Translations under genes and position numbers: made by a program
Assembly: GCA_022340775.1 (NCBI GenBank)
Contig: JAJDNH010000088.1
Coordinates: 13,464 to 77,463 of the forward strand
DNA: 64,000 nt
Direction of reading: 5' to 3'
Source: Acidobacteriota bacterium
GTDB lineage: Bacteria; Acidobacteriota; Thermoanaerobaculia; Thermoanaerobaculales; Sulfomarinibacteraceae
Notes under the pieces: generated by a model
What the model was told of the DNA's origin: nothing
Databases searched by the model: none
The model's input: the letters and a program-made list of their open reading frames with translations, nothing else
Shown here: piece after piece, positions 1 through 64,000 of the stretch
How the letters are laid out: every line of letters begins with the position of its first letter
Position numbering within the stretch: position 1 is the stretch's first letter

Positions 1-285
1 GCCGAGTACGTCCACCTGCGCGACCCGCGCGGCGCCGGCTTCGAGCCCACCCGGCTCACCTCCGGCTATAGCTGGAACCAGGGGATCGCCGTCTACGAGG
101 AGGTCCGCGACTCGGGCGAGAACTTCTTCTTCGAGCAGCTTCCCGCCGGCCAGTACACGTTCACCTACCGCCTGCGCGCTGCCACTGCCGGCACCTTCCG
201 CGTCGGCCCCGCAACGCTGCAGTCGATGTACGCCCCGGAGTTCACGGCCTACTCGTCCGGCGCCCTGCTGAAGGTCACGCAGTGA
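1..285 (+). CDS. alpha-2-macroglobulin family protein, C-terminal fragment (5' end outside window)
   Basis: Frame 1 is open from base 1 to TGA 283-285. The tail GFEPTRLTSGYSWNQGIAVYEEVRDSGENFFFEQLPAGQYTFTYRLRAATAGTFRVGPATLQSMYAPEF resembles the conserved C-terminus of bacterial alpha-2-macroglobulins. It is absent from the ORF track because it has no start in the window. Confidence 0.65.
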   Translation, partial: AEYVHLRDPRGAGFEPTRLTSGYSWNQGIAVYEEVRDSGENFFFEQLPAGQYTFTYRLRAATAGTFRVGPATLQSMYAPEFTAYSSGALLKVTQ

Positions 286-307
286 GGTCCACCGAGCGAG
301 CCGTCCC

Positions 308-411
308 GTAGGCGGGTGCTTCAGCGCCCGCCCCCAAGATCGTCGGGCGAGCCCGGTAAGACCTGGTCCCGCCGGAGGAGTCTGGGGGCGCGCCCTGAAG
401 GACGCGCCTAC
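308..411 (+). repeat. REP-doublet (REPIN-like) element, copy 1
   Basis: Left arm is GTAGGCGGGTGCTTCAGCGCCCGCC. The right arm reads GTAGGCGCGTCCTTCAGGGCGCGCC on the opposite strand. A ~50-nt spacer separates them. Near-identical copies lie at 7393, 9107, 14475 and 24273. Confidence 0.85.
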
Positions 412-450
412 CAACTCCTTTTTTTGGTGGCAGGGGGCGTCTCGCCCGCT

Positions 451-582
451 GGGGTGGGCGGGGGAGCGTTCCCCTTCTCCCGTCTCCCGTTTCCCTTCCC
501 GGTCGGGCGGGGGCACGTCTCGCGTCTTACGTCTCGCGTCTAGCGATCTCCGGGCGGGCGGGGATCTCCGTCGCTCCCTCCA
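451..582 (+). repeat. G-box/tandem-word cassette array (3 modules), preceded by conserved hairpin at 431-451
   Basis: GGGGTGGGCGGGGG is followed by a CCGTYTC-type word run. GGGCGGGGG is followed by a GTCTCGC/GTCTAGC word run. GGGCGGGCGGGG is followed by a CTCCGTC-type run. The same cassettes recur in other intergenic gaps. Confidence 0.8.
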
Positions 583-624
583 CCTGTATAGTGGACGCAG
601 CCACGGCATCCAGGGGAGGAGCGC

Positions 625-1914
625 ATCGCACACCTGACCGTACGATCGGCCTACCGCCGCCTGACCGACCGGATCAACCGGTTTCCGCAGGGCGCGCCGC
701 CCTCCCACCTGCTCTACCAGATCCTGGAGCTGCTCTTCTCCGAGGAGGAGGCGGAGCTGGTCTCGCTGCTGCCGATCCGCCCCTTCACCGTCTCTACCGC
801 GGCCCGGGCGTGGAAGAAGAACGAGGCGGAGGCGCAGGCTGTCCTCGACAACCTGGCGTCGAGGGGGATCCTGCTGGACATCGTTTCCGAGCGCACCGGT
901 ACCACCCGCTACGTGCTGCCGCCGCCGATGGCGGGGTTCTTCGAGTTTTCCATGATGCGGGTGCGGGACGACCTCGATCAGAAGCTGCTGTCCGAGCTCT
1001 ACTACCAGTACATCACGGTCGAGGACGACTTCATCAAGGCTCTTTTCACCAAAGGAGAAACCCAGCTGGGGAGGACCTTCGTCAACGAGAGGGCGCTCCC
1101 CGCGGAGCCGTCGCTGGAGGTACTCGACTACGAGCGGGCCACCCAGGTGATCCGCACCGCCTCCCACATCGGCGTCGGGGTCTGTTACTGCCGGCACAAG
1201 GCGCAGCACCTCGGAGAGGCCTGCGACGCCCCGATGAACATCTGCATGACCTTCAACGCCGTGGCCGCCTCCCTGACCCGCCACGGGGTCGCCCGCACCA
1301 TCGACCGCTCCGAGTGCATGGACCTGCTCGACCTGGCCCGCGATGAGAACCTGGTCCAGTTCGGCGAGAACGTGCGAGAGGGGGTGAGCTTCATCTGCAA
1401 CTGCTGCGGCTGCTGCTGCGAGGCGATGATCGCGGCGCGGCGGTTCGGCATGCTGCACCCGGTCCACACCACCAACTACCTGCCCGAGGTCGACACCGAG
1501 GCCTGTGCCGGCTGCGGCAAGTGCGCCGAGGTCTGTCCCGTCGAGGCCATGGGCACGGTGTCCGCCAACGACCCGCACAAGCCCAAGCGGAAGATGGCCC
1601 GTCTCGACACCGACATCTGCCTCGGCTGCGGCGTGTGCGTCCGCACCTGCCCGTCATCCGCCCTCAGGCTGGTGCCCCGAGCCCAACGGGTGCTGCCGCC
1701 GCTGAGCGGCACCCACAAGGCCGTGGTGATGGCGATCGAGAGAGGCAAGCTGCAGAACCTGATCTTCGACCACGGTGCCCTCGCCAGCCACCGCGCCATG
1801 GCGGCCATCCTCGGCGTGGTGCTGAAGCTGCCTCCCGTGAAACAGGCCCTCGCGTCCCGGCAGCTCCAGTCACGCTACCTGGAGCGCCTCATCGCCCGCT
1901 ACGACGACCACTGA
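625..1914 (+). CDS. 4Fe-4S dicluster domain protein with CNCCGCCC cysteine cluster; start codon uncertain
   Basis: The track ORF 913..1914 carries CAGCGKCAEVCP and CLGCGVCVRTCP ferredoxin motifs plus FICNCCGCCCEAM. The frame is open and protein-like back to 592 (AYRRLTDRINRFPQGAPPSHLLYQILELLFSEEEAELVSLLP) but has no ATG/GTG/TTG. SD GGGGAGGAG at 613-621 precedes ATC 625. GTG 913 is the first canonical start. Confidence 0.7.
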   Translation: MAHLTVRSAYRRLTDRINRFPQGAPPSHLLYQILELLFSEEEAELVSLLPIRPFTVSTAARAWKKNEAEAQAVLDNLASRGILLDIVSERTGTTRYVLPPPMAGFFEFSMMRVRDDLDQKLLSELYYQYITVEDDFIKALFTKGETQLGRTFVNERALPAEPSLEVLDYERATQVIRTASHIGVGVCYCRHKAQHLGEACDAPMNICMTFNAVAASLTRHGVARTIDRSECMDLLDLARDENLVQFGENVREGVSFICNCCGCCCEAMIAARRFGMLHPVHTTNYLPEVDTEACAGCGKCAEVCPVEAMGTVSANDPHKPKRKMARLDTDICLGCGVCVRTCPSSALRLVPRAQRVLPPLSGTHKAVVMAIERGKLQNLIFDHGALASHRAMAAILGVVLKLPPVKQALASRQLQSRYLERLIARYDDH

Positions 1915-1925
1915 GGCCGCGCCCA

Positions 1926-2050
1926 CCAACCCCCTTCTTTGGTGGCAGCGGGCGTCTCGCCCGCTGGTGTGGGTGGGGCACCGATGAAGCTGCTACCGCG
2001 GGGATTCGCGAGCCCCCCACCCGGGCAGGCGGGACGCCGCCCCCACCACG
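1926..2050 (+). repeat. Conserved hairpin element (1946-1966, CAGCGGGCG-TCT-CGCCCGCTG) plus degenerate G-/C-boxes
   Basis: CCAACCCCCTTCTTTGGTGGCAGCGGGCGTCTCGCCCGCTGGTGTGGGTGGGG matches the segments that follow the REP doublets at 412-460, 2604-2653, 9211-9262 and 14578-14628. Confidence 0.7.
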
Positions 2051-2078
2051 ATCAGGGGTCGCGAGTGAATGATGCGGG

Positions 2079-2318
2079 CTAGAGCCCTTCGATGAGTGCA
2101 TCCCGGCTCTCACCTTTGTGGGCAGCTACGGCGCGCAGCACGGCCGCCAATGTGCCGACACGGAGAGGATGATGGTCGGGTACCACAACGCGGTGGCAAC
2201 TTGGCTCGGAAGTCTCCAGGACCACGTGGCTCCCGACCTGGTGAATCCTGTGATACCCCCATCTCCGACAGAGATGGCGGATCAGTTCCTCGCCATCCAG
2301 ATTCCGCGGCAGCTTCAT
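2079..2318 (-). CDS. hicA: type II toxin HicA (mRNA interferase)
   Basis: 79 aa with LPRNLDGEELIRHLCRRWGYHRIHQVGSHVVLE, typical of the HicA/YcfA fold. It overlaps the upstream antitoxin gene by 4 nt. Confidence 0.8.
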   Translation of the reverse strand: MKLPRNLDGEELIRHLCRRWGYHRIHQVGSHVVLETSEPSCHRVVVPDHHPLRVGTLAAVLRAVAAHKGESRDALIEGL

Positions 2319-2527
2319 CCTACGGCGATCAGCTCGTCGCGCCTCAGGTGCAACCTGACGGCAGAAGGCTTCTCGTCATCGAAGAAGTAGGCACTGACGG
2401 CTTCGAGGACGCTGGCGCGAAGCTCATCCCAGGTGTCCCCCTGAGTGAAGATCGGCTCCGTGAGACACTCGGCCACGAAGCCGCCATCCACCTCCTGCAT
2501 GACATCGAACACCAGCTCACTCTTCAT
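2315..2527 (-). CDS. hicB: HicB-like antitoxin (short form, no obvious DNA-binding domain)
   Basis: 70 aa starting MKSELVFDVMQEVDGGFVAECLTEPIFTQGDTWDEL, which resembles the HicB/UPF0150 N-domain. It is coupled to hicA through an ATGA overlap. Confidence 0.7.
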   Translation of the reverse strand: MKSELVFDVMQEVDGGFVAECLTEPIFTQGDTWDELRASVLEAVSAYFFDDEKPSAVRLHLRRDELIAVG

Positions 2528-2533
2528 GAAGCC

Positions 2534-2567
2534 ATTGTAGGTGCAATGGCCGAGCTGGTCGAGCCAA
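2534..2567 (-). promoter_or_regulatory. Putative hicBA promoter with inverted repeat; possibly leaderless
   Basis: On the minus strand the sequence reads TCGACC-N17-TACAAT-GGCTTC-ATG. There is no SD before the ATG. CCATTG-N6-CAATGG overlaps the -10. Confidence 0.3.
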
Positions 2568-2575
2568 AGCGGCCC

Positions 2576-2603
2576 GGGGGCGCGCCCTGAAGGACGCGCC
2601 TAC
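2576..2603 (+). repeat. Solo right-arm REP (truncated REP doublet)
   Basis: GGGGGCGCGCCCTGAAGGACGCGCCTAC is identical to the right arm of the full elements. The left arm and spacer are missing and hicBA lies directly to the left. Confidence 0.75.
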
Positions 2604-2653
2604 CAACGCCATTCTTTGGTAGCAGCGGGCGTCCCGCCCGCTGGGGTGGGTGG

Positions 2654-2741
2654 GTACGTCTGCAGCGGCAAGACCGGTCATCCCGAGCACCCCAAAGTGT
2701 CATCCTGATGAGGGAGCGCAGCGACCGAAGAAGGATCTGGG
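2654..2741 (+). repeat. ~88-nt intergenic element E3, copy 1
   Basis: GTACGTCTGCAGCGGCAAGACCGGTCATCCCGAGCACCCCAAAGTGTCATCCTGATGAGGGAGCGCAGCGACCGAAGAAGGATCTGGG is nearly identical to 14629-14716. A diverged inverted partial copy lies at 24178-24240. Confidence 0.8.
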
Positions 2742-3030
2742 TGGGCGGGGGTCTCCGTCACCGGGTGGGCGGGGGAACCTCATCACCTAATCACTCAATC
2801 ACTTAATTACCGGGTGGGCGGGGGGAGCGTCCCCCGTCTCCCGTTTCCCGTCTTCCCTCCCGGGCGGGGGGGGCACGTCTCGCGTCTCGCGTCTCGCGTC
2901 TTGCGCTCTTCCGGGTGGCCGGGGCCTCCGTCACTTCATCACTCCGTCACTCCGTCACCGGGTGGGCGGGGGCACGTCTCGCGTCTTGCTTCTCGCGTCT
3001 AGCGATCTCCCCGGGCGGGCGGGGGGGCTG
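2742..3030 (+). repeat. G-box/tandem-word cassette array (about 7 modules)
   Basis: Successive CCGGGTGGGCGGGGG-like boxes are each followed by a cassette. The cassettes here are CTCCGTCAC, CCTCATCACCTAATCACTCAATCACTTAAT, CCCGTCTCCCGTTTCCCGTCTTCCC and GTCTCGCGTCTCGCGTCTCGCGTCTTGCG. Confidence 0.85.
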
Positions 3031-3070
3031 CCCCCACAACGGTCAGTGGAGCGCAAGTGAGTGACGCGGT

Positions 3071-3724
3071 CTACTCGTACCTGTGGAACAGCGATTGGTG
3101 CCTCAGCTCGATCATCTCCGGACGGCCCCCGGCCATGTAGACGCGGGTCACGCAGCACCCGAGCGAGGGCACGGGGCAGCTGCTGAGCTCCAGGCAGTCC
3201 CCTCCCACCATCCAAGAGGAGCGGTAGAGGTTGCGGAGCTGCCCGACGTCCATGTCGGTCAGAGGCCGACCGTCGACCTTCAACGGCAGCAGGGTCGCGA
3301 AGTGAGCGCGGGCGCCGGCGGCCATCAGCGGCATGCGCGGAGCGATCACCAGCTGCAACGGGATCACCACCGACGTGACCGCCCACTCGGCGCTGGGCTT
3401 GGTCTCCTGCTGACCCCGGTAGTCGGGATGCGTGAAAACGCCAAACCCGCGGTCCGGCCAGAAGAAGAACGTGTGACCGCCGTCCGCCTCCTGGACGGTC
3501 GCGGCCTTGCCGTACGCCGCCTCCCACGAGCTGAGAGGGTCGAGCACCCGCGGCGCGCCGCTCGGCCGTGAGTCCAGGAACGCCCTGCCGACGGCGCCGT
3601 GCCGGGCGAGAAGGCACGGCAGCAGCACGACGAACGCGCCGACGAGGAAGATAGCGATCACGACCCAGAGGACCTGCTTCCCGAACCCGCCGCGCCTGCC
3701 GGTCTCGCTTCGCTCTTCTTGCAT
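3071..3724 (-). CDS. hypothetical membrane-anchored protein
   Basis: Start is trimmed to ATG 3724, preceded by GGAGGAC. One N-terminal TM helix (VLWVVIAIFLVGAFVVLLPCLL) is present. No family recognised. Confidence 0.55.
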   Translation of the reverse strand: MQEERSETGRRGGFGKQVLWVVIAIFLVGAFVVLLPCLLARHGAVGRAFLDSRPSGAPRVLDPLSSWEAAYGKAATVQEADGGHTFFFWPDRGFGVFTHPDYRGQQETKPSAEWAVTSVVIPLQLVIAPRMPLMAAGARAHFATLLPLKVDGRPLTDMDVGQLRNLYRSSWMVGGDCLELSSCPVPSLGCCVTRVYMAGGRPEMIELRHQSLFHRYE

Positions 3725-3909
3725 CACGTCCTCCAATCCCCAACTCCCGCACTGCCCGGTGTCAACGAACGGTGGCCGCGGGGTACGCCTCGGCCGCCTG
3801 TGCGCCGACGGCAGGGCCCCGCAGGCCGAGCAGGAGTCCACCGCACTTGGAAGTCATATCCCGAGTATATCGCCGGCCGGCCTGGCCGCAAGGACGCTGA
3901 GACGGGGTC

Positions 3910-3939
3910 TTGACAATCGACTGTTCTGAGCATATGCTC
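3910..3939 (+). promoter_or_regulatory. Sigma-70-type promoter with overlapping 12-bp palindrome, upstream of the DUF134 operon
   Basis: TTGACA (3910-3915), N17, TATGCT (3933-3938). The perfect palindrome GAGCATATGCTC (3928-3939) covers the -10. Confidence 0.55.
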
Positions 3940-3955
3940 GAAACAGGGAGGGAAC

Positions 3956-4357
3956 TTGGCACGACCGGAGAAGCTCAGAAAGGTCGGTTGGGACGGCGAG
4001 GTCAGCGGCTTCAAGCCGGTCGGTGTACCGGCCTCCGGGCTCCAGGTCGAGACCCTGCGTCTCGACGAGCTCGAGGCCCTTCGCCTCGCCGACATGGAGG
4101 GCCTCTACCAGGAAGCCGCCGCCGAGCAGATGGGAATCTCGCGGCAAACCTTCGCGCGCGTTCTCGGCCGTGCGCGATCAACCGTCGCCAGGGCCGTCGT
4201 CGAGGGCAAGCTCCTGGTGATCGGCGAAGGCCCGGTCGTCACCAGATCCGACGGCACGATCCCGTGCCCGGTTCACGGGATGGGCCGCAGACGGGGTCGT
4301 GGCTGCCGCTGTGGCAGCGGCCGCGGGCGGCACGGACACGGCGCGGACCGGCGCTGA
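3956..4357 (+). CDS. DUF134 (UPF0251) putative DNA-binding protein
   Basis: TTG start after GGGAGGG. The segment RLDELEALRLADMEGLYQEAAAEQMGISRQTFARVLGRARSTVARAV is a sigma-70 region-4-like HTH typical of DUF134. Confidence 0.75.
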   Translation: MARPEKLRKVGWDGEVSGFKPVGVPASGLQVETLRLDELEALRLADMEGLYQEAAAEQMGISRQTFARVLGRARSTVARAVVEGKLLVIGEGPVVTRSDGTIPCPVHGMGRRRGRGCRCGSGRGRHGHGADRR

Positions 4358-4374
4358 GAAAAGGAGGAACGACA

Positions 4375-4782
4375 ATGCCTGGAGGAGACAGAACCGGACC
4401 GAGGGGAACCGGACCGATGACGGGCTGGGGCCGCGGCTACTGCGGCGGCTCGGCGCCCGCGCGCGGCTTCGGAGGGGCCTACGGCGGCCGCGGCCGCGGG
4501 GCGGCCTGGGGCCGGGGCGGGGGCGGCGGCAGGGGCTGGCGTCACCGCTTCTGGGCCACCGGTGAGCCCGGCTGGGCCCGCGGCCGCTGGGGCTTCCCCG
4601 AGCTCATCGAAGACGAGCCGCCGCCGGCAACCGAGAAGCAGTACCTCGCCGAGCGCCGCCGGCTCCTCAGGTCCGAGCTGCAGGCCATCAAGATGCGGCT
4701 GAACGAGCTCGACGCCGCCGAGGCCGAGGGCCACGGAACAACCGGGCGCCAGGCGCCCCCCGACGAAGGTGAGCAGGAATGA
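4375..4782 (+). CDS. DUF5320 domain protein (Gly/Arg-rich N-terminus, C-terminal coiled coil)
   Basis: ATG 4375 follows AAGGAGGA. MPGGDRTGPRGTGPMTGWGRGYCGG and GRGWRHRFWATGEPGWARG match my recollection of DUF5320. Confidence 0.7.
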   Translation: MPGGDRTGPRGTGPMTGWGRGYCGGSAPARGFGGAYGGRGRGAAWGRGGGGGRGWRHRFWATGEPGWARGRWGFPELIEDEPPPATEKQYLAERRRLLRSELQAIKMRLNELDAAEAEGHGTTGRQAPPDEGEQE

Positions 4783-5141
4783 AGATCGTCCTGACGGCAA
4801 CCGGTGAGGTTCTGGACAGCCAACTCGATCCGCGTTTCGGGCGGGCACCCTGGTTCATCCTGGTCGACACGGACAGCGGCGACATACAGACGGTCGAGAA
4901 CTCCTCAGGAGTCGAGGCGGAGCAGGGCGCGGGCGTCCAGGCGGCCGAGGTCGTGTCTCGTCTCGGCGCCCAGTGCGTGGTCACCGGGCACTGCGGCCCG
5001 AGGGCGTTTCGCGCCCTACAGGCGGCGGGGATCGAGGTCTTCACCGGCGCGTCCGGAACCGTGGCCGAGGCCGTCGAGCAGCTCAAGGCCGGCGCGCTCG
5101 AGAAGGCGCACGGCCCCGACGTGGTGGGACACTGGGCTTGA
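4779..5141 (+). CDS. NifB/NifX-family (Nitro_FeMo-Co domain) cluster-binding protein
   Basis: MKIVLTATGEVLDSQLDPRFGRAPWFILVDTDSG and VVTGHCGPRAFRALQAAGIEVF. ATGA overlap with the upstream gene. Confidence 0.75.
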   Translation: MKIVLTATGEVLDSQLDPRFGRAPWFILVDTDSGDIQTVENSSGVEAEQGAGVQAAEVVSRLGAQCVVTGHCGPRAFRALQAAGIEVFTGASGTVAEAVEQLKAGALEKAHGPDVVGHWA

Positions 5142-6022
5142 GGGTCGCCATCGCCTCCGGCAAGGGCGGCACCGGCAAGACGACCGTGGCAGTCAACCTG
5201 GCCCTGAGCCTGCCGGGCCGGGTGCAGCTCCTCGACTGCGACGTCGAAGCGCCCAACGTCCACCTCTTCCTGCACCCCTCGGTCGAGATCAGCGAGCCGG
5301 CGGGAATCCCGGTGCCGGTCGTCGACCCGGAGCTCTGCAACAACTGCGGCGAGTGCAGCCGGCTCTGCCAGTACAACGCCATCGTCAGCCTGAGCACCGG
5401 CACTCTCGTCTTCCCCGAGCTGTGCCACGGCTGCGGGGGTTGCGCCCTGATCTGCCCCGAGCGCGCCATCACCGAGAAGCTGCGCCCGATCGGGGTCGTC
5501 GAGCAGGGGACGGCGCGAGGGTTGCGGACCGTGCACGGGTGCCTCAACGTCGGCGAGGCCCTGGTGCCGCCGCTCATCCGCCAGGTCAGGGCGAAGGCGG
5601 ACCCGGAGGCGATCGTCCTGATCGACGCGCCGCCCGGCACCTCGTGCCCGATGATCACCGCGGTTCGCGGCTGCGACTACGTCATCCTGGTCACCGAGCC
5701 GACCCCCTTCGGCCTCAACGACCTGGGGCTCGCGGTCGAGGCGGTGCGGGCGCTCGGCATCCCGTGCGGCATCGTCGTCAACCGCGTCGGCATCGGGGAC
5801 GGCCGCGTGCACGACTACTGCGCCGCCGAGAACCTCGAGATCCTGCTCGAGATCCCTGACGACCGCCGGGTTGCCGAGGCGTACGCCCGCGGCATCCCAA
5901 CGCTCGACGCTGTGCCGGAGCTGCGTTCCCGGTTCTTGCAGCTGGCGAGCCGCCTGCGGAACCGGCTGCCGCGAGCAGCCGATGCGGCTCTTCAAAAAGG
6001 AGGCGCGCGTGCCCACCTATGA
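5138..6022 (+). CDS. MinD/ParA-type P-loop ATPase with inserted 2x[4Fe-4S] ferredoxin domain
   Basis: TTG 5138 overlaps the upstream stop (TTGA). Motifs are IASGKGGTGKTT, CNNCGECSRLCQYNAI and CHGCGGCALICPERAI. Confidence 0.8.
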   Translation: MRVAIASGKGGTGKTTVAVNLALSLPGRVQLLDCDVEAPNVHLFLHPSVEISEPAGIPVPVVDPELCNNCGECSRLCQYNAIVSLSTGTLVFPELCHGCGGCALICPERAITEKLRPIGVVEQGTARGLRTVHGCLNVGEALVPPLIRQVRAKADPEAIVLIDAPPGTSCPMITAVRGCDYVILVTEPTPFGLNDLGLAVEAVRALGIPCGIVVNRVGIGDGRVHDYCAAENLEILLEIPDDRRVAEAYARGIPTLDAVPELRSRFLQLASRLRNRLPRAADAALQKGGARAHL

Positions 6023-6263
6023 GTACCTGTGCACCAAGTGCGGACAGCGGTTCGACCTCTTCCAGTCCATGTCCGCGCCGCCGGCTGAGAGCTGTCCGGA
6101 GTGCGGCGGACCGGTCGAGCGCCAGATCGGCGCCGGCGCCGCCATCCTGGTCAGGGGCGGAAGCCGCGAGACCCGCGGCCAACGGGCCGCGGCCTGCGAC
6201 CGCTCGACGCCCTGCTGCGGGCGCGACGAGCGCTGTGACGCCCCACCCTGCGGGGAGCGCTGA
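6009..6263 (+). CDS. FmdB-family zinc-ribbon protein (CxxC...CxxC)
   Basis: GTG 6009 follows AAGGAGG. PTYEYLCTKCGQRFDLFQSMSAPPAESCPECGG. It overlaps the upstream gene by 14 nt. Confidence 0.75.
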   Translation: MPTYEYLCTKCGQRFDLFQSMSAPPAESCPECGGPVERQIGAGAAILVRGGSRETRGQRAAACDRSTPCCGRDERCDAPPCGER

Positions 6264-7231
6264 TGGCGCCCCCGGCGGCCCCGCTGCCCCTGGTCGAGAG
6301 CCAGGCCGACGCCGCCCACGTCCCGGAGCTGGTGGTCATCAGCGGCAAGGGCGGCACCGGCAAGACCAGCGTCGTCGGCTCGTTCGCGGCGCTGGCTGAC
6401 AACCTGGTCCTGGCCGACTGCGACGTCGACGCCGCCGACCTCCACCTCGTCCTGGCACCCGAGATCCGCGAACGGAACCTCTTCGTCGGCGGCCACGAGG
6501 CCAGGGTCCGCGAGGCCGACTGCACGGCTTGCAGGGTGTGCCGCGAGGTCTGCCGGTTCGACGCCATCGGTTGTGATCCCGACACCGGGATCTGCACGGT
6601 CGACCCGATCGCGTGTGAAGGCTGCGGCGTCTGCGTCGAGCAGTGCCCGGAGCAGGCCATCGACTTCCCGGCCCGCACCTGCGGCGAGTGGTTCGTCTCC
6701 TCGACAGCCTCCGGCCCGATGGTCCACGCCCGGCTGGGAATCGCGGCCGAGAACTCCGGCAAGCTGGTCACCCTGGTGCGCCGCGAGGCCAAGCGCATCG
6801 CCGCCACCAGCGGCCGAGCGGGGATTCTGGTCGACGGCCCGCCCGGGGTCGGCTGTCCGGTCATCGCCGCACTCTCCGGCGCCACCCGGGTGCTCGTCGT
6901 CACCGAGCCCACCGTCTCGGGGGAGCACGACCTCGAGCGCGTTCTCCAGCTCGTCAAGCACTTCGGCATCCCGGCCGCGGTCTGCGTCAACCGCTGGGAC
7001 ATCCACCCCGAAGGAACCGCACGCATCGAGGACCGGGCCCGCGAGCACGGCGTGACCCTGTTCGCGAAGATCCGCTACGACACCGCCGTGACCTCGGCAC
7101 AGGTGCAGGGCAGGCCGGTCGTCGAGCTCGGCGGCCCGGCCGCCGACGACATCCGGGAGCTGTGGGAGCGGGTGGAAGCGTGGTGGGATGGAGGGGAACC
7201 CCCGCCTACCCAACCGGAGGTGAGAAAGTAA
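6263..7231 (+). CDS. MinD/ParA-type P-loop ATPase with 2x[4Fe-4S] ferredoxin domain (second paralog)
   Basis: ISGKGGTGKTSV, CTACRVCREVCRFDAI and CEGCGVCVEQCPEQAI. TGATG overlap with fmdB. The last codons and stop lie inside a repeat cassette. Confidence 0.8.
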   Translation: MAPPAAPLPLVESQADAAHVPELVVISGKGGTGKTSVVGSFAALADNLVLADCDVDAADLHLVLAPEIRERNLFVGGHEARVREADCTACRVCREVCRFDAIGCDPDTGICTVDPIACEGCGVCVEQCPEQAIDFPARTCGEWFVSSTASGPMVHARLGIAAENSGKLVTLVRREAKRIAATSGRAGILVDGPPGVGCPVIAALSGATRVLVVTEPTVSGEHDLERVLQLVKHFGIPAAVCVNRWDIHPEGTARIEDRAREHGVTLFAKIRYDTAVTSAQVQGRPVVELGGPAADDIRELWERVEAWWDGGEPPPTQPEVRK

Positions 7232-7312
7232 GGAAGTGAGAAAGTGAGGAGGTCCCTCCCGCCCACCCGGGGGAATCGTAAGACGCGAGACGTGCCCCCA
7301 CCCGCCCGGGGG
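7215..7312 (-). repeat. G-box/word cassettes, inverted orientation
   Basis: GGAGGTGAGAAAGTAAGGAAGTGAGAAAGTGAGGAGG is the reverse of the CTCACC-type words. It is followed by CCCGCCCACCC and GACGCGAGACG (reverse of GTCTCGC words) and CCCACCCGCCC. Confidence 0.75.
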
Positions 7313-7392
7313 ACTTAGCGACAGCGCGCTCCAAAGACAGGCTGCGCTCGTACGGCCGTGCCAGGTGCAGAGGCTCAGCTACATGAGGCCCC

Positions 7393-7496
7393 GTAGGCGG
7401 GTGCTTCAGCGCCCGCCCCCGAGATCCTCGGACGAGCCCGGTGACACCTGGTCCGGCTGGAGAAGCCTGGGGGCGCGCCCTGAAGGACGCGCCTAC
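7393..7496 (+). repeat. REP-doublet (REPIN-like) element, copy 2
   Basis: Same arms as 308-411; spacer variant GAGATCCTCGGACGAGCCCGGTGACACCTGGTCCGGCTGGAGAAGCCT. Confidence 0.85.
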
Positions 7497-7529
7497 GTCC
7501 GGCTACGGCGGCCGCCACGGGGTCACTCA

Positions 7530-7600
7530 TCCCCGCCCGCTGGGGCAGTCGGGCGTTTCCCGTTTCCCGTTTCCCGTCTTCCTTCCCGGCCGGGCGGGTG
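7530..7600 (+). repeat. G-box/word cassette (CGTTTCC run)
   Basis: CCCGCCCGCTGGGGCAGTCGGGCGTTTCCCGTTTCCCGTTTCCCGTCTTCCTTCCCGGCCGGGCGGGTGA. Confidence 0.7.
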
Positions 7601-7677
7601 ACCCCCTTGAAACAAGTGCTAGACTCAATCTCGGTTCATGACGGAAGCCGAGATGCGGCGGCTTACGGGAGGCTCAG

Positions 7678-9033
7678 ATGCGCAAGGTCCTCGGTATCGC
7701 CCTGCTGACGATGTCCATGTCCTACGTCGCGACGGGCGCGACCCTCAAGCTCGACGCGAAAACCTACGTCCCCGGCACCCCGGTCACGGTGCAGTTCACG
7801 GCGCCGCCCGGCCTGTCCGGCAACGCCTGGATCGGCATCATCCCGTCCAACATCCCGCACGGGGACGAGGCGGTCAACGACGCCAACGACGTCGACTACC
7901 AGTACCTCGGAGGCAAGACCTCCGGATCGATGACCTTCACCGCGCCGAGCAAACTCGGCGCCTGGGACGCGCGCCTCAACGACGGCGGCGGGAAGGAGCT
8001 CGCCTCGGTCTCGTTCACCGTCAAGCCGGTGGATGCCAGCGGCGCGTCGCTGACCCTCGCCGCCACCACGGCCGCGCCGGGCGCCCCGATGACGGTCACC
8101 TTCAAGGCCCCGGCCGGGATGCCCAAGGAAGCCTGGATCGGGGTCGTACCCGCCACCGTTCCTCACGGCGACGGTGCAACCATCGACCAGTACGACGTCG
8201 ACTACACGTACCTGGAGGGAAAGACCTCCGGCAGCTGGAGCTTCACGGCCCCCGGGAAGACCGGAGCCTGGAACGTCCGCATGATCGACGCCGGCAGCAA
8301 CGGCCGCGAGATCGCCTCAGCGGACTTCACGGTGCAGCGGGTGGACGCGAGCGAGGCCTCGCTACGCCTCGATCGCACGACCGTGCCGGTCGGCCAGGAG
8401 TTCGCGGTCCACTTCACCGCCCCGAAGGGGCTGCCCGAGAACGCCTGGGTGGGGATCATCCCGTCCAACGTGCCGCACGGCGACGAGGAGACCAACGACC
8501 AGCACGACGTCGACTACCAGTACCTCAAGGGCCGCACCGACGGTACCCTCACCTTCCGCGCGCCGGCCCAGGCGGGCGCCTACGACCTGCGGATGAACGA
8601 CACCGACTCCAACGGCAAGGAGATTGCCTCGACCAGCTTCACGGTCGGCGGCGAGCTCTCCAGCAAGGAGATGGCCGCCACGCTGGCGAGCTCCGGCAAG
8701 CTCTCGATCTACGGCATCCACTTCGCCACCGACTCCGCCAAGATCGAACCCGACTCGAAGCGGCCTCTGGCCGAGATCGGCCAGCTCCTGATCCGCGACC
8801 CGAACCTGCGCCTGCTCATCGAGGGCCACACCGACTCCACCGGCGAGGCCGCACACAACCAGGAGCTGTCGCAGCGCCGCGCCGAGTCCGTCAAGAGCTA
8901 CCTGGTGGAGACCTTCGGCATCGACGCCGCCCGCCTGGCGACCCGCGGCATGGGCGCCTCACAGCCGGTGGCCACCAACGACACCGACGCCGGCCGCGCC
9001 CTCAACCGCCGCGTGGAGCTCGTGCGACAGTAG
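7678..9033 (+). CDS. OmpA-family protein with three tandem ~105-aa N-terminal repeats
   Basis: Signal peptide present. Three paralogous units each contain AW(I/V)G(I/V)(I/V)P..(I/V)PHGD...DVDY.YL.G(K/R)T.G. The C-terminal OmpA_C domain reads IHFATDSAKIEP...LLIEGHTDSTGEAAHNQELSQRRAESVKSYL...NRRVELV. Confidence 0.85.
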   Translation: MRKVLGIALLTMSMSYVATGATLKLDAKTYVPGTPVTVQFTAPPGLSGNAWIGIIPSNIPHGDEAVNDANDVDYQYLGGKTSGSMTFTAPSKLGAWDARLNDGGGKELASVSFTVKPVDASGASLTLAATTAAPGAPMTVTFKAPAGMPKEAWIGVVPATVPHGDGATIDQYDVDYTYLEGKTSGSWSFTAPGKTGAWNVRMIDAGSNGREIASADFTVQRVDASEASLRLDRTTVPVGQEFAVHFTAPKGLPENAWVGIIPSNVPHGDEETNDQHDVDYQYLKGRTDGTLTFRAPAQAGAYDLRMNDTDSNGKEIASTSFTVGGELSSKEMAATLASSGKLSIYGIHFATDSAKIEPDSKRPLAEIGQLLIRDPNLRLLIEGHTDSTGEAAHNQELSQRRAESVKSYLVETFGIDAARLATRGMGASQPVATNDTDAGRALNRRVELVRQ

Positions 9034-9106
9034 CGCGACCAGCGCGCCAGAGCCGGAGTCGCTCAAGCGGGCGTACTCACAGCACTTTTGATGGGCAAGA
9101 GGTGTC

Positions 9107-9210
9107 GTAGGCGGGTGTTTCGGCGCCCGCCCCCGACATCCTCGGGCGAGCTCGGTGACAGCTGGTCCCGCTGGAGAAGCCTGGGGGCGCACCCTGAAGG
9201 ACGCGCCTAC
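9107..9210 (+). repeat. REP-doublet (REPIN-like) element, copy 3
   Basis: The left-arm loop variant is TTTCGG instead of CTTCAG, with the stem intact. The right-arm stem carries a G to A change. Confidence 0.85.
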
Positions 9211-9395
9211 GCCAACTCTCTTCCGTGCCGGCAGCGGGCCTCCCGCCCGCTGGGCCGGGCGGGTTGTCGCTTCCCGTTTCTTCGGGTGGGCGGGCGGGAA
9301 ATTCTCACCTTCTGACTTCCTCACCTTCTCACCTCCTGCCGACTGGGCGGGCGGGCGCACGTCTCGCGTCTAGCGTCTCGCGTCTAGCGATCCCC
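9211..9395 (+). repeat. Hairpin (9232-9252) plus G-box/word cassette array
   Basis: CAGCGGGCCTCCCGCCCGCTG is followed by G-boxes with CCCGTTTC, TTCTCACCTTCTGACTTCCTCACCTTCTCACCTCC and GTCTCGCGTCTAGCGTCTCGCGTCTAGCG cassettes. Confidence 0.8.
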
Positions 9396-9551
9396 GGCAT
9401 CCACGGCCGCTCTCCACCGTCACCCGTTTGGGTGATGCAGACCAGCCCGCTTCGGCCCGACCTTGTCGAGGTCGTCGCGTTCGACTCACTCCCGGCCGGC
9501 CAACCGGCCGGGGTAACGGCCAACCACCTCTCGTAGGAAGGAGAGTGCACG

Positions 9552-10130
9552 ATGAAACCGACAGCGTCCCAGCCGAGACGGCGCTCCGGGGTACGGACAG
9601 GGGCGGCGGCTCTCGCCGCCATGGCGCTGGTCCTCCTCGCCGGGTGCACCACGGTCGCCATCAATCCCAACGACGGCAGCGCCCCCAACGTGACGATCAA
9701 GGTTCAGGGGCCCAACGGGTATCAGGTGGCGACCAGCACCAACTACGCCAACAGCTCGGCCCAGGAGCCGGTGAACATCATGTGCATCGTCGAGGACCCA
9801 CAGGGTGTCAAGTCGATCAACCTCCACGTCTCGGACGTCACGGTCGACGCCGTGAACTGTGGCGGAGCGATCTACTCCGGCAATTACTCGGTGAACGGTC
9901 TGCCGGCTCCGATATCCGACACCCTGTCAGGAGCCTCCGGCAAGGTGCCTACCAAGCTCTCTGGCATCATGCAGATCTCCGGAATCCTCGAAGCGCAGAA
10001 ACCGCTCGGGGTCACCAAGAAGTGCTACCCCGCCAACAACACGCACATCACGGTCCGGTGCCAGGGCGGCAACTGGGCGTCGAACGCCGCCGTCGCGACG
10101 GCGAGCACGACGCTGCAGGTCAACTTCTAG
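9552..10130 (+). CDS. hypothetical lipoprotein
   Basis: AAGGAG SD. Lipobox LLAGC after a signal peptide. No family recognised. Confidence 0.6.
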   Translation: MKPTASQPRRRSGVRTGAAALAAMALVLLAGCTTVAINPNDGSAPNVTIKVQGPNGYQVATSTNYANSSAQEPVNIMCIVEDPQGVKSINLHVSDVTVDAVNCGGAIYSGNYSVNGLPAPISDTLSGASGKVPTKLSGIMQISGILEAQKPLGVTKKCYPANNTHITVRCQGGNWASNAAVATASTTLQVNF

Positions 10131-10225
10131 GAGCGGTTCGCAACCGTCGGGCGGGTCGAGAGTGCAATGATGACGGAACTTCACGAAGCCCGAAAGGCGC
10201 CGTCCGCTCGATGGGCTCCGGGCTC

Positions 10226-11032
10226 CTAGAAGCTCATCACAATCGTCGTCCCGTAGACCACGGTGTCGGCCAGTCGTCCGTCGGGGTTGATGGAGTTCCC
10301 GTCGCTCACACGGCGGGCGGTGGAGGACAGTGGGAAGAAGTACTGAACCATGGGCTGGATGCTCCACCCCTCGGCCAGCGCGATCGTCAGTCCGGCCTTG
10401 AGCATCCCGTCGTGGAAATCGTGGTAGCGCTCGCCGGTGTAAGCGCCCTCGTTTGGATCGTAGGTCCTCCAGCAGTCATCGGAGCCGGCAAAGTAGCCGG
10501 CCGAGGCCCCGAGATCCAGGGAGACCGACTTCCCAAACGCCAGCGAGTGGCTCAGTGAGAGGTTGATGTAGGTCCCCGGATAGGAGCCCACGTCCCGATA
10601 GACCGTGAGCGTGGGCTTGCCGATGGTGTCGTACGACACGCCCAGCCACACCTCTTGTGTCTCGGTGGCGTACCTCGTCCCGTAGTAGATCCAGCCGGCG
10701 GTCGCCTCGAACCGCCCGACGGTCCGGGTGTAGCTGAGGCTGATGTCGGCCTCGTTGAAGCTCCCGTGTCCCGGACGATCAGGTTCGAAGGAGGGGGTGG
10801 CCTCCTCTTCGACGTCGATGTTTCCCCAGAAGGAAAGCGTGAACCCTCGGGTCGTGACGGCCAGCGAGGGCTGGATGACGCCGTTCTCCGCACCGAGCTC
10901 ATACCCGCGGAAGATGTACCGGTTGAAAAGACCCAGCGTCGCGCTCCCGGTAACGGGAGCCTCCTGCGCGAACAGGGCCGGGGTCGCGGTCGCGAGGACC
11001 AGCAGGACGAAAGCTACGAATCCTCTCTTCAC
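10226..11032 (-). CDS. TorF-family putative outer-membrane porin (beta-barrel)
   Basis: Signal peptide, FNRYIFRGYEL near the N-terminus, alternating beta-strand pattern and a C-terminal F. It lies immediately downstream of amt. Confidence 0.55.
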   Translation of the reverse strand: MKRGFVAFVLLVLATATPALFAQEAPVTGSATLGLFNRYIFRGYELGAENGVIQPSLAVTTRGFTLSFWGNIDVEEEATPSFEPDRPGHGSFNEADISLSYTRTVGRFEATAGWIYYGTRYATETQEVWLGVSYDTIGKPTLTVYRDVGSYPGTYINLSLSHSLAFGKSVSLDLGASAGYFAGSDDCWRTYDPNEGAYTGERYHDFHDGMLKAGLTIALAEGWSIQPMVQYFFPLSSTARRVSDGNSINPDGRLADTVVYGTTIVMSF

Positions 11033-11110
11033 GATGTCCTCCGCATCTGGAAGCCGGGCGAGTCGGGCGCCACCCCGGAGGGCGGCGCCGGCCCGCGTGC
11101 CCGAACGACC

Positions 11111-12325
11111 TCAATCGTGCATGTAGGCTTCCTCGCCGTGCAGGACGGCATCGAGCCCCATCTCCTCCTCCTCGGCGCTCAGCCGCACCGGGGTGATCTT
11201 GTCGATGACCGCCAGGGCCAGGTAGGAAAAGACGAACGCATAGGCGCTGAAACCGAGCACCCCGACGGCCTGCTTGAAGAAGAAGTCCGGGTTGCCGTGG
11301 AACAGGCCGTTGGCCCCGGCAGCGTTGACCGAGGTCGTGGCGAACAGCCCCAGCATCAGGATGCCGAGGGTGCCGCCCACGCCGTGCACGCCCCACACGT
11401 CCAGAGCGTCATCCCAGTGCATCCTGTTCTTGAGGTTGATGGCGCCGTAGCAGACCATGCCGGCGGCGATCCCGATCAGGACCGCCGTGCTCACCGTCAC
11501 ATAGCCCGCCGCCGGGGTAATGGTGGCGAGCCCCGCGATGGAGCCGGTGAGGAGGCCCAGGAACTTGGGCTTCTTCTCGAAGATCCAGGCCATGAACAGC
11601 CACGTGATGGCCGCGAACGAGGCGGCGATGTCCGTGTTGAGGAAGGCCAGGGTGGTGACGTGGTTCACGCTCAGCTCGCTGCCCGCGTTGAACCCATACC
11701 AGCCGAACCACAGCAGGCCCGTGCCGAGAGCGACCAGGGGGATGCTGTGCGGCCCCTTCTCCACCACCCTCCGCTTGCCGACGAAGAACACGCTGGCGAG
11801 GGCCGCCATGCCCGCGATGGCATGGACCACGATGCCGCCCGCGAAGTCGAGCACGCCCCACTTCTGCAGCAGGCCGCCGCCCCAGATCATGTGCACGGCA
11901 GGGAAGTAGACGAAGAGCAGCCACACCGTGAGGAAGATCATGTAGGGGGCGAACTTGACCCTGTTGGTGAAGGCCCCCGTGATGAGGGCAGGAGTGATGA
12001 TCGCGAACATCATCTGGTAGGCGACGAAAACCAGGAGCGGGATGTTGTTGGTTGAGGAGAACATCGCCGCCGGGTTCACCCCGTGCAGGAAGGCCATGTG
12101 GAGGTTCCCGATGATTCCCCCCACGTCGCCGGAGAAGCACATCGAGTAGCCGCAGACGAACCACAGCACCGACGTCCAGCCCATGGAGACGAAGCTCTGG
12201 ATCATGATGGCCAGCACGTTCTTGCGGCCCACCAGGCCGCCGTAGAAGAAGGCCAGCCCTGGTGTCATCAGCATCACCAGGCTGGTGGCCACCAGCATGA
12301 ACGCCGTATTGCCCGTGTCACACAT
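11111..12325 (-). CDS. amt: ammonium transporter (Amt family)
   Basis: Start is trimmed to ATG 12325 after AAAGGAGGA. Motifs TAFMLVATSLVMLMTPGLAFFYGGL, DFAGGIVVHAIAGMAAL and VHGVGGTLGILM. Confidence 0.9.
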   Translation of the reverse strand: MCDTGNTAFMLVATSLVMLMTPGLAFFYGGLVGRKNVLAIMIQSFVSMGWTSVLWFVCGYSMCFSGDVGGIIGNLHMAFLHGVNPAAMFSSTNNIPLLVFVAYQMMFAIITPALITGAFTNRVKFAPYMIFLTVWLLFVYFPAVHMIWGGGLLQKWGVLDFAGGIVVHAIAGMAALASVFFVGKRRVVEKGPHSIPLVALGTGLLWFGWYGFNAGSELSVNHVTTLAFLNTDIAASFAAITWLFMAWIFEKKPKFLGLLTGSIAGLATITPAAGYVTVSTAVLIGIAAGMVCYGAINLKNRMHWDDALDVWGVHGVGGTLGILMLGLFATTSVNAAGANGLFHGNPDFFFKQAVGVLGFSAYAFVFSYLALAVIDKITPVRLSAEEEEMGLDAVLHGEEAYMHD

Positions 12326-12585
12326 CGCCCGTTCCTCCTTTAGTGGGGCATCTCGCAAGAACGCCCCTCAAAGCTCAGCAGAATCGCAACGAGCGGACAA
12401 TCGGGAGAATCGGAAGGCGGCGCTTCGAAATACCTGGTGACGGCTTCGATGCCCCCGGGTGGGACACGGCAGCGGTCGGATGGGGCTAACGCAGCAGGCA
12501 GCGGCAGGATCGAGCTGTGAATCGATAGTCAGGGAGCAACGGCGATCGAGATCACCCGGCAGAGTGCCTACCGGCCGGCCTCGCC

Positions 12586-13233
12586 CTACAGCGTGGTGAT
12601 CCCCTCCCGGATGGCGTACTTGGTGAGCTCGGCGATCGAGTGGATGTCGAGCTTCTCCATGATCTGCTTGCGGTAGGTCTCCACGGTCTTGACGCTCAGG
12701 CTCAGGCGGGCGGCGATCTGCTTGGTGGCCAGCCCCTCAGCCAGCATCTGCAGGACCTCACGCTCCCGGGCGCTGAGACGAGAGAAGACGCTGGTTCCCT
12801 GATGCTCGAGGTGGCGGATGTAGTCCTTGACGACCGCGTCGACGATGGATGAGCTCAGGAACGCCCGGCCGCCCATCACGGTCCTGATCGCGGCCGCCAG
12901 CTCCTCGAACGCCGACTCCTTCAGCAGGTATCCGAGGGCGCCGACCTTCAGCGCCTCCGCGATGAAGCGCCCGTCGGCGTGCATCGAGAGAATGATGACG
13001 CGCACGCTCGGGTTCTTCTCCAGGATCAGGCGGGTGGCCTCGATCCCGTTGAGGCCCGGCATCGAGATGTCGAGGATGGCCACGTCCGGCGCCAGCTCGC
13101 GAGCCAGGGACTCGGCCGACAGACCGTCGGCGGCACGAGCGACCACCTGGTAGCCGGGGATTCTCTCGAGGAGGGTGGCCAGCCCGTCCACGACGATCTT
13201 GTGATCGTCCGCCAGCAGGATCCTCAGGCTCAC
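12586..13233 (-). CDS. NarL/LuxR-family response regulator
   Basis: REC domain (ILLADDHKIV...DVAILDISMPGLNG) plus a LuxR HTH (LSAREREVLQMLAEGLATKQIAARLSLSVKTVETYR). Confidence 0.9.
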   Translation of the reverse strand: MSLRILLADDHKIVVDGLATLLERIPGYQVVARAADGLSAESLARELAPDVAILDISMPGLNGIEATRLILEKNPSVRVIILSMHADGRFIAEALKVGALGYLLKESAFEELAAAIRTVMGGRAFLSSSIVDAVVKDYIRHLEHQGTSVFSRLSAREREVLQMLAEGLATKQIAARLSLSVKTVETYRKQIMEKLDIHSIAELTKYAIREGITTL

Positions 13234-14411
13234 AGGGGCTCCCCCTTGCGCGCGGGAAACGGTACGGAGAGGGTCAGGGCAGCCCCGCCTCCCGGAGCAG
13301 AGTCGATTGTCAACGATCCCCCGAGCCCTTCCATCCGCTCCCGGATGCTGAACAGGCCGAAGCCGTCATGCTCGGTCTCGCGCACCTGGGCGGAGTCGAA
13401 GCCCACGCCGTCGTCCCTCACCTCCACGGTCAGCCGCTCCTCGGAGCTGTCCAGCCGTATCTGGACGAGGTCGGCCCGAGCGTGCTTGACGGCGTTCATC
13501 ATCAGCTCCTGCACCGAGCGGAAGAGGGTGATCCGGAGGTCGTCCGGCACCTCCCTGCCTTGGCCGGAGACGACCACCTCAGAGCGCAGCCCGTGCCTGT
13601 GTCGGAACTCCTTCGCCAGCCACCGCAGCGCCGCCTCAAGCCCGAGCTCGTAGACCACGGGAGGGCTGATCTCGAAAGTCAGGGTGCGGGTGTACTGGAT
13701 CGTCTGGCCAAGCAGCGTGTCGATCTCCTCGAAGTCCCGCTCCATGCCGCTGAACACGGCGTTCCCGCGCAGCCCGGCCAGGCGCCCCTTGGCCACCGCC
13801 AGGGCCTGGCCGATGTGATCGTGCAGGTCGGAGGCGATGGCGCGGCGATGGCGCTCCTCCGTCAGCGCGAGCTCGGAGGCGAGGCGCCGGCGGGCGGCGT
13901 TGGCGCGAGCCAGCTCCGCCGCACGCTCACGCACCTGCCGTTCCAGGTCGTCCTCCGCCGCCCTGCGCTCAAAGTGAGCCTCGAGCATCTGCGCCAGCGA
14001 TTGGATGAGCACCCACTCCTCCTCGAGGAACGGACCCTCATGCGACCGCGGCTTCTCGACCAGGTACGCCACCTCCACGATCCCGTCGCCGCCGTGGCGA
14101 GCCGCGAACACAGCCGTCTGCATCCAGGGCGTTCGCTCAAAGCCCGGTCCGGCAGCCTCCGCGTCGCCGACCGCGATGCGCGCCGCGGCGACCCCGGGGT
14201 ACTGCCAGGCCGCAGGGATCAGCCTTACCGCCTCGTGCAGAAGAAGGCGAACGTCGCGAGGGCCGTTCTGCAGGAGGCGGGCCATGTCCTGAAGGACCCT
14301 CAGCGCCTTGACGCGCCCCCGCAGGGCCCGAACGAGGCGGTCCTTCTCTGCCGTGCCCATGGAATCGAGATCGGACGGCGGCTGGAGCCAAGAAACAGAC
14401 ACGCCACGCAT
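13230..14411 (-). CDS. sensor histidine kinase (GAF-like N-domain, HisKA_3, HATPase_c)
   Basis: H-box DLHDHIGQALA, HATPase segment VEVRDDGVGFD...GFGLFSIRERMEGLGGSL. GTGA overlap with the regulator. The start may instead be ATG 14360. Confidence 0.85.
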   Translation of the reverse strand: MRGVSVSWLQPPSDLDSMGTAEKDRLVRALRGRVKALRVLQDMARLLQNGPRDVRLLLHEAVRLIPAAWQYPGVAAARIAVGDAEAAGPGFERTPWMQTAVFAARHGGDGIVEVAYLVEKPRSHEGPFLEEEWVLIQSLAQMLEAHFERRAAEDDLERQVRERAAELARANAARRRLASELALTEERHRRAIASDLHDHIGQALAVAKGRLAGLRGNAVFSGMERDFEEIDTLLGQTIQYTRTLTFEISPPVVYELGLEAALRWLAKEFRHRHGLRSEVVVSGQGREVPDDLRITLFRSVQELMMNAVKHARADLVQIRLDSSEERLTVEVRDDGVGFDSAQVRETEHDGFGLFSIRERMEGLGGSLTIDSAPGGGAALTLSVPFPARKGEPL

Positions 14412-14474
14412 TGTACGCCTTCCGCATGCCCTCCCGGGCGGGCGGGGCGCCGAGGCTCAGCCACAGGAGGTTCC

Positions 14475-14577
14475 GTAGGCGGGTGCTTCAGCGCCCGCCC
14501 CCACATCATCGGGCGAGCCCGGTAACACCTGGTCCCGCTGGAGAAGCCTGGGGGCGCACCCTGAAGGATGCGCCTAC
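14475..14577 (+). repeat. REP-doublet (REPIN-like) element, copy 4
   Basis: The right-arm stem carries a compensatory pair (GGCGCA...TGCGCC). A 1-nt deletion in the spacer is present relative to copy 2. Confidence 0.85.
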
Positions 14578-14628
14578 ACGACTCCGCTCCGTGGTGGCAG
14601 CGGGCGTCTCGCCCGCTGGGGCGGGCGG

Positions 14629-14716
14629 GTAGGTCTGCAGTGGCAAGGCCGGTCATCCCGGGCGCCCCAGAGTGTCATCCTGATGAGGGAGCGCAGCGAC
14701 CGAAGAAGGATCTGGG
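14629..14716 (+). repeat. ~88-nt intergenic element E3, copy 2
   Basis: Near-identical to 2654-2741. It is preceded by the hairpin at 14598-14618 (CAGCGGGCG-TCT-CGCCCGCTG). Confidence 0.8.
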
Positions 14717-14896
14717 CGGGCGGGGGCTCGTTTCCCTTTTCACGTTTCCCTTCCCGGGCGGGCGGGTGGTTGCCTCCGTCACTCCGTCACCGGCTGGGCG
14801 GGGGAGCGTTTCCCGTTTCCCGTCTCCCGTTTCCCTTCCTGGGCGGCTGGGGGCCGTCTCGCGTCTAGCTTCTAGCGTCTAGCGATCTCCCCGGGG
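14717..14896 (+). repeat. G-box/tandem-word cassette array (4 modules)
   Basis: Cassettes in order: CGTTTCCC, CTCCGTCACTCCGTCAC, CGTTTCCCGTTTCCCGTCTCCCGTTTCCC, GTCTCGCGTCTAGCTTCTAGCGTCTAGCG. Confidence 0.85.
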
Positions 14897-15056
14897 CCGC
14901 ACGGCCGCCGGAGCGCCAGAGAACCCGAGATGCCTCAGGAGCGTAAAGTAGTGTCAGAGCCCATAGCCGTCGTTCGAATCGACAGAGAGCTCGCCGCCGA
15001 TGGGATCAAGCTCGACTGTCATTCAGATGTGAGCAGGGAACCAGAGAGGTAGAGCG

Positions 15057-15755
15057 ATGGACCCAATCAAGAAGAGCGCCCACGTCGCCGGATTCCTGTA
15101 CCTCCTCGTCGCGCTCACCGGCCCGTTCGTCCTCATCTACGTGCCCGGCAAGCTGTTCGTGCACGGCGACGCGAGCGCGACTGCCGGCAACATCCTGGCT
15201 CATCAGTCGTTGTTCCGGTCCTACATCGTCGTCGGGTTCGTTTCCGAGCTGTTCTTCATCGCACTCGTGTTGGCACTCTACCGCTTGCTCAAAGGGGTGA
15301 ACGCCCAGCTCGCCGCACTCATGGTGATACTGGTTCTGGTCGAGGCGCCGCTCGCATTCTTGAGCGTGGCGAACGAAATCGCGACCCTCACCTTCGTGCG
15401 CGGCGCCGGTTTCCTGGCTGTATTCAGCCCACCTCAACGCGACGCCCTGGCAACTCTCCTGATCAACATCGACAGGCAGGGAGCTCTCGTCTCCGATGCG
15501 TTCTGGGGGCTCTGGCTCCTTCCTCTCGGGTGGCTCGTGTATCGATCGGGATTTCTTCCTCGCCTCCTCGGCGTCTGGTTGCTCATCAACGGCCTGGCCT
15601 ACCTTACGATCAGCTCGACGGGGGTGCTGTGGCCGGAGCACCTCAAAATGGTGTCCACGATCGCCACTCCCGTCCTGTTCGGAGAGGTGGCGTTCATGCT
15701 GTGGCTGCTGATCGTGGGTGCGCGTGTGCAACCCTCGGAGGTCGCCGCACCGTGA
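15057..15755 (+). CDS. DUF4386 domain membrane protein
   Basis: AGFLYLLVALTGPFVLIYVPGKL, about 6 TM segments, and WGLWLLPLGWLVYRSGFLPR, as I recall for DUF4386. Confidence 0.7.
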   Translation: MDPIKKSAHVAGFLYLLVALTGPFVLIYVPGKLFVHGDASATAGNILAHQSLFRSYIVVGFVSELFFIALVLALYRLLKGVNAQLAALMVILVLVEAPLAFLSVANEIATLTFVRGAGFLAVFSPPQRDALATLLINIDRQGALVSDAFWGLWLLPLGWLVYRSGFLPRLLGVWLLINGLAYLTISSTGVLWPEHLKMVSTIATPVLFGEVAFMLWLLIVGARVQPSEVAAP

Positions 15756-15777
15756 TCGAACCAGCCTGCCGTGAACA

Positions 15778-15850
15778 CCATCTCACGTTCTCACCTCCTG
15801 CCGCCCGGGCGGGGGCACGTCTCGCGTCTAGCTTCTCGCGTCTTGCGAGC
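15778..15850 (+). repeat. G-box/word cassette between convergent genes
   Basis: TTCTCACCTCC, then GGGCGGGGGCAC and GTCTCGCGTCTAGCTTCTCGCGTCTTGCG. It contains the stop codon of the minus-strand gene. Confidence 0.75.
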
Positions 15851-16988
15851 CACGCAAGTACGTCGCCGGTTCCACCGCTGCCACCGTGGCGCCCGGGGGT
15901 GCGCTCTTGGCGGTGGGAGGTTGTGCGGGAGGTTCGGTGACGACGCTTTCGATGGCCCTCTCGAAGTCGTCCTCGAGCGTCGGGAACGCCTTCTTCGACG
16001 AGGCGCAGAGGACCTGGATCAGGAGCCCGTCCTGCACGAACAGGCCGAACCTGTAGCGCGCCTGAATCCCGTGGAGCATGCCGCCCAGGTCCAGCACGCG
16101 CACCGGGTGGGCGTGGAGCGTGCGGGTCTCTTCGCCGAGCTTCTCGAAGCCGGGGGAGCTCTTCTGCAGATGACCCAGCACGACCTCCTGGAGCCGGTCG
16201 AGGCTCCACTGCCGGATGTTCGGCGGGGCCTCCGGAATGACGATGATCGCCGCGTCATGCGAGGTATCGATGAACCAGAGATCCACGACGGGGTTGTTCT
16301 TCTTCGCCTGCTCGCGGTCCATCAGCTTCCACTGGGAAGGGAGAGGACCGATCGCGTACCCGGGGACCGCGCCGCGGACCGGTACCGCACCGGCCCGGTG
16401 GAGCCGGAACCTGACCCGCTGGACCGCTGCGCTGAGCAGGTTGTGTCCGGTGAGCGACTGCTGGATCCCGAGGAGCGAGAGGAGAACGAGGATCGCCGTC
16501 ACGCCGGAAGCCAGCCCGATCCGGACCTTCCCGGCGTTGCCGAAGAGAAGACCGCACAGGGCCAGGCAGAAGACGACCTGAAAGACCGCCCCGACCGGAT
16601 TGCTCTTGGCGAGGAAGAACACGCCGAAGAACACGGCGCCGGCAATCACTCTGAACTTCGCGAAGCCGAGGAGCTTGCGGGAGCCCTTGAGGAGTGACAA
16701 TCCGACCCAAACGTCGATCAGCGCCGGCACGACCGGCAACATCGGACCCAACTCTCGATCACCCAGGGCGAAGCTGACCAGGGCAATAGCCGCATTGACG
16801 AGGAAGATCGCGCCGGCGATCTTCACCCCGAGTGGAAGCTCGCTGCCCGCCGCCGCGCCGCTCGTGTCCACCGGCCCGAAGCCGCAGTAACCGCACGCTT
16901 GGGATGCATCCTCCCGCAGCTGCCCGCATTGGGGACAGATCGTTGCATGGGCCGCCTCGACGGTGCCGTCCGTGTTCATCGTGGACAT
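15828..16988 (-). CDS. zinc-ribbon membrane protein, function unknown
   Basis: Start is trimmed to ATG 16988 after GGAGG. N-terminal CPQCG...CGYCG ribbon, about 5 TM helices and a soluble C-domain. The last 6 codons and the stop are encoded by the repeat cassette. Confidence 0.6.
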   Translation of the reverse strand: MSTMNTDGTVEAAHATICPQCGQLREDASQACGYCGFGPVDTSGAAAGSELPLGVKIAGAIFLVNAAIALVSFALGDRELGPMLPVVPALIDVWVGLSLLKGSRKLLGFAKFRVIAGAVFFGVFFLAKSNPVGAVFQVVFCLALCGLLFGNAGKVRIGLASGVTAILVLLSLLGIQQSLTGHNLLSAAVQRVRFRLHRAGAVPVRGAVPGYAIGPLPSQWKLMDREQAKKNNPVVDLWFIDTSHDAAIIVIPEAPPNIRQWSLDRLQEVVLGHLQKSSPGFEKLGEETRTLHAHPVRVLDLGGMLHGIQARYRFGLFVQDGLLIQVLCASSKKAFPTLEDDFERAIESVVTEPPAQPPTAKSAPPGATVAAVEPATYLRGSQDARS

Positions 16989-17388
16989 TCCAGACCTCCG
17001 GAAGGGTTCTCTACAACCATCGTATCGCAAGCGAGTCACTGCGCGAACCGGCGGAGCCGGGCGGGGTGAGTGCTGGCAGGGGGCCGCCGGTATGAGTAGG
17101 GGGCCGGGTGGGCAATCGCCAGTAACTGGGAGACAAAACCGGATGCCAAGCGCCGACGCACGGCGCAAGACTCGCCTCCGGCCGGGGGCCATCCTTGGCA
17201 GGATGGAACTCATACTCACAGGCTCCGCCCGGAAGGTCTCAGACGAGCCGCTGTCAACACCGACAAACGTCATCTCTTCCCTTTTCCCCAGACTTCCCTG
17301 ACCCACCCGCGGGCCCTCTCCAGGCACTCATCAGCTCCTGGGTCTTGGCCAGGCTCCCGCGATTGTTCCAAGAGTGTCTGACTGGAGC

Positions 17389-17445
17389 TTGACAAATGAT
17401 ACCTGATTGGTAATGATAGTAATATGGTCGTATTTCAGGTACTCC
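17389..17445 (+). promoter_or_regulatory. AT-rich promoter/operator island upstream of Rrf2-cydAB
   Basis: TTGACA (17389-17394), N17, AATGAT. TACCTGA (17400-17406) and TCAGGTA (17435-17441) form an inverted repeat. This is the only markedly AT-rich stretch in this neighbourhood. Confidence 0.4.
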
Positions 17446-17449
17446 GAAG

Positions 17450-17941
17450 ATGATCGGCATCGGACGGCAAACCGACTACGCGGCTCGCATCGTGCTGCAC
17501 CTCGCGACATTGGAGGAGGGCGCCAGAGTCACTGCCCGGGAGATCGCCGCCAAGCGGCTCCTCCCTCCAGCATTCGTCCGGCGGATCATCAGCAAGCTTG
17601 CAGAGACTGGCATTCTCTCTACGGTTCGCGGCTCCGGGGGCGGAGTAACCCTCGCTCGCCCGGCGCGGGAGATCAGTCTTCTTGATGTTGTGAAAGCCAT
17701 GGAGGGCGGGCTGGTGCTGAACGCCTGCGTCGACGACCCGAAATCGTGCCCGCTCTCCGCCGCCTGCCCGGTCAACAAGGCGTGGTGCAAGGCAACCGAT
17801 ACGCTTGCGGCAACGCTCGCGAAGGTCCGCTTCGACCAACTCGCGAACGACCTGGAGGCGGGCGTCACCAGCAACGGATACCCCGAGAAGTTGCGCCGGT
17901 CGTTGCCGACCACTCCGGCCGGCGGACGCCGGTCCGACTGA
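17450..17941 (+). CDS. Rrf2-family transcriptional regulator
   Basis: The wHTH segment reads TDYAARIVLHLA...ITAREIA...LPPAFVRRIISKLAETGILSTVRGSGGGVTLARP. Cysteines at C..C.....C in the C-half suggest an Fe-S sensing type. Confidence 0.85.
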   Translation: MIGIGRQTDYAARIVLHLATLEEGARVTAREIAAKRLLPPAFVRRIISKLAETGILSTVRGSGGGVTLARPAREISLLDVVKAMEGGLVLNACVDDPKSCPLSAACPVNKAWCKATDTLAATLAKVRFDQLANDLEAGVTSNGYPEKLRRSLPTTPAGGRRSD

Positions 17942-17955
17942 GAAAGGAGGCGGTC

Positions 17956-19266
17956 TTGACCGTTCTGGCCCTATCTCGCCTGCAGTTTGCGGTTGCAACG
18001 TACTTTCACTTTCTCTTCGTGCCGCTCACGCTGGGGCTCTCCCTGCTGGTAGCGATCCTGGAGACCATCTATGTCAGGAGCGGCGACGAGGACTACAAGC
18101 GTGCGGCGAAGTTTTGGGGCAAGCTGTTCCTCATCAACTTCGCGATCGGCGTCGTCACCGGGATCACGCTCGAGTTCCAGTTCGGGACCAACTGGTCGCG
18201 CTACTCGGCGTTCGTTGGTGACGTCTTCGGCTCGTTGCTCGCGGTCGAGGCGACGGTGGCGTTCTTCCTCGAGTCGACGTTCGTCGCCGTGTGGTTCTTC
18301 GGTTGGAAGAAGCTCTCGCCGAAAGCTCATGCCGCCACCATATGGCTCGTTGCCATCGCATCCAACGTCTCTGCGTTCTGGATTCTGGTCGCCAACGCCT
18401 GGATGCAGCACCCGGTAGGCTTCGCCGTACGCAACGGCCGTGCCGAGCTGACCGACTTCTTCGCCGTCATCACTCAGAAGTTCGCCCTGCTCGAGTTCAT
18501 CCACACTGTCGGCAGCGCGTATATCCTCTCCGGGTTCTTCATGGTGGGGATCTCGGCCTGGCATCTGTTGCGCGGGCACGAGGTCTCGTTCTTCAAGAAG
18601 TCGTTCCGGGTCGCGATCGCGTTCGCGCTGATCTTCTCGCTGTTCGAGATTCTCCAGGGGCACATGAACGCCGAGATCCTCGGCTCCGCTCAGCCCACCA
18701 AGTTCGCCGCGATGGAGTCACACTGGGAGACGGCGCGCGCGGTACCCCTCAACCTGGTCCAGTGGCCGGACTCCGCGCACGAGCGAAACTCGGTGCAGGC
18801 GCTTCCAATACCCAGGCTTCTGTCGCTGCTCGCGACCTACGATCCGAACGGCGAGGTGAAGGGCCTGAGGGATTATGCCGCGGAGGACCGACCGCCGGTG
18901 CTGCCAGTGTTCCTGTCGTTCAGGATCATGGTCGGGCTCGGCTTCCTCTTTCTCGCGCTGACGGCGTGGGCGTGGTTCAAACGCGACTCGATCGAACGCT
19001 CGCCGCTGCTCCTGAAGGCACTCATCTGGTCGATCCCGCTCCCATACATCGCGGTTCAGACCGGGTGGACCCTCGCCGAGCTTGGGCGCCAGCCGTGGAT
19101 CGTCTATGGGTTGATGCGGACCTCCGATGCCGTCTCGCCGCTCGCTGTCTCGCAGGTCGCGGTCAGCGCCGCGGCGTTTATCCTCGTCTACAGTCTCTTG
19201 GGAGCCGCCGACTTCTACCTCTTGTTCAAGTACGCCCGCAAGGGCCCGGCGCCGGCGACGGCGTGA
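17956..19266 (+). CDS. cydA: cytochrome bd ubiquinol oxidase subunit I (short Q-loop type)
   Basis: TTG 17956 follows AAAGGAGG. LSRLQFAVATYFHFLFVPLTLGL, GVVTGITLEFQFGTNW and GWTLAELGRQPW. Confidence 0.9.
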   Translation: MTVLALSRLQFAVATYFHFLFVPLTLGLSLLVAILETIYVRSGDEDYKRAAKFWGKLFLINFAIGVVTGITLEFQFGTNWSRYSAFVGDVFGSLLAVEATVAFFLESTFVAVWFFGWKKLSPKAHAATIWLVAIASNVSAFWILVANAWMQHPVGFAVRNGRAELTDFFAVITQKFALLEFIHTVGSAYILSGFFMVGISAWHLLRGHEVSFFKKSFRVAIAFALIFSLFEILQGHMNAEILGSAQPTKFAAMESHWETARAVPLNLVQWPDSAHERNSVQALPIPRLLSLLATYDPNGEVKGLRDYAAEDRPPVLPVFLSFRIMVGLGFLFLALTAWAWFKRDSIERSPLLLKALIWSIPLPYIAVQTGWTLAELGRQPWIVYGLMRTSDAVSPLAVSQVAVSAAAFILVYSLLGAADFYLLFKYARKGPAPATA

Positions 19267-19278
19267 GGGGGTGAGGCA

Positions 19279-20304
19279 ATGCTCGAGACCATTTGGTTCG
19301 CGTTGTGGGGTCTGCTGTGGGCCGTGTACTTCATGCTTGACGGGTTCGACCTCGGGCTCGGAACCTTGCGCCCGTTCCTAGCGAAGAACGAACAGGACCG
19401 CCGCGTGGTGATGAACGCGATGGGCCCCTTCTGGGACGGCAACGAGGTGTGGCTGCTGACGGCCGGTGGGGTGACTTTTGCGGCGTTCCCGGGGACGTAC
19501 GCGGTGATGTTCTCGGCGCTCTACACGCCACTGATGCTGTTGCTCTTCGCGCTCATCCTGCGCGGGATCTCGTTCGAGTTCCGCGGCAAGGAGGACGCCG
19601 GGTGGTGGCGGAAGACATGGGATGCGTGCCTGTGGGTAGGGAGCTTTGTCCCCGCCCTACTCCTCGGAGTCGCGTTTGCGAACATCTTTGCCGGCATCCC
19701 GATCGACGAAGAAGGTGTCTTCCACGGCAACCTGTTCACCCTCCTCAACCCGTATGGGTTGCTCGGCGGCGTGCTCTTCGTTCTGTTATTCACCGTGCAC
19801 GGCGCGCTCTGGCTGGCGATCAAGAGCGAGGGCGACCTGCATCAGCGTGCGGGCCGGGCGGCAAGACTCCTGTGGGGACCGTTGCTCGTGGTCGCCGTGG
19901 CCTTTCTTGCCATGACCTGGCACTCGACGACGCTCTGGCAGAACCTCCTCACCAGGCCGGCGCTGCTGGTGTTCCCGCTCCTGGCTGTCGCAGGCATTGT
20001 CCTGACGCGCGTCTTCATAGGCAAGAGCGCTTGGTGGAAGGCGTGGGCGGCGTCGGCGGCGACGATCGTCGGCGCCACCCTGTTCGGAGTGGCTGGGCTG
20101 TTCCCGGCCCTGCTCCCATCGAGCCTCGACGCGACCTTTTCGCGCACAGCGTTCAATACGGCGTCGACCCCTCTCACCCTCAAGATCATGCTGGGTGTGG
20201 CACTGGTCATGGTGCCGATCGTGATCGGCTACCAAGCATGGGTGTATAGGCGCTTCTCCGGGCCGGTCACGGCGGAGGAGCTGGCGAGCGATCAGGCGTA
20301 CTGA
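19279..20304 (+). CDS. cydB: cytochrome bd ubiquinol oxidase subunit II
   Basis: YFMLDGFDLGLG and MGPFWDGNEVWLLTAGG. Confidence 0.9.
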   Translation: MLETIWFALWGLLWAVYFMLDGFDLGLGTLRPFLAKNEQDRRVVMNAMGPFWDGNEVWLLTAGGVTFAAFPGTYAVMFSALYTPLMLLLFALILRGISFEFRGKEDAGWWRKTWDACLWVGSFVPALLLGVAFANIFAGIPIDEEGVFHGNLFTLLNPYGLLGGVLFVLLFTVHGALWLAIKSEGDLHQRAGRAARLLWGPLLVVAVAFLAMTWHSTTLWQNLLTRPALLVFPLLAVAGIVLTRVFIGKSAWWKAWAASAATIVGATLFGVAGLFPALLPSSLDATFSRTAFNTASTPLTLKIMLGVALVMVPIVIGYQAWVYRRFSGPVTAEELASDQAY

Positions 20305-20550
20305 GTCGGGACGATGACCAGATTTGACCGCGCAAGCTCAGGGGCCACGGGGCACCAACCGAGCAGGAGTTCGCCGGGCGTCGGCCCCACCACCCATCAT
20401 CCGGCCGATCGACCCGGACCCTAGAGCCCGGCACCCACGATAGGCGAGAAGGAGTCTCACGATGAGGCCAAGGTACGACCTGACAGGTGAGCTCCATCAT
20501 GAAATGTGACTGAAATGGTCCCATTTGAGGCATCACGAAAGGAGGAGGAG

Positions 20551-21207
20551 ATGAAAGCTCGAACCGGTTTCATTGCGTTGGTTGTCGCCCTACTGCTTTC
20601 ACCAGTACTGGTCCAGGCGCAGGAGGGTCATTGGATCGTCCGCGGACGGCTTCTGTCGGTTTCCCCCAACGACAGCAGCACGGCCATCGCCGGCACCGAG
20701 GGCACGAAGGTGACGGTCGGCAACGACGTCATCCCCGAGGTCGACGTCACCTACATGTTCAACAACAAATGGGGGCTCGAGGTCATCGCAGGCACTTCGA
20801 AGCACGAGCTCGCCACGGCGGGAGGGGCGCTCGGGGGAGCCGACGCAGGGAGCGTCAGAGTACTGCCCCCCACATTGACGCTGCAGTTCCACTCCGACAG
20901 CAGCGGCCCGCTCGATGTCTATGGCGGCCTCGGTGTCAACTACACCCTCTTCTACAACTATCACCTCTCCGACGATCTGGCCGGTCTCGGAGTCCGCAAG
21001 CTCGACTTCAGTCACTCCTTCGGCCTGTCGGGGCAGCTCGGAATGGACATCGCCCTGAAAGGTGCCTGGGTGTTTAACCTGGACGTCAAGTACATCAAGA
21101 TGTCCACGGACGTCGACCTCGTCCTCGGTAACGGGCAGGTACTCGACACCGTAACCGTGGATGTCAACCCGTGGGTGTTCGGGGTCGGCGTAGGCTACCG
21201 CTTCTGA
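20551..21207 (+). CDS. OmpW-family outer-membrane protein
   Basis: ATG 20551 follows AAAGGAGGAGGAG. Signal peptide present. VLPPTLTLQFH and the terminal PWVFGVGVGYRF. Confidence 0.85.
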   Translation: MKARTGFIALVVALLLSPVLVQAQEGHWIVRGRLLSVSPNDSSTAIAGTEGTKVTVGNDVIPEVDVTYMFNNKWGLEVIAGTSKHELATAGGALGGADAGSVRVLPPTLTLQFHSDSSGPLDVYGGLGVNYTLFYNYHLSDDLAGLGVRKLDFSHSFGLSGQLGMDIALKGAWVFNLDVKYIKMSTDVDLVLGNGQVLDTVTVDVNPWVFGVGVGYRF

Positions 21208-21305
21208 GGTCACGAGGCACAGGCACCGGTTCGGGGTCCCACCGGACAGTTCTTCGAGGGTCCGGAAGGCCCGCGCCGCCAACTGCCTGCCTGTCTCTCA
21301 GGTTG

Positions 21306-21329
21306 CCCCAAGGGCCCGTGCCCTTGGGG
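21306..21329 (+). terminator. GC-rich hairpin, candidate terminator downstream of ompW
   Basis: CCCCAAGGGC-CCGT-GCCCTTGGGG is a perfect 10-bp stem followed by CTTCTC. The U-tract is weak. Confidence 0.4.
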
Positions 21330-21500
21330 CTTCTCGCGACGCGACAGATCGTCGTTTGACAGGTGAGCCATTCTCAAGACTCGTCCGGTGATGGTCTGTC
21401 GAGTGGTCTCCTGAGTGAGCCGACGGCGATTCGACAAAGTGACGGGGCGCCAGGGACAGGCTCAGCGTGCAGGTGTCGTCAGCGATTCGCTACGCGAACC

Positions 21501-21619
21501 GGCGGCGGGGGCGGGCGGGGGCATGGCTCGCGTCTGGCGTCGTGCGAGCCTCCCGGTTGGGCGGGGGATCTCCTCACCCCTCACTCCTGGCTCCTCACCT
21601 CCTCACCTCCTCACCTCCC
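21501..21619 (+). repeat. G-box/word cassette array (CTCACCTC run)
   Basis: GGCGGCGGGGGCGGGCGGGGG, then GGGCGGGGGATCTCCTCACCCCTCACTCCTGGCTCCTCACCTCCTCACCTCCTCACCTCC. Confidence 0.75.
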
Positions 21620-21683
21620 GGCTGTGCAGCCGGCCTTCTCTGCCGTATATTGGTGAGGCACAGACACGAAAGGACGGTGTCCC

Positions 21684-23150
21684 ATGAAGCGGATCTGCGT
21701 CGCCGTCGTCGTCCTCCTCGCGGGGGCTCTCACCGGCTGTCTGGCCTACAGCCCGGGTCCGTACGAGTCGGCCTCGGCGCCGCCTCCCGGCTACGACAAC
21801 AGCTACCTCCAGGGCTCGCCGCGGGACGAGGTCGGCTTCTTCTACGACGACCTGTCGCCGTACGGCAACTGGGTTCTGACCGCGGAGTACGGCTGGGTCT
21901 GGTACCCGCGCAACCCGGGCGCCGGCTGGCGCCCGTACACCAACGGCCGCTGGGTGGACACCGACTACGGCTGGACCTGGGTGTCGTTCGAGCCGTACGG
22001 GTGGGCAACCTTCCACTACGGCCGCTGGGCGTACGATTCGCGCCACGGCTGGATCTGGGTGCCGGGCACGATCTGGGGCCCCGCCTGGGTCTCCTGGCAG
22101 TACGGAGGAGGCTACGTCGGGTGGGCGCCGCTGCCGCCGTCGGTCGGCTTCGAGGTCGGCGTCGGCTTGCGGCTCGGCGGCCTCAGCCTGGCCACCCGCA
22201 TCCAGCCCGACTCCTACTGCTTCGTGCCGGAGCATTCGTTCCTCCAGCCCCGCATCTCCGGGTACCTGGTGCCGCGGGCCCGCAACGTCACGATCATCCA
22301 CAACACCACCAACATCACCCACTACGGTTGGACCCAGAACCGGGTGGTGAACCGCGGCGTCGACGTGCGACACATCGAGCGGGCGACCAAGCGGCGCGTG
22401 GAGCGGTTCCGGGTCCAGGAGGGGACGCGGGAGTCGCGGACGTCGGTCCATGGGTCCGATGTCCGCTTCTACCGGCCCGCCAAGGACAGGCTCGACACGG
22501 TCCGCATCCGGCCGCGCGGCGAGACGCCGCCGCCACCGCAGCACGCCCAGCCCCCGGCGCAGCATCGGAGGCAGCAGCCGCCCCCGGTCGCACCAGGGGT
22601 GCAGCGGACACAGCCTGCTCCCAGGCAGATCGAGAAGCGCGACCGGCGCGAGCAGGAGCAGCTCCGCAAGTCCCAGGACGAGGAGAGGCAGCGTCTCGAG
22701 CGGCAGCGCCAGCAGGAGCAGGAGAGGGCGCGCGCTCAGGCCGAACGCGACCGGGCCGAGCAGCGCCAACGGGAAGAGCGCGTCAGGCAACAGCAGGAGC
22801 AGCAGCGTCAGCAGCAGGACCGCGCCAGGCAAGAGCAGGAGCATCGCCAGCAGCAGGAGCGCGCCAGGCAACAGCAGGAGCATCGCCAGCAGCAGGAGCG
22901 CGCGAGACAGCAGGAAGAGCAGCGTCGGCAACAGGAGCGGGCGAGGCAGCAAGAGGAGCAACGCAAGCAGCAGCAGGAGAGGGCGCGGCCGGGCACCACG
23001 CGCCGGGCCGTTCCGGTGAGACCGGCAGCCCGGACGACACCGGGCGCCCGCGGAAAGCCGGCCCCGCGAACCACGCCGACGCCGACGCCCAACGCCAAGC
23101 AGAAGAAGAAGGGCAAGGAGAGGCCCCGGGGCCGGGCGCAGGAGCAGTAG
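21684..23150 (+). CDS. lipoprotein with Trp/Tyr-rich YGW-type repeats and a Q/E/R-rich low-complexity tail
   Basis: Lipobox LTGC. YGNWVLTAEYGWVWYP, GRWVDTDYGWTWVS and YGRWAYDSRHGWIWVPG. The tail carries (RARQQQEHRQQQE)-like repeats. Confidence 0.75.
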   Translation: MKRICVAVVVLLAGALTGCLAYSPGPYESASAPPPGYDNSYLQGSPRDEVGFFYDDLSPYGNWVLTAEYGWVWYPRNPGAGWRPYTNGRWVDTDYGWTWVSFEPYGWATFHYGRWAYDSRHGWIWVPGTIWGPAWVSWQYGGGYVGWAPLPPSVGFEVGVGLRLGGLSLATRIQPDSYCFVPEHSFLQPRISGYLVPRARNVTIIHNTTNITHYGWTQNRVVNRGVDVRHIERATKRRVERFRVQEGTRESRTSVHGSDVRFYRPAKDRLDTVRIRPRGETPPPPQHAQPPAQHRRQQPPPVAPGVQRTQPAPRQIEKRDRREQEQLRKSQDEERQRLERQRQQEQERARAQAERDRAEQRQREERVRQQQEQQRQQQDRARQEQEHRQQQERARQQQEHRQQQERARQQEEQRRQQERARQQEEQRKQQQERARPGTTRRAVPVRPAARTTPGARGKPAPRTTPTPTPNAKQKKKGKERPRGRAQEQ

Positions 23151-23234
23151 GGCAAGCCGGGATCAGGGAGCTCTCGCAAGCGCCGAGCAGGTGAGATCGG
23201 ACTCGCACCCAGGCGAAAGCTGTAGGCTTGGAGT

Positions 23235-24137
23235 GTGAAGCTGGGCGTGCGTCGGCACGGCGGACGGCACCGCAGGGTGTGGGTGGCGATCATGATTCTG
23301 CTGGCCGCCACAGTGTGCTCGATAGGTTTCCTGATGAGCTTCGAGAACCACATGATCTTCTACCCCACGCGCTACCCGGTCGGGCGCTGGGACTTCGCAC
23401 ACCTCCCCCAGCCGCCCGTGGGACAGACGATCTCGATCGAGGACGTCTACTTCGCGGCCGAGGACGGCGTGTGTCTCAACGGCTGGCTGGCTGCGCCCTC
23501 TGCCGCGAAAGCGGACGCCGATGCCTTGCCCACCCTGCTCTGGTTCCACGGCAACGCCGGCAACCTGAGCGACCGCTACGAGATGCTCATCGGCCTGGTC
23601 AACCTGTCCGCGCGGGTGCTGCTGATCGACTACCGCGGCTACGGCCGCAGCGAGGGACGTCCGTCGGAGAAGGGACTGTACCTGGATGCGCGCGCGGCCT
23701 GGCGCTGCCTGACCGAGGAGCACGGAATCGCGCCGGAGCGGATCGTGATCTTCGGCAAGTCGCTGGGGGGCGCGCCGGCCATCGATCTGGCGACGCACGT
23801 CCGGCCGGCGGGTCTGATCGTCCAGTCGAGCTTCACTTCGATCCCCGACATGGCGGCCCGGGTCTTCCCGATCGTGCCCAGGTTCCTGGTCATGACCAAG
23901 ATGGACTCGTTGAGCAAGATCCGCGGCATCCACGTCCCCAAGCTGTTCATCCACAGCCCCGCCGACGAGGTCGTCCCCTACGACATGGGCCGCCGGCTCT
24001 ACGACGCCGCCCCGGAGCCCAAGACGTTCTACACCGTTGCCGGCGCGCCCCACAACGAGACCTGGATCGTCGGCGGAAAGGCGTACTGGGATGCGATCCG
24101 GGAGTTCGTGAGTAGTGCGGTGCACCAATCGCTCTAG
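23235..24137 (+). CDS. alpha/beta hydrolase (ABHD13/BEM46-like), membrane anchored
   Basis: N-terminal TM helix, HGNAGN oxyanion region, nucleophile elbow GKSLGG and a C-terminal H (GAPHNE). Confidence 0.8.
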   Translation: MKLGVRRHGGRHRRVWVAIMILLAATVCSIGFLMSFENHMIFYPTRYPVGRWDFAHLPQPPVGQTISIEDVYFAAEDGVCLNGWLAAPSAAKADADALPTLLWFHGNAGNLSDRYEMLIGLVNLSARVLLIDYRGYGRSEGRPSEKGLYLDARAAWRCLTEEHGIAPERIVIFGKSLGGAPAIDLATHVRPAGLIVQSSFTSIPDMAARVFPIVPRFLVMTKMDSLSKIRGIHVPKLFIHSPADEVVPYDMGRRLYDAAPEPKTFYTVAGAPHNETWIVGGKAYWDAIREFVSSAVHQSL

Positions 24138-24177
24138 GCTGGAGGAGCAGGTCCAGGGTGCAGCTGGCCACCCCCCA

Positions 24178-24240
24178 CCCAGATCCTTCGCCGCTCGCGG
24201 ACTCCCTCCTCAGGATGACACCTGGGTTACCGGATCATTT
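24178..24240 (-). repeat. E3 element, diverged partial copy, inverted
   Basis: CCCAGATCCTTCGCCGCTCGCGGACTCCCTCCTCAGGATGACAC aligns with the reverse complement of the 3' half of E3. Confidence 0.55.
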
Positions 24241-24272
24241 GTCAGTCTTGGGGTGGCCACCGGGAAGCTGGC

Positions 24273-24376
24273 GTAGGCGCGTCCTTCAGGGCGCGCCCCC
24301 GGGCTTCTTCAACGGGACCAGGTGTCACCGGGCTCGCCCGACGACCTTGGGGGCGGGCGCTGAAGCACCCGCCTAC
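24273..24376 (-). repeat. REP-doublet (REPIN-like) element, copy 5, inverted
   Basis: Reverse complement of the consensus: it starts GTAGGCGCGTCCTTCAGGGCGCGCC and ends GGCGGGCGCTGAAGCACCCGCCTAC. Confidence 0.85.
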
Positions 24377-24460
24377 GGGACCTTCAGAAGCCCCGCCTTC
24401 GCACGCGGCACGCCCGATGGAGCGCATCATTCTCTGCAGCGCGCTGCACCCGTGTCTCTT

Positions 24461-24602
24461 GGGTGGATGGGAGTGACCTCCTCACCTTCTCACTTTCTCA
24501 CCTGCTCACCTCCTGGATGGGCGGGGGAGCGTCTCCCGTTTCCCGTCTTCCCGGGTGGGCGGGGGTCCGTCTCGCGTCTTGCGTCTTACGTCTTGCTTCT
24601 TG
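24461..24602 (+). repeat. G-box/word cassette array (3 modules)
   Basis: CTCACC-type, CCCGTTTCCCGTCTTC and GTCTCGCGTCTTGCGTCTTACGTCTTGC cassettes. It overlaps the 3' end of the HDAC-like gene. Confidence 0.8.
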
Positions 24603-25617
24603 AACGACCGTCCGCGAAGCCGGACAACAGGCGTCGCACGCAGCCGCCGAGAATGTCAAGGTTGTAGCCGCCCTCCTGGCAGAGCAGCACCGGGCAGTCG
24701 ATGGCGGCGAGGCGGCGGCCGATCTCCGCGTACACGCCGTCGCTGAGCTTGAAGCCGCCGATCGGGTCCTCGCCGTGGGTGTCGAAGCCGGCGCCGACGA
24801 GGAGGAACGCGGGCCGGAAGCGGCGGACCGCGCGCATCGCGCGGTCCAAGGCCTTCAGGTAGGCATCGTCGCCGCTGCCGAGGGGCAGCGGCAGGTTGAG
24901 GTTGGTGCCCTCGCCCTGGCCGATCCCCCTCTCGCCGCGGTAGCCCCAGAAGTACGGGTACTCCCGGCTCGGATCGCCATGGATCGAGCAGGTGAAGATG
25001 TCCTTGCGCTCCTCGAAGAACTCCTGCGTGCCGTTGCCGTGGTGGTAGTCGATGTCGAGGATCGCCACCGGCCCGTGCGGGACCAACATTTCGGCCGCGG
25101 TGGCGGTGTTGTTGAAGTAGCAGTAGCCGCCGAACACGCGCGGACCGGCGTGGTGCCCCGACGGGCGGCACAGTGCGTACACCTCGCGCTCGCGCCCGTC
25201 GAGCAGCAGCTTGGCGCCGGTCATGGCCGCCTCCGCCGAGCCCTTTGCGACCTCGTAGGTGCGCCCCATGATCGGCGTCACCGCATCGGTGCACCAGACG
25301 CCGCCCCACAGCGGGTGGATCTTGCGCTGGATCCGCGCGCCCTCGCCCGGGAACAGGTCCGGGTAGATCTCCTCGCCGTTCGTGCGGGCCGACCGCGAGG
25401 TCTTCTTGATGAAGTCGTGGTACGGATGCAGCCGCGCCAGCAGCCCCTCGGGGAAGCGCTTCGCCTGGGTGAAGCGGAAACGACCGTCGGCGGCGAGGGC
25501 GGCACGGATCGCCTCGACCCGCCGCGGGGTGTCCTTGGTCTCGTAGGTCTCCGGCCCGAGCGTGAACTTCCAGCTCGGGTTGTGGAGGCTGAAGTTGTGC
25601 TTCTCAACGACCAGCAT
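24586..25617 (-). CDS. histone deacetylase-family Zn hydrolase (acetylpolyamine/acetoin-utilisation type)
   Basis: CRPSGHHAG and ILDIDYHHGNGTQEFF. The start overlaps the upstream fusion gene by 14 nt. Confidence 0.85.
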   Translation of the reverse strand: MLVVEKHNFSLHNPSWKFTLGPETYETKDTPRRVEAIRAALAADGRFRFTQAKRFPEGLLARLHPYHDFIKKTSRSARTNGEEIYPDLFPGEGARIQRKIHPLWGGVWCTDAVTPIMGRTYEVAKGSAEAAMTGAKLLLDGREREVYALCRPSGHHAGPRVFGGYCYFNNTATAAEMLVPHGPVAILDIDYHHGNGTQEFFEERKDIFTCSIHGDPSREYPYFWGYRGERGIGQGEGTNLNLPLPLGSGDDAYLKALDRAMRAVRRFRPAFLLVGAGFDTHGEDPIGGFKLSDGVYAEIGRRLAAIDCPVLLCQEGGYNLDILGGCVRRLLSGFADGRSRSKT

Positions 25618-27748
25618 GGTTCTCTCCGTTGTTGCGCAGCAGCTCGAGGACCGCGTCCTGGGGGATCGCCGGGGCCTCGCGCCCTTCGCGGCCGGCGACC
25701 CCGGCCGAGCAGAAGATAGCGTTGAGCACCGCCTCCTCGGTGGCCTCGATGACCGCCTCGTACAGGCTGTTGATGTGGGTGTCGGCGACGAACTTGAGGG
25801 TCCTGAACTTGCTCGGCTGCGACGACGACCGCGGCACCCGGTTGGAGGTGCTGAACGCGACCACGATCTCGCCGCTGGTGGAGGCGGCGTGGGAGCCGAC
25901 CCGGCCGAGACCGAGCGCGGCCCGTTTGGCCACCCGGCTGAGCTGGCTGGACAGCAGCGGCACGTCGGTGGCGACGACCGTGATCACCGAGCCGTAGCTC
26001 CTGGCGCGCCGCCCGGCGGTCGCCATCTGGGCGTCCAGCTCCCGCCCCACGACGCGCCCGTCGATGGTGAGGTTTCGCATGTTGCCGCAGTTGGACATGA
26101 CCAGGACGCCAACGATGAAGGCGCGGCCCTCGACCTCGATGCTGCGCGACGAGGTGCCGATGCCTCCCGCGAAGTCGAAGGTCATCATTCCCGTGCCGGC
26201 ACCGACCGAGCCCTGGGCCACCGGCCCGCCCTTCGCCGCCTCGAGGGCCCGCTGCGCATCCTGGGCGGTGCACAGTCCAACCCGGGTGTCGTTGAGGAAC
26301 GAGTCGTCGGCCTCGCCCACCACCGGCAGCACCGGGTCCTCGAGGGTCCCGATCTCGGGGTGCTTCTTGACCATGTGCGAGATCACGCCCTGCAGCGCCC
26401 GCCCGACCGACAACGAGTTGGTGAGCAGGATCGGGGTCTCGATGTAGCCCCACTCCAGCGCCTGCGTCAGACCCGCCATCTCGCCGACGCCGTTGAGCAC
26501 GAAGCCGCCGGCCACGACCCGCCGCCGGAAGACGTCGCCCTCGCCGGGAACGATCGCGGTCACGCCGGTGCGGACGCGCGCGGTCTCGCTCGATCCGGGG
26601 ACCGGAGCGGCGTCCTCGGTACGGGTGAGGTGGCCGACCCGGACTCCCTTGACGTCGGTGATGGCGTTGTTGACGCCGGTCGGGAACCGGCCGACCCGGA
26701 TTCCGAGATCGCGAGCGGTGGGCCGCGCGGCCTCCTCGCCGGGGACCTTGCGCGGCGGGCGCGCCGCCAGCTTGTAGCGGCGGGCCGCCGACCGCACCAC
26801 CAGGCGCAGTACGTCACGATACTCCAGCCCCCGCTCGCGGCCGGCGATCATGAGTGACGCCACCGGGTGAAGGCTCGGCAGTGGGTTGAGCTCGATGAAG
26901 TACGGGAGGCCGTCCTCGTCGAGCCGGATGTCGACGCGACCGAGGTCCGGGCAGTGCATGATCTCGAACACTCGCCGCGCCATCTCCACCACCGTCTCGC
27001 GCTCCGCCGGCTCGAGCTCCGCGGGGCACACCACGCCGACGCCCTTCGCTCGCTCCCCTCCCTGCTTCATGTCGTAGTCGTAGACGTTGTAGCGACCACC
27101 GATACTCTCGAGATCGAAGGTGTGCTCGACGATCTCCAGGATCTTGCCGGGAAACGCGTCCAGGATCGGCACGCTCAGCTCGCGCCCGGCAATGAACTCC
27201 TCGACCACCAGCCCGGCCGGATAGCGTCCCAGCAGCTGCTCGACACGGGTCTCGCAATGCTCCCGGGTCTCTACGACAGAGTCCTGGGTGATGCCCTTGG
27301 ACGAGCCTTCCGCATTGGGTTTGATGATCACAGGGTAGCGCAGGTCGGCCGGCGGCTCCCGGTTCTCGGGGGTCACCAGCCCGCCCTTGGGCACCCGCAC
27401 GCCGCGCGCGGCGACGACCGTTTTTGCGAGGTGCTTGTCGAGGTTCATGTGCAGGAGCGACGGGTTGCCGCCGGTGAACGGGATTCTGAGCTGCTCATAC
27501 AGTCCCGGGTAGAACGCCTCGCGAGAGCTGCCGATGGTGCCTTCCGCGCAGTTGAAGATCAGCTCGGGTGCGCTGTCCAGGAGACGGGTCACCACCTCGC
27601 CGGGCTGGCCGGAGACCTCGACCGGGCTGACGTGGTGCCGCAGCTCGCGCAGCGCGCCACAGATCCGGTCGACGTCCTCCTGCGTCAGCAGCTCCGCGCT
27701 CTCCTCGGACGCATCGGTCCGCAGGTTGAACGCCACCGTGATTCGCAT
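25604..27748 (-). CDS. fusion protein: D-Ala-D-Ala-ligase-like ATP-grasp domain (N) + S58/DmpA (P1 family) Ntn-peptidase domain (C)
   Basis: N-half: PVIIKPNAEGSSKGI, ELSVPIL and FIELNPLPSL. C-half: NAITDVKGVRVGH, GVTAIVP and GSVGAGTGMMTFDFAGGIGTSS. Confidence 0.75.
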   Translation of the reverse strand: MRITVAFNLRTDASEESAELLTQEDVDRICGALRELRHHVSPVEVSGQPGEVVTRLLDSAPELIFNCAEGTIGSSREAFYPGLYEQLRIPFTGGNPSLLHMNLDKHLAKTVVAARGVRVPKGGLVTPENREPPADLRYPVIIKPNAEGSSKGITQDSVVETREHCETRVEQLLGRYPAGLVVEEFIAGRELSVPILDAFPGKILEIVEHTFDLESIGGRYNVYDYDMKQGGERAKGVGVVCPAELEPAERETVVEMARRVFEIMHCPDLGRVDIRLDEDGLPYFIELNPLPSLHPVASLMIAGRERGLEYRDVLRLVVRSAARRYKLAARPPRKVPGEEAARPTARDLGIRVGRFPTGVNNAITDVKGVRVGHLTRTEDAAPVPGSSETARVRTGVTAIVPGEGDVFRRRVVAGGFVLNGVGEMAGLTQALEWGYIETPILLTNSLSVGRALQGVISHMVKKHPEIGTLEDPVLPVVGEADDSFLNDTRVGLCTAQDAQRALEAAKGGPVAQGSVGAGTGMMTFDFAGGIGTSSRSIEVEGRAFIVGVLVMSNCGNMRNLTIDGRVVGRELDAQMATAGRRARSYGSVITVVATDVPLLSSQLSRVAKRAALGLGRVGSHAASTSGEIVVAFSTSNRVPRSSSQPSKFRTLKFVADTHINSLYEAVIEATEEAVLNAIFCSAGVAGREGREAPAIPQDAVLELLRNNGENHAGR

Positions 27749-28136
27749 CGGATCTCCCTTCCCGGCTGCGACGGAGCCCCTGTCACATGGCCGGGCTACC
27801 CATCAAGGGTAACAAGAGCAGGACGCAGGATCACCCGACGAGCACAAGGAGAGGCTCTACTCATGACCCCGGTTGTAGACCATGTGCCCGATTTCCGATC
27901 CAAGACATGTACCTGATCCGGACATATCTCGCGCCTCGTTGCTTGCGCCCCGGGGCGGGTGGAAGTCTCTGGCACACCGTCACTTCTCTACCAAACGGGC
28001 GGGAGAAACCGCGAATGCGCCGAGCCTGATTCGTGTTGGATGGGAATGAGATCGAGGATTGTGGAACGTCACGACCCGGGGGGGCCCGTGCAGGGCTCCC
28101 CACGAGCCGGACAGCCGGTCGGCGAAAGGTCATCTG

Positions 28137-30626
28137 ATGCCGTTGGCGAATGGAACCGTCCTGGGACCCTACGAGGTTCTGTCGCCCCTGGGAACAGGCG
28201 GCATGGGCGAGGTGTACCGGGCGCGGGACACGCGGCTGGAGCGAGAGGTCGCGGTCAAGGTCTTGCCGGAAGCCCTCGCAACGGACCCCGAGCTGCTGGC
28301 CCGCTTCGAGTCGGAGGTCAAGGCCGTCGCCGCCCTGTCCCATCCCAACATCATGGCAATCCACGACTACGGGAACCAAGACGGGGTCGTGTACGCGGTG
28401 ATGGAGCTTCTATCAGGCCAGACGGTGCGCGACCTGCTCGAGTCGGGACCCATCCCGCTGAAGCAGACAGTCGACTACGCCATCCAGGTGACCAAAGGGC
28501 TTTCGTCGGCGCACGAGAAGGGCATCGTCCACCGGGACATCAAGCCGGAAAACCTGTTCCTCACCGAGGACGGGCACGTCAAGATCCTCGACTTCGGCCT
28601 TGCCAAGAGGAACGAGATAGTGGAGGCCGAAGCCGAGACGATCGCGACGCCCGGCTGGAGCCGGACAACCGTCGGCACCCTGTTGGGGACAGTCAACTAC
28701 ATGTCGCCGGAGCAGGCCCGGGGCGAGGAGGTGGACGCACGGACGGACCTCTTCTCCCTGGGTGTGGTGCTGTACGAGATGGCGACCGGGCAGCTTCCGT
28801 TCAAGGGGAAGAGCGCGGCGGAGCTGTTCGCAGAAATCCTGAAAACCGAGCCTGCTCCGCCGAGCCACTGGAACTCGAAGATTCCGGAGAGTCTCGACGG
28901 GATCATCCTCGAGGCGCTGGAGAAAGACCCTTCTCTGCGCTACCAGTCGGCCGCGCAGATGCGCGCCGACCTCCGGCGTCTCGAGCGGGACTCGAGCGGG
29001 CCTTCGGCCCACAGCTACCGGACTCTCGGTGGACGCCGTCGAACGAGCTCTCCTGGAAGCACAATCCCGTCAGGCACGGGCCGACGACTCTGGATCGGCG
29101 CGGCCGCGCTCGCCCTGGCGGCCCTTGGCGTGGCCGGATACCTGGCGACGCGAGGGGGACAGAGAGCGACCTCGATGCCGACGAGGGAGGCCAAGACCGC
29201 GCCCGCACCCCTCGCCGCGCCCAAGAACTCGATCGCCGTTCTCCCGTTCGTCAACATGTCGTCGGACAAGGGCCAGGACTACTTTGCCGACGGCATCGCG
29301 GAGGACCTGCTGAACCTCCTGGCCAGAGTGCAACCTCTTCAGGTCGCGGCGCGCACGTCTTCGTTTGCATTCAGGGGCAAGGATGTTGGTATCCCACAGA
29401 TCGCCAGGACGCTCCACGTCGCGAACATCCTCGAGGGCTCGGTGCGCAAGGTAGGCCGGGAGGTCCGGATCACGGCCCAGCTGGTTCGCGCCTCTGACGG
29501 CTACGAGATCTGGTCGCAGAGCTACGACCGCAGGCTGACCGACGTCTTCAAGATCCAGGACGAGATCGCCGCGGATGTGGTCAAGCAGCTCAAGGTCAAG
29601 CTGCTCGGGACGGTACCGACGGTGCCAGAAACCGACCCGGGAGCCTACTCTCTGTACCTGCAGGCACGCGAGCTTGGCCGCCGCTACAAGGCGGACGCCT
29701 TCGAGCAGTCCGACGCGCTGTACCGCCGGGCGCTGGCGATCGATCCCGGCTACGCCCCGGCGTGGAATGGGCTGGCCACCAACTTCGCGAATGAAACGAA
29801 CGTCGGCATGCTGCCGAACGGCGAGGGCCTGCGTCAAGCACGGAAGTTCGCCGAGAAGGCACTGGCCATCGATCCGGACTACGCGCACGCCCTTGCCGAG
29901 CTCGGTTTCATCTCGCTGATCCAGGGCGACCCGGCCGGCGCCGCCAATTCTCTCCAGCGCGCGCTGGAGCTGGACCCGACCGACCTGGGCGTTCTCGGCA
30001 GCAGCGCCTCGCTGCTCATCTCGCTCGGGCGCATGAAGCAGGCGACCGCGATCGAGGAGTACATCCTGGTGCGCGATCCGGTCCATGTCGTGACTCTCTA
30101 CAACCTGGGTTTGGCCTACCTGTGGGACGGCAGGTACGACGATGCCATCTCCAAGCTGCGCACCGTTCTGACGCTCAGCCCGGGCTATGGGATCGTGCAC
30201 TACGAGCTCGGTGTGGCTCTGATGCTCGAGGGCCGGCCCCGAGAAGCGCTCGCCCAAGTCAAGCAGGAGCGTGTCGAAGACTGGCGGCTCATGGGACTGG
30301 CGATGGTCTACCACGACCTCGGGCAGAAGGCCGAATCTGATACGGCGCTCAGGAAGCTGATCGACATCGACCAGAAGGAGGGGCCGTACAACATCGCCTA
30401 CGTGTACGCCTACTGCGGAGACACCGAAAGAGCTTTCGAGTGGCTTAACAAGGCGGCGAAGTACTCCGATCCAGGCCTGACCGAGGTCACGGTGGAGAGG
30501 CTTTTCGACAACATCAAGTCCGACCCGCGCTGGCTGCCCTATCTGCGCAAGATCGGCAAGGCTCCCGAGCAGTTGGCCAGGATCAAGTTCAAGGTCACGG
30601 TGCCGCGGGAGAAGCGCTCGTCCTGA
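28137..30626 (+). CDS. Ser/Thr protein kinase with TolB-N-like middle domain and C-terminal TPR repeats
   Basis: Start trimmed to ATG 28137. GTGGMGEVYRA, VAVK, HRDIKPENLF and DFGLA. One TM helix, IAVLPFVNMSSD, then multiple TPRs. Confidence 0.9.
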   Translation: MPLANGTVLGPYEVLSPLGTGGMGEVYRARDTRLEREVAVKVLPEALATDPELLARFESEVKAVAALSHPNIMAIHDYGNQDGVVYAVMELLSGQTVRDLLESGPIPLKQTVDYAIQVTKGLSSAHEKGIVHRDIKPENLFLTEDGHVKILDFGLAKRNEIVEAEAETIATPGWSRTTVGTLLGTVNYMSPEQARGEEVDARTDLFSLGVVLYEMATGQLPFKGKSAAELFAEILKTEPAPPSHWNSKIPESLDGIILEALEKDPSLRYQSAAQMRADLRRLERDSSGPSAHSYRTLGGRRRTSSPGSTIPSGTGRRLWIGAAALALAALGVAGYLATRGGQRATSMPTREAKTAPAPLAAPKNSIAVLPFVNMSSDKGQDYFADGIAEDLLNLLARVQPLQVAARTSSFAFRGKDVGIPQIARTLHVANILEGSVRKVGREVRITAQLVRASDGYEIWSQSYDRRLTDVFKIQDEIAADVVKQLKVKLLGTVPTVPETDPGAYSLYLQARELGRRYKADAFEQSDALYRRALAIDPGYAPAWNGLATNFANETNVGMLPNGEGLRQARKFAEKALAIDPDYAHALAELGFISLIQGDPAGAANSLQRALELDPTDLGVLGSSASLLISLGRMKQATAIEEYILVRDPVHVVTLYNLGLAYLWDGRYDDAISKLRTVLTLSPGYGIVHYELGVALMLEGRPREALAQVKQERVEDWRLMGLAMVYHDLGQKAESDTALRKLIDIDQKEGPYNIAYVYAYCGDTERAFEWLNKAAKYSDPGLTEVTVERLFDNIKSDPRWLPYLRKIGKAPEQLARIKFKVTVPREKRSS

Positions 30627-30733
30627 TCACCTTACGAGGACAGGGCAGCGCGATGACGGCGATCCTGGAGCAGGGCCCGGTACCGATGAGCGGGGGCAGT
30701 TGTGCTGATGCCGGCGGTGGTAGGACCCCTCTC

Positions 30734-31285
30734 TCAGCCGGTGCGGCGGTGCCGCTGGCGGTAGCGGCGGACCTTCATGACGTTGCCGCACTCGGCGGCG
30801 TCGCACCAGCGGCGGGAGCGGTTGCGGCTCGAGTCCACCATCACCCAGCCGCAGTCGGGGTTCTCGCAGACCTTGACGCGGTCGCCCTCGCCGCGCGCGA
30901 GCATGGCGGCGAACGACCCCGCGACCTCGCCGAGGACGTCGTCGATGGTGCCGCGGGCCATGGTCAGCTCGACGGTCCACGCCTCGCCCTCGCGGGCCAG
31001 GCGGCGCTTCACCGGGGCCTTCGCCATGGTGCGGTTGAGCGCGGCGGTGTCGCTCTCGGCTATCGGAGTCACGGCCAGAAGGGCATCGATCATGCGCCGG
31101 AGCAGGCGGCGCAGCGTGCGCAGGCGCTCGCGCTCGGCGGCCGAGGGCAGCGCCCGTCCCCACCAGCTGGTGCGGCCGAGAAACGTCGCCAGCCAGCCGT
31201 CGTTGCCGATGCGGTCCTCACGCCGGCCGCTGCCCAGGTGGTCGCTCCAGTCTGAGTTGATCAGCTCGGCCCACAGCGGGTCCAA
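30734..31285 (-). CDS. CGNR zinc-finger (ABATE-domain) protein
   Basis: The C-terminus reads CENPDCGWVMVDSSRNRSRRWCDAAECGNVMKVRRYRQR. The start is uncertain: TTG 31285 after GAAAGGGGG is preferred, while the track ORF extends to 31396. Confidence 0.7.
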   Translation of the reverse strand: MDPLWAELINSDWSDHLGSGRREDRIGNDGWLATFLGRTSWWGRALPSAAERERLRTLRRLLRRMIDALLAVTPIAESDTAALNRTMAKAPVKRRLAREGEAWTVELTMARGTIDDVLGEVAGSFAAMLARGEGDRVKVCENPDCGWVMVDSSRNRSRRWCDAAECGNVMKVRRYRQRHRRTG

Positions 31286-31395
31286 TCGGTAACCCCCTTT
31301 CCCGCACCCTTGACTATTACACACTCTTGTCCCATATTGAAGTGGTAACGTCCATAACTGACTTTTAGTCGTTACAGACGACCGCGGAGGCTGCA

Positions 31396-32352
31396 ATGAG
31401 GGAAAGGCTGCTGGAGTGGGCTGAGAAGCGAGGCTACAGGCTGGCGTGGGGACCAGCCGAGGCGGCCGCGGCCGCGTCGGCAGAGGTGGTAAGGCGCGGT
31501 CGGAACGGCGAGCTGGACGCGGGCTTCTACGCGGCGGAGCTTGCCGGAATGGCAGCGGCTGGGAAGCAGCCGATGGCCGGAACGGTCGTGATGGTCGCCG
31601 TCCCGCGGCCCGCCCACCGGGTGCGCTTCGAGCTCGGGGAGGAGCTCTTCCCCGCCCTGCTCCCTCCGACCTACGTGGGCTACCGGGCGCTGTTCGAGGA
31701 GGTCCGCCAGGACCTGGCGAGCGAGGGCCTTCCCGGCGCCCGCGTCGAGATCCTGATGGCGCCGCTCAAGGCGACGGCGGCCCGCCTGGGCCTCGTTCGC
31801 TACGGCCTCAACAACATCACCTACGCGCCGGGCCTCGGCAGCTACATCCAGCTCTGCGGCTACCTGACCGATGCGCCGCTGCCGGCCGCCGGGGATGCCG
31901 GGCGGGTCGAGCCGGCGCTGCTCGACGAGTGTGCCGCGTGCGGCGCGTGCACCGGAGCCTGTCCGACCGGCGCAATCGGCGACGAGCGAGTGCTGATCTC
32001 GGCCGACCGCTGCCTCACTTTCGCCAACGAGACGCCCGGCGAGTGGCCACCGTTCGTGCCTCAGTGGGCCCACACCTGCCTGCTCGGCTGCCTGGAATGC
32101 CAGACGGTGTGCCCCGTCAACCCGAGGCTGAGGGTCGAGGAGACGGGAGTCATCTTCTCTGCCTCGGAGACGCGCACGCTACTCGCGGGCAGCGGTGAGA
32201 ACGACCGGACTGCGACCGGGATCGCGACCAAGATGGCGTGGCTCGGCCAGCCGTACGCCGAGCCCGTGATCGGCCGTAATCTGCGCGCGCTGGTCGATGC
32301 GGAACGTCCCGGTGAGAACGCCGGTCGCCGAGACCCGCAGGCCGTCCACTGA
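31396..32352 (+). CDS. QueG/reductive-dehalogenase-like 4Fe-4S double-cluster protein
   Basis: CAACGACTGACPTGAI and CLLGCLECQTVCPVNP. The RYGLNNITYAPGLGSYIQLCGYLTD core is similar to the epoxyqueuosine reductase family. Confidence 0.6.
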   Translation: MRERLLEWAEKRGYRLAWGPAEAAAAASAEVVRRGRNGELDAGFYAAELAGMAAAGKQPMAGTVVMVAVPRPAHRVRFELGEELFPALLPPTYVGYRALFEEVRQDLASEGLPGARVEILMAPLKATAARLGLVRYGLNNITYAPGLGSYIQLCGYLTDAPLPAAGDAGRVEPALLDECAACGACTGACPTGAIGDERVLISADRCLTFANETPGEWPPFVPQWAHTCLLGCLECQTVCPVNPRLRVEETGVIFSASETRTLLAGSGENDRTATGIATKMAWLGQPYAEPVIGRNLRALVDAERPGENAGRRDPQAVH

Positions 32353-32355
32353 CCC

Positions 32356-33846
32356 TCAGGCGGCCACAGCCTCCGAGGAATCTGCCTCGGCCGGCTTGCC
32401 GCGCAGGATGACGCCGGCGGCCATGACGGCGGTGCTCAGGATGAGGGCGCAGGCGGCCGGGACGGCCGGGTTGTTGTGGTAATGGGTAATGCCGCCGTAG
32501 TACATGCCGAAGTGGACCGCGAGCGCGGTCAGGGCCGCCGCCAGCGCCAGGCCGCCGGTGGCGCGGCGCGAGAAGATGCCGAACAGGACCGGGGCGAAGA
32601 CGGCGGCGAACAGTCCGTAGACGCCGTTCTGGGCAAAGATGGCGACGCTCAGGTTGGGATCGACGACCTCGTCCCAGGCGAGCAGGAAGGTGACCGGGGC
32701 GAGGGCGACCAGCGCCCAGCGGCCGACCCGCAGCAGGCGCTGCTTGACCCGTTCTTCATCCGCGCCCGCGAGGCGCGCGAGGCTGCCGTAGAGGTCGTTG
32801 GCGGCGATCGAGGACAGCGCCAGCACCACGCCTTCGAGGGTCGAGAACCCGGCCGCCAGCACGCCGAGCATGATCAGCGAGCGGAGCCCGGGAGCAAAGT
32901 GGGTGGCGATGTAGGTCGCAACCACGCGGTCGGGCGTTAGCCCGCCGCCGAGCTCGAGCCGGGCGTACAGGCCGACAACCAGCACGGCGGTGAAGATGGT
33001 GCCGGTGATGACGGCCGTCGCCAGGTAGGTGTTGACGTCGCGCTCGGAGCGCAGGTAGAGCGTCTTCGAGATGATGTGCGGCTGCATGATGATGGCGACG
33101 CCGATGATGAAGTTGGCGACGACCACCTCGAACAGGTCGCGGAACAGCAGGCTGTTGGGGTTGGTCACGCTCCCGTAGTGGGGAGCGACGGCGGCCAGGC
33201 GGTCGAAGAAGCCGCCGAGCCCGCCCGAGAAGAACCCCGCCCCGGCCGCGACTAGCAGCACGGCGACCACGATCATGGTGACCGCCTGGACGCTGTTCGA
33301 CCACACGTGGACGCTGGCGCCGCCGACGAAGATGACGGCAAAGGTGAACACGACGACGATGGTCAGCGCCGCCAAGAGCGGCAGGTGGAGAACGCTCATC
33401 AGCACGTGGACCAGGGCGGCCACGATCAGCACCAGGAAGGTGATCTGCAGCAGGCTGACGAGGGCGAAGAAGGCGGTTAGCCGCCGGTCGCCGTAGCGGT
33501 CGCCGATCCACTGCGGGACGGTGAGCGCGATGACCCGGTCGCCGACCTGACGGAAGCGGCGCGAGGTCACCACCAGGCCGGTGAAGATCCCGAGCGGGGC
33601 GGCGATCCCGTAGCCGACGACGCCGGCCCAGCCGTAGGCGTAGATCAGGCCGGGGTTGATGACGAAGGTGGCGACGCTGGTCATGTTGGCGGCGAGGGAG
33701 AGACCGACCAGCACCGGCGACACCTGGCGGTTGCCGACCGCGAACGAGGCCATGCTCTGCGCGCGCCGGCGGTTCCACAACGCGAGCCCGCCGATCACCG
33801 CCAGGTAGGCCAGGAACATCATCCACGGCAGGAACGTCTCGTTCAT
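32356..33846 (-). CDS. sodium:solute symporter family transporter
   Basis: Start trimmed to ATG 33846 (MNETFLPWMMFLAYLAVIGGLALW). About 13 TM segments. The 770-aa track ORF is an upstream read-through. Confidence 0.8.
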   Translation of the reverse strand: MNETFLPWMMFLAYLAVIGGLALWNRRRAQSMASFAVGNRQVSPVLVGLSLAANMTSVATFVINPGLIYAYGWAGVVGYGIAAPLGIFTGLVVTSRRFRQVGDRVIALTVPQWIGDRYGDRRLTAFFALVSLLQITFLVLIVAALVHVLMSVLHLPLLAALTIVVVFTFAVIFVGGASVHVWSNSVQAVTMIVVAVLLVAAGAGFFSGGLGGFFDRLAAVAPHYGSVTNPNSLLFRDLFEVVVANFIIGVAIIMQPHIISKTLYLRSERDVNTYLATAVITGTIFTAVLVVGLYARLELGGGLTPDRVVATYIATHFAPGLRSLIMLGVLAAGFSTLEGVVLALSSIAANDLYGSLARLAGADEERVKQRLLRVGRWALVALAPVTFLLAWDEVVDPNLSVAIFAQNGVYGLFAAVFAPVLFGIFSRRATGGLALAAALTALAVHFGMYYGGITHYHNNPAVPAACALILSTAVMAAGVILRGKPAEADSSEAVAA

Positions 33847-33939
33847 TGTCGGTACCTCTGAGGAAGAGTGTAGCCCGGCACGGCCAGTGTGGCGGAGTGC
33901 CGTGCACGAGCAGCGCCCGCCGTGGAGTACGATGTTGGC

Positions 33940-34650
33940 ATGGGTAACGAGCCCAGCTTGTTGCCGCCAACCTACGACCTCCGCACCCTGGGCGAGGGGA
34001 CGGCGATCTACGAGCGTCTCGAGCAGATGGCCGACGAGATGCTGGCCGCTGCGGGCGAGCAGGTGGGGTGCGCGTTCGAACGGGTGCCGGCCTTCGTTGA
34101 GCGCGCCTGCCGGGAGAGCGGCCGTGACAAGGAGTACTACCGGCGCACCACCCGCGAGCGCTACCTGGCCGACCTGCTTGCGTGCGTGGTCATGAACAGG
34201 CAGTTCTGGCCGGAGTTCGTGGCCCGCCGCGACACGGTGCTCATCCTGCCCGACTGCCTGCGGCGCCGCGGCGAGGAGTGCGAGCGCAAGGGCTCGCGCT
34301 ACGGGGCGCGCTGCGCGGTATGCGACGAGAGCTGTGCGATCGGGCGGATGACGGTGGAGGCGGCGAAGCGCGACGCCGGGGCGTACTTCTCGGACCTCGA
34401 GCACGAGAAGCAGTTTCGCCTCCTCAAGCGCGGTCGCTACCGGGACCTGTCGGTGATCGGGGTCGCGTGCATCTGGATGCTCGCCAACGGAATGCGCGCG
34501 GCGGAAGCGGCCCGCGTGCCGAGCCAGGGAGTGCTGCTCAACTACTGCGGCTGCGAGCACTGGCTGGACGAGCCGTGCGTGACCGACGCGGTGGTCGAGC
34601 GCGTGGTCGAGATCCTCGACGCCAAGGCACGCGCCCGGGCCACGCTGTAG
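33940..34650 (+). CDS. DUF116 domain cysteine-rich protein
   Basis: ILPDCLRRRGEECERKGSRYGARCAVCDESCAIG and VACIWMLANG, as I recall for DUF116. The start could also be 33889. Confidence 0.5.
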   Translation: MGNEPSLLPPTYDLRTLGEGTAIYERLEQMADEMLAAAGEQVGCAFERVPAFVERACRESGRDKEYYRRTTRERYLADLLACVVMNRQFWPEFVARRDTVLILPDCLRRRGEECERKGSRYGARCAVCDESCAIGRMTVEAAKRDAGAYFSDLEHEKQFRLLKRGRYRDLSVIGVACIWMLANGMRAAEAARVPSQGVLLNYCGCEHWLDEPCVTDAVVERVVEILDAKARARATL

Positions 34651-34767
34651 CCCGGAATCGCCTATCATCTAGGGAACAAACATCTGGTCGCACGAGGTGA
34701 CGACGTCCGGAGAGCGGAGAGGTCTGTCGTCACCCTCGCGGCCCAAGCCTGCCGGAGGTACCGACCC

Positions 34768-35877
34768 GTGCCGCTGAGCGGACAGCTCGAGACGATGGGA
34801 CCCGCGGACCTGCTCCAGTGGGCGGCCGGGGGACACAAGACAGGTCTCCTGGTCATAGAGGGACCCCGGTTCACGAAGCGGATCCTGTTCCAGGAGGGCC
34901 TGGTTTCGGCGGTGATGTCCGACGACCCAGCCGAGCAGCTCGGGACCTACCTGGTTGGCTGGGGCTTCCTCGGCGAAGACACCCTCCAACAGCTGCTCGA
35001 GGAGCAGCGCAAGCTCGGGACCATGCTGGGAGAGGAGATGGTGCGTCGCGGCGTGCTCAGCCGCGTGGAGCTCACTCGCGTCCTCAGCCTCAAGACCGAG
35101 GAGTCCATGTTCGACCTCCTGACATGGGAAGAGGGAGAGTTTTCGTTCCTGGAGGAGTCGCGGCCGCGGCGCGAGTTCGAGGGTCTCGGCCTCCCGGTCG
35201 ACCACTTCCTGCTCGAGGGCATGCTGCAGGAAGACGAGCGCAGGGCCATCGCGGAGGTCATCCCGGACTCGAGCTACGTGCCTTCGCTTGCCCCGGAACC
35301 CGAGATCGAGAGCGACAATCCCGAGACGTTGCGGATCCTCGAGGCCGTGGACGGCGTCCGCAGTGTCCGCCGGATCGCGATGTCCTGTCGGCTCCCCGAG
35401 TTCGACGTTCTGCTGGTCCTGGCCGGCGCAGTCCGGGATGGCCTTGTCACCGTTGCACGCGGCGTCGCGGCGCAGCCGGCGGTACGGAGCGGCCCCCCCT
35501 GGCAAGCGGCGTTGCAGGACGCGGCGAACAGCCTTGCCACCGGCGAGCTCCACAACGCCCACCGACACCTGCAGCGAGTGACCACGGACTCCGACGCCGA
35601 GCCGTCGGCGCTCGTCGAGGCCCGGGTCCTGGAGGAGGAGATCCGGAAAGAGGTGGAGCAGGTATTCCTGTACGGCGCCCCGGTAGCGGTGCTGGCCGTC
35701 ACCCTCGAGGAGCTGGACGACATGAACACCTCGCCCGAGGAGGCGTTCGCACTGTCCCGCGTCAACAGCCGCTACACCGTCCACCAGGTGCTCGCACAGC
35801 TGCCGGGTAGCCGCCTGGACGGCCTGCTGGTGCTGCACGACCTGCTGCTGCGCGGGCTCATCCGGCTGGAACGCTAA
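34768..35877 (+). CDS. DUF4388 (PatA-N-like) domain protein
   Basis: GTG start. LSGQLETMGPADLLQWAAGGHKTGLLVIEG matches the DUF4388 N-terminal signature. Confidence 0.65.
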   Translation: MPLSGQLETMGPADLLQWAAGGHKTGLLVIEGPRFTKRILFQEGLVSAVMSDDPAEQLGTYLVGWGFLGEDTLQQLLEEQRKLGTMLGEEMVRRGVLSRVELTRVLSLKTEESMFDLLTWEEGEFSFLEESRPRREFEGLGLPVDHFLLEGMLQEDERRAIAEVIPDSSYVPSLAPEPEIESDNPETLRILEAVDGVRSVRRIAMSCRLPEFDVLLVLAGAVRDGLVTVARGVAAQPAVRSGPPWQAALQDAANSLATGELHNAHRHLQRVTTDSDAEPSALVEARVLEEEIRKEVEQVFLYGAPVAVLAVTLEELDDMNTSPEEAFALSRVNSRYTVHQVLAQLPGSRLDGLLVLHDLLLRGLIRLER

Positions 35878-36112
35878 GGAGGCGCGGGCGGAGCGCCCGT
35901 TCTACTCCACTCCGCGATACGGGGTCATCTGCGCGTTTTTCGCTTGTCGTCCGCCTCCGAAGTACCTGCAGGTACGACTGCGGCGTGCTCCGGCACGAGA
36001 AAACGCATATCTGACACCCGTCTCACGAAGCTCGCTACGAACGGACTCCCCGTCCGCGCCTCTCAAGACTCTGAGCGGACAAGGTTCCCTTTTGTTCCAG
36101 GCCAACACAAGA

Positions 36113-36221
36113 GGCAGATCCGAGCGCAGCGGCCCCTCGGGGCGGGAAGACCGGATCGAGGTCCTCCTCGAGACCGGGCTGACCGCCCCCGAGGGGTGCG
36201 GCCGCAGGCCGCGGATCTGCC
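36113..36221. other. 109-nt long imperfect palindrome in a repeat-free 480-nt leader
   Basis: GGCAGATCCG (36113-36122) pairs with CGGATCTGCC (36212-36221). Inner pairs are CCCCTCGGGG/CCCCGAGGGG, with an apical TCGAGG-TCCT-CCTCGA. Confidence 0.4.
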
Positions 36222-36361
36222 GTACAGGCAGGCGTCACGACGGAACCGGAGAGGGCTCAGGCAGGGATCATGATTCCGATGTGCACTGGTAGAGTTGGAC
36301 AGCACCGGCCGGCGTGCGAGGCCACGCCTCCGCCCGGCCAGCAAGTTCGAGGGGGATACCG

Positions 36362-39300
36362 ATGCTCTTACGCCGCCTTGTCACCCTGCTCCTGCTCATG
36401 GCCGCTCCGGCGGCCGCGGGCCGGGTCGATCCCGCCCTGCTCCAGGACCTGCACTGGCGCCTCATCGGGCCGTTCCGCGGCGGCCGCGTCCTGGCGGTCA
36501 CCGGAGTGCCCAGCGAGCCGGACCACTTCTACTTCGGCTCCGTCAACGGCGGCGTCTGGGAGACGGTCGACGCCGGGCGAACCTGGCGGCCGATCTTCGA
36601 CCGCGTACCGGTGGGATCGATCGGTGCATTGGCGGTCGCGCCCTCCAATCCGAAGGTGATCTACGCCGGCACCGGCGAGGCCGACATGCGATCCGACATC
36701 GCCCAGGGCAAGGGCGTCTACGCCTCGAGCGACGGCGGCAAGACCTGGCGCTTCGCGGGCCTCGGCGACAGCCAGCAGATCGGGCGTATCGAGGTCGACC
36801 CGCGCGATCCAAGCGTGGTCTGGGTGGCGGCGCTCGGCCACCCGTACGGGCCGAACGAGCAGCGCGGCATCTTCAAGTCGACCGACGGTGGCAAGAGCTG
36901 GCGCAAGGTGCTCGGGCCGGATGAGGACACCGGCGGGATCGAGCTGGTGCTGGCGCCGGACGACCCCGACACGGTCTACGCCGCCCTGTGGCAGACGCGG
37001 CGCCCGCCGTGGAGCGTCTACCCGCCCTCGAACGGCCCGGGATCCGGCCTCTACAAGTCGACCGACGGCGGCAAGCACTGGCAGAAGATCGAGGGCCACG
37101 GCTTCCCGAAGGCGCCGGGAAGGATCGGTCTCGCCGTCGCCCCGAGTGAGCCGAGCCGCGTGTACGCCCTCGTCGACGCCGATGACGGCGGCGGTCTCTA
37201 CCGCTCCGACGACCGCGGCGCACACTGGACGACGACCAGCACCGACACCCGAGTCTGGTACCGGGGCTGGTACTTCGGACAGATCACGGTCGAGCCGCGC
37301 GACGCCGACGTCGTCTATGTCTGCAACACGGTCCTTCTCCGCTCCGCGGACGGTGGCAAGACCTTCGTGCCGATCGAGGGCGACGCCACCGGCGACGACT
37401 TCCACCAGATGTGGATCAACCCGAAGCACCCCGAACGCAGGATCCTGGGCACCGACCAGGGCACGATCGTGAGCGTCGACGACGGTGCCAGCTGGAGCTC
37501 CTGGTACAACCAGCCGACCGCTCAGCTGTACCACATCGCGGCCGACAACCGTTTCCCGTTCCGGGTCTACGCGGCGCAGCAGGACTCGGGTTCGATCTCG
37601 TTGCCGAGCCGCACCATGACCTGGGACGGCATCAGCCCCGACAAGGTGATGCGGATTCCGGTCGGTGGCGAGAGTCAGAACCTCGCGCCCGATCCACTCG
37701 ACCCCGACATCATCTACGGCGGCACAGTAGACAGGCTCGACCTGCGCACCTGGCAGGCACGGTCGATCGATCCGACGGTTGCCCACCCCGATCGCTGGCG
37801 CCGCACCTGGACGTTGCCGCTCGCGTTCTCGTTCCGCGATCCACGCGTGCTGTACTTCGCGCGTCAAAAGATCTTCAGGACCGACGACGGCGGCAACCAC
37901 TGGGAGATCATCAGCCCCGACCTGACCCGCCACGAGCCGGGCGCCCTCCCCAACCTCGACCCGATCACCGCCAAGGACGCCTTCGGCCTCGGACCGCGCC
38001 GCGGCGTCGTCTACGCGCTGGCGCCGTCGCACCTGGCCGACCACGAGCTGTGGGCGGGCACCGACGACGGCCTCGTCTGGCGCACCCGCGACGGCGGCCA
38101 GCACTGGCAGAACGTGACCCCGCCCGAGCTCACGCCGTGGTCCAAGGTCGGCATCATCGAGACCTCGCACTTCGATCCACAGACCGCCTATGTCGCGGTC
38201 GACCGCCACCGTCTGGACGACCGCAAGCCGTACATCTACCGGACGCATGACGGGGGCCAGAGCTGGCAGCTGACGGTCGACGGCATCGCCTCCGACCACT
38301 TCGTCAACGCGGTGCGCGAGGACCCGGCGCGCGAGGGCCTGCTCTACGCGGCAACCGAGGAGGGCGTCTACTTCTCTCTCGACGACGGCGATCACTGGCA
38401 GTCGCTGCAGCTCAACCTGCCGGTGACCTCGGTGCGCGACCTGGTCGTCCACGGCGACGACCTGGCAATCGCCACCCACGGGCGCGGCATCTGGATCCTC
38501 GACGACGTGGCGCCGCTGCGCCAGCTCACGGCCGAGGTCGAGGCGGCGCCGGTCTGGCTCTTCAAGCCGGCGACCGCCTACCGGCTGCGCTTCGCGGGCT
38601 TCACCGGAACGCCAATGCCGAAGGACGAACCGACGGCGCCCAACCCTCCCGCCGGCGCCTGGATCGACTACCTGCTCAAGACCGCGCCGGCCGGGCCGGT
38701 GACCCTCGAGATCCGCGATGCCGCCGGCGCAGTGGTCGACAGCTGGTCAAGCGCCGACAAGGTGCGAAGCCCCGACCCGCGCCGCATGCGGATGGCGCCG
38801 CAGTGGTTCGAGCCGCCGGCGCACATCGAGGCGACCCCGGGGATGCACCGCTTCGTCTGGAATCTACGCTATTCCTCGAGTCCCGGGGTCGGCGGTTTCC
38901 GGTACCGAGGCGGCGTCTGGGCGCCTCCAGGGGAGTACACGGTGGTGCTGACCGTCGACGGCTCGACCCTCACCCGAACCCTGACCGTGGCGCCCGACCC
39001 GCGCGTCAAGCTCGAGCCCGCAGCGTACCGGGAGGAGTTCGAGCTGGCGCGGCGCGTGGAGACGCTTGCGTCACGGGTGGCCAAGACGGAGCGTGCCGTC
39101 GCCGGCGTCCAGCGCCAGCTCAGGGCGCGCCAACGGGAGGCCCGGGGCGAGGTCGCCGCGGCACTCGACGGCTTGAGTGAGAAGCTGACGGCACTGACCG
39201 GCGTCGAGCCGAGGATCAGCCCTGCCAACATCTGGTTCTCCCCGCCGAAGAGCGTCGACAGCCTGCGCTGGCTCTCCGGCACCTTGCGCGAGCTGCTGCA

Positions 39301-39478
39301 GGTCGTGGACGGCGCAGACGCCGCGCCGTCGGCCGACGCGCGCGCCGCCTACGCCAAGCTGGAGCCGATGGTCAACTCGGCCGTCGGGGTCTGGCGCCGC
39401 ATCTCGGCCACCGACCTGGCGGCCCTCAACGAGAAGCTCGCCGCCGCGGGGATGAAAGCGATCACGACGCGCCGCTGA
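36362..39478 (+). CDS. sortilin/VPS10-like BNR (Asp-box) repeat protein, secreted
   Basis: Start trimmed to ATG 36362, with a signal peptide. There are 10 Asp-boxes, including SSDGGKTW, STDGGKSW, STDGGKHW, TDDGGNHW, TRDGGQHW and THDGGQSW. Confidence 0.85.
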   Translation: MLLRRLVTLLLLMAAPAAAGRVDPALLQDLHWRLIGPFRGGRVLAVTGVPSEPDHFYFGSVNGGVWETVDAGRTWRPIFDRVPVGSIGALAVAPSNPKVIYAGTGEADMRSDIAQGKGVYASSDGGKTWRFAGLGDSQQIGRIEVDPRDPSVVWVAALGHPYGPNEQRGIFKSTDGGKSWRKVLGPDEDTGGIELVLAPDDPDTVYAALWQTRRPPWSVYPPSNGPGSGLYKSTDGGKHWQKIEGHGFPKAPGRIGLAVAPSEPSRVYALVDADDGGGLYRSDDRGAHWTTTSTDTRVWYRGWYFGQITVEPRDADVVYVCNTVLLRSADGGKTFVPIEGDATGDDFHQMWINPKHPERRILGTDQGTIVSVDDGASWSSWYNQPTAQLYHIAADNRFPFRVYAAQQDSGSISLPSRTMTWDGISPDKVMRIPVGGESQNLAPDPLDPDIIYGGTVDRLDLRTWQARSIDPTVAHPDRWRRTWTLPLAFSFRDPRVLYFARQKIFRTDDGGNHWEIISPDLTRHEPGALPNLDPITAKDAFGLGPRRGVVYALAPSHLADHELWAGTDDGLVWRTRDGGQHWQNVTPPELTPWSKVGIIETSHFDPQTAYVAVDRHRLDDRKPYIYRTHDGGQSWQLTVDGIASDHFVNAVREDPAREGLLYAATEEGVYFSLDDGDHWQSLQLNLPVTSVRDLVVHGDDLAIATHGRGIWILDDVAPLRQLTAEVEAAPVWLFKPATAYRLRFAGFTGTPMPKDEPTAPNPPAGAWIDYLLKTAPAGPVTLEIRDAAGAVVDSWSSADKVRSPDPRRMRMAPQWFEPPAHIEATPGMHRFVWNLRYSSSPGVGGFRYRGGVWAPPGEYTVVLTVDGSTLTRTLTVAPDPRVKLEPAAYREEFELARRVETLASRVAKTERAVAGVQRQLRARQREARGEVAAALDGLSEKLTALTGVEPRISPANIWFSPPKSVDSLRWLSGTLRELLQVVDGADAAPSADARAAYAKLEPMVNSAVGVWRRISATDLAALNEKLAAAGMKAITTRR

Positions 39479-39867
39479 TGCGGACTGCCTTTGGGTGGTG
39501 TCCGCAGCCCCGGCGGCCGGACGTCTGCCCCACAGATGCCCGTCGTCACCTGCCCAAAACGGGAAGCACGGGGAGGACTCTCTGGGGCTCCGGCGGCCGC
39601 GCGGTCATAGGGTGACCGCACGCCTCGTGTCTCCGGCGGGAGCAACGTCTCGAGAGCGGATGAACGACTCCCCGGCTCCCGCCGGAGAACCCTCGGGCCG
39701 CCTCCTTCAATCGTGGAGCCGATACTCCCGTCCCCAAGGGCCGAGATTGCCCCCCTTGACGTTTCTCTCCAGCGCTTACCTCTCGTCATGGCCCTTCAGA
39801 GAAACATCAAGGACCGCACGTCCGTTTGAACGCACCCTTCTCCGAGGCGCACTGCGGGCACCTTCTC

Positions 39868-40342
39868 TGGGTGGGCAGGGGGCGTCTGGCGTCTGGCGTC
39901 TTCCGTTTCCCGTCTCCCGTTTCCCGTCTTCCCTCCCGGGCGGACGGTGGTCTCCGTCACTCCATCACTCCATCATTCCGTCACTCCGTCACTTGCCCGG
40001 GTGGGCGGGGGCTCGTCTCGCGTCTTGCGTCTCGCGTCTCGCTTCCTCGGCGGGTGGGCGGGGGTTCGTCTCGCGTCTTGCGTCTCGCGTCTCGCTTCCC
40101 GGGTAGGTGGGGGCACGTTTCGCGCCTCCCGTCTCCCGTCTTCCCTCCCGGGCGGGCGGTGGTCTCCGTCACTCCGTCACTTGCCCGGGTGGGCGGGGGT
40201 TCGTCTCGCGTCTTGCGTCTCGCGTCTCGCTTCCCGGGTGGGTGGGGGCACGTTTCGCGCCTCCCGCCTCCCGTCTTCCCTCCCGGGCGGGCGGTGGTCT
40301 CCGTCACTCCATCACTCCATCATTCCGTCACTCCGTCACTTG
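39868..40342 (+). repeat. Largest G-box/word cassette array (9 modules, ~137-nt higher-order period)
   Basis: Modules cycle through a GTCTCGC cassette, a CCCGTCTC cassette and a CTCCGTCA cassette, each led by CCGGGYGGGCGGKGG. Segments 40048-40183 and 40184-40342 are near-duplicates. Confidence 0.9.
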
Positions 40343-40437
40343 ATCAGCACGGGACGGTCGTCTCGCCCTCCTCCCCTTGCATCCGCCGGGCCGCGCCGCA
40401 ATAATCAGCTGGAAATCGAGACCCGGAGATCAGCCCC

Positions 40438-42534
40438 ATGCTCGATGCACTGTTTCGCCCAAGATCCGTTGCCGTCATTGGCGCGAGCACCCGGCGGCTG
40501 ACGATCGGCTACCAGATCATCCAGAACCTGCTGGAGTTCGGGTTCACCGGCACCATTTACCCCGTCAACCCGAAGGCGCCGGCCATCCGCTCGATCCACG
40601 CCCACCCCTCGATCCTCGACGTCCCCGACGAGGTCGACCTCGCCCACATCATCGTCAAGAACACGATGGTTCCGGACATCATCGCCGAGTGCGGGACCAA
40701 GGGAGTCAAGGTCGCCATCGTGAACACCTCGGGCTTCTCCGAGGTGGGCGGCGAGGGGATCGCCCTGGAGCAGGAGATCGTGCGCGTGGCGCGCGCCAAC
40801 CGGGTGCGCCTTTTCGGGCCGAACTGTCAGGGAATTATCAACACCGACCCCGAGATCCGGGCCTACTGCAACTTCACCTTCACCCGTCCGACCGAGGGCT
40901 CGATCTCGGTGATCGCCCAGTCGGGCGGGGTTGCCGAGGTGATCAACAACCGCCTGTACGAGCTCGGAGCCGGCCTCCGCATGTACGCCTCGAACGGCAA
41001 CGCCTGCGACGTCTCGATCCCGGAGATCATCGCCTACTGGGGTGACGACCCGGGAACGCGGGTCATCGTCTGCCACGTCGAGAGCCTGTCCGACCCGGCC
41101 GAGTTCCTGCGCGTTGCGAGCATGGTCGCGCGCCGTAAGCCGGTTCTCGGCCTCAAGACCGGACGGACCCGGGCCGGCGCACGAGCCGTCAGCTCCCACA
41201 CCGGCGGGCTGATGAAGGAAGATACGACGACCGAGATCATCTTCCGCGAGGCGGGGGTGGTGTCGTTTTCTGATCAGGCGTCCATGTGCGAGGCCGCCTA
41301 CGCGCTCGCTTCGCAGCCGGCGCCGGCCGGCCGCCGCGTCGGCGTGATGACCAACGCCGGCGGCCCGGGCATCATCAGCACCGACGAGATCATCGGGGCC
41401 GGCTGCGAGATCCCCGAGCTCGGAGAAGCGACCCAGGCTGCACTTCGCGCGGTGTTGTTCGACGAGGCGATCGTCACCAACCCGGTCGATGTGCTGGCAA
41501 CAGGGACGCCCGAGCAGTTCGGGGCCACGGTTCGGATGCTGCTCGAGGACGACGGGCTCGACGCCGTGCTGGTGAACTTCATCACCCCGTTCTTCGTCGA
41601 CTGCAAGGGCGTCGCGAGGGAGATCGTGGCGGCGGCACCGGGCGCCGCCAAGCCGGTGGTGGTCGTCGTGATGACCCGCAAGGAGTCATGGACCCGCACC
41701 CTGCGCATCCTGCGCGAGGGCGGCGTGCCGGTCTTCGATCTACCTGAGCAGGGCGCGCGGGCGCTCGGCGCCATGGTCCGCGATCGAACCCTGCGCGACC
41801 GCCCCCACGACCGGCCGGCTGAGCCTTCGATCTCCGGAGGCACGGCAGCAGCCGCCATCATCGACCGCACCCTCGCGCGCGGCCGCACTTACCTGCCGCA
41901 GGTACGGGCGTACGAGCTGCTCGAGGCGTACGGCCTGCGGACGCCGAAGGCGGCGGAAGCCGGGGACCTCGAGGAGTGCCTGGAGGCGGCAACCGCGATC
42001 GGCTACCCGGTGGTGCTGAAGGTCGAGCGCGACGACGTGGTCCACAAGTCGGACTCCGGCGGGATCGTGCTCGGGCTTGGCGACGAGGATGCCCTGAGCC
42101 GCGCCTGGACCGAAATGAGGACGCGCTTCCAACAGCCCGACACCCGCTTCCTCGTCGCCGCGTCCATCGACCACGACGGTCCCGAGGTGATGATGGGCGC
42201 CAAGCGCGAGGCCGGCCTCGGCCACGTCGTCGCCTTCGGCCTCGGCGGAGTGTTCGTCGAGGTGCTGGGCGACGTGGCATTCGGCATCGCCCCGCTGTCA
42301 GAAAGCCAAGCCCGCGATCTCATCACCGGAGTCAAGGGCTTCCCGCTGCTGTCCGGCGCGCGCGGCCGGGCCGCAGTCGACATCAGCCGCCTCGCCGACG
42401 CCCTGTGCCGCCTCGGCCGGCTGGTCACCGACAACCCGCGCATCACTGAGCTCGATCTCAACCCCGTCTTCGCCTTCCCGGCGGGCCGCGACCCGATCGT
42501 CGTCGACGCCCGCATCCGGGTCTCCGGCGACTAA
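40438..42534 (+). CDS. ADP-forming acyl-CoA synthetase (acetate-CoA ligase family; CoA-binding + ligase-CoA + ATP-grasp domains)
   Basis: SVAVIGAS...GYQII, GPNCQGIIN and VSSHTGGL. The C-terminal ATP-grasp_5 segment reads GYPVVLKV...HKSDSGGIVLGL. Confidence 0.85.
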   Translation: MLDALFRPRSVAVIGASTRRLTIGYQIIQNLLEFGFTGTIYPVNPKAPAIRSIHAHPSILDVPDEVDLAHIIVKNTMVPDIIAECGTKGVKVAIVNTSGFSEVGGEGIALEQEIVRVARANRVRLFGPNCQGIINTDPEIRAYCNFTFTRPTEGSISVIAQSGGVAEVINNRLYELGAGLRMYASNGNACDVSIPEIIAYWGDDPGTRVIVCHVESLSDPAEFLRVASMVARRKPVLGLKTGRTRAGARAVSSHTGGLMKEDTTTEIIFREAGVVSFSDQASMCEAAYALASQPAPAGRRVGVMTNAGGPGIISTDEIIGAGCEIPELGEATQAALRAVLFDEAIVTNPVDVLATGTPEQFGATVRMLLEDDGLDAVLVNFITPFFVDCKGVAREIVAAAPGAAKPVVVVVMTRKESWTRTLRILREGGVPVFDLPEQGARALGAMVRDRTLRDRPHDRPAEPSISGGTAAAAIIDRTLARGRTYLPQVRAYELLEAYGLRTPKAAEAGDLEECLEAATAIGYPVVLKVERDDVVHKSDSGGIVLGLGDEDALSRAWTEMRTRFQQPDTRFLVAASIDHDGPEVMMGAKREAGLGHVVAFGLGGVFVEVLGDVAFGIAPLSESQARDLITGVKGFPLLSGARGRAAVDISRLADALCRLGRLVTDNPRITELDLNPVFAFPAGRDPIVVDARIRVSGD

Positions 42535-42545
42535 GGAGAACCGCC

Positions 42546-44093
42546 GTGGCCGACTGGCTCAACCTCGGACAGACCTTCGCGGTCAACGCCTCCAAGCTTC
42601 CCGACAACGTCGCCTTCATGGACGCGACACGACGGTTCACGTTCCCCGAGGCCAACCGGAGGGTCAATCGGCTCGCCAACGCGCTGCTCGGGCTTGGCAT
42701 CGGCAAGGGTGACACCTTCTCCTGCCTGCTCGAAAACTGCATCGAGATCTGCGAGCTCTACGTGGCGGCGGCCAAGATCGGCGCCGTCATCAGCCCGATC
42801 AACTTCCGCCTGACGCCCGGCGAGGTCGCGTTCATTGCCGACAACGCCGACGCCAAGGCGTTGTTCGTGCACGACCAGTTTCGCGAGGTGGCCGACCGAG
42901 TCCGCGCCGACCTGCCCGCGGTCTCCTCCTGGGTCACGATCGGCGAACCCGCAGCCGGCTACACGCCGTACGAACAGCTGCTGGCCTCCGGCAGTGAGGA
43001 GGAGCCCGACGTCGACGTCGCGCCCGCCGATCCCTGGATCCTGCTTTACACCTCGGGCACCACAGGCCGCCCGAAGGGCGTGATCCGGTCCCACGAGAGC
43101 TACGCCGCCTTCTTCCTCATCAACGGCTGCGACTTCCAGTTCTCGTCGCACGACGTGGTGCTGACCGTCATGCCCCTGTGCCACGTCAACACCACGTTCT
43201 TCAGCTTCACGGCGACCTACCTGGGAGGAGCGAACTACATTCACCGGGTCACCGGCTTTGACGCGCGTGAGGTCCTGGGGCTCGTCGAGCGCCACAAGAT
43301 CACGTTCATCTCGCTGATCCCGACCCACTACAACCTGATCCTCTCGCTGCCGCCCGACGCTCTGGCTGCCTATGACCTGAGCTCGATCGAGAAGCTGCTG
43401 TGCTCCAGCGCGCCGGCACGGGTGGAGGATAAGCTGAAGATCATCGACCTGATCAAGGGCGTCCGGCTCTACGAGGGGTACGGCTCCACCGAGGCCGGCA
43501 TCGTGACCACGCTGTTTCCACAGGAGCAGCTGTCGCACCCCGGATCGATCGGCAAGGAGTCGTCGGCGACCCACCTCGTGAAGATCCTCGACGACGATGG
43601 CAACGAGGTCCCCGACGGCACCATCGGCGAGCTGTTCTCGGCCTCGCCGATGATGTTCGACCGCTACCACAAGCTGCCCGAGAAGACTGCCGAGAGCTTC
43701 CGCGGCCGCTACTTCTCGGCCGGCGACATGGCGCGGCGCGACCCCGACGGCTACTTCTACCTCATCGACCGCAAGCACAACATGATCATCACCGGCGGCG
43801 AGCACGTCTACCCGAGCCAGGTGGAATCGGTGATCGCGACCCACCCCGCAGTCTTCGACGTCGCGGTGATCGGGGTGCCGGACCCGAAGTGGTCGGAGAG
43901 GGTGACCGCGATCGTGATCCTACGCGAGGGCGCTGGAGCGTCCGAAGATGAGATCATCGACTACTGCAGGGAGCGGCTGGCCCGCTTCAAGTGCCCGAAG
44001 CAGGTCCGCTTCATTGCCGCCGAGGCGATGCCACGCACCCCGACCGGCAAGATTCTCCACCGCGTCCTTCGCGAGCGCTGGCCGGACGTCTAG
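42546..44093 (+). CDS. AMP-forming acyl-CoA ligase (class I adenylate-forming enzyme)
   Basis: LYTSGTTGRPKGV, EGYGSTE, GDMARRDPDGYFYLIDRKHNMIITGGEHVYP and PRTPTGKI. Confidence 0.9.
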   Translation: MADWLNLGQTFAVNASKLPDNVAFMDATRRFTFPEANRRVNRLANALLGLGIGKGDTFSCLLENCIEICELYVAAAKIGAVISPINFRLTPGEVAFIADNADAKALFVHDQFREVADRVRADLPAVSSWVTIGEPAAGYTPYEQLLASGSEEEPDVDVAPADPWILLYTSGTTGRPKGVIRSHESYAAFFLINGCDFQFSSHDVVLTVMPLCHVNTTFFSFTATYLGGANYIHRVTGFDAREVLGLVERHKITFISLIPTHYNLILSLPPDALAAYDLSSIEKLLCSSAPARVEDKLKIIDLIKGVRLYEGYGSTEAGIVTTLFPQEQLSHPGSIGKESSATHLVKILDDDGNEVPDGTIGELFSASPMMFDRYHKLPEKTAESFRGRYFSAGDMARRDPDGYFYLIDRKHNMIITGGEHVYPSQVESVIATHPAVFDVAVIGVPDPKWSERVTAIVILREGAGASEDEIIDYCRERLARFKCPKQVRFIAAEAMPRTPTGKILHRVLRERWPDV

Positions 44094-44185
44094 CCCGGGT
44101 CATCCGCTCGCGACCCACTGCTACCAACGGTGGCGCTTGGAGAGACTCTGGAAAGGTGGCACAATTGAAGGTAGGAGGGCGGACG

Positions 44186-47100
44186 GTGATCGCATCTTCA
44201 ACACGCGTGCTGCTCAGCACCGGCGGCACGTCGATCTCATCGGGTGAGGGAAGTCTCACGGACGCCTTTCGGCGCGAGCTATCGGCCGAGGAGCTGAACA
44301 AGCGAGTCGAGGTCATCGTCTCCGGAAACACAAGCATCGGCGGAGTCCGGCCGATTGCGCTCATCTACCCGGACGGTGTCTTCTATCAGCGGATCAGGCC
44401 GGCCGACGTGCCCGAGATCGTCCATGAGCACCTGTTTCACGGACGAATCGTCAAGAGGCTGTTTCTCAGGAAGGTCGACGAGGACGAGATGGAATCCGTC
44501 CTCGGCGAGTTCGACCACTACGGCCTGCAGAGGAAGGTGGCCCTGCGGAACTACGGCTCGATCGATCCTGAGAAGATCGACGAATATCTGGCCGTCGGGG
44601 GGTATGAGGCGCTTCGCAAGGTCCTGACCACGATGAGTCCCGACGGGGTGATCCAGGTCATCAAGGACTCGGGCCTCCGCGGGCGGGGTGGCGCCGGCTT
44701 CCCGACGGGCCTCAAATGGGAGCTCGCCTCCCAGGAGGAGTCCGATCGCAAGTACGTCGTCTGCAACGCCGACGAAGGCGATCCCGGCGCCTTCATGGAC
44801 CGGTCGATTCTGGAAGGGGATCCGCACAGCGTCATCGAGGCCATGGCCATCTGCGGCTACTCCATCGGCGCCAACCAAGGGTACGTCTACGTCAGGGCGG
44901 AGTACCCGATCGCGATCCAGAGGTTGGGGACCGCGCTCGACCAGGCACGGGATCGCGGCCTGCTCGGGAAGAACCTGTTCGACTCCGGGTTCGACTTCGA
45001 TGTGGAGATCCGAATCGGTGCGGGCGCTTTCGTCTGCGGCGAGGAGACGGCCCTCATGCGCTCCATCGAGGGGCTGCGCGGGATACCCAAGCCTCGCCCA
45101 CCGTTCCCGGTGCAGAGCGGGCTGTTTGGAAAGCCCACGGTCCTTAACAACGTGGAGACCTTCGCCAACGTCTCGTACATTCTCGCGCACGGGGCGCAGA
45201 CGTTCGCCAGCGTCGGTGAGGGCAGAAGCAAGGGGACCAAGGTCTTCGCCCTGGCAGGGCACGTCAACAATACGGGCCTGATCGAGGTGCCGATGGGAAC
45301 CACGCTCGGCTCGATCATCTACGAGATCGGCGGTGGCATCTCGGGAGGGAACAGGTTCAAGGCGGCTCAGATCGGCGGCCCGTCCGGCGGGTGCATTCCC
45401 AAGGCCTACCTGAATACCCCGGTGACCTATGAATCCCTCCCGGAGTTGGGTGCGATCATGGGCTCGGGCGGGCTGATCATCATGAGCGAGGACCAGTGCA
45501 TGGTCGATCTGGCCCGCTACTTCCTCGATTTCATGAGAGAAGAGTCCTGCGGCAAGTGCCCGCCGTGCCGGATCGGGGTCAAAGTCCTGCTCAATCTTGT
45601 CACCGGCATCTGTGAGGGACGGGGAACCCTGGAAGACCTGGACCGTCTGGAGGATCTCTCCTCGCACATCAACAAGACGGCTCTCTGCGGGCTGGGCCAG
45701 ACCGCACCGAACCCCGTGCTGTCCACATTGCGGCACTTCCGCGAGGAGTACGTTGAGCACATTCGGGACAAGCGCTGCCGCGCCGGAGCGTGTCCCGGGC
45801 TAGTCCACGCCCCCTGCAGCAACTCCTGCCCCGCCTCGGTCAATGTCCCCGCCTACCTCGCGTACGTCGCGGAGGGACGGTTCGACGAGGCTCTACGGAT
45901 CCACCTGCGCAACAACCCGTTCCCCTCGGTGTGCGGCCGCGTCTGTCCGCAGTGGTGCATCAAGAAGTGCCGGCGGAGAGCCCAGGAGGGTCCGCTGGCG
46001 GTGCGGGCGGTCAAGCGTTTCATGGGCGACACCCGGCTCGACTACAGCGACCTGTTCCCGCCGAAATCCGACCCGAACGGCAAGAAGGTGGCAGTTGTCG
46101 GGGCCGGCCCGGCAGGTCTGACATGCGGCTACTACCTGGTCCTCCTCGGATATGAGGTCACCGTCTTCGAGAAGCAGCCGGAGCCGGGCGGCATGCTGCG
46201 CTACGCTATCCCGGAGTACCGTCTGCCGCGCGAGGTGACGGCGGCCGAGATCCGGAACCTCGAGCAGCTTGGCGTGAAGATCCGGACCAGCACCAAGATC
46301 GGTGAGGACCTCACCCTGGCTGACTTGAAAGCCGAGGGTTACGAAGCGTTCTTCCTCGCGACCGGCGCCGGCAAGGAGATCGTTCCCGGCGGCGTCCCCG
46401 GCTTCGACCTCCCGGGAGTGATCCCCGGGATCGCCTACCTGGAGCGAGTCGCCAGCGGAGAGTCTGTGCAGATAGGGAAAAGGGTGCTGATCATCGGTGG
46501 GGGCGACGTCGCCATCGACTGCTCCCGAGTCGTGAAGCGGGGCGGGGCGGAAGAGGTGACGGTGGTCTACCGCCGCACCCGAGAGGAAATGCCCACCAGC
46601 CCAATCGAAATCGCAGAGGCGGAGGTAGAAGGCGTCCAGGTGCAGTTGTTGGCCTCGCCTGTCGCCGTGGAGCACACCGCCGACGGCCGACTCCTCGTCA
46701 CGATCCAGCGGATGAGACTGGGTTCTTTCGACGACTCGGGCAGGCGCCGGCCGGAGCCGATCGAGGACTCCGAGTACACGACGGAGGTCGATACCGTCAT
46801 CCTGGCCGTCGGGCAGAAGGCCGACGTCGAAGGCGTCATTCTCGGAACGGAGCTGGAGCCGCTTGGAAACCGCATCGGTGCGGACTCGAGGACGGGAGCC
46901 ACCGCTGCTCGGGACATCTTCGCCGGGGGCGACCTCGTCACGGGATCCGCCACCGTCATCGAGGCGATCGCGGCCGGTCAGCGCGCCGCCAAGAGCATCG
47001 ATCAGATGTTCTTCCCGGGCGAGCGCTTCTACTTCTGGGAGGAGCTGCCCCTGCCGGACGTGGCTGTCGATCTGGAGAGGGGAATCAACGAAGAGCCGCC

Positions 47101-47248
47101 CGTCCAGCCGCCGATGCTGTCGCCCGAGGAACGTTGGGTCAGCGTTGAGGTCGAGAAGACGATCTCCCGGGAAGATGCCATGCACGAGGCGTCCAGGTGC
47201 CTCCGCTGTGACTACAAGGGAGAGCCCTCGGACTCCCCGCCTCACTGA
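44186..47248 (+). CDS. multidomain flavoprotein: thioredoxin-like N-domain + NuoF-like (FMN/NADH, 4Fe-4S) + GltD-like FAD/NAD(P)H oxidoreductase
   Basis: GTG 44186 follows AGGAGGG. GRGGAGFPTGLKWE, CGKCPPCR, CPASVNVPAYL and VAVVGAGPAGLTCGYYL...GGMLRYAIPEYRLP. Confidence 0.85.
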   Translation: MIASSTRVLLSTGGTSISSGEGSLTDAFRRELSAEELNKRVEVIVSGNTSIGGVRPIALIYPDGVFYQRIRPADVPEIVHEHLFHGRIVKRLFLRKVDEDEMESVLGEFDHYGLQRKVALRNYGSIDPEKIDEYLAVGGYEALRKVLTTMSPDGVIQVIKDSGLRGRGGAGFPTGLKWELASQEESDRKYVVCNADEGDPGAFMDRSILEGDPHSVIEAMAICGYSIGANQGYVYVRAEYPIAIQRLGTALDQARDRGLLGKNLFDSGFDFDVEIRIGAGAFVCGEETALMRSIEGLRGIPKPRPPFPVQSGLFGKPTVLNNVETFANVSYILAHGAQTFASVGEGRSKGTKVFALAGHVNNTGLIEVPMGTTLGSIIYEIGGGISGGNRFKAAQIGGPSGGCIPKAYLNTPVTYESLPELGAIMGSGGLIIMSEDQCMVDLARYFLDFMREESCGKCPPCRIGVKVLLNLVTGICEGRGTLEDLDRLEDLSSHINKTALCGLGQTAPNPVLSTLRHFREEYVEHIRDKRCRAGACPGLVHAPCSNSCPASVNVPAYLAYVAEGRFDEALRIHLRNNPFPSVCGRVCPQWCIKKCRRRAQEGPLAVRAVKRFMGDTRLDYSDLFPPKSDPNGKKVAVVGAGPAGLTCGYYLVLLGYEVTVFEKQPEPGGMLRYAIPEYRLPREVTAAEIRNLEQLGVKIRTSTKIGEDLTLADLKAEGYEAFFLATGAGKEIVPGGVPGFDLPGVIPGIAYLERVASGESVQIGKRVLIIGGGDVAIDCSRVVKRGGAEEVTVVYRRTREEMPTSPIEIAEAEVEGVQVQLLASPVAVEHTADGRLLVTIQRMRLGSFDDSGRRRPEPIEDSEYTTEVDTVILAVGQKADVEGVILGTELEPLGNRIGADSRTGATAARDIFAGGDLVTGSATVIEAIAAGQRAAKSIDQMFFPGERFYFWEELPLPDVAVDLERGINEEPPVQPPMLSPEERWVSVEVEKTISREDAMHEASRCLRCDYKGEPSDSPPH

Positions 47249-47267
47249 GCCAGTCACTCGGCAAGAT

Positions 47268-47406
47268 CCCCCGCAGCGCGCTGCGCCCACATTCTCCGGC
47301 TGGGCGGGGAACTCCGTTACCCCGTCACTCCGTTACTGCGTCACTCCGTCACCGGGTGGGCGGGGGAACCTCATCACCTAATCACTCAATTACTTAATCA
47401 CTTCCC
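47268..47406 (+). repeat. Palindrome GCAGCGCGCTGC plus two G-box/word cassettes between convergent genes
   Basis: CCCGCAGCGCGCTGCGCCCACATTCTCC, then CTCCGTTACCCCGTCACTCCGTTACTGCGTCACTCCGTCA and CCTCATCACCTAATCACTCAATTACTTAATCAC cassettes. Confidence 0.8.
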
Positions 47407-47408
47407 TC

Positions 47409-49490
47409 TCACACCGTGAGTGTCTTCTTCGCCAGGCCGCCGATGACTCCCGATCGGCACTCGCGCCCGGTCATGAAGCCGCCCGAGTGGCGGGCCTGAA
47501 CCTCCAGCGCCTCGGCCAGGGTCGCCTCACAGGCGGCACGAATCGTCTCGACGATGGCCTGGCGCGCCGCCGGGCTCGCGGTGCCGGTCAGCTTGGGCAG
47601 CTCGCGTGTGACGCCCTCCAGCCGTCCTTCGGCCACGGCACGCTCTGCGGGCAACTGGCCGGTCCCCGTGGCGATGCGCCACGCTGCCCGGAAAGCCCCC
47701 TTGCCCGGCTCGGCGACGTCCACCAGCCAGCCGACGGCGTCCTCCGCCGCCACCTGCCCACCCTCGAGCAGGAGCCGGAGGAGGTGTGGCCACTGCCCGG
47801 GTCTGGTCTTACGGAACGGCCAGTGGCAGCCCTCCATCCCGGGGATCACGGGCAACGTGACCTCGGGCATGCCGAGCTCTGCGCTGTCGGCTGCCACCAG
47901 GTAGCGGCAGTGCATCATCAGCTCGAGCATGCCGCCGAGGCAGCGCTTGCCGCCGATGAAACCGACCGAGACCGCGAACTCGTCGTGCAGCCGGCGGACG
48001 GTGGCCGACCAGCTGCGCGAGATCGCATACCCGGCCTGTTCGTCCTCGAGCGCGGGGAAGAACTCGGTGGTGTCGGCGCCGACCATCTGGGTCGACAGGT
48101 GGAAGTCACCGCTGACGATGACGCGCTCGATCCCCTCATCCTTCAGCCAGTCGATCGCACGGTTGAGCTCGACGTCAACGTCACTCGAGTAGCTCTCGCG
48201 GCTGATGCTGATGACGCCTACCGTGCCGTCGTGCTCGGCGTTGACGTAGAGCTGCTGCCACTCGGGCGACTGGAGGCGCTCCAGCGCCTCCGGGTGCCAC
48301 GGGCTTGCCGCGGCCGCCGGGTCGAGGACGTGGTACGCCTCCACGGTACGGATTCCCGCGGCGGCCCCGGCCCCACGCAACACCGCCGGCATGCCGCGGC
48401 CGAACTGCGCACACAGCTCACCGATGGCGTTCATCAGCGCGAGGTGGGAGCGCTGCTCCTGGACCATGAGCGCGGTCATCTGGTACAGCGGCCCCAGGAT
48501 CCGAGTCGCCAGCTCGTCCTCGCCGGCGGCATCCAGGCTCCAGTTCACGAGCGGCCGGAAGTGGTTCGGCGGGTACCAGTCCCGGCCGCTGTCCTTGCGC
48601 TCGACCAGGGACGGCGCGGGCTCGAAGAGGCCGCCGTACTGCTTACCGAGGTGGTGCAGGCACGACCAGGTCAGGAAGTTGGCGCCCTTCGCGCCGATCG
48701 CATCGTGGGCCCGGAACGGGTTCGGGCCGAGCAGCCGCCGCACGTATTTGTCCACCTTCCAAAACGGCATGTTGGTGGCCTCGTGGTAGCGCACCGCCGC
48801 CAGCGTCAGACCGCAAAACAGCACGTCGAGCACGAACGACCAGTGGTCGCTCACAGGTACCGGCAGCAGGCCGAGGGCCCACAGCAGCTGGGTCACGGCG
48901 GACGGCTCGGGCTCGACGGTCTCGAAGACTTTGTTGATCTGGTGCGGGAACGCCGGGTGTGCGATGCCTACCCCGAGCGCCGAGCGCGGAAAGCCGGAGG
49001 TCACGGAGCGGATCTCGATCCCGGGAAAAGCCTCCCGGAAAACGTCGTAGTGGGCCTTCTTGATCTCCAGGACCTCGGGCACCGCCTCGAGCAGGAAACG
49101 GGGGCGCAGACCGGCCAGGGCCTCCGGCAGGTGTTTGCCGTCGTAGCGCAGTTGGACGACGTTGGCCATCACCTCGGCCGCCCGTCCGCGCCCGAACGCC
49201 TGTGCCAGGCCCGGGTACTGGCGCCCGATCCCGTCCGGCGCGCCCGGAAAGTCGAGTGCCACGATCGGCACGCCGTACGGCTCGAGACGGGCGCCGAGCT
49301 GCATCGTCTTACCGGCGCCGACGATGCCGTTGGCGCCGGAGATGACCAGCGCCCCGCGTTCGTCGGCGGGCCCGAAGACGCGGTCCACGAGCTCGCCAGC
49401 GGTGGCGGGCAGGGCGCCGCGCGAGAAGATCCCGTGCACGGTGCCGAGGCCGAGGGTTTCCAGGGTCGACGATCGCATCGCGGTGGTCAT
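47409..49490 (-). CDS. fusion protein: 3-hydroxyacyl-CoA dehydrogenase-like N-half + enoyl-CoA hydratase (crotonase)-like C-half
   Basis: 693 aa. Rossmann GANGIVGAGKTM and the 3HCDH-like LWALGLLPV...PFRAHDAIG. The C-half reads GVISISRE...GKRCLGGMLELMMHCRYLVAA...LGMPEVTLPVIPG. Both halves are diverged. Confidence 0.6.
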   Translation of the reverse strand: MTTAMRSSTLETLGLGTVHGIFSRGALPATAGELVDRVFGPADERGALVISGANGIVGAGKTMQLGARLEPYGVPIVALDFPGAPDGIGRQYPGLAQAFGRGRAAEVMANVVQLRYDGKHLPEALAGLRPRFLLEAVPEVLEIKKAHYDVFREAFPGIEIRSVTSGFPRSALGVGIAHPAFPHQINKVFETVEPEPSAVTQLLWALGLLPVPVSDHWSFVLDVLFCGLTLAAVRYHEATNMPFWKVDKYVRRLLGPNPFRAHDAIGAKGANFLTWSCLHHLGKQYGGLFEPAPSLVERKDSGRDWYPPNHFRPLVNWSLDAAGEDELATRILGPLYQMTALMVQEQRSHLALMNAIGELCAQFGRGMPAVLRGAGAAAGIRTVEAYHVLDPAAAASPWHPEALERLQSPEWQQLYVNAEHDGTVGVISISRESYSSDVDVELNRAIDWLKDEGIERVIVSGDFHLSTQMVGADTTEFFPALEDEQAGYAISRSWSATVRRLHDEFAVSVGFIGGKRCLGGMLELMMHCRYLVAADSAELGMPEVTLPVIPGMEGCHWPFRKTRPGQWPHLLRLLLEGGQVAAEDAVGWLVDVAEPGKGAFRAAWRIATGTGQLPAERAVAEGRLEGVTRELPKLTGTASPAARQAIVETIRAACEATLAEALEVQARHSGGFMTGRECRSGVIGGLAKKTLTV

Positions 49491-50701
49491 CGTTGCCGCC
49501 CTCCCTCCGAAACCTCCAGGATCGCCGCGATCCCGACGTCGCCGGCGGCGCAGCCGAACAGCAGCACGTAGCCGCCGCCGAGATCGACCGACTCCTCGAG
49601 CGCCTCGATCAGCAGCCGCGTCAGGGTCGGGCCCTGCGGGTGCCCCCAGACCAGCGAGCAGCCGCTCCTGTTCATCGTCTCCCAGTCACAGTCGAGCAGC
49701 TTGGCGAAGATCGCGTCGTTGACCGCGAACGGGTTGTGGTTCTTGATCACCGCCATGTCGCGGATGCCGAGGCCGGTCTGGTCGAAGAGCTTCTGCACCG
49801 CCAGCGCCGGCGCCTCCGGCATCAGGCTCGGCGAGGTCCGCAGAGCGGTCTTGGCGACCAGGCGGATGTCGATCTCCGGCCGCGGACTCAGCTCAGCGAC
49901 CTTGTCGCGGTCGCACACCAGCAGGCAGGCCATGCCGTCGGAGGCATGCGTCTGGGTGCCAGCGGTGACGCAGGTGTCGAGCTCCCGCATCCCGCGCAGG
50001 GCGCCGGCGGTCAGCCGCCGCACGCCGGTGTCGTCATCGACGACCCCCATCACCCTGCCCTGCATGTTGAGGACCTCGAGCGGCACCAGCACTCGGTCCA
50101 GAAAGCCCGACTCCCGGGCCTCGAAGTACTGCTGGTAGCGACACAGGGTGATGTCGTCAACCTCGGCGCGCTGGATACCGTACTTGCGCGCCGCCAGCCC
50201 CGCGGTGGCGATCATCGCGTTGCCGGTCGCGGGATCGAACCCGAAGTTGTCCCAGACGTCGGCCAGCGCCTCGGTGCGACGGTACCCGCGCCGCTCCGGG
50301 AACACCCCCACCGGCGAGTCGCTGGTACGGTCGAAGGTCAGCACCCCGACCGTCTCGTTGCCGCCGCCGTCGACCTCGGCGGCGGCCAGGAAGACCGCCT
50401 GCAGGCCGGTTGCGCAGGCCTGCTCGAGGTGGAAGCCGGGAACTCGGCGTCCGAGGCAGCTCGCCACCAGCGGCGCGTTCCAGAACTTCCAGTGCCAGGG
50501 AACGGTCGAGCCGATCACCAGGTAGTCGAGGTGCTCGGCGCGCACCCTCCTCAGGCCGAGAATGCGGTTCATGGCCTCGCCCGCGAACTGGCCGATGTTG
50601 ACCTCGGCCAGGGCCGAGGTCTGCCAGGCGGGGAAGTAGCTGCTGCCCCAAGCTCCGTACGGGATCCTGGCCCGGGAGAAGGCCTCGAGGTGTTCGCCCA
50701 T
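49487..50701 (-). CDS. thiolase-family protein
   Basis: LEQACATGLQAVFLAA (active-site Cys region), NHNPFAVNDA and GCAAGDVG. ATGA overlap with the downstream fusion gene. Confidence 0.75.
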   Translation of the reverse strand: MGEHLEAFSRARIPYGAWGSSYFPAWQTSALAEVNIGQFAGEAMNRILGLRRVRAEHLDYLVIGSTVPWHWKFWNAPLVASCLGRRVPGFHLEQACATGLQAVFLAAAEVDGGGNETVGVLTFDRTSDSPVGVFPERRGYRRTEALADVWDNFGFDPATGNAMIATAGLAARKYGIQRAEVDDITLCRYQQYFEARESGFLDRVLVPLEVLNMQGRVMGVVDDDTGVRRLTAGALRGMRELDTCVTAGTQTHASDGMACLLVCDRDKVAELSPRPEIDIRLVAKTALRTSPSLMPEAPALAVQKLFDQTGLGIRDMAVIKNHNPFAVNDAIFAKLLDCDWETMNRSGCSLVWGHPQGPTLTRLLIEALEESVDLGGGYVLLFGCAAGDVGIAAILEVSEGGRQR

Positions 50702-50777
50702 TCCTACCCCCTGTTCAGCTGCGATGAGCTTTCGGTCCTGTTGACGACCGGAAGCATCAGAGGTCGGCTCCGGCCCG

Positions 50778-51725
50778 TCACACCTCCAGCAGGGTGTCCG
50801 AGCACTTGATCGTCAGCGCCGAGAAGTCCCGCCCCCCTGTCGCCTTGAAGCCGTCCCATTCATAGAACCCCTTACCGGCCTTGACGCCGAACTCGCCGTT
50901 CTTGAACATCCGCGCGAGGATCGCCGGCGGGTAGTAACGGGGGTCCTGAGTCGCCAGGTACATCGCCATCGCGACGCGGTACATGGTGTCGTTGCCGATG
51001 AAGTCGGAGAGCTTGAAGACGCCCTGGGGGTGCCCCAGGCTCCCCTTCAGCCCGCGGTCGCCGTCCTCGACGGTGATCTCGCCCCGCTCGAGCGCCCGGT
51101 ATGCCTCGAGCATGAACGGCACCAGGTGCTTGTTGACCCAGAAGCCGGTGACGTCACTGGCAACGAACGGGTCCTTGCCGAGGCCGCGCAGGATCTCCAG
51201 GGTCATGCCGAGGGTTGAGTCGGCGATGTCGCTGTGCCGAACGACCTCGACTGCCGGCATCTGGTAGACGGGGTTCATGCCGTGGGTGCCGACAAAGCGG
51301 TCCGGTCGGCCGGCCGCTACGCCCATGGTGTGCACGCTCAGCGACGAGGTGTTGGTCCAGATCATCGCGGCGTCGGGAAGGTGGGGCGCCAGCCGGGACA
51401 GGACCTCGCACTTCAGACCCAGATCCTCGAGGATGACCTCGAGCAGGACCTGGCACGAGCCGAGCTGGGAGATCAGCTCCTCTTCGGACCCGACGACCGT
51501 GAGCCGGCCGGCAGCCTGCTCAGCGAAACCCTCTTCCTCGGGATGACGCTTCTTGGCGACCCAGCCGAGAGCCTTGGCGAGGGACTTCGGCGCCCTGTCG
51601 CGGGCTTCGGGCACGGTGTCGAAGCCCACCACCTCATAGCCGCCTTCGACCAGGTTGGCGATCCAATCGACTCCCATCTTCCCGAGACCGATGACGGCAA
51701 AACGCTTGACATCCGACACTTGCAT
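50778..51725 (-). CDS. 3-hydroxyacyl-CoA dehydrogenase (NAD-binding, HBD-like)
   Basis: Start trimmed to ATG 51725. FAVIGLGKMGVDWI, EVILEDLGLK, NTSSLSV and HGMNPVYQMPAVEV. The 634-aa track ORF is a read-through. Confidence 0.85.
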   Translation of the reverse strand: MQVSDVKRFAVIGLGKMGVDWIANLVEGGYEVVGFDTVPEARDRAPKSLAKALGWVAKKRHPEEEGFAEQAAGRLTVVGSEEELISQLGSCQVLLEVILEDLGLKCEVLSRLAPHLPDAAMIWTNTSSLSVHTMGVAAGRPDRFVGTHGMNPVYQMPAVEVVRHSDIADSTLGMTLEILRGLGKDPFVASDVTGFWVNKHLVPFMLEAYRALERGEITVEDGDRGLKGSLGHPQGVFKLSDFIGNDTMYRVAMAMYLATQDPRYYPPAILARMFKNGEFGVKAGKGFYEWDGFKATGGRDFSALTIKCSDTLLEV

Positions 51726-51841
51726 GAGGCTCTTCCTTTCCCGTCCTGGGCCTTCCGCAGGCCCTTCCGTCTTGAGACAACCAACTGTTGCAGACCCTCG
51801 GAGAGTACACCGAACGCCCGACGCGAGGCAACCGGGAAGGA

Positions 51842-51963
51842 GCGCAAGACGCAAGACCGAAGACGCAAGACGAAGCGAAGAACGGCCTTTGCGACTCAAC
51901 CGCCCGGACGTCTGCTCAGGGTGGGCGGGGATCTCCGTCACTCCGTCACCGGGTGGGTGGGAG
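51842..51963. repeat. Mixed-orientation cassettes in a divergent promoter region
   Basis: GCAAGACGCAAGACCGAAGACGCAAGACGAAGC is the reverse of the GTCTTGC words. It is followed by the forward GGGTGGGCGGGGATCTCCGTCACTCCGTCACCGGGTGGGTGGG. Confidence 0.75.
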
Positions 51964-51976
51964 GCAAGGCTTCCCC

Positions 51977-52027
51977 TTGACAGCCCCCCGGGGCCCGCCG
52001 CATACTGATATTCGAACGAACGTTCGA
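51977..52027 (+). promoter_or_regulatory. Promoter plus 16-bp palindromic operator upstream of tetR
   Basis: TTGACA (51977-51982), N18, CATACT (52001-52006). TCGAACG-AA-CGTTCGA lies at 52012-52027, about 20 nt before the tetR ATG. Confidence 0.5.
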
Positions 52028-52046
52028 TCGAGAGGAGCGATCCCCG

Positions 52047-52676
52047 ATGGCCGTCGAACGCAGCGCAAGGAACACCGGCTACGACGAAAAGCTGGAGCAC
52101 GTGCTGCGCGCCGGGGCACGGGTGATCGCGCGCGAAGGGTACGGCCAGGCAACGATCCGCCAGGTGGCGCGCGAGGCCAACATGAGCCTGGCCGGGCTCT
52201 ACCACTACTTCGCCTCGAAGGAGGAGCTGCTGTTCCAGATCCAGTTCCACACCTTCGACGCCATTGTGGAGGAGCTCGAGCGCAAGCTGGAGGGCGTGGA
52301 GGAGCCGGACGAGCGGCTCCGGGTGATGATCGAGAACCACCTCGAGCACTTCCTGGCCCGCATGAACGAGCTCAAGGTGTGCGCACACGAGCTGGGCTCG
52401 CTGCACGGCGACTACTACGAGCGGGTCGGGACGGTGCGGCGGAGGTACTTCGGGATCACGCTCGAGACGGTGAAGTCGATCGCCGCCGCGGCCGGCGGGT
52501 CGAAGATCGATGCCCGGCTGGCGACCCTGTACCTGTTCGGGATGCTGAACTGGATCTACATGTGGTACCCGGAAGAGGACGGCGTCGGCGGCGGCAGGCT
52601 CGCCGACCAGATGCTGGCACTGTTCCTGGACGGCTACCTGCCGCGGGCCGGCGGCCCGAAGAGAAACGGAGGTTGA
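52047..52676 (+). CDS. TetR/AcrR-family transcriptional regulator
   Basis: The N-terminal HTH reads GYGQATIRQVAREANMSLAGLYHYFASKEELL. It ends 4 nt before the reductase genes. Confidence 0.9.
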   Translation: MAVERSARNTGYDEKLEHVLRAGARVIAREGYGQATIRQVAREANMSLAGLYHYFASKEELLFQIQFHTFDAIVEELERKLEGVEEPDERLRVMIENHLEHFLARMNELKVCAHELGSLHGDYYERVGTVRRRYFGITLETVKSIAAAAGGSKIDARLATLYLFGMLNWIYMWYPEEDGVGGGRLADQMLALFLDGYLPRAGGPKRNGG

Positions 52677-52680
52677 GGTC

Positions 52681-53820
52681 ATGTTCGAGCAGTTCGTGGA
52701 GTGGGAGCGGAACCGGCACGACTATGCCCGCCGGTGGAAGGAGCGTACCGGGGGCAAGGTCCTCGGCTACTTCTGCACCTACGTTCCGGAGGAGATCCCG
52801 TACGCGGCCGGTGTGCTGCCGGTGAGGATCCTCGGCAGCCATGAGCCGCAGGACGTCACCGAGCCACACATCTTCGGCATGTTCTGCCCGTTCTGCCGGG
52901 ACTGCCTGGCGCAGGGGCTCAAGGGCCGCTACGACTACCTCGACGGGATCATGATCGCACAGAGCTGCCTGCACATCCGGCAGGCTTTCACCAGCTGGCA
53001 GAAGCACGTCCCCACCTCGTACTCCTACTACCTCCCGTTCCCTCACGGGGTACAGAGCAAGCGAGCCTACCCCTACCTGGCCGGCGAGCTGGAGGCGTTC
53101 CAGCGTTCGATCGAGGAGTGGACCGGGCGCACGATCAGCGACCAGGAGCTGACACAGTCGATCGACACCTACAACACCAGCCGCCGCCTGCTGCGCGAGG
53201 TGTACGAGCTGCGCAGGGGCCCCAAACCGGCTCTCACCGGTGAGGAGGCGATGGAGATGGTGATCTCCAACCAGATGGTGGACAAGGCCGACCACAACCG
53301 CGCGCTGACCGAGCTGCTCGAGAAGCTGCCGGGACGCTCGCCCGACTCTGGAGACGGCATCCGCCTGATGATCATCGGCAGCGAGGACGACGACATCCCG
53401 TTCATCCGCATGGTCGAGTCGCTCGGCGCAACGATCGTGATTGACGAGCACTGCACCGGCACCCGCTACTTCTGGAACCAGGTGGAGGCCAACGGCAACC
53501 TGCACCAGGCGCTCGCCGCCCGCTACATCGACCGGCCCGCCTGCCCGTCCAAGGACTGGCCGGTAAGGACCCGCATCCCGCACGCGCTGTCGCTCGCCAA
53601 GGAGTACGACGTGAAGGGAGCGATCCTGATCCAGCAGAAGTTCTGCGACCCCCACGAGCTGGACATTCCGGCCCTCAAGAAAGCCTTCGAAGAGGCCGGG
53701 ATCCCGACTCTGTTCCTGGAGTTCGACGTCACCGTCCCACTCGGCCAGTTCCGGATCCGGGTCGAAGCGTTCCTGGAGATGCTGAGCCAGGCGGACATGT
53801 TCGACGACGACCTCTTCTGA
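52681..53820 (+). CDS. benzoyl-CoA reductase BcrC/BadD/BzdN-like subunit (2-hydroxyacyl-CoA dehydratase family)
   Basis: 379 aa with [21 protein letters not shown], conserved Cys residues ([18 protein letters not shown]) and [11 protein letters not shown]. Confidence 0.75.
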
Positions 53821-53837
53821 TCGGGATGGAGGACACG

Positions 53838-55151
53838 ATGGCAGCCAAGACAATCTACCCGACGCGGCCCCTCGCCACCTGGAAGAAGGCCAAGGAGCTG
53901 CGAAACACCTACTACAAGGAGTACGCCACCGCCCACGATCGCGGCGCCATCCGCTGGGCCGGCGGCGCGTGGAGCCTGGGCGCGGTCCCGGCCGGCCTCG
54001 GCCGCGACGTGTGCTGCCTGACCAGCGAGCCGTATGGAGCCTCGATCGCCTGGGACCGCGACTTCTCGCTGCAGTGCCTGGAGGCGGTCGAGAAGCGCGG
54101 CTACGCCCGCGACCTGTGCTCGTACATGCGCAACTACTGGGGCTCGCTGCTCCTCGACAAGTACGCGTTCGGCGGCCCGTTCCCGAAGCCGGACTTCATC
54201 TGGCAGGACCACATCTGCTGCTCGCACGCCAAGTGGTACCAGGTGGTGACCGACTTCGAGCCCGAGATCCCCCACTTTTCCATCGACGTCTCGGTCGGCC
54301 CGTACCACGAGCTGACCGAGAACCGCCTCGAGTACCTGGTGGCGCAGATGCACGACGGCATCGAGTGGATGGAGAAGGTCACGGGACGCACCTATGACGA
54401 CGAGCTGCTCATCGAGGCGGTAGAGAACGAGTGCCGTTCGACCTCGGTGTGGGCGGAAGTCTGCGCCCTCAACAAGGCGGTCCCGGCACCGCTCGACGAG
54501 AAGAGCATGTACTCGCTGTACGCCCTGGGAACGCTGATGAAGCACGACCGCCGGGTCGCCGACTACTACGAGGAGCTGCGCGACGAGGTCGCCGACCGGG
54601 TGGCGAACGGCATCGCTGCGGTCGGCAACGAGCGCTGCCGGGTGATGTCCGACACGCAGCCGCCCTGGGCCTTTCTCGAGGTATTCCGTTACCTCGAGGA
54701 GTTCGGATGCGTCTCGGTCGGCTCGCTCTACACGTTCGGGCTGATCGGCATGTGGGAGGTCGGTGAGGATGGCACCTGGGGGCCTCGCAAGACCCCGATG
54801 CAGAAGGGCATCGAGATCAAGGACCGCGATCAGGCGCTGAGGATTTTGGCCGAGTGGAACCTCTCCAAGCCGGAGTGGCAGCACTTTTACTCGCCCCACC
54901 TCAAGAGCGAGATGATGATCCGCATCGGCCGTGAGTGGCAGCTCAACGGGGTGATGTTGCACTACAACCGCGGCTGCGAAGGGCTGACGGTAGGGATCGC
55001 CGAGAACCGCCTCGCGCTGCTCGAGGCCGGCTTCCCGGTCATGACCTTCGAGGGCAACATGGGCGACGAGCGCGAGTTCGACCGGGCCCGCACCCTGGCC
55101 CGAATCGACGCCTTCATGGAAACCTTGAACCTGCGCCGCCTGGCCAGCTGA
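53838..55151 (+). CDS. benzoyl-CoA reductase BcrB/BadE/BzdO-like subunit (2-hydroxyacyl-CoA dehydratase family)
   Basis: ATG 53838 follows GGAGGA. About 437 aa with [20 protein letters not shown] and [10 protein letters not shown]. Confidence 0.75.
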
Positions 55152-55177
55152 CGGCTCGACGAAAAGGGGGTACACCC

Positions 55178-55963
55178 GTGATTACGGCAGGAATCGACAT
55201 CGGAGCCAAGACCATCAAGGTGGTCGTGGTCAAGGACGGAGAGCTCGTCGGCAAGGGCATCGTGCTCGCGGGTCTCGACACCAAGACCGCGCTCGACGGC
55301 GTCGTCAAGGAAGCCCTCGAGGCCGCCGGCGGGCTCTCGCTCGACGACATCGACTTCATCTTGGGAACCGGCGCCGGCCGCCAGGAGGTGTCATTTGCCA
55401 ACGACCAGGTGACGGAAGTCAGTGCGGACGCCAAGGGCGCCTGCACGCTGATCCCGAGCGCCCGCACGGTCATTGACGTCGGCGCCGAGGAAGGACGGGC
55501 CGTACGTTGTAGAGACGACGGCAAGGTCGAGGACTTCGCGGTCAACGAGAAGTGTGCCGCCGGTGCCGGCACCTTCACCGAGGCGATGGCGCGGGCTCTC
55601 GAGGTCGACCTCGAGGAGCTCGGGGCAATGGCGCTGCGCTCGACCCAGGCCGTACCGATGAACGCACAGTGCACTGTGTTCGCGGAGAGCGAGGTCGTGT
55701 CCCTGCTCCATGCCAAGACGCCGAAGGAGGACATCTCCCGGGCGGTCCACGACGCGATGGCGTCGCGCATCACCTCGATGGTGCGCAAGGTCGGCTTCCA
55801 GAAGGACGTGGTACTGGTCGGCGGGCTGGCCCGCAACCCCGGCTTCGTCCAGTCGTTGAAGCGGGGTCTGGAGAGTGACGTGCTAGTGCCATCCGACCCC
55901 GAGTACGTCGGCGCCTACGGAGCGGCTCTGATCGCCGCCGAGCGGGTCCAGGAAGGGAGGTAG
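55178..55963 (+). CDS. BcrD/BadG/BzdP-like ATPase (BcrAD_BadFG activase family)
   Basis: GTG 55178. AGIDIGAKTIKVVV, NEKCAAGAGTF (cluster-bridging Cys region) and GGLARNPGF. 262 aa. Confidence 0.8.
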   Translation: MITAGIDIGAKTIKVVVVKDGELVGKGIVLAGLDTKTALDGVVKEALEAAGGLSLDDIDFILGTGAGRQEVSFANDQVTEVSADAKGACTLIPSARTVIDVGAEEGRAVRCRDDGKVEDFAVNEKCAAGAGTFTEAMARALEVDLEELGAMALRSTQAVPMNAQCTVFAESEVVSLLHAKTPKEDISRAVHDAMASRITSMVRKVGFQKDVVLVGGLARNPGFVQSLKRGLESDVLVPSDPEYVGAYGAALIAAERVQEGR

Positions 55964-55965
55964 CC

Positions 55966-56838
55966 ATGGCGGTCGAGTTCTGGCGCTGGAAGGAGTACAA
56001 CTGGCATGATCCGGAGGCGGACCCGCGAGCCGCCGAGGTGCTGTCGGTAGGCATCGACGTCGGCTCGGTGAGCTCGCAGGCGGTGATCATGGCCGACGGC
56101 AAGCTGTTCGCCTTCTCGAACATGCGAACCGGGTCCGATAGCCCCGAGAGCGCCAGCAAGGCGCTCGCCTGGGCGCTCGAGGACACCGGCCTCACGCTCG
56201 AGGATCTGCACTACGCCGTCGGCACCGGGTACGGCCGCGTCAACGTGCCGTTCGCACAGAAGGCGATCACCGAGATCGCCTGCCACGCCCGTGGTGCCAA
56301 CTTCATGTATGGCCCGGCGGTACGCACGGTCCTCGACATGGGCGGCCAGGACTGCAAGGCCATCCACTGCGACGAAAAGGGCAAGGTGCGCGCGTTCCTG
56401 ATGAACGACAAGTGCGCCGCCGGCACCGGCCGCGGTATGGAGGTCATGGCCGACCTGCTGTCGGTGCCGATCGAGGAGGTCGGCGAGATGTCGCTCGACG
56501 TCGACGAGGAGCCGCCGCCGGTCTCGAGCACATGCGTGGTCTTCGCCAAGAGCGAGGCCTCCGGGTTGCTGCGACAGGGGTGGCCGAAGAACCGCGTCCT
56601 CGCCTCTTACTGCTCGGCGATGGCCCACCGCGTGTGCGCCCTGCTCGAGCGCATCGGTATCGAGGAGAGCTTCGCGATCACCGGCGGCATCGCCAAGAAC
56701 TCCGGGGTGGTCAGCCGCATCGAGAAGGAGCTCGGGGTCGAGGCGCTGAAGACCGAGACCGACAGCCAGATCGCGGGCGCCGCCGGCGCAGCCCTGTTCG
56801 CGCGGGCGCTGTACCTGAAGTCGAAGAGCGGCAACTGA
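55966..56838 (+). CDS. BcrA/BadF/BzdQ-like ATPase (BcrAD_BadFG activase family)
   Basis: VGIDVGSVSSQAVIM, DMGGQDCKAI, NDKCAAGTGRG and GGIAKNSG. At 290 aa it has the short form seen in bzd-type enzymes. Confidence 0.8.
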   Translation: MAVEFWRWKEYNWHDPEADPRAAEVLSVGIDVGSVSSQAVIMADGKLFAFSNMRTGSDSPESASKALAWALEDTGLTLEDLHYAVGTGYGRVNVPFAQKAITEIACHARGANFMYGPAVRTVLDMGGQDCKAIHCDEKGKVRAFLMNDKCAAGTGRGMEVMADLLSVPIEEVGEMSLDVDEEPPPVSSTCVVFAKSEASGLLRQGWPKNRVLASYCSAMAHRVCALLERIGIEESFAITGGIAKNSGVVSRIEKELGVEALKTETDSQIAGAAGAALFARALYLKSKSGN

Positions 56839-56839
56839 G

Positions 56840-57121
56840 ATGCTGGCGAACTACGGCTACACCGACGGCTCAGGGGAGTATTTCATCACCGTTGACACTG
56901 ACAAATGCGTCGAGTGCGAGGGTCGTCCCTGCGCCGGCGCCTGTCCCGCCGGCGTGATCGAGATCATCACCGACGATTACGACGACCAGGTGTGCGCGGT
57001 GCGCGACGAGCACCGCAAGCAGATCAAGTACTCGTGCGCGCCGTGCAAGCCGGCCTCCGGCTGGAAGACGCTGCCCTGTACGGACGCCTGTCCGCACGAT
57101 GCGCTGACGCACTCGTGGTAG
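56840..57121 (+). CDS. ferredoxin-like protein with two atypically spaced Cys clusters
   Basis: CVECEGRPCAGACP and CAPCKPASGWKTLPCTDACP. The ATG follows the upstream stop after a single spacer base. Confidence 0.7.
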   Translation: MLANYGYTDGSGEYFITVDTDKCVECEGRPCAGACPAGVIEIITDDYDDQVCAVRDEHRKQIKYSCAPCKPASGWKTLPCTDACPHDALTHSW

Positions 57122-57172
57122 CGGGCCTGGCAGAACCTCGTGACGCATGGGAATGGCTGAGCGGAGGCGCTG

Positions 57173-59686
57173 ATGGCCACGATCGAGATTGACGGCAAGC
57201 GAATCGAGGCCGACGAAGGCGACACCGTGCTCGCCGCGGCGCTGGCAAGCAACATCTACATCCCCCACCTGTGCTCCCACCCCGACCTCCCGCCGGGGCG
57301 CTCCGCCACCCCGTCAGAGGCGGTGTACCGCGCCGGCGAGCGCATCGAGCACGACGGCGGCAGCGAGCCTTTCGACGGTTGCGGCCTATGCTTCGTCGAG
57401 GTGGAGGGGTACAACGAGCCACAGCACGCATGTGACCTGCCGGCTCACGAGGGGACCGTCGTGCGCACCGATTCGCCGGAGCTCACGGCGCTGCGCCGCC
57501 AACGCCTGGCAGTAATCCTGGCCCACCACCCACACGCCTGCATCACCTGCGCCCAGAAGGAGGGTTGCAGCCGCGAGCCCTGCTCGACCGGCGTTCCGGT
57601 CACCGAACGGTGCTGCCCGCTGCTCGGTCGGTGCGAACTGGAGAAGGTCGCTTCGTACATCGGCGTACCGCCCGAGGTGCCCCGCTACGTACCGCGCGGT
57701 CTGCCGGTCGAGACCGACATCCTGTTCCGCTGGGAGCCGGAGCTGTGTGTGGGCTGCCTGCGTTGCGTGCGGGCCTGCTCCGACCTCAAGGGCGTCAACG
57801 CACTTGGCTGGGTGCGCCACGCCGGCGAGGTCGTGGTCGGCCGCCTCGGCCCCGACACCGAACGCGCCGACTGTAGGCTGTGCGGCGCCTGCGTCGAGGT
57901 CTGCCCGACCGGCGCCTTGACCGATCGCGACGTGCCGGCGGCCGGCCGCGAGGCGCGGCTGGTGCCTTGCCGCAGCGGATGCCCCGCCGGCATGGACGTG
58001 CCGCGCTTCCTGCGCGCCGTCGGCCGCGGCGACCTCGAGGACGCCGCCCGCGTTGCCATGGACCGTTTGCCGCTGCCGAACAGTCTCGGACGGGTGTGCT
58101 TTCACCCGTGCGAGGGCGAGTGCCGGCGCAGCGATTTCGGTGGCCCTCTGTCGGTGTGCCGGCTGCGCCGCCACGTCTTCGACAGCATCAGCCCCGACTC
58201 CCTCGAGTGGCAACCGTCGACGGACACGCCCCACCGGGTGGCGGTCATCGGCGCCGGCCCGGCCGGTCTCGCGGCCGCTCATTTCCTCCGCCGCAGCGGC
58301 CACCATGTGACCATCTTCGAGGCCGAGGCCGAGGCCGGTGGCATGCTGCGCTACGGCATCCCCGAGTACCGGCTGCCGCGCGAGGTCCTGGATCGGGATC
58401 TCGAGCTGATCACCGCCCAGGGCGTCGAGCTGCGGCTGAGCCAGGCGCTCGGAAACGATGTGACCCTGGAGGGCCTGCGCGCCGGCGGCTACGAGGCTGT
58501 GATCATCACCGCTGGCGCCGGAGCGCCCCGGCCGCTGCCGATCGACGGCACGGACCTCGACGGGGTGATGAGCGGGATCGACCTGCTCAAGGAGGTCGCC
58601 TCCGGAACCTTCGATCGCACCTCCCTACAGGGACGCCGGACCGTGGTCATCGGTGGCGGAAACGTCGCCATCGACGCCGCGCGTACCGCTGTGCGGCTCG
58701 GCGCGGCCGAGATCATCCTCGCCTGCCTCGAGCGCGAGGAGGAGATGCCGGCCTACCGCAGCGAGGTCGAGGAGGCCCGCGCCGAGGGGGTGACGATCCT
58801 CCCCTCCTGGGGCCCGAGCGAGATCCTGAACGGCGACGGCAGGGTGAGTGGCATCCGTCTGGTCCGCTGCACCGCAGTGTTCGACGCTGCGGGCCGTTTT
58901 GCCCCAACCTACGACCGTGAGACCGTGCACGAGATCGGTGCAGACGCCGTGATCCTGGCCATCGGCCAACAGGTCAGCCCGAGCCTGGGCGGGATCGAGG
59001 GCCTCGAGCTGAGCGACGGCGGCCTGCTGCGGGTCAACCTCGACGACGGCGCCTGTGGCGGTGGGCTGTTCGGCGCCGGCGACATCGCTACCGGACCGGC
59101 TTCGGTGGTCCTGGCCGTCGCGGGTGCGCGTCGTGCGGCCGAGTCGGTGGACCGATTCCTGGGCGGCGACGGCGCCATCGCCTCGATCCTCGAGCCCGAG
59201 CAGCCAAGCCAGTGGCTGGGGTCCGATCCCGGGTTCGCCGCCAGGGAGAGAGCCGAGGCCGCCCTGGCCGCCCTGGATCCCCGCATCGCCGGCTTCGGCG
59301 AGGTCGAGGGGCCGCTCGACGACACCGTGGCGCGAGCAGAGGCGGCTCGTTGCCTGCAGTGCGACCTGCGGTTTCTGCTCTCGCCGCCCCATCTGCCGCC
59401 GCAGCTGTGGCTGGCACTGGATGCCGAAGCGGTGGCGGGCGTGCCCGAGCGTGACGGCGTCTACCAGCTGCTCAGCCCTGATCACGTCGCGATCAAGATC
59501 GCCGGCACCCCGAACCTGCGCCGCGCGCTCGAGGAGGAGTTGGCAACGGGGTCTTCCGCCGCGTTCTTCGTCTTCGACGAGGACCCGATGTACACCAAGC
59601 GCGAGAGCGAACTCATCCAGCAGTTCCTGGCCCAGCACGGACACCTGCCCCAAGGTGGCGACGATGAGCTGGATGATCTGTTCTAG
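57173..59686 (+). CDS. multidomain oxidoreductase: NuoG-N-like 2Fe-2S/4Fe-4S module + GltD-like FAD/NAD(P)H module (candidate ferredoxin-reducing enzyme)
   Basis: IEIDGKRIEADEGDTVL, CGLCFVEV, HHPHACITC, CVGCLRCVRAC, CRLCGACVEVCPTGA and VAVIGAGPAGLAAAHFL...GGMLRYGIPEYRLP. Confidence 0.8.
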   Translation: MATIEIDGKRIEADEGDTVLAAALASNIYIPHLCSHPDLPPGRSATPSEAVYRAGERIEHDGGSEPFDGCGLCFVEVEGYNEPQHACDLPAHEGTVVRTDSPELTALRRQRLAVILAHHPHACITCAQKEGCSREPCSTGVPVTERCCPLLGRCELEKVASYIGVPPEVPRYVPRGLPVETDILFRWEPELCVGCLRCVRACSDLKGVNALGWVRHAGEVVVGRLGPDTERADCRLCGACVEVCPTGALTDRDVPAAGREARLVPCRSGCPAGMDVPRFLRAVGRGDLEDAARVAMDRLPLPNSLGRVCFHPCEGECRRSDFGGPLSVCRLRRHVFDSISPDSLEWQPSTDTPHRVAVIGAGPAGLAAAHFLRRSGHHVTIFEAEAEAGGMLRYGIPEYRLPREVLDRDLELITAQGVELRLSQALGNDVTLEGLRAGGYEAVIITAGAGAPRPLPIDGTDLDGVMSGIDLLKEVASGTFDRTSLQGRRTVVIGGGNVAIDAARTAVRLGAAEIILACLEREEEMPAYRSEVEEARAEGVTILPSWGPSEILNGDGRVSGIRLVRCTAVFDAAGRFAPTYDRETVHEIGADAVILAIGQQVSPSLGGIEGLELSDGGLLRVNLDDGACGGGLFGAGDIATGPASVVLAVAGARRAAESVDRFLGGDGAIASILEPEQPSQWLGSDPGFAARERAEAALAALDPRIAGFGEVEGPLDDTVARAEAARCLQCDLRFLLSPPHLPPQLWLALDAEAVAGVPERDGVYQLLSPDHVAIKIAGTPNLRRALEEELATGSSAAFFVFDEDPMYTKRESELIQQFLAQHGHLPQGGDDELDDLF

Positions 59687-59730
59687 CCTCATCGGAGCCT
59701 GGAGCTACAATCGTGGTCGGAGGTGAGTTG

Positions 59731-59964
59731 ATGGCCGAGAAGAGTGGGCCGCAGGGGGACGCCGTCGACGAGGAGGGCTGGACGAAGCAAACGACCACCG
59801 ACGAGCCCCGGCTATCGGAGCTGGTCGAGCTGTACCAGGAGCTCGGCTTCGAAGTTCAGCTCCGTCCGGTCTCGCGGGAGGACCTCGGTGCCGACTGCGC
59901 GGAGTGCTACCTGGTGTTTCCCGAACGGTTCCGAACGATCTACACCCGCCCAAAGGGCGAGTGA
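59731..59964 (+). CDS. small acidic hypothetical protein (77 aa)
   Basis: ATG 59731 follows GGAGGTGA. It contains CAEC. Coding-like composition, but no family recognised. Confidence 0.45.
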   Translation: MAEKSGPQGDAVDEEGWTKQTTTDEPRLSELVELYQELGFEVQLRPVSREDLGADCAECYLVFPERFRTIYTRPKGE

Positions 59965-60021
59965 GAGAATGTCTGGGCCCGGTTCCGGGCGGCGGAAAAC
60001 GGGCAGGGAGGTAAGCGTCTC

Positions 60022-61263
60022 GTGAGTCGCAACGAATCACCGATCAAGAAGCTGCGCTCGACCGCCGCGCTGCGAGACCTGATGGCCGACTACTACCATG
60101 AGCTCGACGAGGCCGCCGGCTCCGGCCCCGCCAAGGTAGCCTGGTGCAACAGCGTTGGCCCCGCAGAGCTGCTGCGGGCACTCGGTTTCAAGGTGTACTT
60201 CCCCGAAAACCACGGCGCCATGCTGGGCGCGACACGAATGGCAACGGATCTCATCCCGGCCGCCAACGCCCTCGGCTACTCTCCCGAGATCTGCTCCTAC
60301 CTCACCAGCGACATCGGCTCGTACGTCAGCCGCACGACGCCGCTGACCAGAGCGTACGGACTGGCGTCGGTCCCGACCCCGGATGTTCTCGTCTACAACA
60401 CCAACCAGTGCCGCGACGTCCAGGACTGGTTCGCGTTCTACAAGCGGGAGCTCGGGATACCCATGATCGGCATCGAGACCCCGCGCAGCTTGAGCCGTAT
60501 CACTCCCGACATTGTGGAAGACCTGGCCGCCCAGCACCGGGCGCTGGTGCCCGAGTTGGAGAGGATCGCCGGTGCGAGCCTCGACCCCGATCGGCTCCGC
60601 GCCGTAACCGCCTCCTCGTTCCGCTGCACCGAGCTGTGGCGCGAGGTCCTCCGTACAGCCTGCTGCCGCCCGGCGCCACTCACCTACTTCGACGCCACCA
60701 TCCAGATGGGCCCGGCGGTCGTTCTCCGTGGCGACGAGCGCGCCGAGCGCTACTACGAGGCCCTCCTCGAGGAGCTCAGGGAACGCATGCAGGAAGGCGT
60801 CGGTGCGGTCGATGACGAGAGGCACAGGTTCTACTGGGAAGGGATGCCGGTGTGGGGCAAGCTCCGGGAGCACGCCGAGCAGTTCGCGTCCCTCAACGCC
60901 TGCGTCGTCGCATCCACTTACTGCAACAGCTGGATCTTCGAGGCCCTCGCCGATTACGACCCCTTTACCGGCATGGCGCGCGCCTACTCGGAGCTGTTCA
61001 TCGTCAGGTCCGAGGCGTACAAGCAGCACTACCTGGAGACAATGGCTCGCGACTACGCCATCGACGGCTTCATCTTCCACAACGCCAAGACTTGCCCCAA
61101 CAACTCCAACTGCAACTACGGCATGCACGTGCGCCTGAGCAAGAAGCTCGACATCCCACACATCGTGATCGACGGCGACCTCAACGACCTGCGGCTCTAC
61201 TCGGAGGAGCAGACGCGAACCCAGATCGAGGCCCTGGTCGAGCAGCTGGAAGGGATCATGTAG
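60022..61263 (+). CDS. 2-hydroxyacyl-CoA dehydratase-family protein, single-subunit (YjiM-like)
   Basis: VAWCNSVGPAELLRALGFKVYFPENHG, EICSYLTSD and FIFHNAKTCPNNS. No second large subunit lies adjacent. Confidence 0.75.
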   Translation: MSRNESPIKKLRSTAALRDLMADYYHELDEAAGSGPAKVAWCNSVGPAELLRALGFKVYFPENHGAMLGATRMATDLIPAANALGYSPEICSYLTSDIGSYVSRTTPLTRAYGLASVPTPDVLVYNTNQCRDVQDWFAFYKRELGIPMIGIETPRSLSRITPDIVEDLAAQHRALVPELERIAGASLDPDRLRAVTASSFRCTELWREVLRTACCRPAPLTYFDATIQMGPAVVLRGDERAERYYEALLEELRERMQEGVGAVDDERHRFYWEGMPVWGKLREHAEQFASLNACVVASTYCNSWIFEALADYDPFTGMARAYSELFIVRSEAYKQHYLETMARDYAIDGFIFHNAKTCPNNSNCNYGMHVRLSKKLDIPHIVIDGDLNDLRLYSEEQTRTQIEALVEQLEGIM

Positions 61264-62121
61264 ATGCCGTCCCCGGGCTCCAAGTCCGCGGGTCCTGGCC
61301 GCGAGAGCTCCAGCGCGAAGCTCTTCTGCGGCGTTGATCTCGGCGCCTCGGCGGCCAAGCTGGTGCTGCTCGACGAGGAGCACACGGTCCGTGCCACCGT
61401 CGTCAAGCCATCCGGTGTGGACTACGCGGCCACCGCGCGCGCCTGCCTCGCCGAGGCGCTGGAGTCTCTCGGCGCAGACGACCTGCGGCCTGCCCGCACC
61501 GTGTCGACCGGATACGGCCGCCGCAACGTCGAGTACGCCGACGCCAGCGCAACGGAGATCCACTGTCACGGAATCGGCTGCTACCACCATCTCGGGCACG
61601 CCATGACGATCGTCGACATCGGCGGCCAGGACAACAAGATCATCCGCCTCGGCGCCGACGGAAAGCGGGTCGGCTTCAGAATGAACCGCAAGTGCGCCGC
61701 CGGCACCGGCGCCTTCATCGAGGAGATTGCTCTGCGTCTCGGGCTGCCGCTGGACCAGATGGAGGGGCTCGCCCGCGAGGCCCCGACGGCGGTCAAGCTC
61801 TCGAGCTTCTGCACCGTGTTCGCCAAGACCGAGATCCTGTCGCACCTGCGCGACGGGGTTCCCGTTTCAGCCATTGTCCGCGGGGCGTTCCGCTCGGTCG
61901 TGGTCCGGGTCATGGAGATGGACCCGCTCGATGGCAACGTCGTGCTGAGCGGCGGCGTCGTGGCCCACAACCCGACGATCGCCGACATCCTGGAAGCGGA
62001 GCTCGGCCGCCCGGTCGAGATCGCTCCCGATCCGCAGCTCACCGGGGCGCTCGGCGCCGCGCTGGTGGCGGCGGGAAACCAGGCCACCACCCACCTTCCC
62101 AGTGACCGAGTGACGAGGTGA
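61264..62121 (+). CDS. acyl-CoA dehydratase activase (BcrAD_BadFG ATPase, YjiL/HgdC-like)
   Basis: GVDLGASAAKLVLLD, DIGGQDNKII, NRKCAAGTGAF and GGVVAHNP. The 3' end and stop lie in an inverted repeat cassette. Confidence 0.8.
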   Translation: MPSPGSKSAGPGRESSSAKLFCGVDLGASAAKLVLLDEEHTVRATVVKPSGVDYAATARACLAEALESLGADDLRPARTVSTGYGRRNVEYADASATEIHCHGIGCYHHLGHAMTIVDIGGQDNKIIRLGADGKRVGFRMNRKCAAGTGAFIEEIALRLGLPLDQMEGLAREAPTAVKLSSFCTVFAKTEILSHLRDGVPVSAIVRGAFRSVVVRVMEMDPLDGNVVLSGGVVAHNPTIADILEAELGRPVEIAPDPQLTGALGAALVAAGNQATTHLPSDRVTR

Positions 62122-62176
62122 CGGAGACCCCCCACCCACCCGCAAGACGCTAGACGCTAGAAGCGAGATGGGCGGT
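62100..62176 (-). repeat. G-box/word cassettes, inverted orientation
   Basis: AGTGACCGAGTGACGAGGTGACGGAG is the reverse of the CTCCGTCAC words. It is followed by CCCCCCACCCACCC and GCAAGACGCTAGACGCTAGAAGCGAG. Confidence 0.75.
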
Positions 62177-62396
62177 CGCACCGCGACTACAGGCCGCCGT
62201 GGCACGTCGTATTCTTCAAGCCCGGGTTATCCGGGCGCGATCGTAGCGAGAGCGGCGAGACGTCCGTCAGCGCTGGGTTCTGAACGTCGAGCTGCCGGAG
62301 GCATACTGCCTGTATGTTGAGGACAGCGAGACGTGAAGAGCACAGCGATGGCTGGCGTATCGCCGGTCGCAGTAGATTGCACACGGATGACCCGGG

Positions 62397-62801
62397 CTAC
62401 TTCCAGTCGAGGGTCAGCGCCCGGTCGAGATCGGAAAGCCCGAAGATCCCGAGTGCGGTCGGCGCGCCCGGCGTCGAGCTGCCGTAGATGTAGTCGATGT
62501 TGATGCCGGCCACCGCCAGGATCTGTGCGGCCCGTGCGAAGCTCCGGGGGCGGTTCGGCATCTCGAGGGCCAGACAGTCCTTGGTTGCGACCTCCAGGCC
62601 CGCTTCAGCGAAGATCCGGACCGCCACCTCCGGGTCGTCGACGACCAACCTGACGTGCCCTCGCTCGGTGTTCTCCCGGGTGGTGATGGCACGAATGTCG
62701 ATGCCCCGATCTCCGAGATGGGCGCAGAGGTCGGCCAGAATCCCCGGCCGGTTCTCCAACAGCAGCGTGATCTGGCGAACCCGTTCGCACTTGAAGCTCA
62801 T
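62397..62801 (-). CDS. tandem ACT-domain protein
   Basis: ATG 62801 follows GGGGGAGG. ITLLLENRPGILADLCAHLGDRGIDIRAI and a second ACT-like half, LALEMPNRPRSFARAAQILAVAGINIDYI. Confidence 0.7.
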   Translation of the reverse strand: MSFKCERVRQITLLLENRPGILADLCAHLGDRGIDIRAITTRENTERGHVRLVVDDPEVAVRIFAEAGLEVATKDCLALEMPNRPRSFARAAQILAVAGINIDYIYGSSTPGAPTALGIFGLSDLDRALTLDWK

Positions 62802-62933
62802 GACGCCTCCCCCGGCAAGTGATTCCGCGCGGTCGAGTCTAGCCACCCACAGTGTCGATCGCAAGACGGCTCTTGCGACGCCCACCGGTCGGTGCTAGCT
62901 TCGGTGAGAGAACGCACGGGGAGCGCCGGGACG

Positions 62934-63278
62934 ATGAGCCGATACTTCATGCTGCGCGACGGAAAGGTTGTTGAAGCTCCCGACCATGCAACATGGGCGG
63001 GCTGGTACGAGAGCTCGTACGAGAAGGTCCGAGAGGTCATCCGTACCGAGACGGTGCACGCCACCGTCACCACCCAGTTCCTGCCCATCAGCATGACGCT
63101 ATCCACCCAGGAGCAGCCGCTGCTGTTCGAGACCAGGGTCTCCGGCGGGTGGCTCAACGGTCAAGGCGACCGGTTCCCGGACATGGAGCGGGCGCGTGAC
63201 GGCCACAAAGCCTGGGTGGAGCGGGTCCGGGCCTTCGAGGAGGAGAACGAGCTCCCGCCGCCCGGCGCCGGCTGGTAG
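62934..63278 (+). CDS. hypothetical protein
   Basis: 114 aa with coding-like composition. No family recognised. The start could be GTG 62892. Confidence 0.45.
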   Translation: MSRYFMLRDGKVVEAPDHATWAGWYESSYEKVREVIRTETVHATVTTQFLPISMTLSTQEQPLLFETRVSGGWLNGQGDRFPDMERARDGHKAWVERVRAFEEENELPPPGAGW

Positions 63279-63282
63279 AGGC

Positions 63283-63515
63283 GCGCACCATTCTCTGGAG
63301 CGCGCTGCGCCCGCATTTTCCGTGTCTCCTGTTTCCCGCTTTCCGTCTCCCCGGGCGGGTGGGGCGTCTCGCGTCTAGCTTCTCGCGTCTCGCGATCTTC
63401 CCGGGTGGGTGGGGGGAACCTCATGACCTAGTAACTTAATCACTTAATCACCGGGCGGGTGGGGGAGCGTCTCCCGTTTTCCGTCTCCCGTCTCCCTGGG
63501 CGGGTTGGTGGAGGT
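63283..63515 (+). repeat. Palindrome-like GGAGCGCGCTGC plus four G-box/word cassettes between convergent genes
   Basis: CATTCTCTGGAGCGCGCTGCGCCC is followed by CCGT-type, GTCTCGCGTCTAGC-type, CCTCATGACCTAGTAACTTAATCACTTAATCA and CCCGTTTTCCGTCTCCCGTCTCCC cassettes. Confidence 0.85.
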
Positions 63516-63532
63516 CTACCTTCTACGCTCGG

Positions 63533-64000
63533 TTACCGGTGCTTCCAGCTCGGGCGGCGGCGCTCCTGGAAGCTGCTGATGCCTTCGGCGACGTCCTCGA
63601 GACCGTACAGATCGGTCAGAAAAAGGTCCTCGAGCGCCTTCAGCCTGGCGGCATCGTGGGCGCCTGCTCCCACCCGCAGAGCCTTCTTCGTCATCCGCAA
63701 CGCGGCCGCGCTGAGACCGTTGAAGATCTCGTCGATCTCGGTCCAACGGTCCTTGTCCAAAACCCTCTGTACCAGCCCCATGGCAGCCGCCTGCTCGGCG
63801 CTCAGCCCTTCCCCGGTGAGAACGACGTAGGCCGCGTTCTGCAGCCCGGTCAGTCGCGGCAGCTGGTGGCAGGCGAGCGGTGGGAAGAAGGCCAGCTTGA
63901 TCTCCGGCTGGCCGAGGGTCGCGTCCGGATCGGCAACCACGAAGTCACAGAACGACACCAGCTCCATCGCACCACCCAGGCACGAGCCGTGGACCATGGC
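63533..64000 (-). CDS. enoyl-CoA hydratase/isomerase (crotonase) family protein, C-terminal part (5' end outside window)
   Basis: VHGSCLGGAMELVSFCDFVVA, LGQPEIKLAFFPP and a C-terminal EGISSFQERRRPSW. The ORF runs off the window end. Confidence 0.8.
   Translation of the reverse strand, partial: AMVHGSCLGGAMELVSFCDFVVADPDATLGQPEIKLAFFPPLACHQLPRLTGLQNAAYVVLTGEGLSAEQAAAMGLVQRVLDKDRWTEIDEIFNGLSAAALRMTKKALRVGAGAHDAARLKALEDLFLTDLYGLEDVAEGISSFQERRRPSWKHR

Follow-up and report, generated by a model that had tools for sequence, protein, structure and literature searches.

The window analysed here, a 64,000-nucleotide stretch of contig JAJDNH010000088.1 from an Acidobacteriota bacterium, contains a family of GTAG-type REPs that are organized as head-to-head heterodimers, that is, as REPIN/BIME-like doublets. 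The 11 arms in total belong to five full doublets, each 103-104 nt long, and to a sixth that is truncated, and all copies are confined to the first 24.4 kb of the window. Intergenic repeats of this kind are commonplace in bacteria; what is new here is the host group, the Thermoanaerobaculia-type Acidobacteriota. Their mobilization as single-stranded DNA by a REP-associated tyrosine transposase (RAYT) acting in trans is the explanation that we favor with moderate confidence, judging from the anatomy of the elements and from the literature.

By definition, a GTAG REP has a GTAG or GTGG motif at a distance of 0-2 nt from a basal stem that is rich in G+C, fully paired and closed by a small loop (PMC3733652, PMC6006769). 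Published GTAG REPs occur as HH and TT dimers and as heterodimers; HH spacers are conserved, and the elements lie downstream of genes (PMC3733652). The window elements are short imperfect palindromes with GTAG at the stem foot, and they are multi-copy, dispersed and extragenic. They also share the architecture of REPINs, as an inverted REP pair with a short spacer folds into a long hairpin and the doublet is the repeated unit, represented by five doublets versus a single truncated one.

Results

Copies of the doublet in the window

The coordinates of the copies and of an associated repeat module are collected in Table 1. The five full copies can be aligned over their 103-104 nt and have sharp edges at GTAG...CTAC. 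In each of them two arms face each other across a 54-nt spacer (one nucleotide shorter in copy 4), and the spacers are homologous among the five doublets. The ends of the doublet form inverted repeats that are identical at 24 of 28 positions in a unit of ~100 nt. An arm pattern, GTAGGCGSGTSCTTCAGSGCSCGCC, applied with up to 3 mismatches, recovered the 11 arms in the window versus 0 in 100 dinucleotide-preserving shuffles. A covariance model made from 58 distinct arms of the wider family was used to scan the whole window with filters off. It again picked out these 11 arms, which scored 34-44 bits (E 5e-7 or lower) against 14.5 bits for the best of all other matches. The complementary strand of the arm sites reached only ~13 bits with this model, and the element therefore has a clear strand polarity.

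Table 1. Positions of REP doublets and of repeat module B in the window
Feature	Position	Strand	Description
REP doublet, copy 1	308-411	+	Left arm 308-332, spacer 333-386, right arm 387-411 (GTAG on - strand); 23 nt past the stop codon of a bMG10-domain gene
REP doublet, copy 2	7393-7496	+	Between + strand genes 6263-7231 and 7678-9033
REP doublet, copy 3	9107-9210	+	74 nt past the stop of an OmpA-family gene; left arm with C12>T (T·G closing pair) and A16>G, right arm with one-sided G9·T20
REP doublet, copy 4	14475-14577	+	103 nt, spacer minus 1 nt; divergent intergenic region; right arm with compensatory G9-C20 to A9-T20
REP doublet, copy 5	24273-24376	-	Inverted; convergent genes on both sides
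Truncated doublet	2572-2603	-	Right arm 2579-2603 plus GGGGG extension only
Module B	431-451	+	Hairpin CAGSGGGCGTCYCGCCCGCTG, 15-20 nt beyond the right arm
Module B, further copies	1946-1966 (without full REP), 2623-2643, 9232-9252, 14598-14618		

The sequence-only reading of this DNA had listed five full copies, and all were confirmed at their coordinates, including the copy with the 1-nt spacer deletion. That reading had further described a solo right arm at 2576-2603. A right arm is present there, but the arm proper is 2579-2603, and together with its extension it is better regarded as a truncated doublet than as an independent single REP.

Divergence among the five paralogs is unevenly distributed, amounting to 3.2% in the 28-nt ends and 15.8% in the spacers, and the copies are therefore old, with arms that have been either constrained or homogenized. 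Pairwise spacer differences between paralogs range from 10 to 21% and thus give no sign of recent copying within the window stretch. Direct repeats flank none of the five copies, so target-site duplication is absent. No Rfam family matched at gathering scores anywhere in the window, and relaxing the threshold to E up to 1 for bases 1-26000 likewise gave nothing.

Structure, folding and covariation of the arms

The arm consensus on the GTAG strand is 5'-GTA-[GGCGSGTSC]-TTCA-[GSGCSCGCC], with a length of 25 nt. Its G+C-rich stem consists of 9 bp, formed by positions 4-12 with 17-25, and is closed by a TTCA tetraloop. The first stem base is the G of GTAG, which places GTAG at the stem foot. The hairpin had originally been described as an 8-bp stem with a CTTCAG loop; the hairpin stands, and is better drawn with 9 bp including the G of GTAG, the TTCA tetraloop and a T10·G19 wobble. 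In the set of 204 arms collected with up to 4 mismatches from the REP loci and the window, this wobble within the stem is kept in 193. A GTA precedes the stem in 188 of the 204 (GTA+G) and GTG+G is found in 5, counts that have to be read in light of the inclusion of GTAG in the arm search pattern (up to 4 mismatches).

The left and right arms of the doublet differ at four positions (8, 11, 18 and 21). These differences are compensatory inside each arm and produce four mismatches when one arm is paired with the other. The four positions were left free (N) in an arm pattern to which 130 exact matches were found. Among these, pair 8/21 is Watson-Crick in 128 (GC 99, CG 29), and pair 11/18 is likewise Watson-Crick in 128 while using four pair types (CG, AU, GC and UA). 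Double-sided changes are also seen for pairs 7/22, 9/20 and 12/17, and occur in six of the nine stem pairs across 58 distinct arms. In this distinct set, 93.9% of the cells are paired versus 81.5% in shuffles, and the covariation score is 0.331 versus 0.108; neither value was matched in any of 500 shuffles, and slid registers gave only 31-51% pairing.

The compensatory change claimed for copy 4 is present in its right arm when read on the GTAG strand, and the one-sided change claimed for copy 3 is seen as the G9·T20 intermediate, again in the right arm. The statement that copy 3 changes only loop bases holds for A16>G, but the other change of that arm converts the closing C-G pair to T·G.

As DNA, a single arm folds with a predicted free energy of -10.5 kcal/mol. 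The complementary strand has an A·C mismatch in place of the wobble, and the corresponding values there are -8.3 kcal/mol for the left arm and -10.2 kcal/mol for the right arm. For the whole 104-nt unit a long imperfect hairpin is predicted. Its free energy ranges from -27 to -38 kcal/mol for DNA, with z-scores between -1.5 and -5.3, and from -58 to -70 kcal/mol for RNA, with z-scores between -3 and -6. Terminator-like sites were called at none of the arms and no terminator-like T tract follows them; an intrinsic terminator was rejected on the basis of these null calls.

Genomic surroundings and associated modules

A map of third-position G+C content places every window copy between genes. Three copies lie 23-160 nt downstream of the stop codon of a + strand gene, one is in a convergent and one in a divergent region. 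Across the REP loci and the window, 197 of 204 arms are outside coding-like ORFs, though 63% of the bases are inside such ORFs. The flanking genes are in tandem at 39 sites, convergent at 21 and divergent at 8, so that promoter-only regions are underrepresented. Sites that adjoin one or more gene 3' ends make up 88% of the total, versus 75% expected.

In the window lineage the doublets are associated with other local repeats. On the side of its missing half, the truncated doublet borders a hicA-type toxin-antitoxin cassette (2079-2527, - strand) at that cassette's start; the second gene of the cassette encodes a HicA toxin (PF07927). The truncated arm and the ~150 nt after it (2572-2750, comprising the arm and modules B and C) are homologous to 14546-14725. 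The module B hairpin, CAGCGGGCGTCTCGCCCGCTG, trails the right arm at 15-20 nt in four places. It is also present in the related contig L111 and absent from all other loci, and it is therefore lineage-specific and not part of the widespread REP family. Module C contains letters reminiscent of a hammerhead ribozyme (CTGATGAG...CGAA); this candidate was rejected, as Rfam gave no match at E up to 1 and no stem II could be drawn. The window gene at 913-1914 may be frameshifted.

Distribution and dimer types across relatives

Further copies beyond the window, which the sequence-only reading had suggested looking for, are abundant. A scan of one genome per species with GTAGGCGNGTNCTTCAGNGCNCGCC, which returned 8-kb stretches and counts that are lower bounds, found the arm in at least 101 stretches from at least 27 species-level MAG assemblies. 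Among the assemblies listed, 23 of 27 are assigned to Acidobacteriota, Thermoanaerobaculia, Thermoanaerobaculales or Candidatus Sulfomarinibacteraceae, including Ca. Sulfomarinibacter kjeldsenii. Orthologous genes of the REP-bearing species can be as little as ~72% identical. One of the stretches (L056) is ~94% identical to the window across 5 kb, which assigns the window to this clade. The arm had 0 matches in 2.9 million viral contigs. Two long contigs fetched via orthologues of a DUF4386 gene (L108 and L109) are not syntenic and contain no arms. Exact matches to a window protein were obtained from metagenome contigs only.

Neighboring arms form 41 GTAG-outside and 36 GTAG-inside dimers, both with start-to-start distances of 44-135 nt, and single arms are also found in the relatives. 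In most dimers the two arms are not identical but carry compensatory stem changes relative to each other, as in the heterodimer of GGGTCC/GGGCCC with GGGTCG/CGGCCC. The window type is the GTAG-outside heterodimer with a 54-nt spacer. Spacers are conserved inside a genome and different between genomes; in one related MAG (L030) the arms are identical to those of the window and the spacer is wholly different. Some relatives (L016 and L070) carry alternating arrays of arms.

Turnover between close relatives

Comparison with related genomes for presence or absence of the copies, a check proposed together with the sequence-only reading, gave a mixed result: three of four comparable copies are missing from a close relative, but only one of these absences is near-precise. 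The relative (L111, JGI Ga0315556_1000045) is collinear with window positions 1-15,800 at 89-94% identity and shares only the equivalent of 7393-7496. It is the only window copy that also occurs in L111 and L056, both 93-94% identical relatives, with 1-2 nt differences (2 of 104 nt in L111). Identity to the relative reaches 99.5% in the shared copy and the intergenic DNA upstream of it, versus ~94% in the neighboring genes.

At the site corresponding to position 308, the stop codon in L111 is followed by a short linker and then module B, with the doublet alone missing. At the sites corresponding to 9107 and 14475, the doublet and the neighboring repeat modules are gone and shorter unrelated sequence is found instead; the former site additionally lacks a 192-aa ORF. 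Two of the three 'empty' sites are thus larger replacements, not clean excisions or insertions. Occupancy changes fast relative to gene divergence, mostly via larger events. As the spacers of the paralogs are more diverged than the shared orthologue, some of the differences may be losses in L111 and not gains in the window lineage.

Search for an associated transposase

Motif, homology and profile searches found no Y1 transposase or RAYT in the window, in agreement with what had been noted from the sequence. The wider search space comprised ~0.94 Mb (944 kb), consisting of the window and REP-centered or related loci (at least 110 loci), whose six-frame ORFs were examined with regular expressions for the HUH and Y...NP motifs, with tblastn and phmmer, and with two HMMs, one built from the clade sequences and one from these together with E. 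coli RayT. E. coli RayT also served as a query on its own. This space contains no REP-flanked RAYT or Y1 gene, in a sample that covers at most a few tens of kb per genome with about one REPtron expected. Inverted arm pairs at the spacing of a RAYT gene were not found around a transposase, and pairs 1.8-3.4 kb apart enclose ordinary genes. Clustering of 765 coding-like ORFs from the REP loci revealed no recurrent protein family beside the arms.

The only Y1 transposases found in the clade are of the type known as TIR-associated tyrosine transposases (TIRYT), described by Di Nocera et al. 2013 and including an acidobacterial group (PMC3733652). They are found in L046 and L105-L107, with a degenerate copy at 11113-11712 of L107 and a fragment in L020. 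For the L046 candidate (4116-4694), the NCBIfam model REP_Tyr_transpos gave 82.2 bits, above its cut-off of 80, and Pfam Y1_Tnp matched as well. An unrelated gene separates this candidate from a GTAG-inside REP dimer 0.9 kb away. The full-length relatives of the candidate have ~326 aa, and three were fetched on long contigs. Each of these three genes is bounded by a perfect 28-bp inverted repeat, GGTGCCAGGTCAGRCGATTCCGACGATT, which also forms small doublets and flanks the degenerate gene copy. No GTAG arm is found within 10 kb of the three full-length genes, and the TIRYT repeat GTGCCAGGTCAGRCGAT has 0 matches in the window (up to 3 mismatches) and 0 in the 101 REP loci.

The GTAG-contact residues of E. 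coli RayT have been listed as a set of five (PMC6006769). In an alignment of the clade Y1 proteins with E. coli RayT, W94 and Q95 are kept, and E100, H101 and R104 are replaced by T, R and D. Subclass 2.1 as defined by Quentin et al. 2018 is one for which REPs are not found nearby (PMC6006769). The 326-aa Y1 genes of this clade correspond to subclass 2.1.

Discussion

Origin and maintenance of the doublets

The REP/REPIN identification proposed from the sequence alone is supported by the GTAG hairpins, the inverted pairs, the covariation, the extragenic location, the further copies, the differing site occupancy in close relatives and the lack of target-site duplication. Its link with a RAYT is putative, as no REP-flanked RAYT was found in ~0.94 Mb. 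In the mechanism that we favor, the doublet would be a non-autonomous element, and an HUH/Y1 REP-associated tyrosine transposase encoded elsewhere in the genome would copy or move it as single-stranded DNA after recognizing the hairpin and cutting at the GTAG foot. Such a single-strand mechanism would explain the missing target-site duplications, the strand polarity of the hairpins and the retention of the arms while spacers drift. Resident copies are mostly located downstream of genes, and resident doublets probably also act as RNA or DNA hairpins that the host tolerates or uses.

Host function without a transposase is a serious alternative, or complement, to mobilization by a RAYT. The palindromes could be maintained by the host as 3'-end RNA stabilizers or attenuators, or as DNA sites for protein binding, and could have spread only through recombination or duplication of intergenic blocks in a lineage whose RAYT was long lost. 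REPtrons can be absent from REP-bearing species (PMC3733652), and no REP-flanked RAYT was found in the ~0.94 Mb. The arms are five times better conserved than the spacers, a difference that host selection alone would give too, and the excess of sites at gene 3' ends, the high identity of the shared copy and its upstream intergenic DNA relative to the neighboring genes, and the duplication of arm, module B and module C as a block (2572-2750 and 14546-14725) all fit this explanation. We nevertheless consider it unlikely in view of the retention of a 25-nt GTAG-tagged arm across at least 27 species whose orthologous genes are as distant as ~72% identity. Such cross-species retention has been described as the signature of REP-RAYT systems that are passed on vertically. 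In the T·G wobble and the GTAG foot, moreover, sequence is conserved and not just pairing, which points to a sequence-reading protein, the arms lack the T tract of a terminator, and a ~0.94 Mb sample is far too thin to claim that a RAYT is absent. Quite unlikely, in our estimate, is an 'orphan' GTAG REP system, in which a 25-nt hairpin with a fixed T·G wobble would persist throughout a family- to class-level acidobacterial clade with no REP-flanked RAYT, kept by host selection or by trans-mobilization through TIR-type (subclass 2.1) Y1 enzymes. If true, this would mean that GTAG REPs have become uncoupled from classical REPtrons.

Mobilization in trans by the 326-aa TIRYT-type transposases, despite their different terminal repeats, can also be envisaged on its own. 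The L046 gene just passes the family cut-off and is close to a GTAG-inside dimer, another such gene shares an 809-kb contig with a REP locus (L034), and two residues of the GTAG-contact set are conserved. We judge this very unlikely, since these genes are bounded by their own 28-bp repeats, with their own doublets and degenerate gene copies; those repeats are missing from the window and all 101 REP loci, the three full-length genes have no GTAG REP within 10 kb, the other three contact residues are replaced, and subclass 2.1 genes have been reported to lack nearby REPs (PMC6006769). The strong predicted RNA folds, and the position of most copies downstream of genes in one polarity, would be compatible with a structured non-coding RNA gene or a cis-regulatory RNA. 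This explanation is highly improbable given that Rfam provides no match at gathering scores over the window, that the paralog spacers are poorly conserved and in L030 replaced outright next to identical arms, and that both orientations of the element are found, as are divergent, tandem and convergent gene contexts. Hardly credible is an origin as a MITE of a DDE-type insertion sequence, in which the 28-nt arms would serve as terminal inverted repeats. The near-identical inverted ends and the unit size would suit a MITE, but each 'terminal repeat' is itself a palindrome with internal covariation, the differences between arms preserve the local hairpins at the expense of pairing between the arms, the relatives have single arms and GTAG-inside dimers as often as GTAG-outside ones, and no transposase family recurs beside the arms. 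In summary of these comparisons, the target-site duplication of a DDE-type MITE was seen at 0 of 5 copies, and neither an Rfam match nor the repeat identity of a TIRtron was found.

Significance

To our knowledge, REP/REPIN systems have been worked out almost entirely in Proteobacteria. A GTAG REP family common to at least 27 uncultured Thermoanaerobaculia/Sulfomarinibacteraceae species extends this kind of element to a poorly known phylum. For annotation, it provides a simple model for masking spurious ORFs and for explaining contig breaks in MAGs of the clade. The heterodimers, with their compensatory changes and fixed wobble, represent a natural data set on what a RAYT reads. Should complete genomes prove to have no REP-flanked RAYT, the family would become a test case for the persistence of GTAG REPs via host function or a different Y1 enzyme.

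Comparison with known systems

The closest counterparts of the window elements are the GTAG REP families described by Di Nocera, De Gregorio and Rocco 2013 (PMC3733652). Those families are likewise 20-40 nt palindromes with a GTAG end, a G+C-rich stem and a small loop, and are found as singletons and as HH (GTAG-outside) and TT (GTAG-inside) dimers with 20-100 nt spacers. They also include heterodimers that differ in stem residues, have HH spacers conserved within a genome, and are mostly located downstream of genes. The present family differs in its host, as Thermoanaerobaculia (Acidobacteriota) were not among the families surveyed there, in the lack of a REPtron in the ~0.94 Mb searched, in a T·G wobble that is fixed at one stem position, and in the habitual fusion of the window-lineage doublet to other local repeat modules.

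Among the TIRYT and subclass 2.1 systems (PMC3733652, PMC6006769), likeness is found with the Y1 genes of the clade, which have ~326 aa, a Y1_Tnp domain, a C-terminal extension and long inverted repeats that also occur as small doublets. The repeats themselves are unrelated to the GTAG REPs.

The REPINs of Pseudomonas fluorescens SBW25 and relatives (Bertels and Rainey 2011, PMC3116915) resemble the window doublets in consisting of two inverted REPs and a spacer that form one long hairpin. In both, doublets outnumber singlets, a lone arm is a decayed or truncated doublet, and the family persists across related genomes. REPINs as a class are defined with a single-copy flanking RAYT; none was found here in the ~0.94 Mb searched. 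In addition, the window copies are old (16% spacer divergence) and form no tight cloud around a master sequence, and their arms are non-identical and form a heterodimer. The E. coli REP/BIME system with RayT (TnpA_REP) differs in stem design, the window stem being shorter and without the internal bulge of enterobacterial REPs. In enterobacterial BIMEs, moreover, the paired REPs are linked by conserved motifs and have binding sites for IHF or gyrase. The E. coli system shares with the present family the GTAGGC start, the inverted pairing of two REP types and the alternating arrays (here in L016 and L070), and the Y-type REPs next to rayT have loop motifs, CGTTTACG and CGTTCACG, that by-eye resemblance alone relates to the arm variants of the relatives.

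Intergenic repeat blocks and modules

Almost all of the longer intergenic regions of the window contain blocks of one common build. In each block, 3-5 copies of a 7-8-nt unit stand in tandem after a G-rich box (about CCGGGYGGGCGGGGG); the units belong to a small set, namely CGTTTCC/CGTCTCC, CGTCTCG/CGTCTAG, CTCACCT, CTCCGTCA and ACCTAATC. The blocks are joined in strings and sometimes, as at 39996-40316 (periods of 53 and 135), form higher-order repeats. Units resembling these were found in a few loci of related metagenome-assembled genomes (L030, L077, L081 and L102), and we know of no repeat class that matches the blocks. At window position ~9297, a contig that was assembled from a metagenome and belongs to the same strain (L002, 2043-2119) has a 72-nt insert of long G and C runs within the heptamer block; either the block truly varies in length or the insert is an artefact of assembly.

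Two further modules occur between the genes. Module B is a hairpin usually located 15-20 nt past the right arm of a REP doublet (the ~104-nt pair of inverted GTAG hairpin arms). The copy at 1946 is preceded by an apparent half REP arm, CCACTGAGGCCGCGCCCACCAAC, which overlaps the stop codon at 1912-1914 and looks like a remnant of such an arm. Module C, of ~90 nt, has a 39-nt core that is the same sequence in two copies and includes the letters CTGATGAG...CGAA. Comparison of module C with Rfam, hammerhead included, gave no match at E up to 1, and among the loci examined copies were present in the window only.

Positions of repeat blocks, modules, cassette genes and transposase elements (window coordinates unless a locus is named)
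Feature	Position	Strand or orientation	Sequence or family
G-rich box/tandem-unit blocks	440-541, 2739-2990, 7216-7250, 7554-7582, 9302-9389, 14774-14884, 21570-21618, 24476-24602, 39881-40340, 47311-47403, 51843-51949, 63364-63496
Module B	431-451, 1946-1966, 2623-2643, 9232-9252, 14598-14618		CAGCGGGCGTCTCGCCCGCTG then GGGGYGGGCGGG
Module B, relative	L111 about 1981-2001
Module C	2658-2750, 14632-14725		GTCTGCAGYGGCAAG...GTCATCCTGATGAGGGAGCGCAGCGACCGAAGAAGGATCTGGG
Module C, diverged	about 24160-24235	inverted
hicA-type toxin	2079-2318	-	PF07927
Small ORF upstream of toxin gene	2320-2527	-
Internal repeats within genes	7735-8645, 22758-22989
TIRYT-type elements	L105 9915-10998; L106 9942-11011; L107 901-961, 4172-4232, 5309-6378, 11060-11720

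Genes and cassettes adjoining the repeats

The hicA-type cassette (2079-2527) directly adjoins the truncated REP doublet, and the same place in two close relatives is occupied by a different, unrelated small cassette (L111 2270-3090; L056 7300-8000), which suggests cassette exchange at this REP-rich intergenic site. Directly upstream of the REP doublet shared with L111, the intergenic DNA (window 7200-7399) is 99.5% identical between the two, whereas the adjoining genes show 90-96% identity; this difference points to constraint on the stretch or, alternatively, to a tract of recent recombination.

The ferredoxin-domain gene (591-1914) apparently lies in two reading frames (ORF 591-1346 versus 913-1914), with third-position G+C coding-like from 592 on. 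A frameshift or an error of assembly could account for this split, or the gene could be a pseudogene; the product of 913-1914 has no record in the assembly collection. Repeats are also found inside genes: the OmpA-family protein gene contains two ~600-nt segments, offset by ~300 nt and 67% identical, and the gene at 21684-23150 contains 5.5 repeats of a 39-nt unit.

Y1 transposase elements in relatives

The TIRYT-type elements of three long contigs (L105-L107) comprise a 326-aa Y1 transposase between 28-bp inverted repeats, GGTGCCAGGTCAGRCGATTCCGACGATT. Besides the full genes, there are repeat doublets without a gene and a gene copy with an internal deletion. In all three TIRYT-type genes, GTAG is located 6-8 nt inside the upstream 28-bp repeat.

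Follow-up and report, generated by a model that had tools for sequence, protein, structure and literature searches.

Several classes of modular intergenic repeat bear comparison with the sequences described here. The REP unit is an imperfect palindrome of ~20-40 nt carrying GT(A/G)G, and such units form both inverted doublets (REPINs) and the bacterial interspersed mosaic elements (BIMEs) of Enterobacteria and Pseudomonas. The BOX elements of Streptococcus pneumoniae and the MIRUs of mycobacteria are modular and intergenic as well, being built from few sub-unit types into modules of ~45-53 bp that occur in variable number and direct orientation, much like the arrays presented below. However, BOX elements have a fixed boxA-(boxB)n-boxC order and stable folds, unlike these arrays, and MIRU arrays repeat one unit; to our knowledge, in neither BOX nor MIRU do diverse word cassettes alternate with a common G-box. 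Another related group is the heptanucleotide intergenic repeats, which many bacteria carry as their most abundant class of long SSR (PMC4692102, PMC4679880). The GGGNATC repeats of Xanthomonas and Nostoc are of the G-quadruplex (G4) type with four units preferred (PMC4692102), and for the TAACTGA heptamer repeats of the Beggiatoaceae, cold-shock proteins (CSP), S1, and CsrA have been proposed as binders (PMC4679880). Pyrimidine-rich heptamers are also bound by CspB of B. subtilis, with the consensus GTCTTTG/T (PMC1904285).

Our analysis of a 64-kb window (the whole stretch of DNA under study), derived from a metagenome-assembled genome, confirmed a real, modular, non-coding, and non-CRISPR repeat architecture, which we refer to as G-box arrays. 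The unit of ~48 nt consists of a 15-nt G-box (CCGGGYGGGYGGGGG), a 3-nt junction that is specific to the cassette type, as initially noticed, and four pyrimidine-rich words of 7 or 8 nt in fixed order. Such chains of ~48-base units, each a G-box plus four words, are previously undescribed: the architecture was absent from the literature found by sequence-string or topic searches, the whole window gave 0 matches to 4227 Rfam models at gathering threshold, and permissive Rfam scans of the arrays, their leaders, and the associated element Z yielded noise alone (E >= 2). The initial annotation had assigned the modules to no described repeat class, which agrees with these searches as far as the complete architecture is concerned, but tandem words of this kind are a known phenomenon, seen in heptanucleotide intergenic repeats (PMC4692102, PMC4679880).

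The census identified 46 G-boxes in 14 arrays, all of them intergenic, in good agreement with the earlier impression of similarly built modules at many loci and of "on the order of fifty boxes". This is far above expectation from shuffled sequence, as a search permitting up to 3 mismatches produced 50 matches vs 15.9 +/- 3.8 in dinucleotide shuffles (0/100 shuffles reached 50), and the combined grammar of a box plus an A or B cassette gave 11 matches vs 0 expected. Twelve arrays lie on the + strand and two on the - strand, with all boxes of any one array on the same strand. Arrays range from 1 to 9 units, box-to-box spacing is 24-69 nt (median 48 nt), inter-box segments are 9-54 nt long, and a terminal box normally closes each array, which places n cassettes between n+1 boxes. 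The G-box itself is 65% G (11 G in three G-runs), has no self-complementarity, and carries a pyrimidine at each of its two variable positions in 44/46 boxes.

At least five unit families (A to E) recur with their word order kept at many loci and in related genomes, and more cassette types exist than the approximately five first proposed. Furthermore, cassettes had been described as open-ended runs of a single word, whereas they are fixed-length four-word units in which word order is conserved. The A modules, for instance, read GTCTCGC-GTCTWRC-KTCTYRC-GTCTNGC (+GATCTCC) at constant length in 10 window loci and one related locus, while the D modules keep the order CCTMATCA-CYTAATCA-CTCAATCA-CTTAATCA in the window, in a related species, and in six other contigs. 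It follows from this shared word order that the units are copied whole rather than grown in place. Tandem Repeats Finder (TRF) detected the 7- and 8-nt words, as period-7 and period-8 runs of 2-6 copies, at every locus named in the initial annotation. Family sequence is indeed found at all 16 of those loci, but the one at 1926 is a leader hairpin plus a degenerate box without cassette, the one at 9211 is the leader of an array starting at 9255, and the one at 51842 is an inverted run of A-like words.

The most telling feature of the arrays is what stands in front of them. GTAG-palindrome REPs occur in 11 copies in the window vs 0 expected, arranged as five inverted doublets with a constant spacing of 79 nt and one singlet, and all 11 copies lie 5' of an array. 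The REPIN at 308-411, comprising two inverted REPs (GTAG plus palindrome), precedes array 1, the singlet at 2579-2603 (-) precedes array 2, and those at 9107-9210, 14475-14577, and 24273-24376 precede arrays 5, 6, and 9, respectively, while arrays 3 and 4 diverge from the REPIN at 7393-7496, one on each side. A second leader is the hairpin GGCAGSGGGCGTCTCGCCCGCTGG at 429-452 (+), which abuts or immediately precedes the first G-box, with further copies at 1944-1967, 2621-2644, 9230-9253, and 14596-14619; the hairpin GGCAGCGGGCGTCTCGCCCGCTGG is found in this position at 5/5 sites. The best match to a CRISPR direct repeat falls on a leader hairpin, at E = 2. A third type, the Y leader (CATTCTCTGSAGCGCGCTGC), is the 3'-terminal motif of Z, and it is solitary at 24428-24448 (+) in front of an array, with other copies at 63289-63309, ~47269-47295, and 7340-7310 (-). 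Finally, the H element (..GTCATCCTGATGAGGGAGCGCAGCGACCGAAGAAGGATC) at 2656-2736 (+) sits between two boxes like a long cassette and has a second copy at ~14632-14711. A hammerhead ribozyme was considered for it (CUGAUGAG...CGAA) and rejected, since GAAG replaces the required GAAA, stem II is poor, and Rfam yields no hammerhead match. Every array is polar: it starts at a GC-rich REP-like hairpin (REPIN plus hairpin) or at the 3' end of Z, and its G strand runs away from there 5' to 3'. In another lineage, the same layout is encountered with a TTGTGG-hairpin doublet followed by G-box and words (L161, L086). Setting CRISPR aside, as was done at the outset, was correct, but doing the same with REP and BIME was misleading, as the arrays are anchored to REP-like hairpins.

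Array 1 (450-564, +) has three boxes with cassettes B and A and then a C-like remnant, and array 2 (2737-3025, +), the region of the initial annotation, has seven boxes separated by cassettes C, D, B, A, C, and A. Array 3 (7199-7309, -), directed away from its REPIN, contains three boxes with a short A and an E cassette, and array 4 (7530-7600, +) a degenerate box, a B cassette, and a box. Three boxes with short B, E, and A cassettes make up array 5 (9255-9400, +), four boxes with cassettes B', C, B, and A make up array 6 (14712-14890, +), and an E fragment, a box, and an A cassette make up array 7 (15778-15835, +), which lies between convergent genes. Array 8 (21507-21620, +) has two boxes with an A-like and an E cassette and is preceded by the hairpin AGCGATTCGC..GCGAACCG; array 9 (24459-24602, +) has three boxes with cassettes E, B, and A. 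The largest, array 10 (39867-40340, +), contains nine boxes directly 3' of Z and includes a 135-nt three-module block that is duplicated at 97-98% identity. Array 11 (47296-47403, +) has two boxes with cassettes C and D, whereas array 12 (51843-51963, +) begins with the inverted A-like word run (51843-51875), followed by a box, a C cassette, and a box (51917-51963). Array 13 (62084-62165, -) is composed of an A fragment, a box, a C cassette, and a degenerate box, and array 14 (63283-63510, +) of a Y leader, B-like words, and then four boxes with cassettes A, D, and B.

When compared with a gene map built from GC3-based gene calls, all arrays lie outside genes and only their ends touch stop codons; the last box of array 3 overlaps the final codons of the gene at 6263-7231. 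About 12/17 gaps of at least 150 nt between genes hold an array, in accord with the claim that modules fill most larger intergenic gaps, and none occurs inside the tightly spaced gene runs at 3956-7231 and 52047-62121. ORFs do cross both Z and the arrays, but a coding role was rejected, as these ORFs lack a GC3 signal and Z copies differ by 1-nt indels. Likewise, a strict rule of orientation between array and gene was discarded: ~70% of arrays share the orientation of the gene upstream, a figure that cannot be told apart from the background gene-strand bias, and about six are antisense to both neighboring genes. A promoter role for the boxes was rejected as well, as the sigma-54 and ECF look-alikes have the wrong spacing (by eye), and the sole match of a sigma-70 scan is the downstream gene's promoter after array 12, which ends 14 nt before this promoter-like site. 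Terminator-like sites were not enriched between 39.3 and 52.2 kb (4 found vs 5.2 expected), and neither tRNA nor tmRNA was found in the window. A Pfam scan of the ~50 called genes revealed no RAYT, transposase, or reverse transcriptase and no cas, tnpB, or iscB, and the arrays show neither target-site duplications nor terminal inverted repeats.

Given their heptamer content, the arrays might be regarded simply as slippage microsatellites of the long SSR class known from Xanthomonas, Nostoc, Burkholderia, and Beggiatoaceae, growing in place next to a G-box that is only an incidental flank. The abundance of this class in many bacteria (PMC4692102, PMC4679880) is in line with this, as are a 7-nt indel, equivalent to one heptamer, that separates array 4 from its relative in a related species and the similarity of the B cassettes, which read (GGGARAC)4 on the opposite strand, to the four-unit G4 repeats of GGGNATC type (PMC4692102). 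However, slippage does not readily account for cassettes whose length and succession of non-identical words stay constant across many loci and several genomes, for type-specific junctions, or for a 15-nt box that is conserved across lineages and flanks every cassette, and we consider it improbable.

The view advanced in the initial annotation was a structural one, in which G-quadruplex/i-motif and triplex-prone segments alternate as non-B DNA elements. The 65% G content of the boxes is suggestive in this regard, G4 aptamers contain similar G-tract strings, and six canonical G4 motifs arise from the B cassettes, on the strand complementary to the box. Even so, three G-runs with 11 G per box provide no canonical three-tetrad intramolecular G4, and 43/46 boxes have no four-run motif, leaving only 3 canonical G4 motifs on the G strand within arrays; cassettes A, C, D, and E give none. 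The words are also not "almost purine-free", which was an overstatement: the cassettes are 26% purine, and the longest stretch of pure pyrimidine in a cassette is typically 5 nt (median) and nowhere exceeds 13 nt, such stretches being too short and interrupted for H-DNA. The proposed alternation consequently finds little support, and conservation of the three-run design across lineages points to sequence recognition instead of G4 formation. We regard the structural reading as highly unlikely.

Element Z (39496-39866, +), a multi-copy structured non-coding element of ~390 nt, offers a different perspective. Its 3' end is the Y leader (..TTCTC..G.GCGC.CTGCG..TTCT), which leads straight into a box array in 14/19 copies, a proportion affected by ascertainment bias, as the presence of boxes was the criterion by which these loci had been retrieved. 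An alignment of Z contains 23 pairs with compensatory changes vs 12.5 +/- 2.1 in shuffles (0/500 reach 23) and 5-8 in slid controls, and its G-U pairs favor the G-box strand; covariation hence supports a predicted fold that is strand-specific and lies on that strand. Two further candidate features of Z were rejected. Pairing of its 5' part with the first module is 79% complementary in the window but, by eye, apparently not conserved in other copies, and an IS66 element beside a Z copy in L100 looks incidental.

With Z in view, the arrays could be transcribed protein-binding tails, forming the 3' part of structured RNAs such as Z or of 3' UTRs, in which each word would match the footprint of a single-strand binder of the OB-fold type, such as a cold-shock protein, S1, or the Rho N-terminal domain, and the boxes would serve as punctuation; the whole would control termination, antitermination, or RNA stability. 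Several features are compatible with such a role. Arrays directly follow the strand-specific fold of Z, they possess no structure beyond composition themselves (z = -0.45 and +0.24 for the two strands of 2737-3040), four words are fixed per cassette, word classes are common to several lineages (RTCTYGC, NNNNTCAC, and ACTTTYG), one array is better conserved than synonymous sites, and heptamer binding has precedents in the CspB consensus (PMC1904285) and in the proteins proposed for TAACTGA repeats (PMC4679880). Conversely, the words match the CspB consensus only loosely, and both the complete difference in modules between related species at orthologous sites, which is hard to fit with locus-specific regulation, and the arrays that are antisense to both neighbors weigh against it. 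We therefore view this role as possible, though unlikely. An RNA-guided or CRISPR-like system, with Z serving as a scaffold in the manner of an omega-RNA or tracrRNA and the boxes and cassettes serving as repeats and spacers or as guides, is superficially appealing due to the polar leader-array layout, the n cassettes between n+1 repeats, the range of inter-box lengths, and the structured RNA immediately 5'. This is nevertheless extremely unlikely, as the repeat measures just 15 nt, about five shared, low-complexity families supply the "spacers", most arrays lack full-length Z, the window has no cas, tnpB, or iscB, and Rfam detects no CRISPR repeat or omega-RNA above noise. A more speculative proposal, which we judge decidedly improbable, is that Z and the arrays constitute an RNA-linked repeat system of ~390-nt structured RNAs with modular box-plus-cassette 3' tails, possibly added or exchanged by a templated or HUH-mediated enzyme and possibly acting in trans as protein sponges or as guides to hundreds of genomic G-boxes. 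In that case, arrays led by REPs would be entry points of this system that have decayed or that serve as alternatives.

Since the arrays are repetitive and the source is a metagenome-assembled genome, collapsed or chimeric assembly also had to be considered, as the initial annotation had advised. This explanation fails, and we assign it a vanishingly small likelihood: array 3 is nearly unchanged at the nucleotide level in a related genome that was assembled independently, the same unit families are present in a related Thermoanaerobaculia species and in many metagenome contigs (JGI, ENA), and 10 independent assemblies of that species, which stem from different samples and pipelines, have identical arrays. 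The identity across these 10 assemblies also counts against slippage, although they are nearly clonal; at 99.97% identity overall, they carry little information on variability within a population, and hypervariability was accordingly dropped. The same grammar with other words exists in other lineages, probably of Acidobacteriota, and a more distant relative (69% amino-acid identity in the acs protein) has no box arrays in 13.8 kb. Three modes of turnover are evident: gain or loss of single words, as in the one-heptamer indel; tandem duplication of multi-module blocks, as in array 10; and replacement of whole modules at orthologous sites, with completely different module sets upstream of acs and at 51.9 kb. 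The arrays are also located at the breakpoints where the gene content of related species diverges. One array plus REPIN block is 99% identical to the related species while flanking synonymous sites are 87-92% identical, which hints at constraint or recent exchange and is not predicted by a purely selfish model.

Taken together, we tentatively interpret the arrays as a lineage-specific, BIME-like mosaic repeat system of the Acidobacteriota (Thermoanaerobaculia and relatives) combined with heptamer repeats, to which we would attach a probability of roughly 0.4. As the sole constant element, flanking every cassette, the G-box would be the point where units join, both when they are added or exchanged and when they are duplicated. 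Joining could proceed by template switching or by unequal recombination between the short homologous boxes, or the G-box could serve as the cleavage or rejoining site of an HUH/RAYT-type single-strand-DNA enzyme expected to mobilize the adjoining REP hairpins. Such an enzyme is hypothetical, because no RAYT, transposase, or reverse transcriptase is found among the genes of the window. Because the arrays lie at operon boundaries only and on the strand of the Z RNA fold, and because terminator-like sites are not enriched, they are probably transcribed as 3' tails. Their function, if any, would likely be that of a buffer or insulator at transcript 3' ends, which is the weakest step of this scheme; a role requiring co-transcription with the upstream gene is weakened by the arrays that are antisense to both neighbors.

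Acidobacteriota are abundant but poorly studied, and their non-coding DNA is almost uncharted. In this window, the arrays take up most of the inter-operon space, and with lineage-specific words the system extends to several uncultured lineages. They connect three things that are usually separate, namely REP/REPIN hairpins, heptamer microsatellites, and a structured multi-copy RNA-like element, and they provide a tractable case for how mosaic clusters such as BIMEs are built, with a candidate joint and an explicit polarity. They may also show how transcript 3' ends are set in a high-GC genome, given the unenriched terminator-like sites in the 13 kb scanned. On a practical level, they present a hazard for MAG assembly as well as for CRISPR and sRNA predictors.

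The parallels with known systems are instructive in their limits. Like REPs, REPINs, and BIMEs, the arrays are strictly intergenic, occur at operon ends and between convergent genes, alternate a constant short unit with a small repertoire of linkers (at least five cassette families), vary in cluster size, and are physically joined to genuine GTAG-palindrome REPs in inverted doublets. However, their constant unit is not palindromic as a REP is, their units are all direct whereas those of BIMEs alternate in orientation, and their linkers are four tandem 7-8-nt words in arrays that point away from a hairpin. From CRISPR they share the leader followed by repeat-insert-repeat, but the repeat is shorter than the ~23-50 nt of CRISPR, the inserts are recurrent low-complexity cassettes and not unique spacers, and many small arrays populate 64 kb with no cas genes nearby. 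Unlike MITEs, they lack terminal inverted repeats, and no duplications are visible at their ends. With the heptamer long SSRs (cyanobacterial STRR, GGGNATC, and TAACTGA), they have in common intergenic tandem 7-nt words, often just past stop codons and in about four units, and the B cassettes, on the opposite strand, form four G3 tracts at a 7-nt period as GGGNATC repeats do. Unlike those repeats, however, the arrays hold their words in fixed cassettes of ordered, non-identical members, combine several word families within one array, bracket every cassette with a 15-nt G-box, and are seeded by a hairpin leader.

In the target region (2737-3025), a 15-nt G-rich box, CCGGGYGGGYGGGGG, occurs seven times, with 9-40 nt of 7- or 8-nt words in tandem between successive copies. 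Across the window, this G-box occurs 50 times at up to three mismatches, against 15.9 ± 3.8 matches expected from dinucleotide shuffles of the window, and a pattern joining the box to cassettes of type A or B, two of at least five families (A-E and others) of four pyrimidine-rich words, matches 11 times against 0 expected. TRF reported period-7 and period-8 word runs at every locus named in the initial annotation. Our census of the 64-kb window comprises 14 arrays, i.e., runs of G-boxes with cassettes between them, 12 on the plus strand and two on the minus strand; their 46 boxes are spaced 24-69 nt apart (median 48), and each of the two variable box positions is a pyrimidine in 44 boxes. Shuffle statistics, repeat detection, pattern count and census thus all bear out the annotated modular arrangement of G-box and 7-8-nt words.

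According to a GC3-based gene map of the window, all arrays are intergenic and one is present in about 12 of the 17 gaps of at least 150 nt, the array-free gaps being mostly divergent promoter regions. The tightly packed gene runs at 3956-7231 and 52047-62121 contain no array, so that arrays mark operon boundaries. The window genes are ordinary chromosomal ones (Fe-S proteins, cytochrome bd, an ammonium transporter, acyl-CoA metabolism and two-component regulators), with no transposase, RAYT, reverse transcriptase or cas gene among them. Two further repeats were encountered: a 39-nt tandem repeat at 22758-22989 (5.5 copies, 81% matches) within the DUF6600 gene 21684-23150, where it encodes a Gln/Glu/Arg-rich repeat region, and a dispersed intergenic element, GGCAGATCCGAGCGCAGCGGCCCCTCGGGGC ... 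GCGGCCGCAGGCCGCGGATCTGCCG (window 36120-36260; L148 13700-13740, on a contig of a related species; and upstream of an element Z copy on contig L021), which is a long inverted repeat with no relation to the G-box.

The cassettes had been described as open-ended (word)n tandem runs, a description that the alignments replace with fixed units. Eleven A modules (box, junction and cassette) align at constant length as GTCTCGC-GTCTWRC-KTCTYRC-GTCTNGC, usually followed by GATCTCC, and the same word order, CCTMATCA-CYTAATCA-CTCAATCA-CTTAATCA, is found in all nine D modules compared, which come from the window, from the related species and from six further contigs. Each module is thus a dispersed ~48-nt repeat with internal periodicity, propagated by whole-unit copying rather than by in-place microsatellite growth. 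Boxes also stand at the array borders, so that n cassettes accompany n+1 boxes and every cassette has a box at both ends. A longer insert of ~81 nt, the H element (..GTCATCCTGATGAGGGAGCGCAGCGACCGAAGAAGGATC; 2656-2736 and ~14632-14711, also on contigs L092 and L015 and at L148 19671-19705), is likewise flanked by two boxes. Related copies (GTCATTCTGAGGAGCGCCAGCGACGAAGAATC) are found 5' of arrays in other contigs. The H element contains a hammerhead-like CUGAUGAG...CGAA string, but it fits neither the hammerhead core nor any Rfam model.

Another key feature of the arrays is their polarity, each extending outwards from either a REP-like hairpin or the end of a structured element termed Z. A classical REP (GTAG plus palindrome: GTAGGCGSGTSCTTCAGSGCSCGCC) is present 11 times in the window against 0 expected, arranged as five inverted doublets, or REPINs, of constant 79-nt spacing (308-411, 7393-7496, 9107-9210, 14475-14577 and 24273-24376) and one singlet (2579-2603). 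Every copy lies 5' of an array in the sense of the G strand, at most ~160 nt away, and the two arrays at 7199-7600 flank one REPIN, from which they diverge. The hairpin GGCAGCGGGCGTCTCGCCCGCTGG is placed between REPIN and first box in five copies, other arrays start after the Y leader CATTCTCTGGAGCGCGCTGCG or a GCGATTCGC..GCGAATCGC hairpin, and in other lineages an ATTGTGG-hairpin doublet occupies the equivalent leader position. Classical REPs in this doublet and singlet form imply that a RAYT-type transposase is probably encoded elsewhere in the genome.

Element Z (39496-39866; ~390 nt), whose 3' end is the Y leader, is multi-copy, as nhmmer located many copies across related loci (L007 1636-2037; L013 7159-7550; L015 6304-6728 and 379-688; L021 2048-2372; L025 21-433 and 5285-5846; L028 1561-1903), and a box array directly follows its 3' end in 14 of 19 copies. 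It is non-coding, lacking a GC3 signal and having 1-nt indels between copies, and its fold is conserved, with strong covariation support: 23 of 58 predicted pairs changed on both sides versus 12.5 ± 2.1 in shuffles, a count reached in 0 of 500 shuffles and compared with 5-8 in slid controls, while 91% of alignment cells are paired versus ~40% in the slid controls. Several positions are G-U-dominated, favouring the G-box strand as the folded strand. Sub-families differ in the middle part, and Z has no Rfam match; it is a candidate for a new structured RNA or a mobile non-autonomous element. A 24-nt stretch in the Z 5' region (39533-39556) shows 79% complementarity to the first G-box and first words after Z (39872-39895), and A and B cassettes start with a sequence (GGGGG-NNC-GTCT..) similar to one arm of the Z 5' hairpin, possibly a hint to the origin of the modules. 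Elsewhere, a complete IS66-family element (orf1, orf2 and DDE transposase; L100 1505-3841, minus strand) lies between two Z fragments beside a G-box array, and at L015 ~6730-6890 (minus strand) a Z copy begins right after the 3' CCA end of a tRNA gene with a good sigma-70-like promoter.

The arrays turn over by slippage, block duplication and replacement, as seen when the window is compared with the related species (an uncultured Thermoanaerobaculia MAG, GCA_964552395.1). A B cassette at 7550 differs by one heptamer between the two, and a 135-nt three-module block stands in tandem at 40051-40316 with 97-98% identity. Upstream of the acetate-CoA ligase gene acs, between a conserved stop codon and a conserved promoter, the window has a 959-nt gap with Z and nine modules, the relative 183 nt with a hairpin, box, short A, box and E. 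At 51.9 kb, an inverted A run plus box-C-box corresponds to an H leader, box-E and box-D, and the sites downstream of the first gene and beside gene 3071-3841 differ too, coinciding with gene-content differences. Slippage does act on words, but neither the fixed word order nor the conserved box can be accounted for by slippage as the sole source of the arrays. In the block 7199-7529 (array, Y and REPIN), only 3 of 331 nt are substituted (99.1% identity), whereas flanking-gene third codon positions are 87-92% identical and the downstream promoter/5' UTR region 84%; at this one locus, the block is either constrained or was lately exchanged between lineages. Gene-content differences, including a Fer4 gene, a 3-kb NuoF/GltD-like gene and a probable toxin-antitoxin pair, start and stop in repeat-filled intergenic DNA (window 290-3046 versus L129 6257-7697, likewise of the related species; window 44097-47408 versus L148 13660-15168), which places arrays and REPINs at rearrangement breakpoints. 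At L129 6380-6640, orthologous to the site of array 1 (450-564), a different repeat with a C-rich ~94-nt unit in three tandem copies lies directly 3' of the leader hairpin and one G-box.

A check across related MAGs, as previously proposed, found arrays in this relative and in metagenome contigs. When one genome per GTDB species was scanned for the box plus A/B pattern, GCA_964552395.1, which shares synteny with the window (84-94% nucleotide identity) and has matches at 13 loci on 12 contigs, was the only other real carrier, the other 14 matches being single chance matches, with locus L026 a possible exception. An assembly artefact is excluded, as 10 assemblies of this relative, made from different samples and by different pipelines (JGI, Logan, NCBI), carry identical arrays and the same cassettes occur in other contigs. 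Among the matches listed when metagenomes were scanned for box pairs at a distance of 18-48 nt, at least 8 contigs carry A-E cassettes of the window type and at least ~20 the same grammar with other words (e.g., ATCTCGC, ATCTTGC, GATCTTG, ACTTTCG, CCCCGAA, GCTGTCN and NCCTCAC). A 733-kb contig (L161) represents one of these other-word lineages and has at least 10 modules, with T-rich words, in 21.7 kb. The homologues named for one gene on an other-word contig belong to Holophagae, 'Acidobacteria' and Candidatus Sulfomarinibacteraceae, tentatively suggesting that the wider family is acidobacterial. No arrays occur in 13.8 kb of a relative whose acs protein is 69% identical in amino-acid sequence.

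Based upon these features, the G-box would act as the joint for the addition and exchange of units, perhaps by template switching or by unequal recombination at the short homology that boxes provide. Alternatively, it may be the cleavage or rejoining site of the HUH/RAYT-type single-strand-DNA enzyme expected to move the adjoining REPs; this is the model put forward for BIME formation. A replication-strand-dependent mechanism would be compatible with the 12:2 strand bias over 64 kb, but this bias is indistinguishable from the 72% gene-strand bias of the window. Some arrays appear by eye to stop just upstream of promoter-like hexamers, one of which (51977-52006) was confirmed by scan, and canonical terminator-like sites are not enriched (4 versus 5.2 expected in 39.3-52.2 kb). 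Given the operon-boundary placement, the lack of terminator enrichment and the folding of Z on the array G strand, arrays are probably transcribed as 3' tails, with a role, if any, as transcript-3'-end buffers, the weakest step of this model; about six arrays are antisense to both neighbour genes, which argues against obligatory coupling to the upstream gene. The most serious rival is that such tails bind protein, the 7-8-nt pyrimidine words being potential footprints for OB-fold single-strand binders. In its favour, word classes recur across lineages and the four-word design is fixed; CspB prefers GTCTTTG/T (PMC1904285), and binding of this kind was already suggested for TAACTGA repeats (PMC4679880).

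A purely structural role of the DNA is a weak alternative. The proposed alternation of G4- and triplex-prone sequence is mostly unsupported, the exception on the G4 side being B cassettes, whose strand opposite the box, (GGGARAC)4, has six canonical G4 motifs and resembles the GGGNATC repeats of Xanthomonas and Nostoc, a G4 repeat class in which four units are preferred (PMC4692102). With three G-runs and 11 G, the G-box itself lacks one run for a canonical quadruplex; within arrays, the G strand has only 3 canonical motifs, and the cassettes are 74% pyrimidine with unbroken runs of median 5 nt, too short for the triplex part. A folded RNA array is ruled out (z = -0.45 and +0.24 for the two strands of 2737-3040), as is a MITE, there being neither terminal inverted repeats nor target duplications, and no tRNA or Rfam family matched. 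CRISPR, already rejected in the initial annotation, is ruled out by the 15-nt repeat, shared low-complexity inserts and absence of cas genes from the window, and a CRISPR-like or RNA-guided role for Z and array is unlikely, having found no positive support.

Searches of Rfam and the searchable literature turned up neither the G-box-punctuated cassette array nor Z, and the initial annotation had likewise not recognised the architecture as a described repeat class. Among known systems, REP/REPIN/BIME clusters and heptanucleotide long simple-sequence repeats come closest. Like the former, the arrays are extragenic mosaics in which a constant unit alternates with a few linkers, and they are joined to true REPINs; unlike BIMEs, the G-box is not palindromic and its orientation does not alternate. 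The heptanucleotide repeats are a counterpart of the word cassettes, but consist of an open-ended single unit, from which the cassettes appear to differ in their fixed length and word order, although TRF runs of 2-6 copies and a one-heptamer indel are observed as well. We rate the arrays as belonging with the mosaic intergenic repeats, in a so far undescribed form, and consider it improbable that Z and its array constitute something categorically different from these known systems.

Follow-up and report, generated by a model that had tools for sequence, protein, structure and literature searches.

The array at positions 39866-40342 was recently enlarged by tandem duplication of a block of three cassettes (A-B-C) together with gain and loss of 8-nt units, and its cassettes are members of a family of dispersed intergenic repeats in Thermoanaerobaculia/Acidobacteriota that seems not to have been described before. 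On balance, we regard the array as a non-coding, minisatellite-like string of cassettes of ~50 bp each. At least 13 similar non-coding intergenic arrays were found in the window, the whole 64-kb stretch of Thermoanaerobaculia (Acidobacteriota) DNA analysed here, and the array, treated as a singular object in the first-pass annotation, proved to be one of these ~13 members of a dispersed family. At conserved intergenic sites, the cassette content is replaced from one species to another.

Structure and block duplication of the array

Nine head-to-tail cassettes occupy 39866-40342 in the order B C A A B C A B C, as had been proposed from a B-C pair followed by A A B C A B C, and their placement between the genes of a BNR protein and an ADP-forming CoA synthetase agrees with the flanks at 36314-39478 and 40438-42534. 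In each cassette a G-rich box of 15-16 nt (CCGGGYGGGYGGGGG) precedes a pyrimidine-rich tract, whose 7-8-nt units are of type A, B or C. The alternation of this box with 'inserts' of 30-45 nt was correctly recognised by the first-pass annotation, but these are not plain inserts: they are tracts of ~four 7-8-nt units that fall into five recurring types, and in this array they span 21-53 nt between boxes.

All nine cassettes lie on the + strand. Cassette B1 (39866-39934, 69 nt) opens with a degenerate box, TCTGGGTGGGCAGGGGG, continued by (GGCGTCT)x3 and a B tract of (CCGTYTC)n, C1 (39935-39995, 61 nt) joins the box CCCGGGCGGACGGTGG to five 8-nt units (CTCCRTCA), and A1 (39996-40048, 53 nt) joins the box CCCGGGTGGGCGGGGG to four 7-nt units (CGTCTYG). 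The first 135-nt A-B-C block is opened by A2 (40049-40097, 49 nt) and runs through B2 (40098-40146, 49 nt) to C2 (40147-40183, 37 nt), which has only two 8-nt units. The second block comprises A3 (40184-40232, 49 nt), B3 (40233-40281, 49 nt) and C3 (40282-40342, 61 nt), the last with five 8-nt units and forming the end of the array.

Tandem repeat analysis (TRF) of 40051-40316 returned a period of 135 nt with 2.0 copies, 97% matches and a score of 511. The two near-identical triplets, earlier given as ~137 nt, are thus 135-nt blocks in which A2B2C2 and A3B3C3 show four real differences, and C3 is longer than C2 by 24 nt, that is, by three 8-nt units, a length difference that slippage of these units explains. 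C1 and C3 differ by a single base. Same-type cassettes within the array are 87-96% alike, compared with 70-88% similarity to the A cassettes of eight other loci; this excess of within-array over between-locus similarity, together with the ~97% likeness of the blocks, bears out the proposal of a recent duplication at the level of the triplet.

We considered whether the higher-order repeat might be an assembly artefact, with the A-B-C copy number inflated or the blocks mis-joined in this repeat-rich region, which appears very improbable. The family breaks short-read assemblies of Thermoanaerobaculia metagenome-assembled genomes, and short-read contigs from four runs indeed fragment within the array and show many chimeric-looking joints to other loci. 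However, the block copies are told apart by the four substitutions and the 24-nt length difference, and in run X1 the flanking genes and two other arrays are identical to the window. Exact X1 unitigs cover 39926-40042 and 40066-40230, one of them extending over 40066-40163 with B2 and another (40146-40194) crossing from C2 into A3, and X1 and X3 unitigs continue from C3 into the right flank. At single-copy depth (~3-9x) the exact X1 unitigs cross C1-A1, A2-B2-C2 and C2-A3, so that two different C-to-A junctions are present in the reads. Other arrays of the window were also recovered exactly in X1, and in the JGI contig L146 at 99.97%. The A1-A2 junction and the B3 cassette fall outside the X1 exact unitigs that were placed, and the total of nine cassettes is therefore supported but not proven by reads.

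A structured repeat element of ~390 nt carries the array as its 3′ tail, a point absent from the first-pass annotation. Upstream lies the gene of a BNR/Asp-box, sortilin-Vps10-like protein (36314-39478, + strand, 1054 aa; Pfam PF15902, 1.4e-30, and PF02012; GC3 0.91), followed by the 'head' (39480-39865, + strand), a copy of a dispersed non-coding repeat of ~370-390 nt terminating in the array's first box. BLAST aligned the head to L093 1655-2027 (72% over 374 nt) and found further copies in L133, L135/137/139/147, L118, L134, L140 and L047; head words occur in the metagenome runs at 20-30x the depth of the unique flanks, and the orthologous spacer of the closest relative lacks the head. The structured core (39560-39760, + strand) consists of two hairpins in an enclosing helix, for which RNAalifold on five copies gave 52 pairs, nine of them with compensatory changes, and an inverted repeat pairs 39630-39643 with 39675-39688. 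Arrays are usually attached in this way to the 3′ end of larger hairpin-bearing repeats.

Downstream of the array, a putative promoter of the CoA-synthetase operon can be read from the sequence at 40377-40405 (+ strand; TTGCAT, 17 nt, AATAAT) and is kept in the relative; the consensus scan does not report it, its -35 element matching at 3/6 positions only. The segment 40368-40440 of the window aligns with L118 9931-10000. The ADP-forming acyl-CoA synthetase (40438-42534, + strand, 698 aa; Pfam PF13549, PF13607 and PF13380) is 88% identical to its orthologue P0002, and an exact-protein look-up with it returned no match. The window is devoid of tRNA genes, on which ground a tRNA/integration hotspot was rejected.

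Dispersed arrays in the window and in other genomes

The box pattern matched the window 40 times against 5.5 expected, a number reached by 0/100 shuffles, and the two-box and A-cassette patterns matched six and 21 times, respectively, against 0.0 expected for each. Five cassette types (A-E) supply the window's arrays, which are strictly intergenic, occur at a density of ~one per 5 kb and total ~2.2 kb of the 64 kb; most of the larger intergenic spacers are filled by this family, and at least three other repeat families are also present. Spacing between boxes ranges overall from 24 to 90 nt and peaks at 49-50 bp (22/63 pairs), the peak being the same whether units measure 7 nt (type A) or 8 nt (type D). 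Boxes within one array share orientation. Across the window 37/40 boxes lie on the + strand and 11/13 arrays point the same way (two-sided binomial p ~0.02), and in L149 all arrays are on one strand.

The resemblance to CRISPR geometry that had been pointed out holds as geometry only. CRISPR arrays have direct repeats of ~23-55 nt that are often partly palindromic, unique and non-repetitive spacers, and cas genes nearby. What the array shares with them is a regular alternation of short conserved boxes with 21-53-nt inserts of similar length, and a permissive CRISPR finder could flag it. A CRISPR origin, with the array intact or degenerate, is nevertheless a negligible prospect: the box, at 15-16 nt, is too short for a direct repeat and non-palindromic, the 'spacers' are internally repetitive, fall here into three recurring classes and recur at ~12 other loci, and ~13 such arrays, with dozens of cassettes, are packed within 64 kb. 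No Rfam CRISPR-DR family reached threshold, the genes between 32356 and 49490 belong to metabolic and transport families with no Cas protein among them (Pfam, PADLOC), and genes within ~8 kb had no defence-system match except two weak Rossmann-type matches. The CRISPR reading was rejected on the short repeat, the repetitive and recurring inserts, and the lack of cas genes and of a CRISPR-DR match.

Comparison with the closest relative (~87% nucleotide identity) supplied the check on array length across related genomes that the first-pass annotation had suggested, and it favours dynamism: the orthologous spacer there is 183 nt long and carries two cassettes of other types. Both orthologous intergenic sites (2/2) that hold arrays in the window also hold them in the relative, with differing cassette types and lengths. 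Within the relative's population, by contrast, array length is constant over ten contigs, and the proposed change in array length is thus seen between species and not yet between strains.

The box also occurs with other unit sequences more widely, in Thermoanaerobaculia (L082, L090 and L108) and in Holophagae (L018 and L060) among the matches listed. In the two-box scan of genome contigs, 7/117 loci among the matches listed were true arrays (L018, L047, L060, L082, L090, L093 and L108), the remainder being largely chance matches in Gly/Pro-rich actinobacterial coding DNA. The A-cassette pattern found 21 contigs, mostly short, in metagenomes. Scans of viral contigs and plasmids were without a match. 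A search of the literature on Acidobacteria/Thermoanaerobaculia found no description of these elements, and a box conserved across classes of the phylum that is followed by ~four lineage-specific 7-8-nt units is a pattern matched by no published repeat family that we found. An association with a PF05635 four-helix-bundle gene was dropped, as it was observed in L108 only.

Orientation, RNA and coding potential

A transcript-level cis element, be it a Rho-utilisation or terminator region serving the BNR gene, the 5′ leader of the CoA-synthetase operon or a small-RNA locus, seems quite unlikely, although several features speak for it. The + strand tracts are C/T-rich and nearly free of A (AT skew -0.75 to -0.85), and, with regard to a leader, these CU-rich tracts resemble an anti-Shine-Dalgarno sequence. 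Many of the window's arrays directly follow a stop codon in sense orientation, and the array ends 35 nt upstream of the conserved promoter-like site. Being upstream of that site, however, the array would fall outside the operon's leader, and arrays lying between co-directional genes are antisense as often as sense. Sorted by their orientation to the flanking genes, the ~21 independent arrays populate all four possible classes (6, 6, 3 and 6), gene calls on short contigs coming from a purpose-made GC3-based caller and being approximate. Gene directions are Pfam-confirmed for antisense arrays in L149, between PIN(+) and permease(+), in L140, after polyprenyl synthetase(+), and at 7200-7310 of the window.

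The composition and folding of the array likewise argue against a transcript-bound role. G-rich boxes offset the C excess of the tracts, leaving a GC skew near zero over the array; the skew of the window is also ~0, and its GC3 skew mirrors gene strand. Folding of the array (z-scores -1.75 and -1.5) was no better than that of shuffles, and the repeat search found no inverted repeats within it. Rfam gave no gathering-level match in the window, the only matches at 39300-40500 having E above 3. The consensus scan reported terminator and promoter sites at no more than chance level, and no T-tract terminators were found. The Rho/rut reading was accordingly dropped because a GC skew of ~0 leaves no C>G rut-like stretch and many arrays are antisense, and the hairpin/terminator reading because of the shuffle-like folding and the missing T-tract terminators.

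Coding potential was not detected over the array, where ORFs had no family matches. Among the cassette lengths of 37, 49, 53, 61 and 69 nt only 69 is divisible by 3, so that a reading frame cannot be kept, and the coding reading was dropped on these two grounds. A spurious-looking ORF of 192 aa (39826-40404) spans the array; in addition to setting off CRISPR finders, the arrays can give rise to false ORF calls of this kind.

Relation to known repeats and possible roles

The explanation towards which we lean is that the family is a NIME/BIME-like dispersed mosaic repeat with the behaviour of a minisatellite, reshaped as DNA through slippage and unequal recombination, with any host function putative. 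Identical boxes and same-type cassettes would offer substrates for both unequal homologous recombination and replication slippage, and the family would act and spread as DNA and not as a transcript, in keeping with the mixed orientation classes, weak folding, near-zero GC skew and lack of an Rfam match. Its spread probably proceeded by gene conversion or through recognition of the box by a trans-acting factor, and it may be mainly selfish or neutral mosaic DNA, as NIMEs and BIMEs are. As side effects, B cassettes may form G-quadruplexes, and arrays upstream of promoters may act as spacers or insulators. Against this explanation, neither a mobilising nor a box-binding protein was found, searches of the window gave no transposase or GIY-YIG gene, and no target-site duplication was recognised; the shared direction of 11/13 arrays in the window, for which it offers no account, also counts against it.

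In the NIMEs of Neisseria, dRS3/NTS boxes flank RS cassettes of 50-150 bp, and the arrays, proposed to be recombination substrates, occupy syntenic positions with varying number and length (PMC1797815). The dRS3 box is a 20-bp palindrome (ATTCCC-N8-GGGAAT) and a target of both a phage recombinase and the ssDNA nuclease SsnA (PMC11893778). The present arrays resemble NIMEs in being intergenic, in alternating a short conserved box with cassettes drawn from sequence families, in the wave of base composition along the array, and in their syntenic sites (2/2 here) at which cassette number and array length differ between genomes. Unlike dRS3, the present box is a G-run motif that is non-palindromic and repeated directly, the cassettes are ~34 nt and internally periodic (7-8 nt) instead of 50-150 bp, and the host belongs to another phylum. 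The published SRM search pattern (PMC1797815, PMC11893778) had 0 matches in the window, as had a regular expression for the GIY-YIG motif, and a link to Ssn/SRM was dropped on these two results. Transposase and recombinase families (NCBIfam) were absent among the scanned window ORFs without Pfam matches.

In a possible though rather unlikely alternative, the arrays serve the host as phased DNA, either protein-binding or structural, in which a conserved DNA-binding protein would recognise the box and the tracts would set a ~50-bp spacing; candidate roles are nucleoid organisation, insulation of transcription units, replication-oriented signals and G4/i-motif switches. The box is common to Thermoanaerobaculia and Holophagae while the tracts differ, the 49-50-bp cassette peak is irrespective of unit size, the same intergenic sites are used in two species despite differing content, and the orientation bias in the window and in L149 points the same way. 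Selection for a function accounts more readily than neutral drift for a box kept in two classes of the phylum and for the sharp 49-50-bp mode, which is also a point against the mosaic-repeat explanation. Moreover, 9/12 canonical G-quadruplex motifs of the window (regex scan; four runs of G3 or more, loops of 1-7 nt) lie inside arrays. In the present array they were found on the - strand at 39916-39937, where the B1 tract and the CCC of the next box form the motif opposite the box strand, at 40128-40149 in B2 and at 40263-40284 in B3. The four-tract motif is nevertheless limited to B cassettes, the box itself having three tracts and tract types A, C, D and E (4/5) lacking runs of three or more G. 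The spacing is also far from constant, cassette number and type vary freely at a site between close relatives, and no candidate protein is known.

A more speculative version, which we consider doubtful, takes the G-rich box as the site recognised by a putative Acidobacteriota-wide protein, either a sequence-specific enzyme or a DNA-binding factor, by which cassettes of one box plus four units would be written, shuffled or phased. Its counterpart in Neisseria would be SsnA with its NTS/dRS3 target, and the arrays might then be the visible outcome of a DNA transaction system, genome-wide, so far undescribed and possibly replication-oriented, instead of passive junk. If a cognate protein exists, it would define a second NIME/Ssn-like system, in an environmentally dominant and poorly studied phylum.

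For the mosaic-repeat explanation, simpler repeats offer a second comparison. Heptameric G-rich SSRs, GGGAATC in Xanthomonas and GGGGAYT in Nostoc (Rehm et al. 2015, PMC4692102), prefer four units in the GGGAATC type and are found on both strands, and related species have them at shared sites but with differing content (PMC4692102). Our tracts are likewise dispersed, intergenic and made of ~four 7-nt units on either strand relative to genes, and they share intergenic sites between related species with different length and sequence. The likeness extends for B cassettes to the tract itself, whose reverse complement (GGGARAC)4 is a G4 motif of the same sort, whereas tract types A, C, D and E are without G3 runs. 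The published SSRs differ in being bare tracts without a conserved flanking box that are not chained into multi-cassette arrays. The STRR heptamer repeats of cyanobacteria are a further comparison case for heptameric repeats.

The BIME/REP families of E. coli are, like the present family, high-copy extragenic mosaics of a conserved motif and a few linker motifs. REPs are imperfect palindromes in alternating orientation that are mobilised by RAYT transposases, whereas the boxes described here repeat directly, share one orientation within an array and lack dyad symmetry, and a RAYT gene was not seen. The D tract appears to lie one mismatch from what we take to be the IHF consensus, which recalls the presumably IHF-binding RIP/RIB type of BIME.

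Mycobacterial MIRU-VNTRs are intergenic tandem units of ~46-53 bp at many loci, whose copy number changes by unequal recombination or slippage; MIRUs are co-oriented with their operon and carry small ORFs overlapping neighbouring genes. The present units are similar in being tandem (37-69 nt, mode 49-50) and in forming ~13 intergenic arrays, and differ in an orientation that is independent of genes and in unit lengths that cannot hold a reading frame. For typing strains in metagenomes, the arrays would be natural VNTR markers.

Cassette structure and copy number of the array

Direct reading of positions 39600-40600 resolved nine cassettes arranged head-to-tail at 39866-40342, between a BNR/sortilin-like protein gene (36314-39478, +) and an ADP-forming acyl-CoA synthetase gene (40438-42534, +). 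Each cassette starts with a G-rich box (consensus CCCGGGYGGGYGGGGG), behind which lies a short tract of tandem units: about four 7-nt units in type A (CGTCTYG) and type B (CCGTYTC), and two to five 8-nt units in type C (CTCCRTCA). The cassettes follow the order B1 C1 A1 A2 B2 C2 A3 B3 C3, with lengths of 69, 61, 53, 49, 49, 37, 49, 49 and 61 nt, respectively. Tandem Repeats Finder returned inner periods of 7 and 8, together with a period of 135 at 40051-40316 (2.0 copies, 97% matches, score 511). Four positions separate A2-B2-C2 from A3-B3-C3, and C3 is also longer by three 8-nt units; C1 differs from C3 by one base. Cassette order, 135-nt period and copy differences therefore confirm the first-pass annotation, which had described nine cassettes in A/B/C order between these two genes.

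Cassettes of the same type are 87-96% similar inside the array versus 70-88% to those at other loci, and the C tracts gain or lose whole 8-nt units. The A-B-C block has thus been duplicated recently and locally. Identical boxes every ~50 bp and near-identical cassettes would lend themselves to unequal homologous recombination and to replication slippage, which would remodel the arrays in minisatellite fashion, a mechanism of array growth that we regard as well supported.

The array length might also have been an artefact of assembly. The same strain is present in the metagenome run X1, which may or may not be the source sample of the assembly: X1 contigs reproduce 46800-52300 with zero differences, two arrays included, and a JGI contig matches 60258-63712 at 99.97%, including two further arrays. 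Within the array under study, 39926-40042 and 40066-40230 are matched by exact X1 unitigs of ~2-9x depth, versus ~6-9x in unique sequence. These unitigs contain both the C1-to-A1 junction (five-unit C, GGGGGCTCG variant) and the C2-to-A3 junction (two-unit C, GGGGGTTCG variant), so at least two distinct C-to-A joints exist in the reads, which one collapsed A-B-C block could not yield. Since the A1-to-A2 junction and B3 fall outside the exact X1 unitigs, this evidence supports a total of nine cassettes without proving it; contigs from other runs end within the array.

A dispersed family with conserved positions and variable content

Box matches with up to three mismatches number 40 in the window versus 5.5 in shuffles (shuffle maximum 13), and 37 of the 40 lie on the + strand. 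They group into intergenic arrays at approximately 449-590, 2736-3040, 7195-7312 (- strand), 7545-7600, 9281-9396, 14711-14890, 15800-15850, 21506-21620, 24470-24600, 39866-40342, 47295-47400, 51835-51965, 62095-62175 (- strand) and 63300-63500, with a summed length of ~2.2 kb (3.5% of the window). The array is thus not a singular locus but one member of a dispersed family, and of the earlier interpretation it is the duplication of the A-B-C block that holds.

Other window loci add type D, (AATCACYY)x4, and type E, (CTCACCT)n. The linker behind the box foretells the cassette type (GCACG or GTTCG for A, GAGCG for B, RTCTCC for C and GAACCTC for D), indicating that the repeated unit is the cassette and not the box. 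Across the window and twelve related loci, box-to-box spacing peaks at 49-50 bp (22/63), with side peaks one unit below, and is centred on 49-51 for both type A with its 7-nt units and type D with its 8-nt units. On the strand opposite the box, every B cassette yields a canonical four-tract G-quadruplex motif together with the CCC of the next box. Only 12 canonical motifs occur in these 64 kb of 68% G+C, nine of them within cassette arrays (six in B tracts opposite the box, three in four-tract box variants). The B-cassette motif parallels GGGAATC x4 repeats, which form G-quadruplexes in vitro (PMC4692102), and is limited here to one of the five cassette types.

An orthologue of the CoA synthetase (P0002, 88% identical) is encoded in a relative (L118-L127), on contigs among which is NCBI CAZKGM010000014.1. 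The spacer between the BNR and CoA synthetase genes measures 183 nt in this relative versus 959 nt in the window, and comprises a short hairpin followed by two cassettes (short A, E). Behind these cassettes a promoter-like TTGCAT-17-AATAAT and a ~30-nt leader align with window 40368-40440; the motif itself (window 40377-40405, L118 9940-9968) lies directly 3' of otherwise unrelated arrays in both species. At a second orthologous site, upstream of a TetR gene, arrays are again found in both species (window 51835-51965, L118 19670-19810), with a short C cassette plus an A tract in inverted orientation in the window and E and D cassettes in the relative. Arrays at both sites with differing cassettes indicate that position is conserved and content is not. 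The difference in spacer length and cassettes between the two species favours the dynamic expansion considered in the first-pass annotation. In the relative the spacer is identical in 10/10 contigs from different samples, which places the observed change between species and not yet between strains.

At two other window sites the box abuts a promoter-like -35 (7585-7600 then TTGAAA; 51951-51963 then TTGACA). A NuoF-like/GltD-like fusion gene (1085 aa, window 43991-47248) is absent from the relative, where ~1.5 kb of mosaic repeats with a called 329-aa ORF without Pfam match takes its place (L118 13657-15168).

Companion repeats and taxonomic breadth

From the BNR stop codon to the first box extends a head of ~390 nt (39480-39865), which is missing from the relative's spacer and is itself a dispersed non-coding repeat of ~370-390 nt. 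A copy at L093 1655-2027 (72% over 374 nt) also leads into an array, and further copies lie at L133 2373-2624, L137 1607-1850 and L118 13753-14233, as well as in L135/139/147, L134, L140 and L047; the element invariably runs out in an array's first box. Metagenome word depth over 39700-39870 is 20-30x that of the unique flanks. The head core (39560-39760) folds as two hairpins inside an enclosing helix, with compensatory changes in 9/52 pairs among only five copies compared, and Rfam returned no family match for the element. It could be the end of a mobile element or an undescribed RNA.

Other window arrays are headed by other repeats, of three kinds. The first (...CTGGGGGCGCGCCCTGAAGGACGCGCCTAC...), 110-150 nt long, has seven copies (303-450, 1911-1965, 2572-2642, 7390-7496, 9106-9251, 14470-14617 and, on the - strand, 24273-24381), 83-92% alike and often directly upstream of cassette arrays. 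The second, a GTCATCCTGA...GAAGGATC hairpin, occurs at 2677-2740, 14674-14715 and 24179-24221 (- strand), at L118 ~19672 and at L018 ~750, hence in Thermoanaerobaculia and a Holophagae MAG, and runs directly into the G-rich box. It resembles in outline the Neisseria NTS (GTCATTCCC...GGGAATC), which SsnA cuts, but is not matched by the published SRM pattern. The third is a ...CTGGAGCGCGCTGCG... motif. With several different repeats as heads, the arrays thus form part of an intergenic repeat mosaic.

Among the matches listed in the genome scan, true arrays with the window's box and shared tracts A, B, C and E are present in L093 and L047, which belong to the same assembly as CAZKGM010000014.1 ('uncultured Thermoanaerobaculia bacterium'). 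Other Thermoanaerobaculia (L082, L090, L108) and one Holophagae MAG (L018, L060), again among the matches listed, carry true arrays that keep the box with different unit sequences, including CATAGCCC, TCCGGDAT and CTTCAAC. The remaining inspected non-actinobacterial matches listed were unrelated tandem repeats; the family spans at least the groups with true arrays named above. Metagenome runs containing window sequence came from rhizosphere, marine sediment, mangrove and marsh.

On the reverse strand of L108 (~5820-6620), a 123-aa PF05635 gene (23S rRNA intervening-sequence protein family) is bracketed by near-identical two-cassette arrays, each with an upstream (CACGGACA)n tract. The arrangement resembles a small mobile unit or an insertion site that has been duplicated; at the other loci, the arrays have no gene of this kind nearby. 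Between assemblies from different samples (L137 versus L147; also L135, L139, L140), a stretch of 1.6 kb enclosed by mosaic repeats in 385-nt inverted copies is flipped in orientation, reflecting either a real inversion via repeat recombination or assembly ambiguity.

Orientation, candidate roles and known repeat families

When ~21 independent arrays were set to +, the left and right genes ran (+,+) in 6, (+,-) in 6, (-,+) in 3 and (-,-) in 6, classes that are approximate as they rest on a GC3-based gene caller. Antisense placement, with gene direction confirmed by Pfam, was seen at L149 5859-5938 (-), between PIN (+) and amino-acid permease (+) genes, at L140 3412 (-), behind a polyprenyl synthetase gene (+), and at window 7200-7310 (-), behind a CbiA/Fer4 gene (+). 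Eleven of the 13 window arrays lie on + (two-sided binomial p ~0.02), and every array of L149 lies on -. Orientation independent of transcription and mostly uniform per contig argues that the process placing or keeping the arrays probably acts on DNA; it may sense the replication strand.

A coding role was rejected, as 7/8-nt units and cassettes of 37, 49, 53 and 61 nt cannot hold a frame, and a family search of ORFs spanning the array gave no match. CRISPR was likewise rejected: the non-palindromic box is shorter than a CRISPR repeat, and the inserts are repetitive and recurring; no CRISPR-DR match was obtained, nor any cas gene within ~8 kb of the array. Folding z-scores of only -1.75 and -1.5 speak against a recognisable structured RNA, and a consensus promoter/terminator cluster was ruled out for the array. 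It is probably not a Rho-loading site either: its GC skew is ~0, because the G-rich boxes offset the C excess of the tracts, and array orientation is independent of the genes.

That different classes have kept the box suggests a candidate trans-acting factor, and none was found within the window; arrays serving as phased protein-binding or structural DNA seem to us rather unlikely. On balance, we lean towards mosaic DNA that is driven by recombination and lacks a dedicated function. The interest lies in a box conserved throughout the phylum, a cassette length sharply peaked at 49-50 bp despite differing unit sizes, and the unexplained strand bias.

Neisserial intergenic mosaic elements (NIMEs) are closest in architecture and behaviour. 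They too combine a box with cassette families, form arrays that are syntenic yet variable, show a wave in base composition and have been linked by hypothesis to recombination (PMC1797815); according to that study, their arrays had not been observed outside Neisseria. However, the present box is not a palindromic dRS3/NTS and the SRM pattern is unmatched, so the arrays are not NIMEs. Nor are they REP/BIME, since REP dyads are absent, and MIRU-style co-orientation and in-frame small ORFs are lacking. The tracts are best matched by heptamer SSRs of Xanthomonas and Nostoc (PMC4692102); with G tracts in type B alone, the likeness to G-quadruplex-forming heptamer repeats is only partial. Like the present arrays, NIME arrays and Xanthomonas heptamer repeats combine a conserved position with changing content. 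As the defining features of each compared family are missing, we file these arrays as dispersed intergenic mosaic/minisatellite repeats outside every named family compared. No description of them was found in the part of the Acidobacteria/Thermoanaerobaculia literature covered, which is weak evidence of novelty. On related contigs, toxin-antitoxin-type genes (PIN, HepT) adjoin several arrays (L148 2076-2480; L149 697-1038 and 5453-5848).
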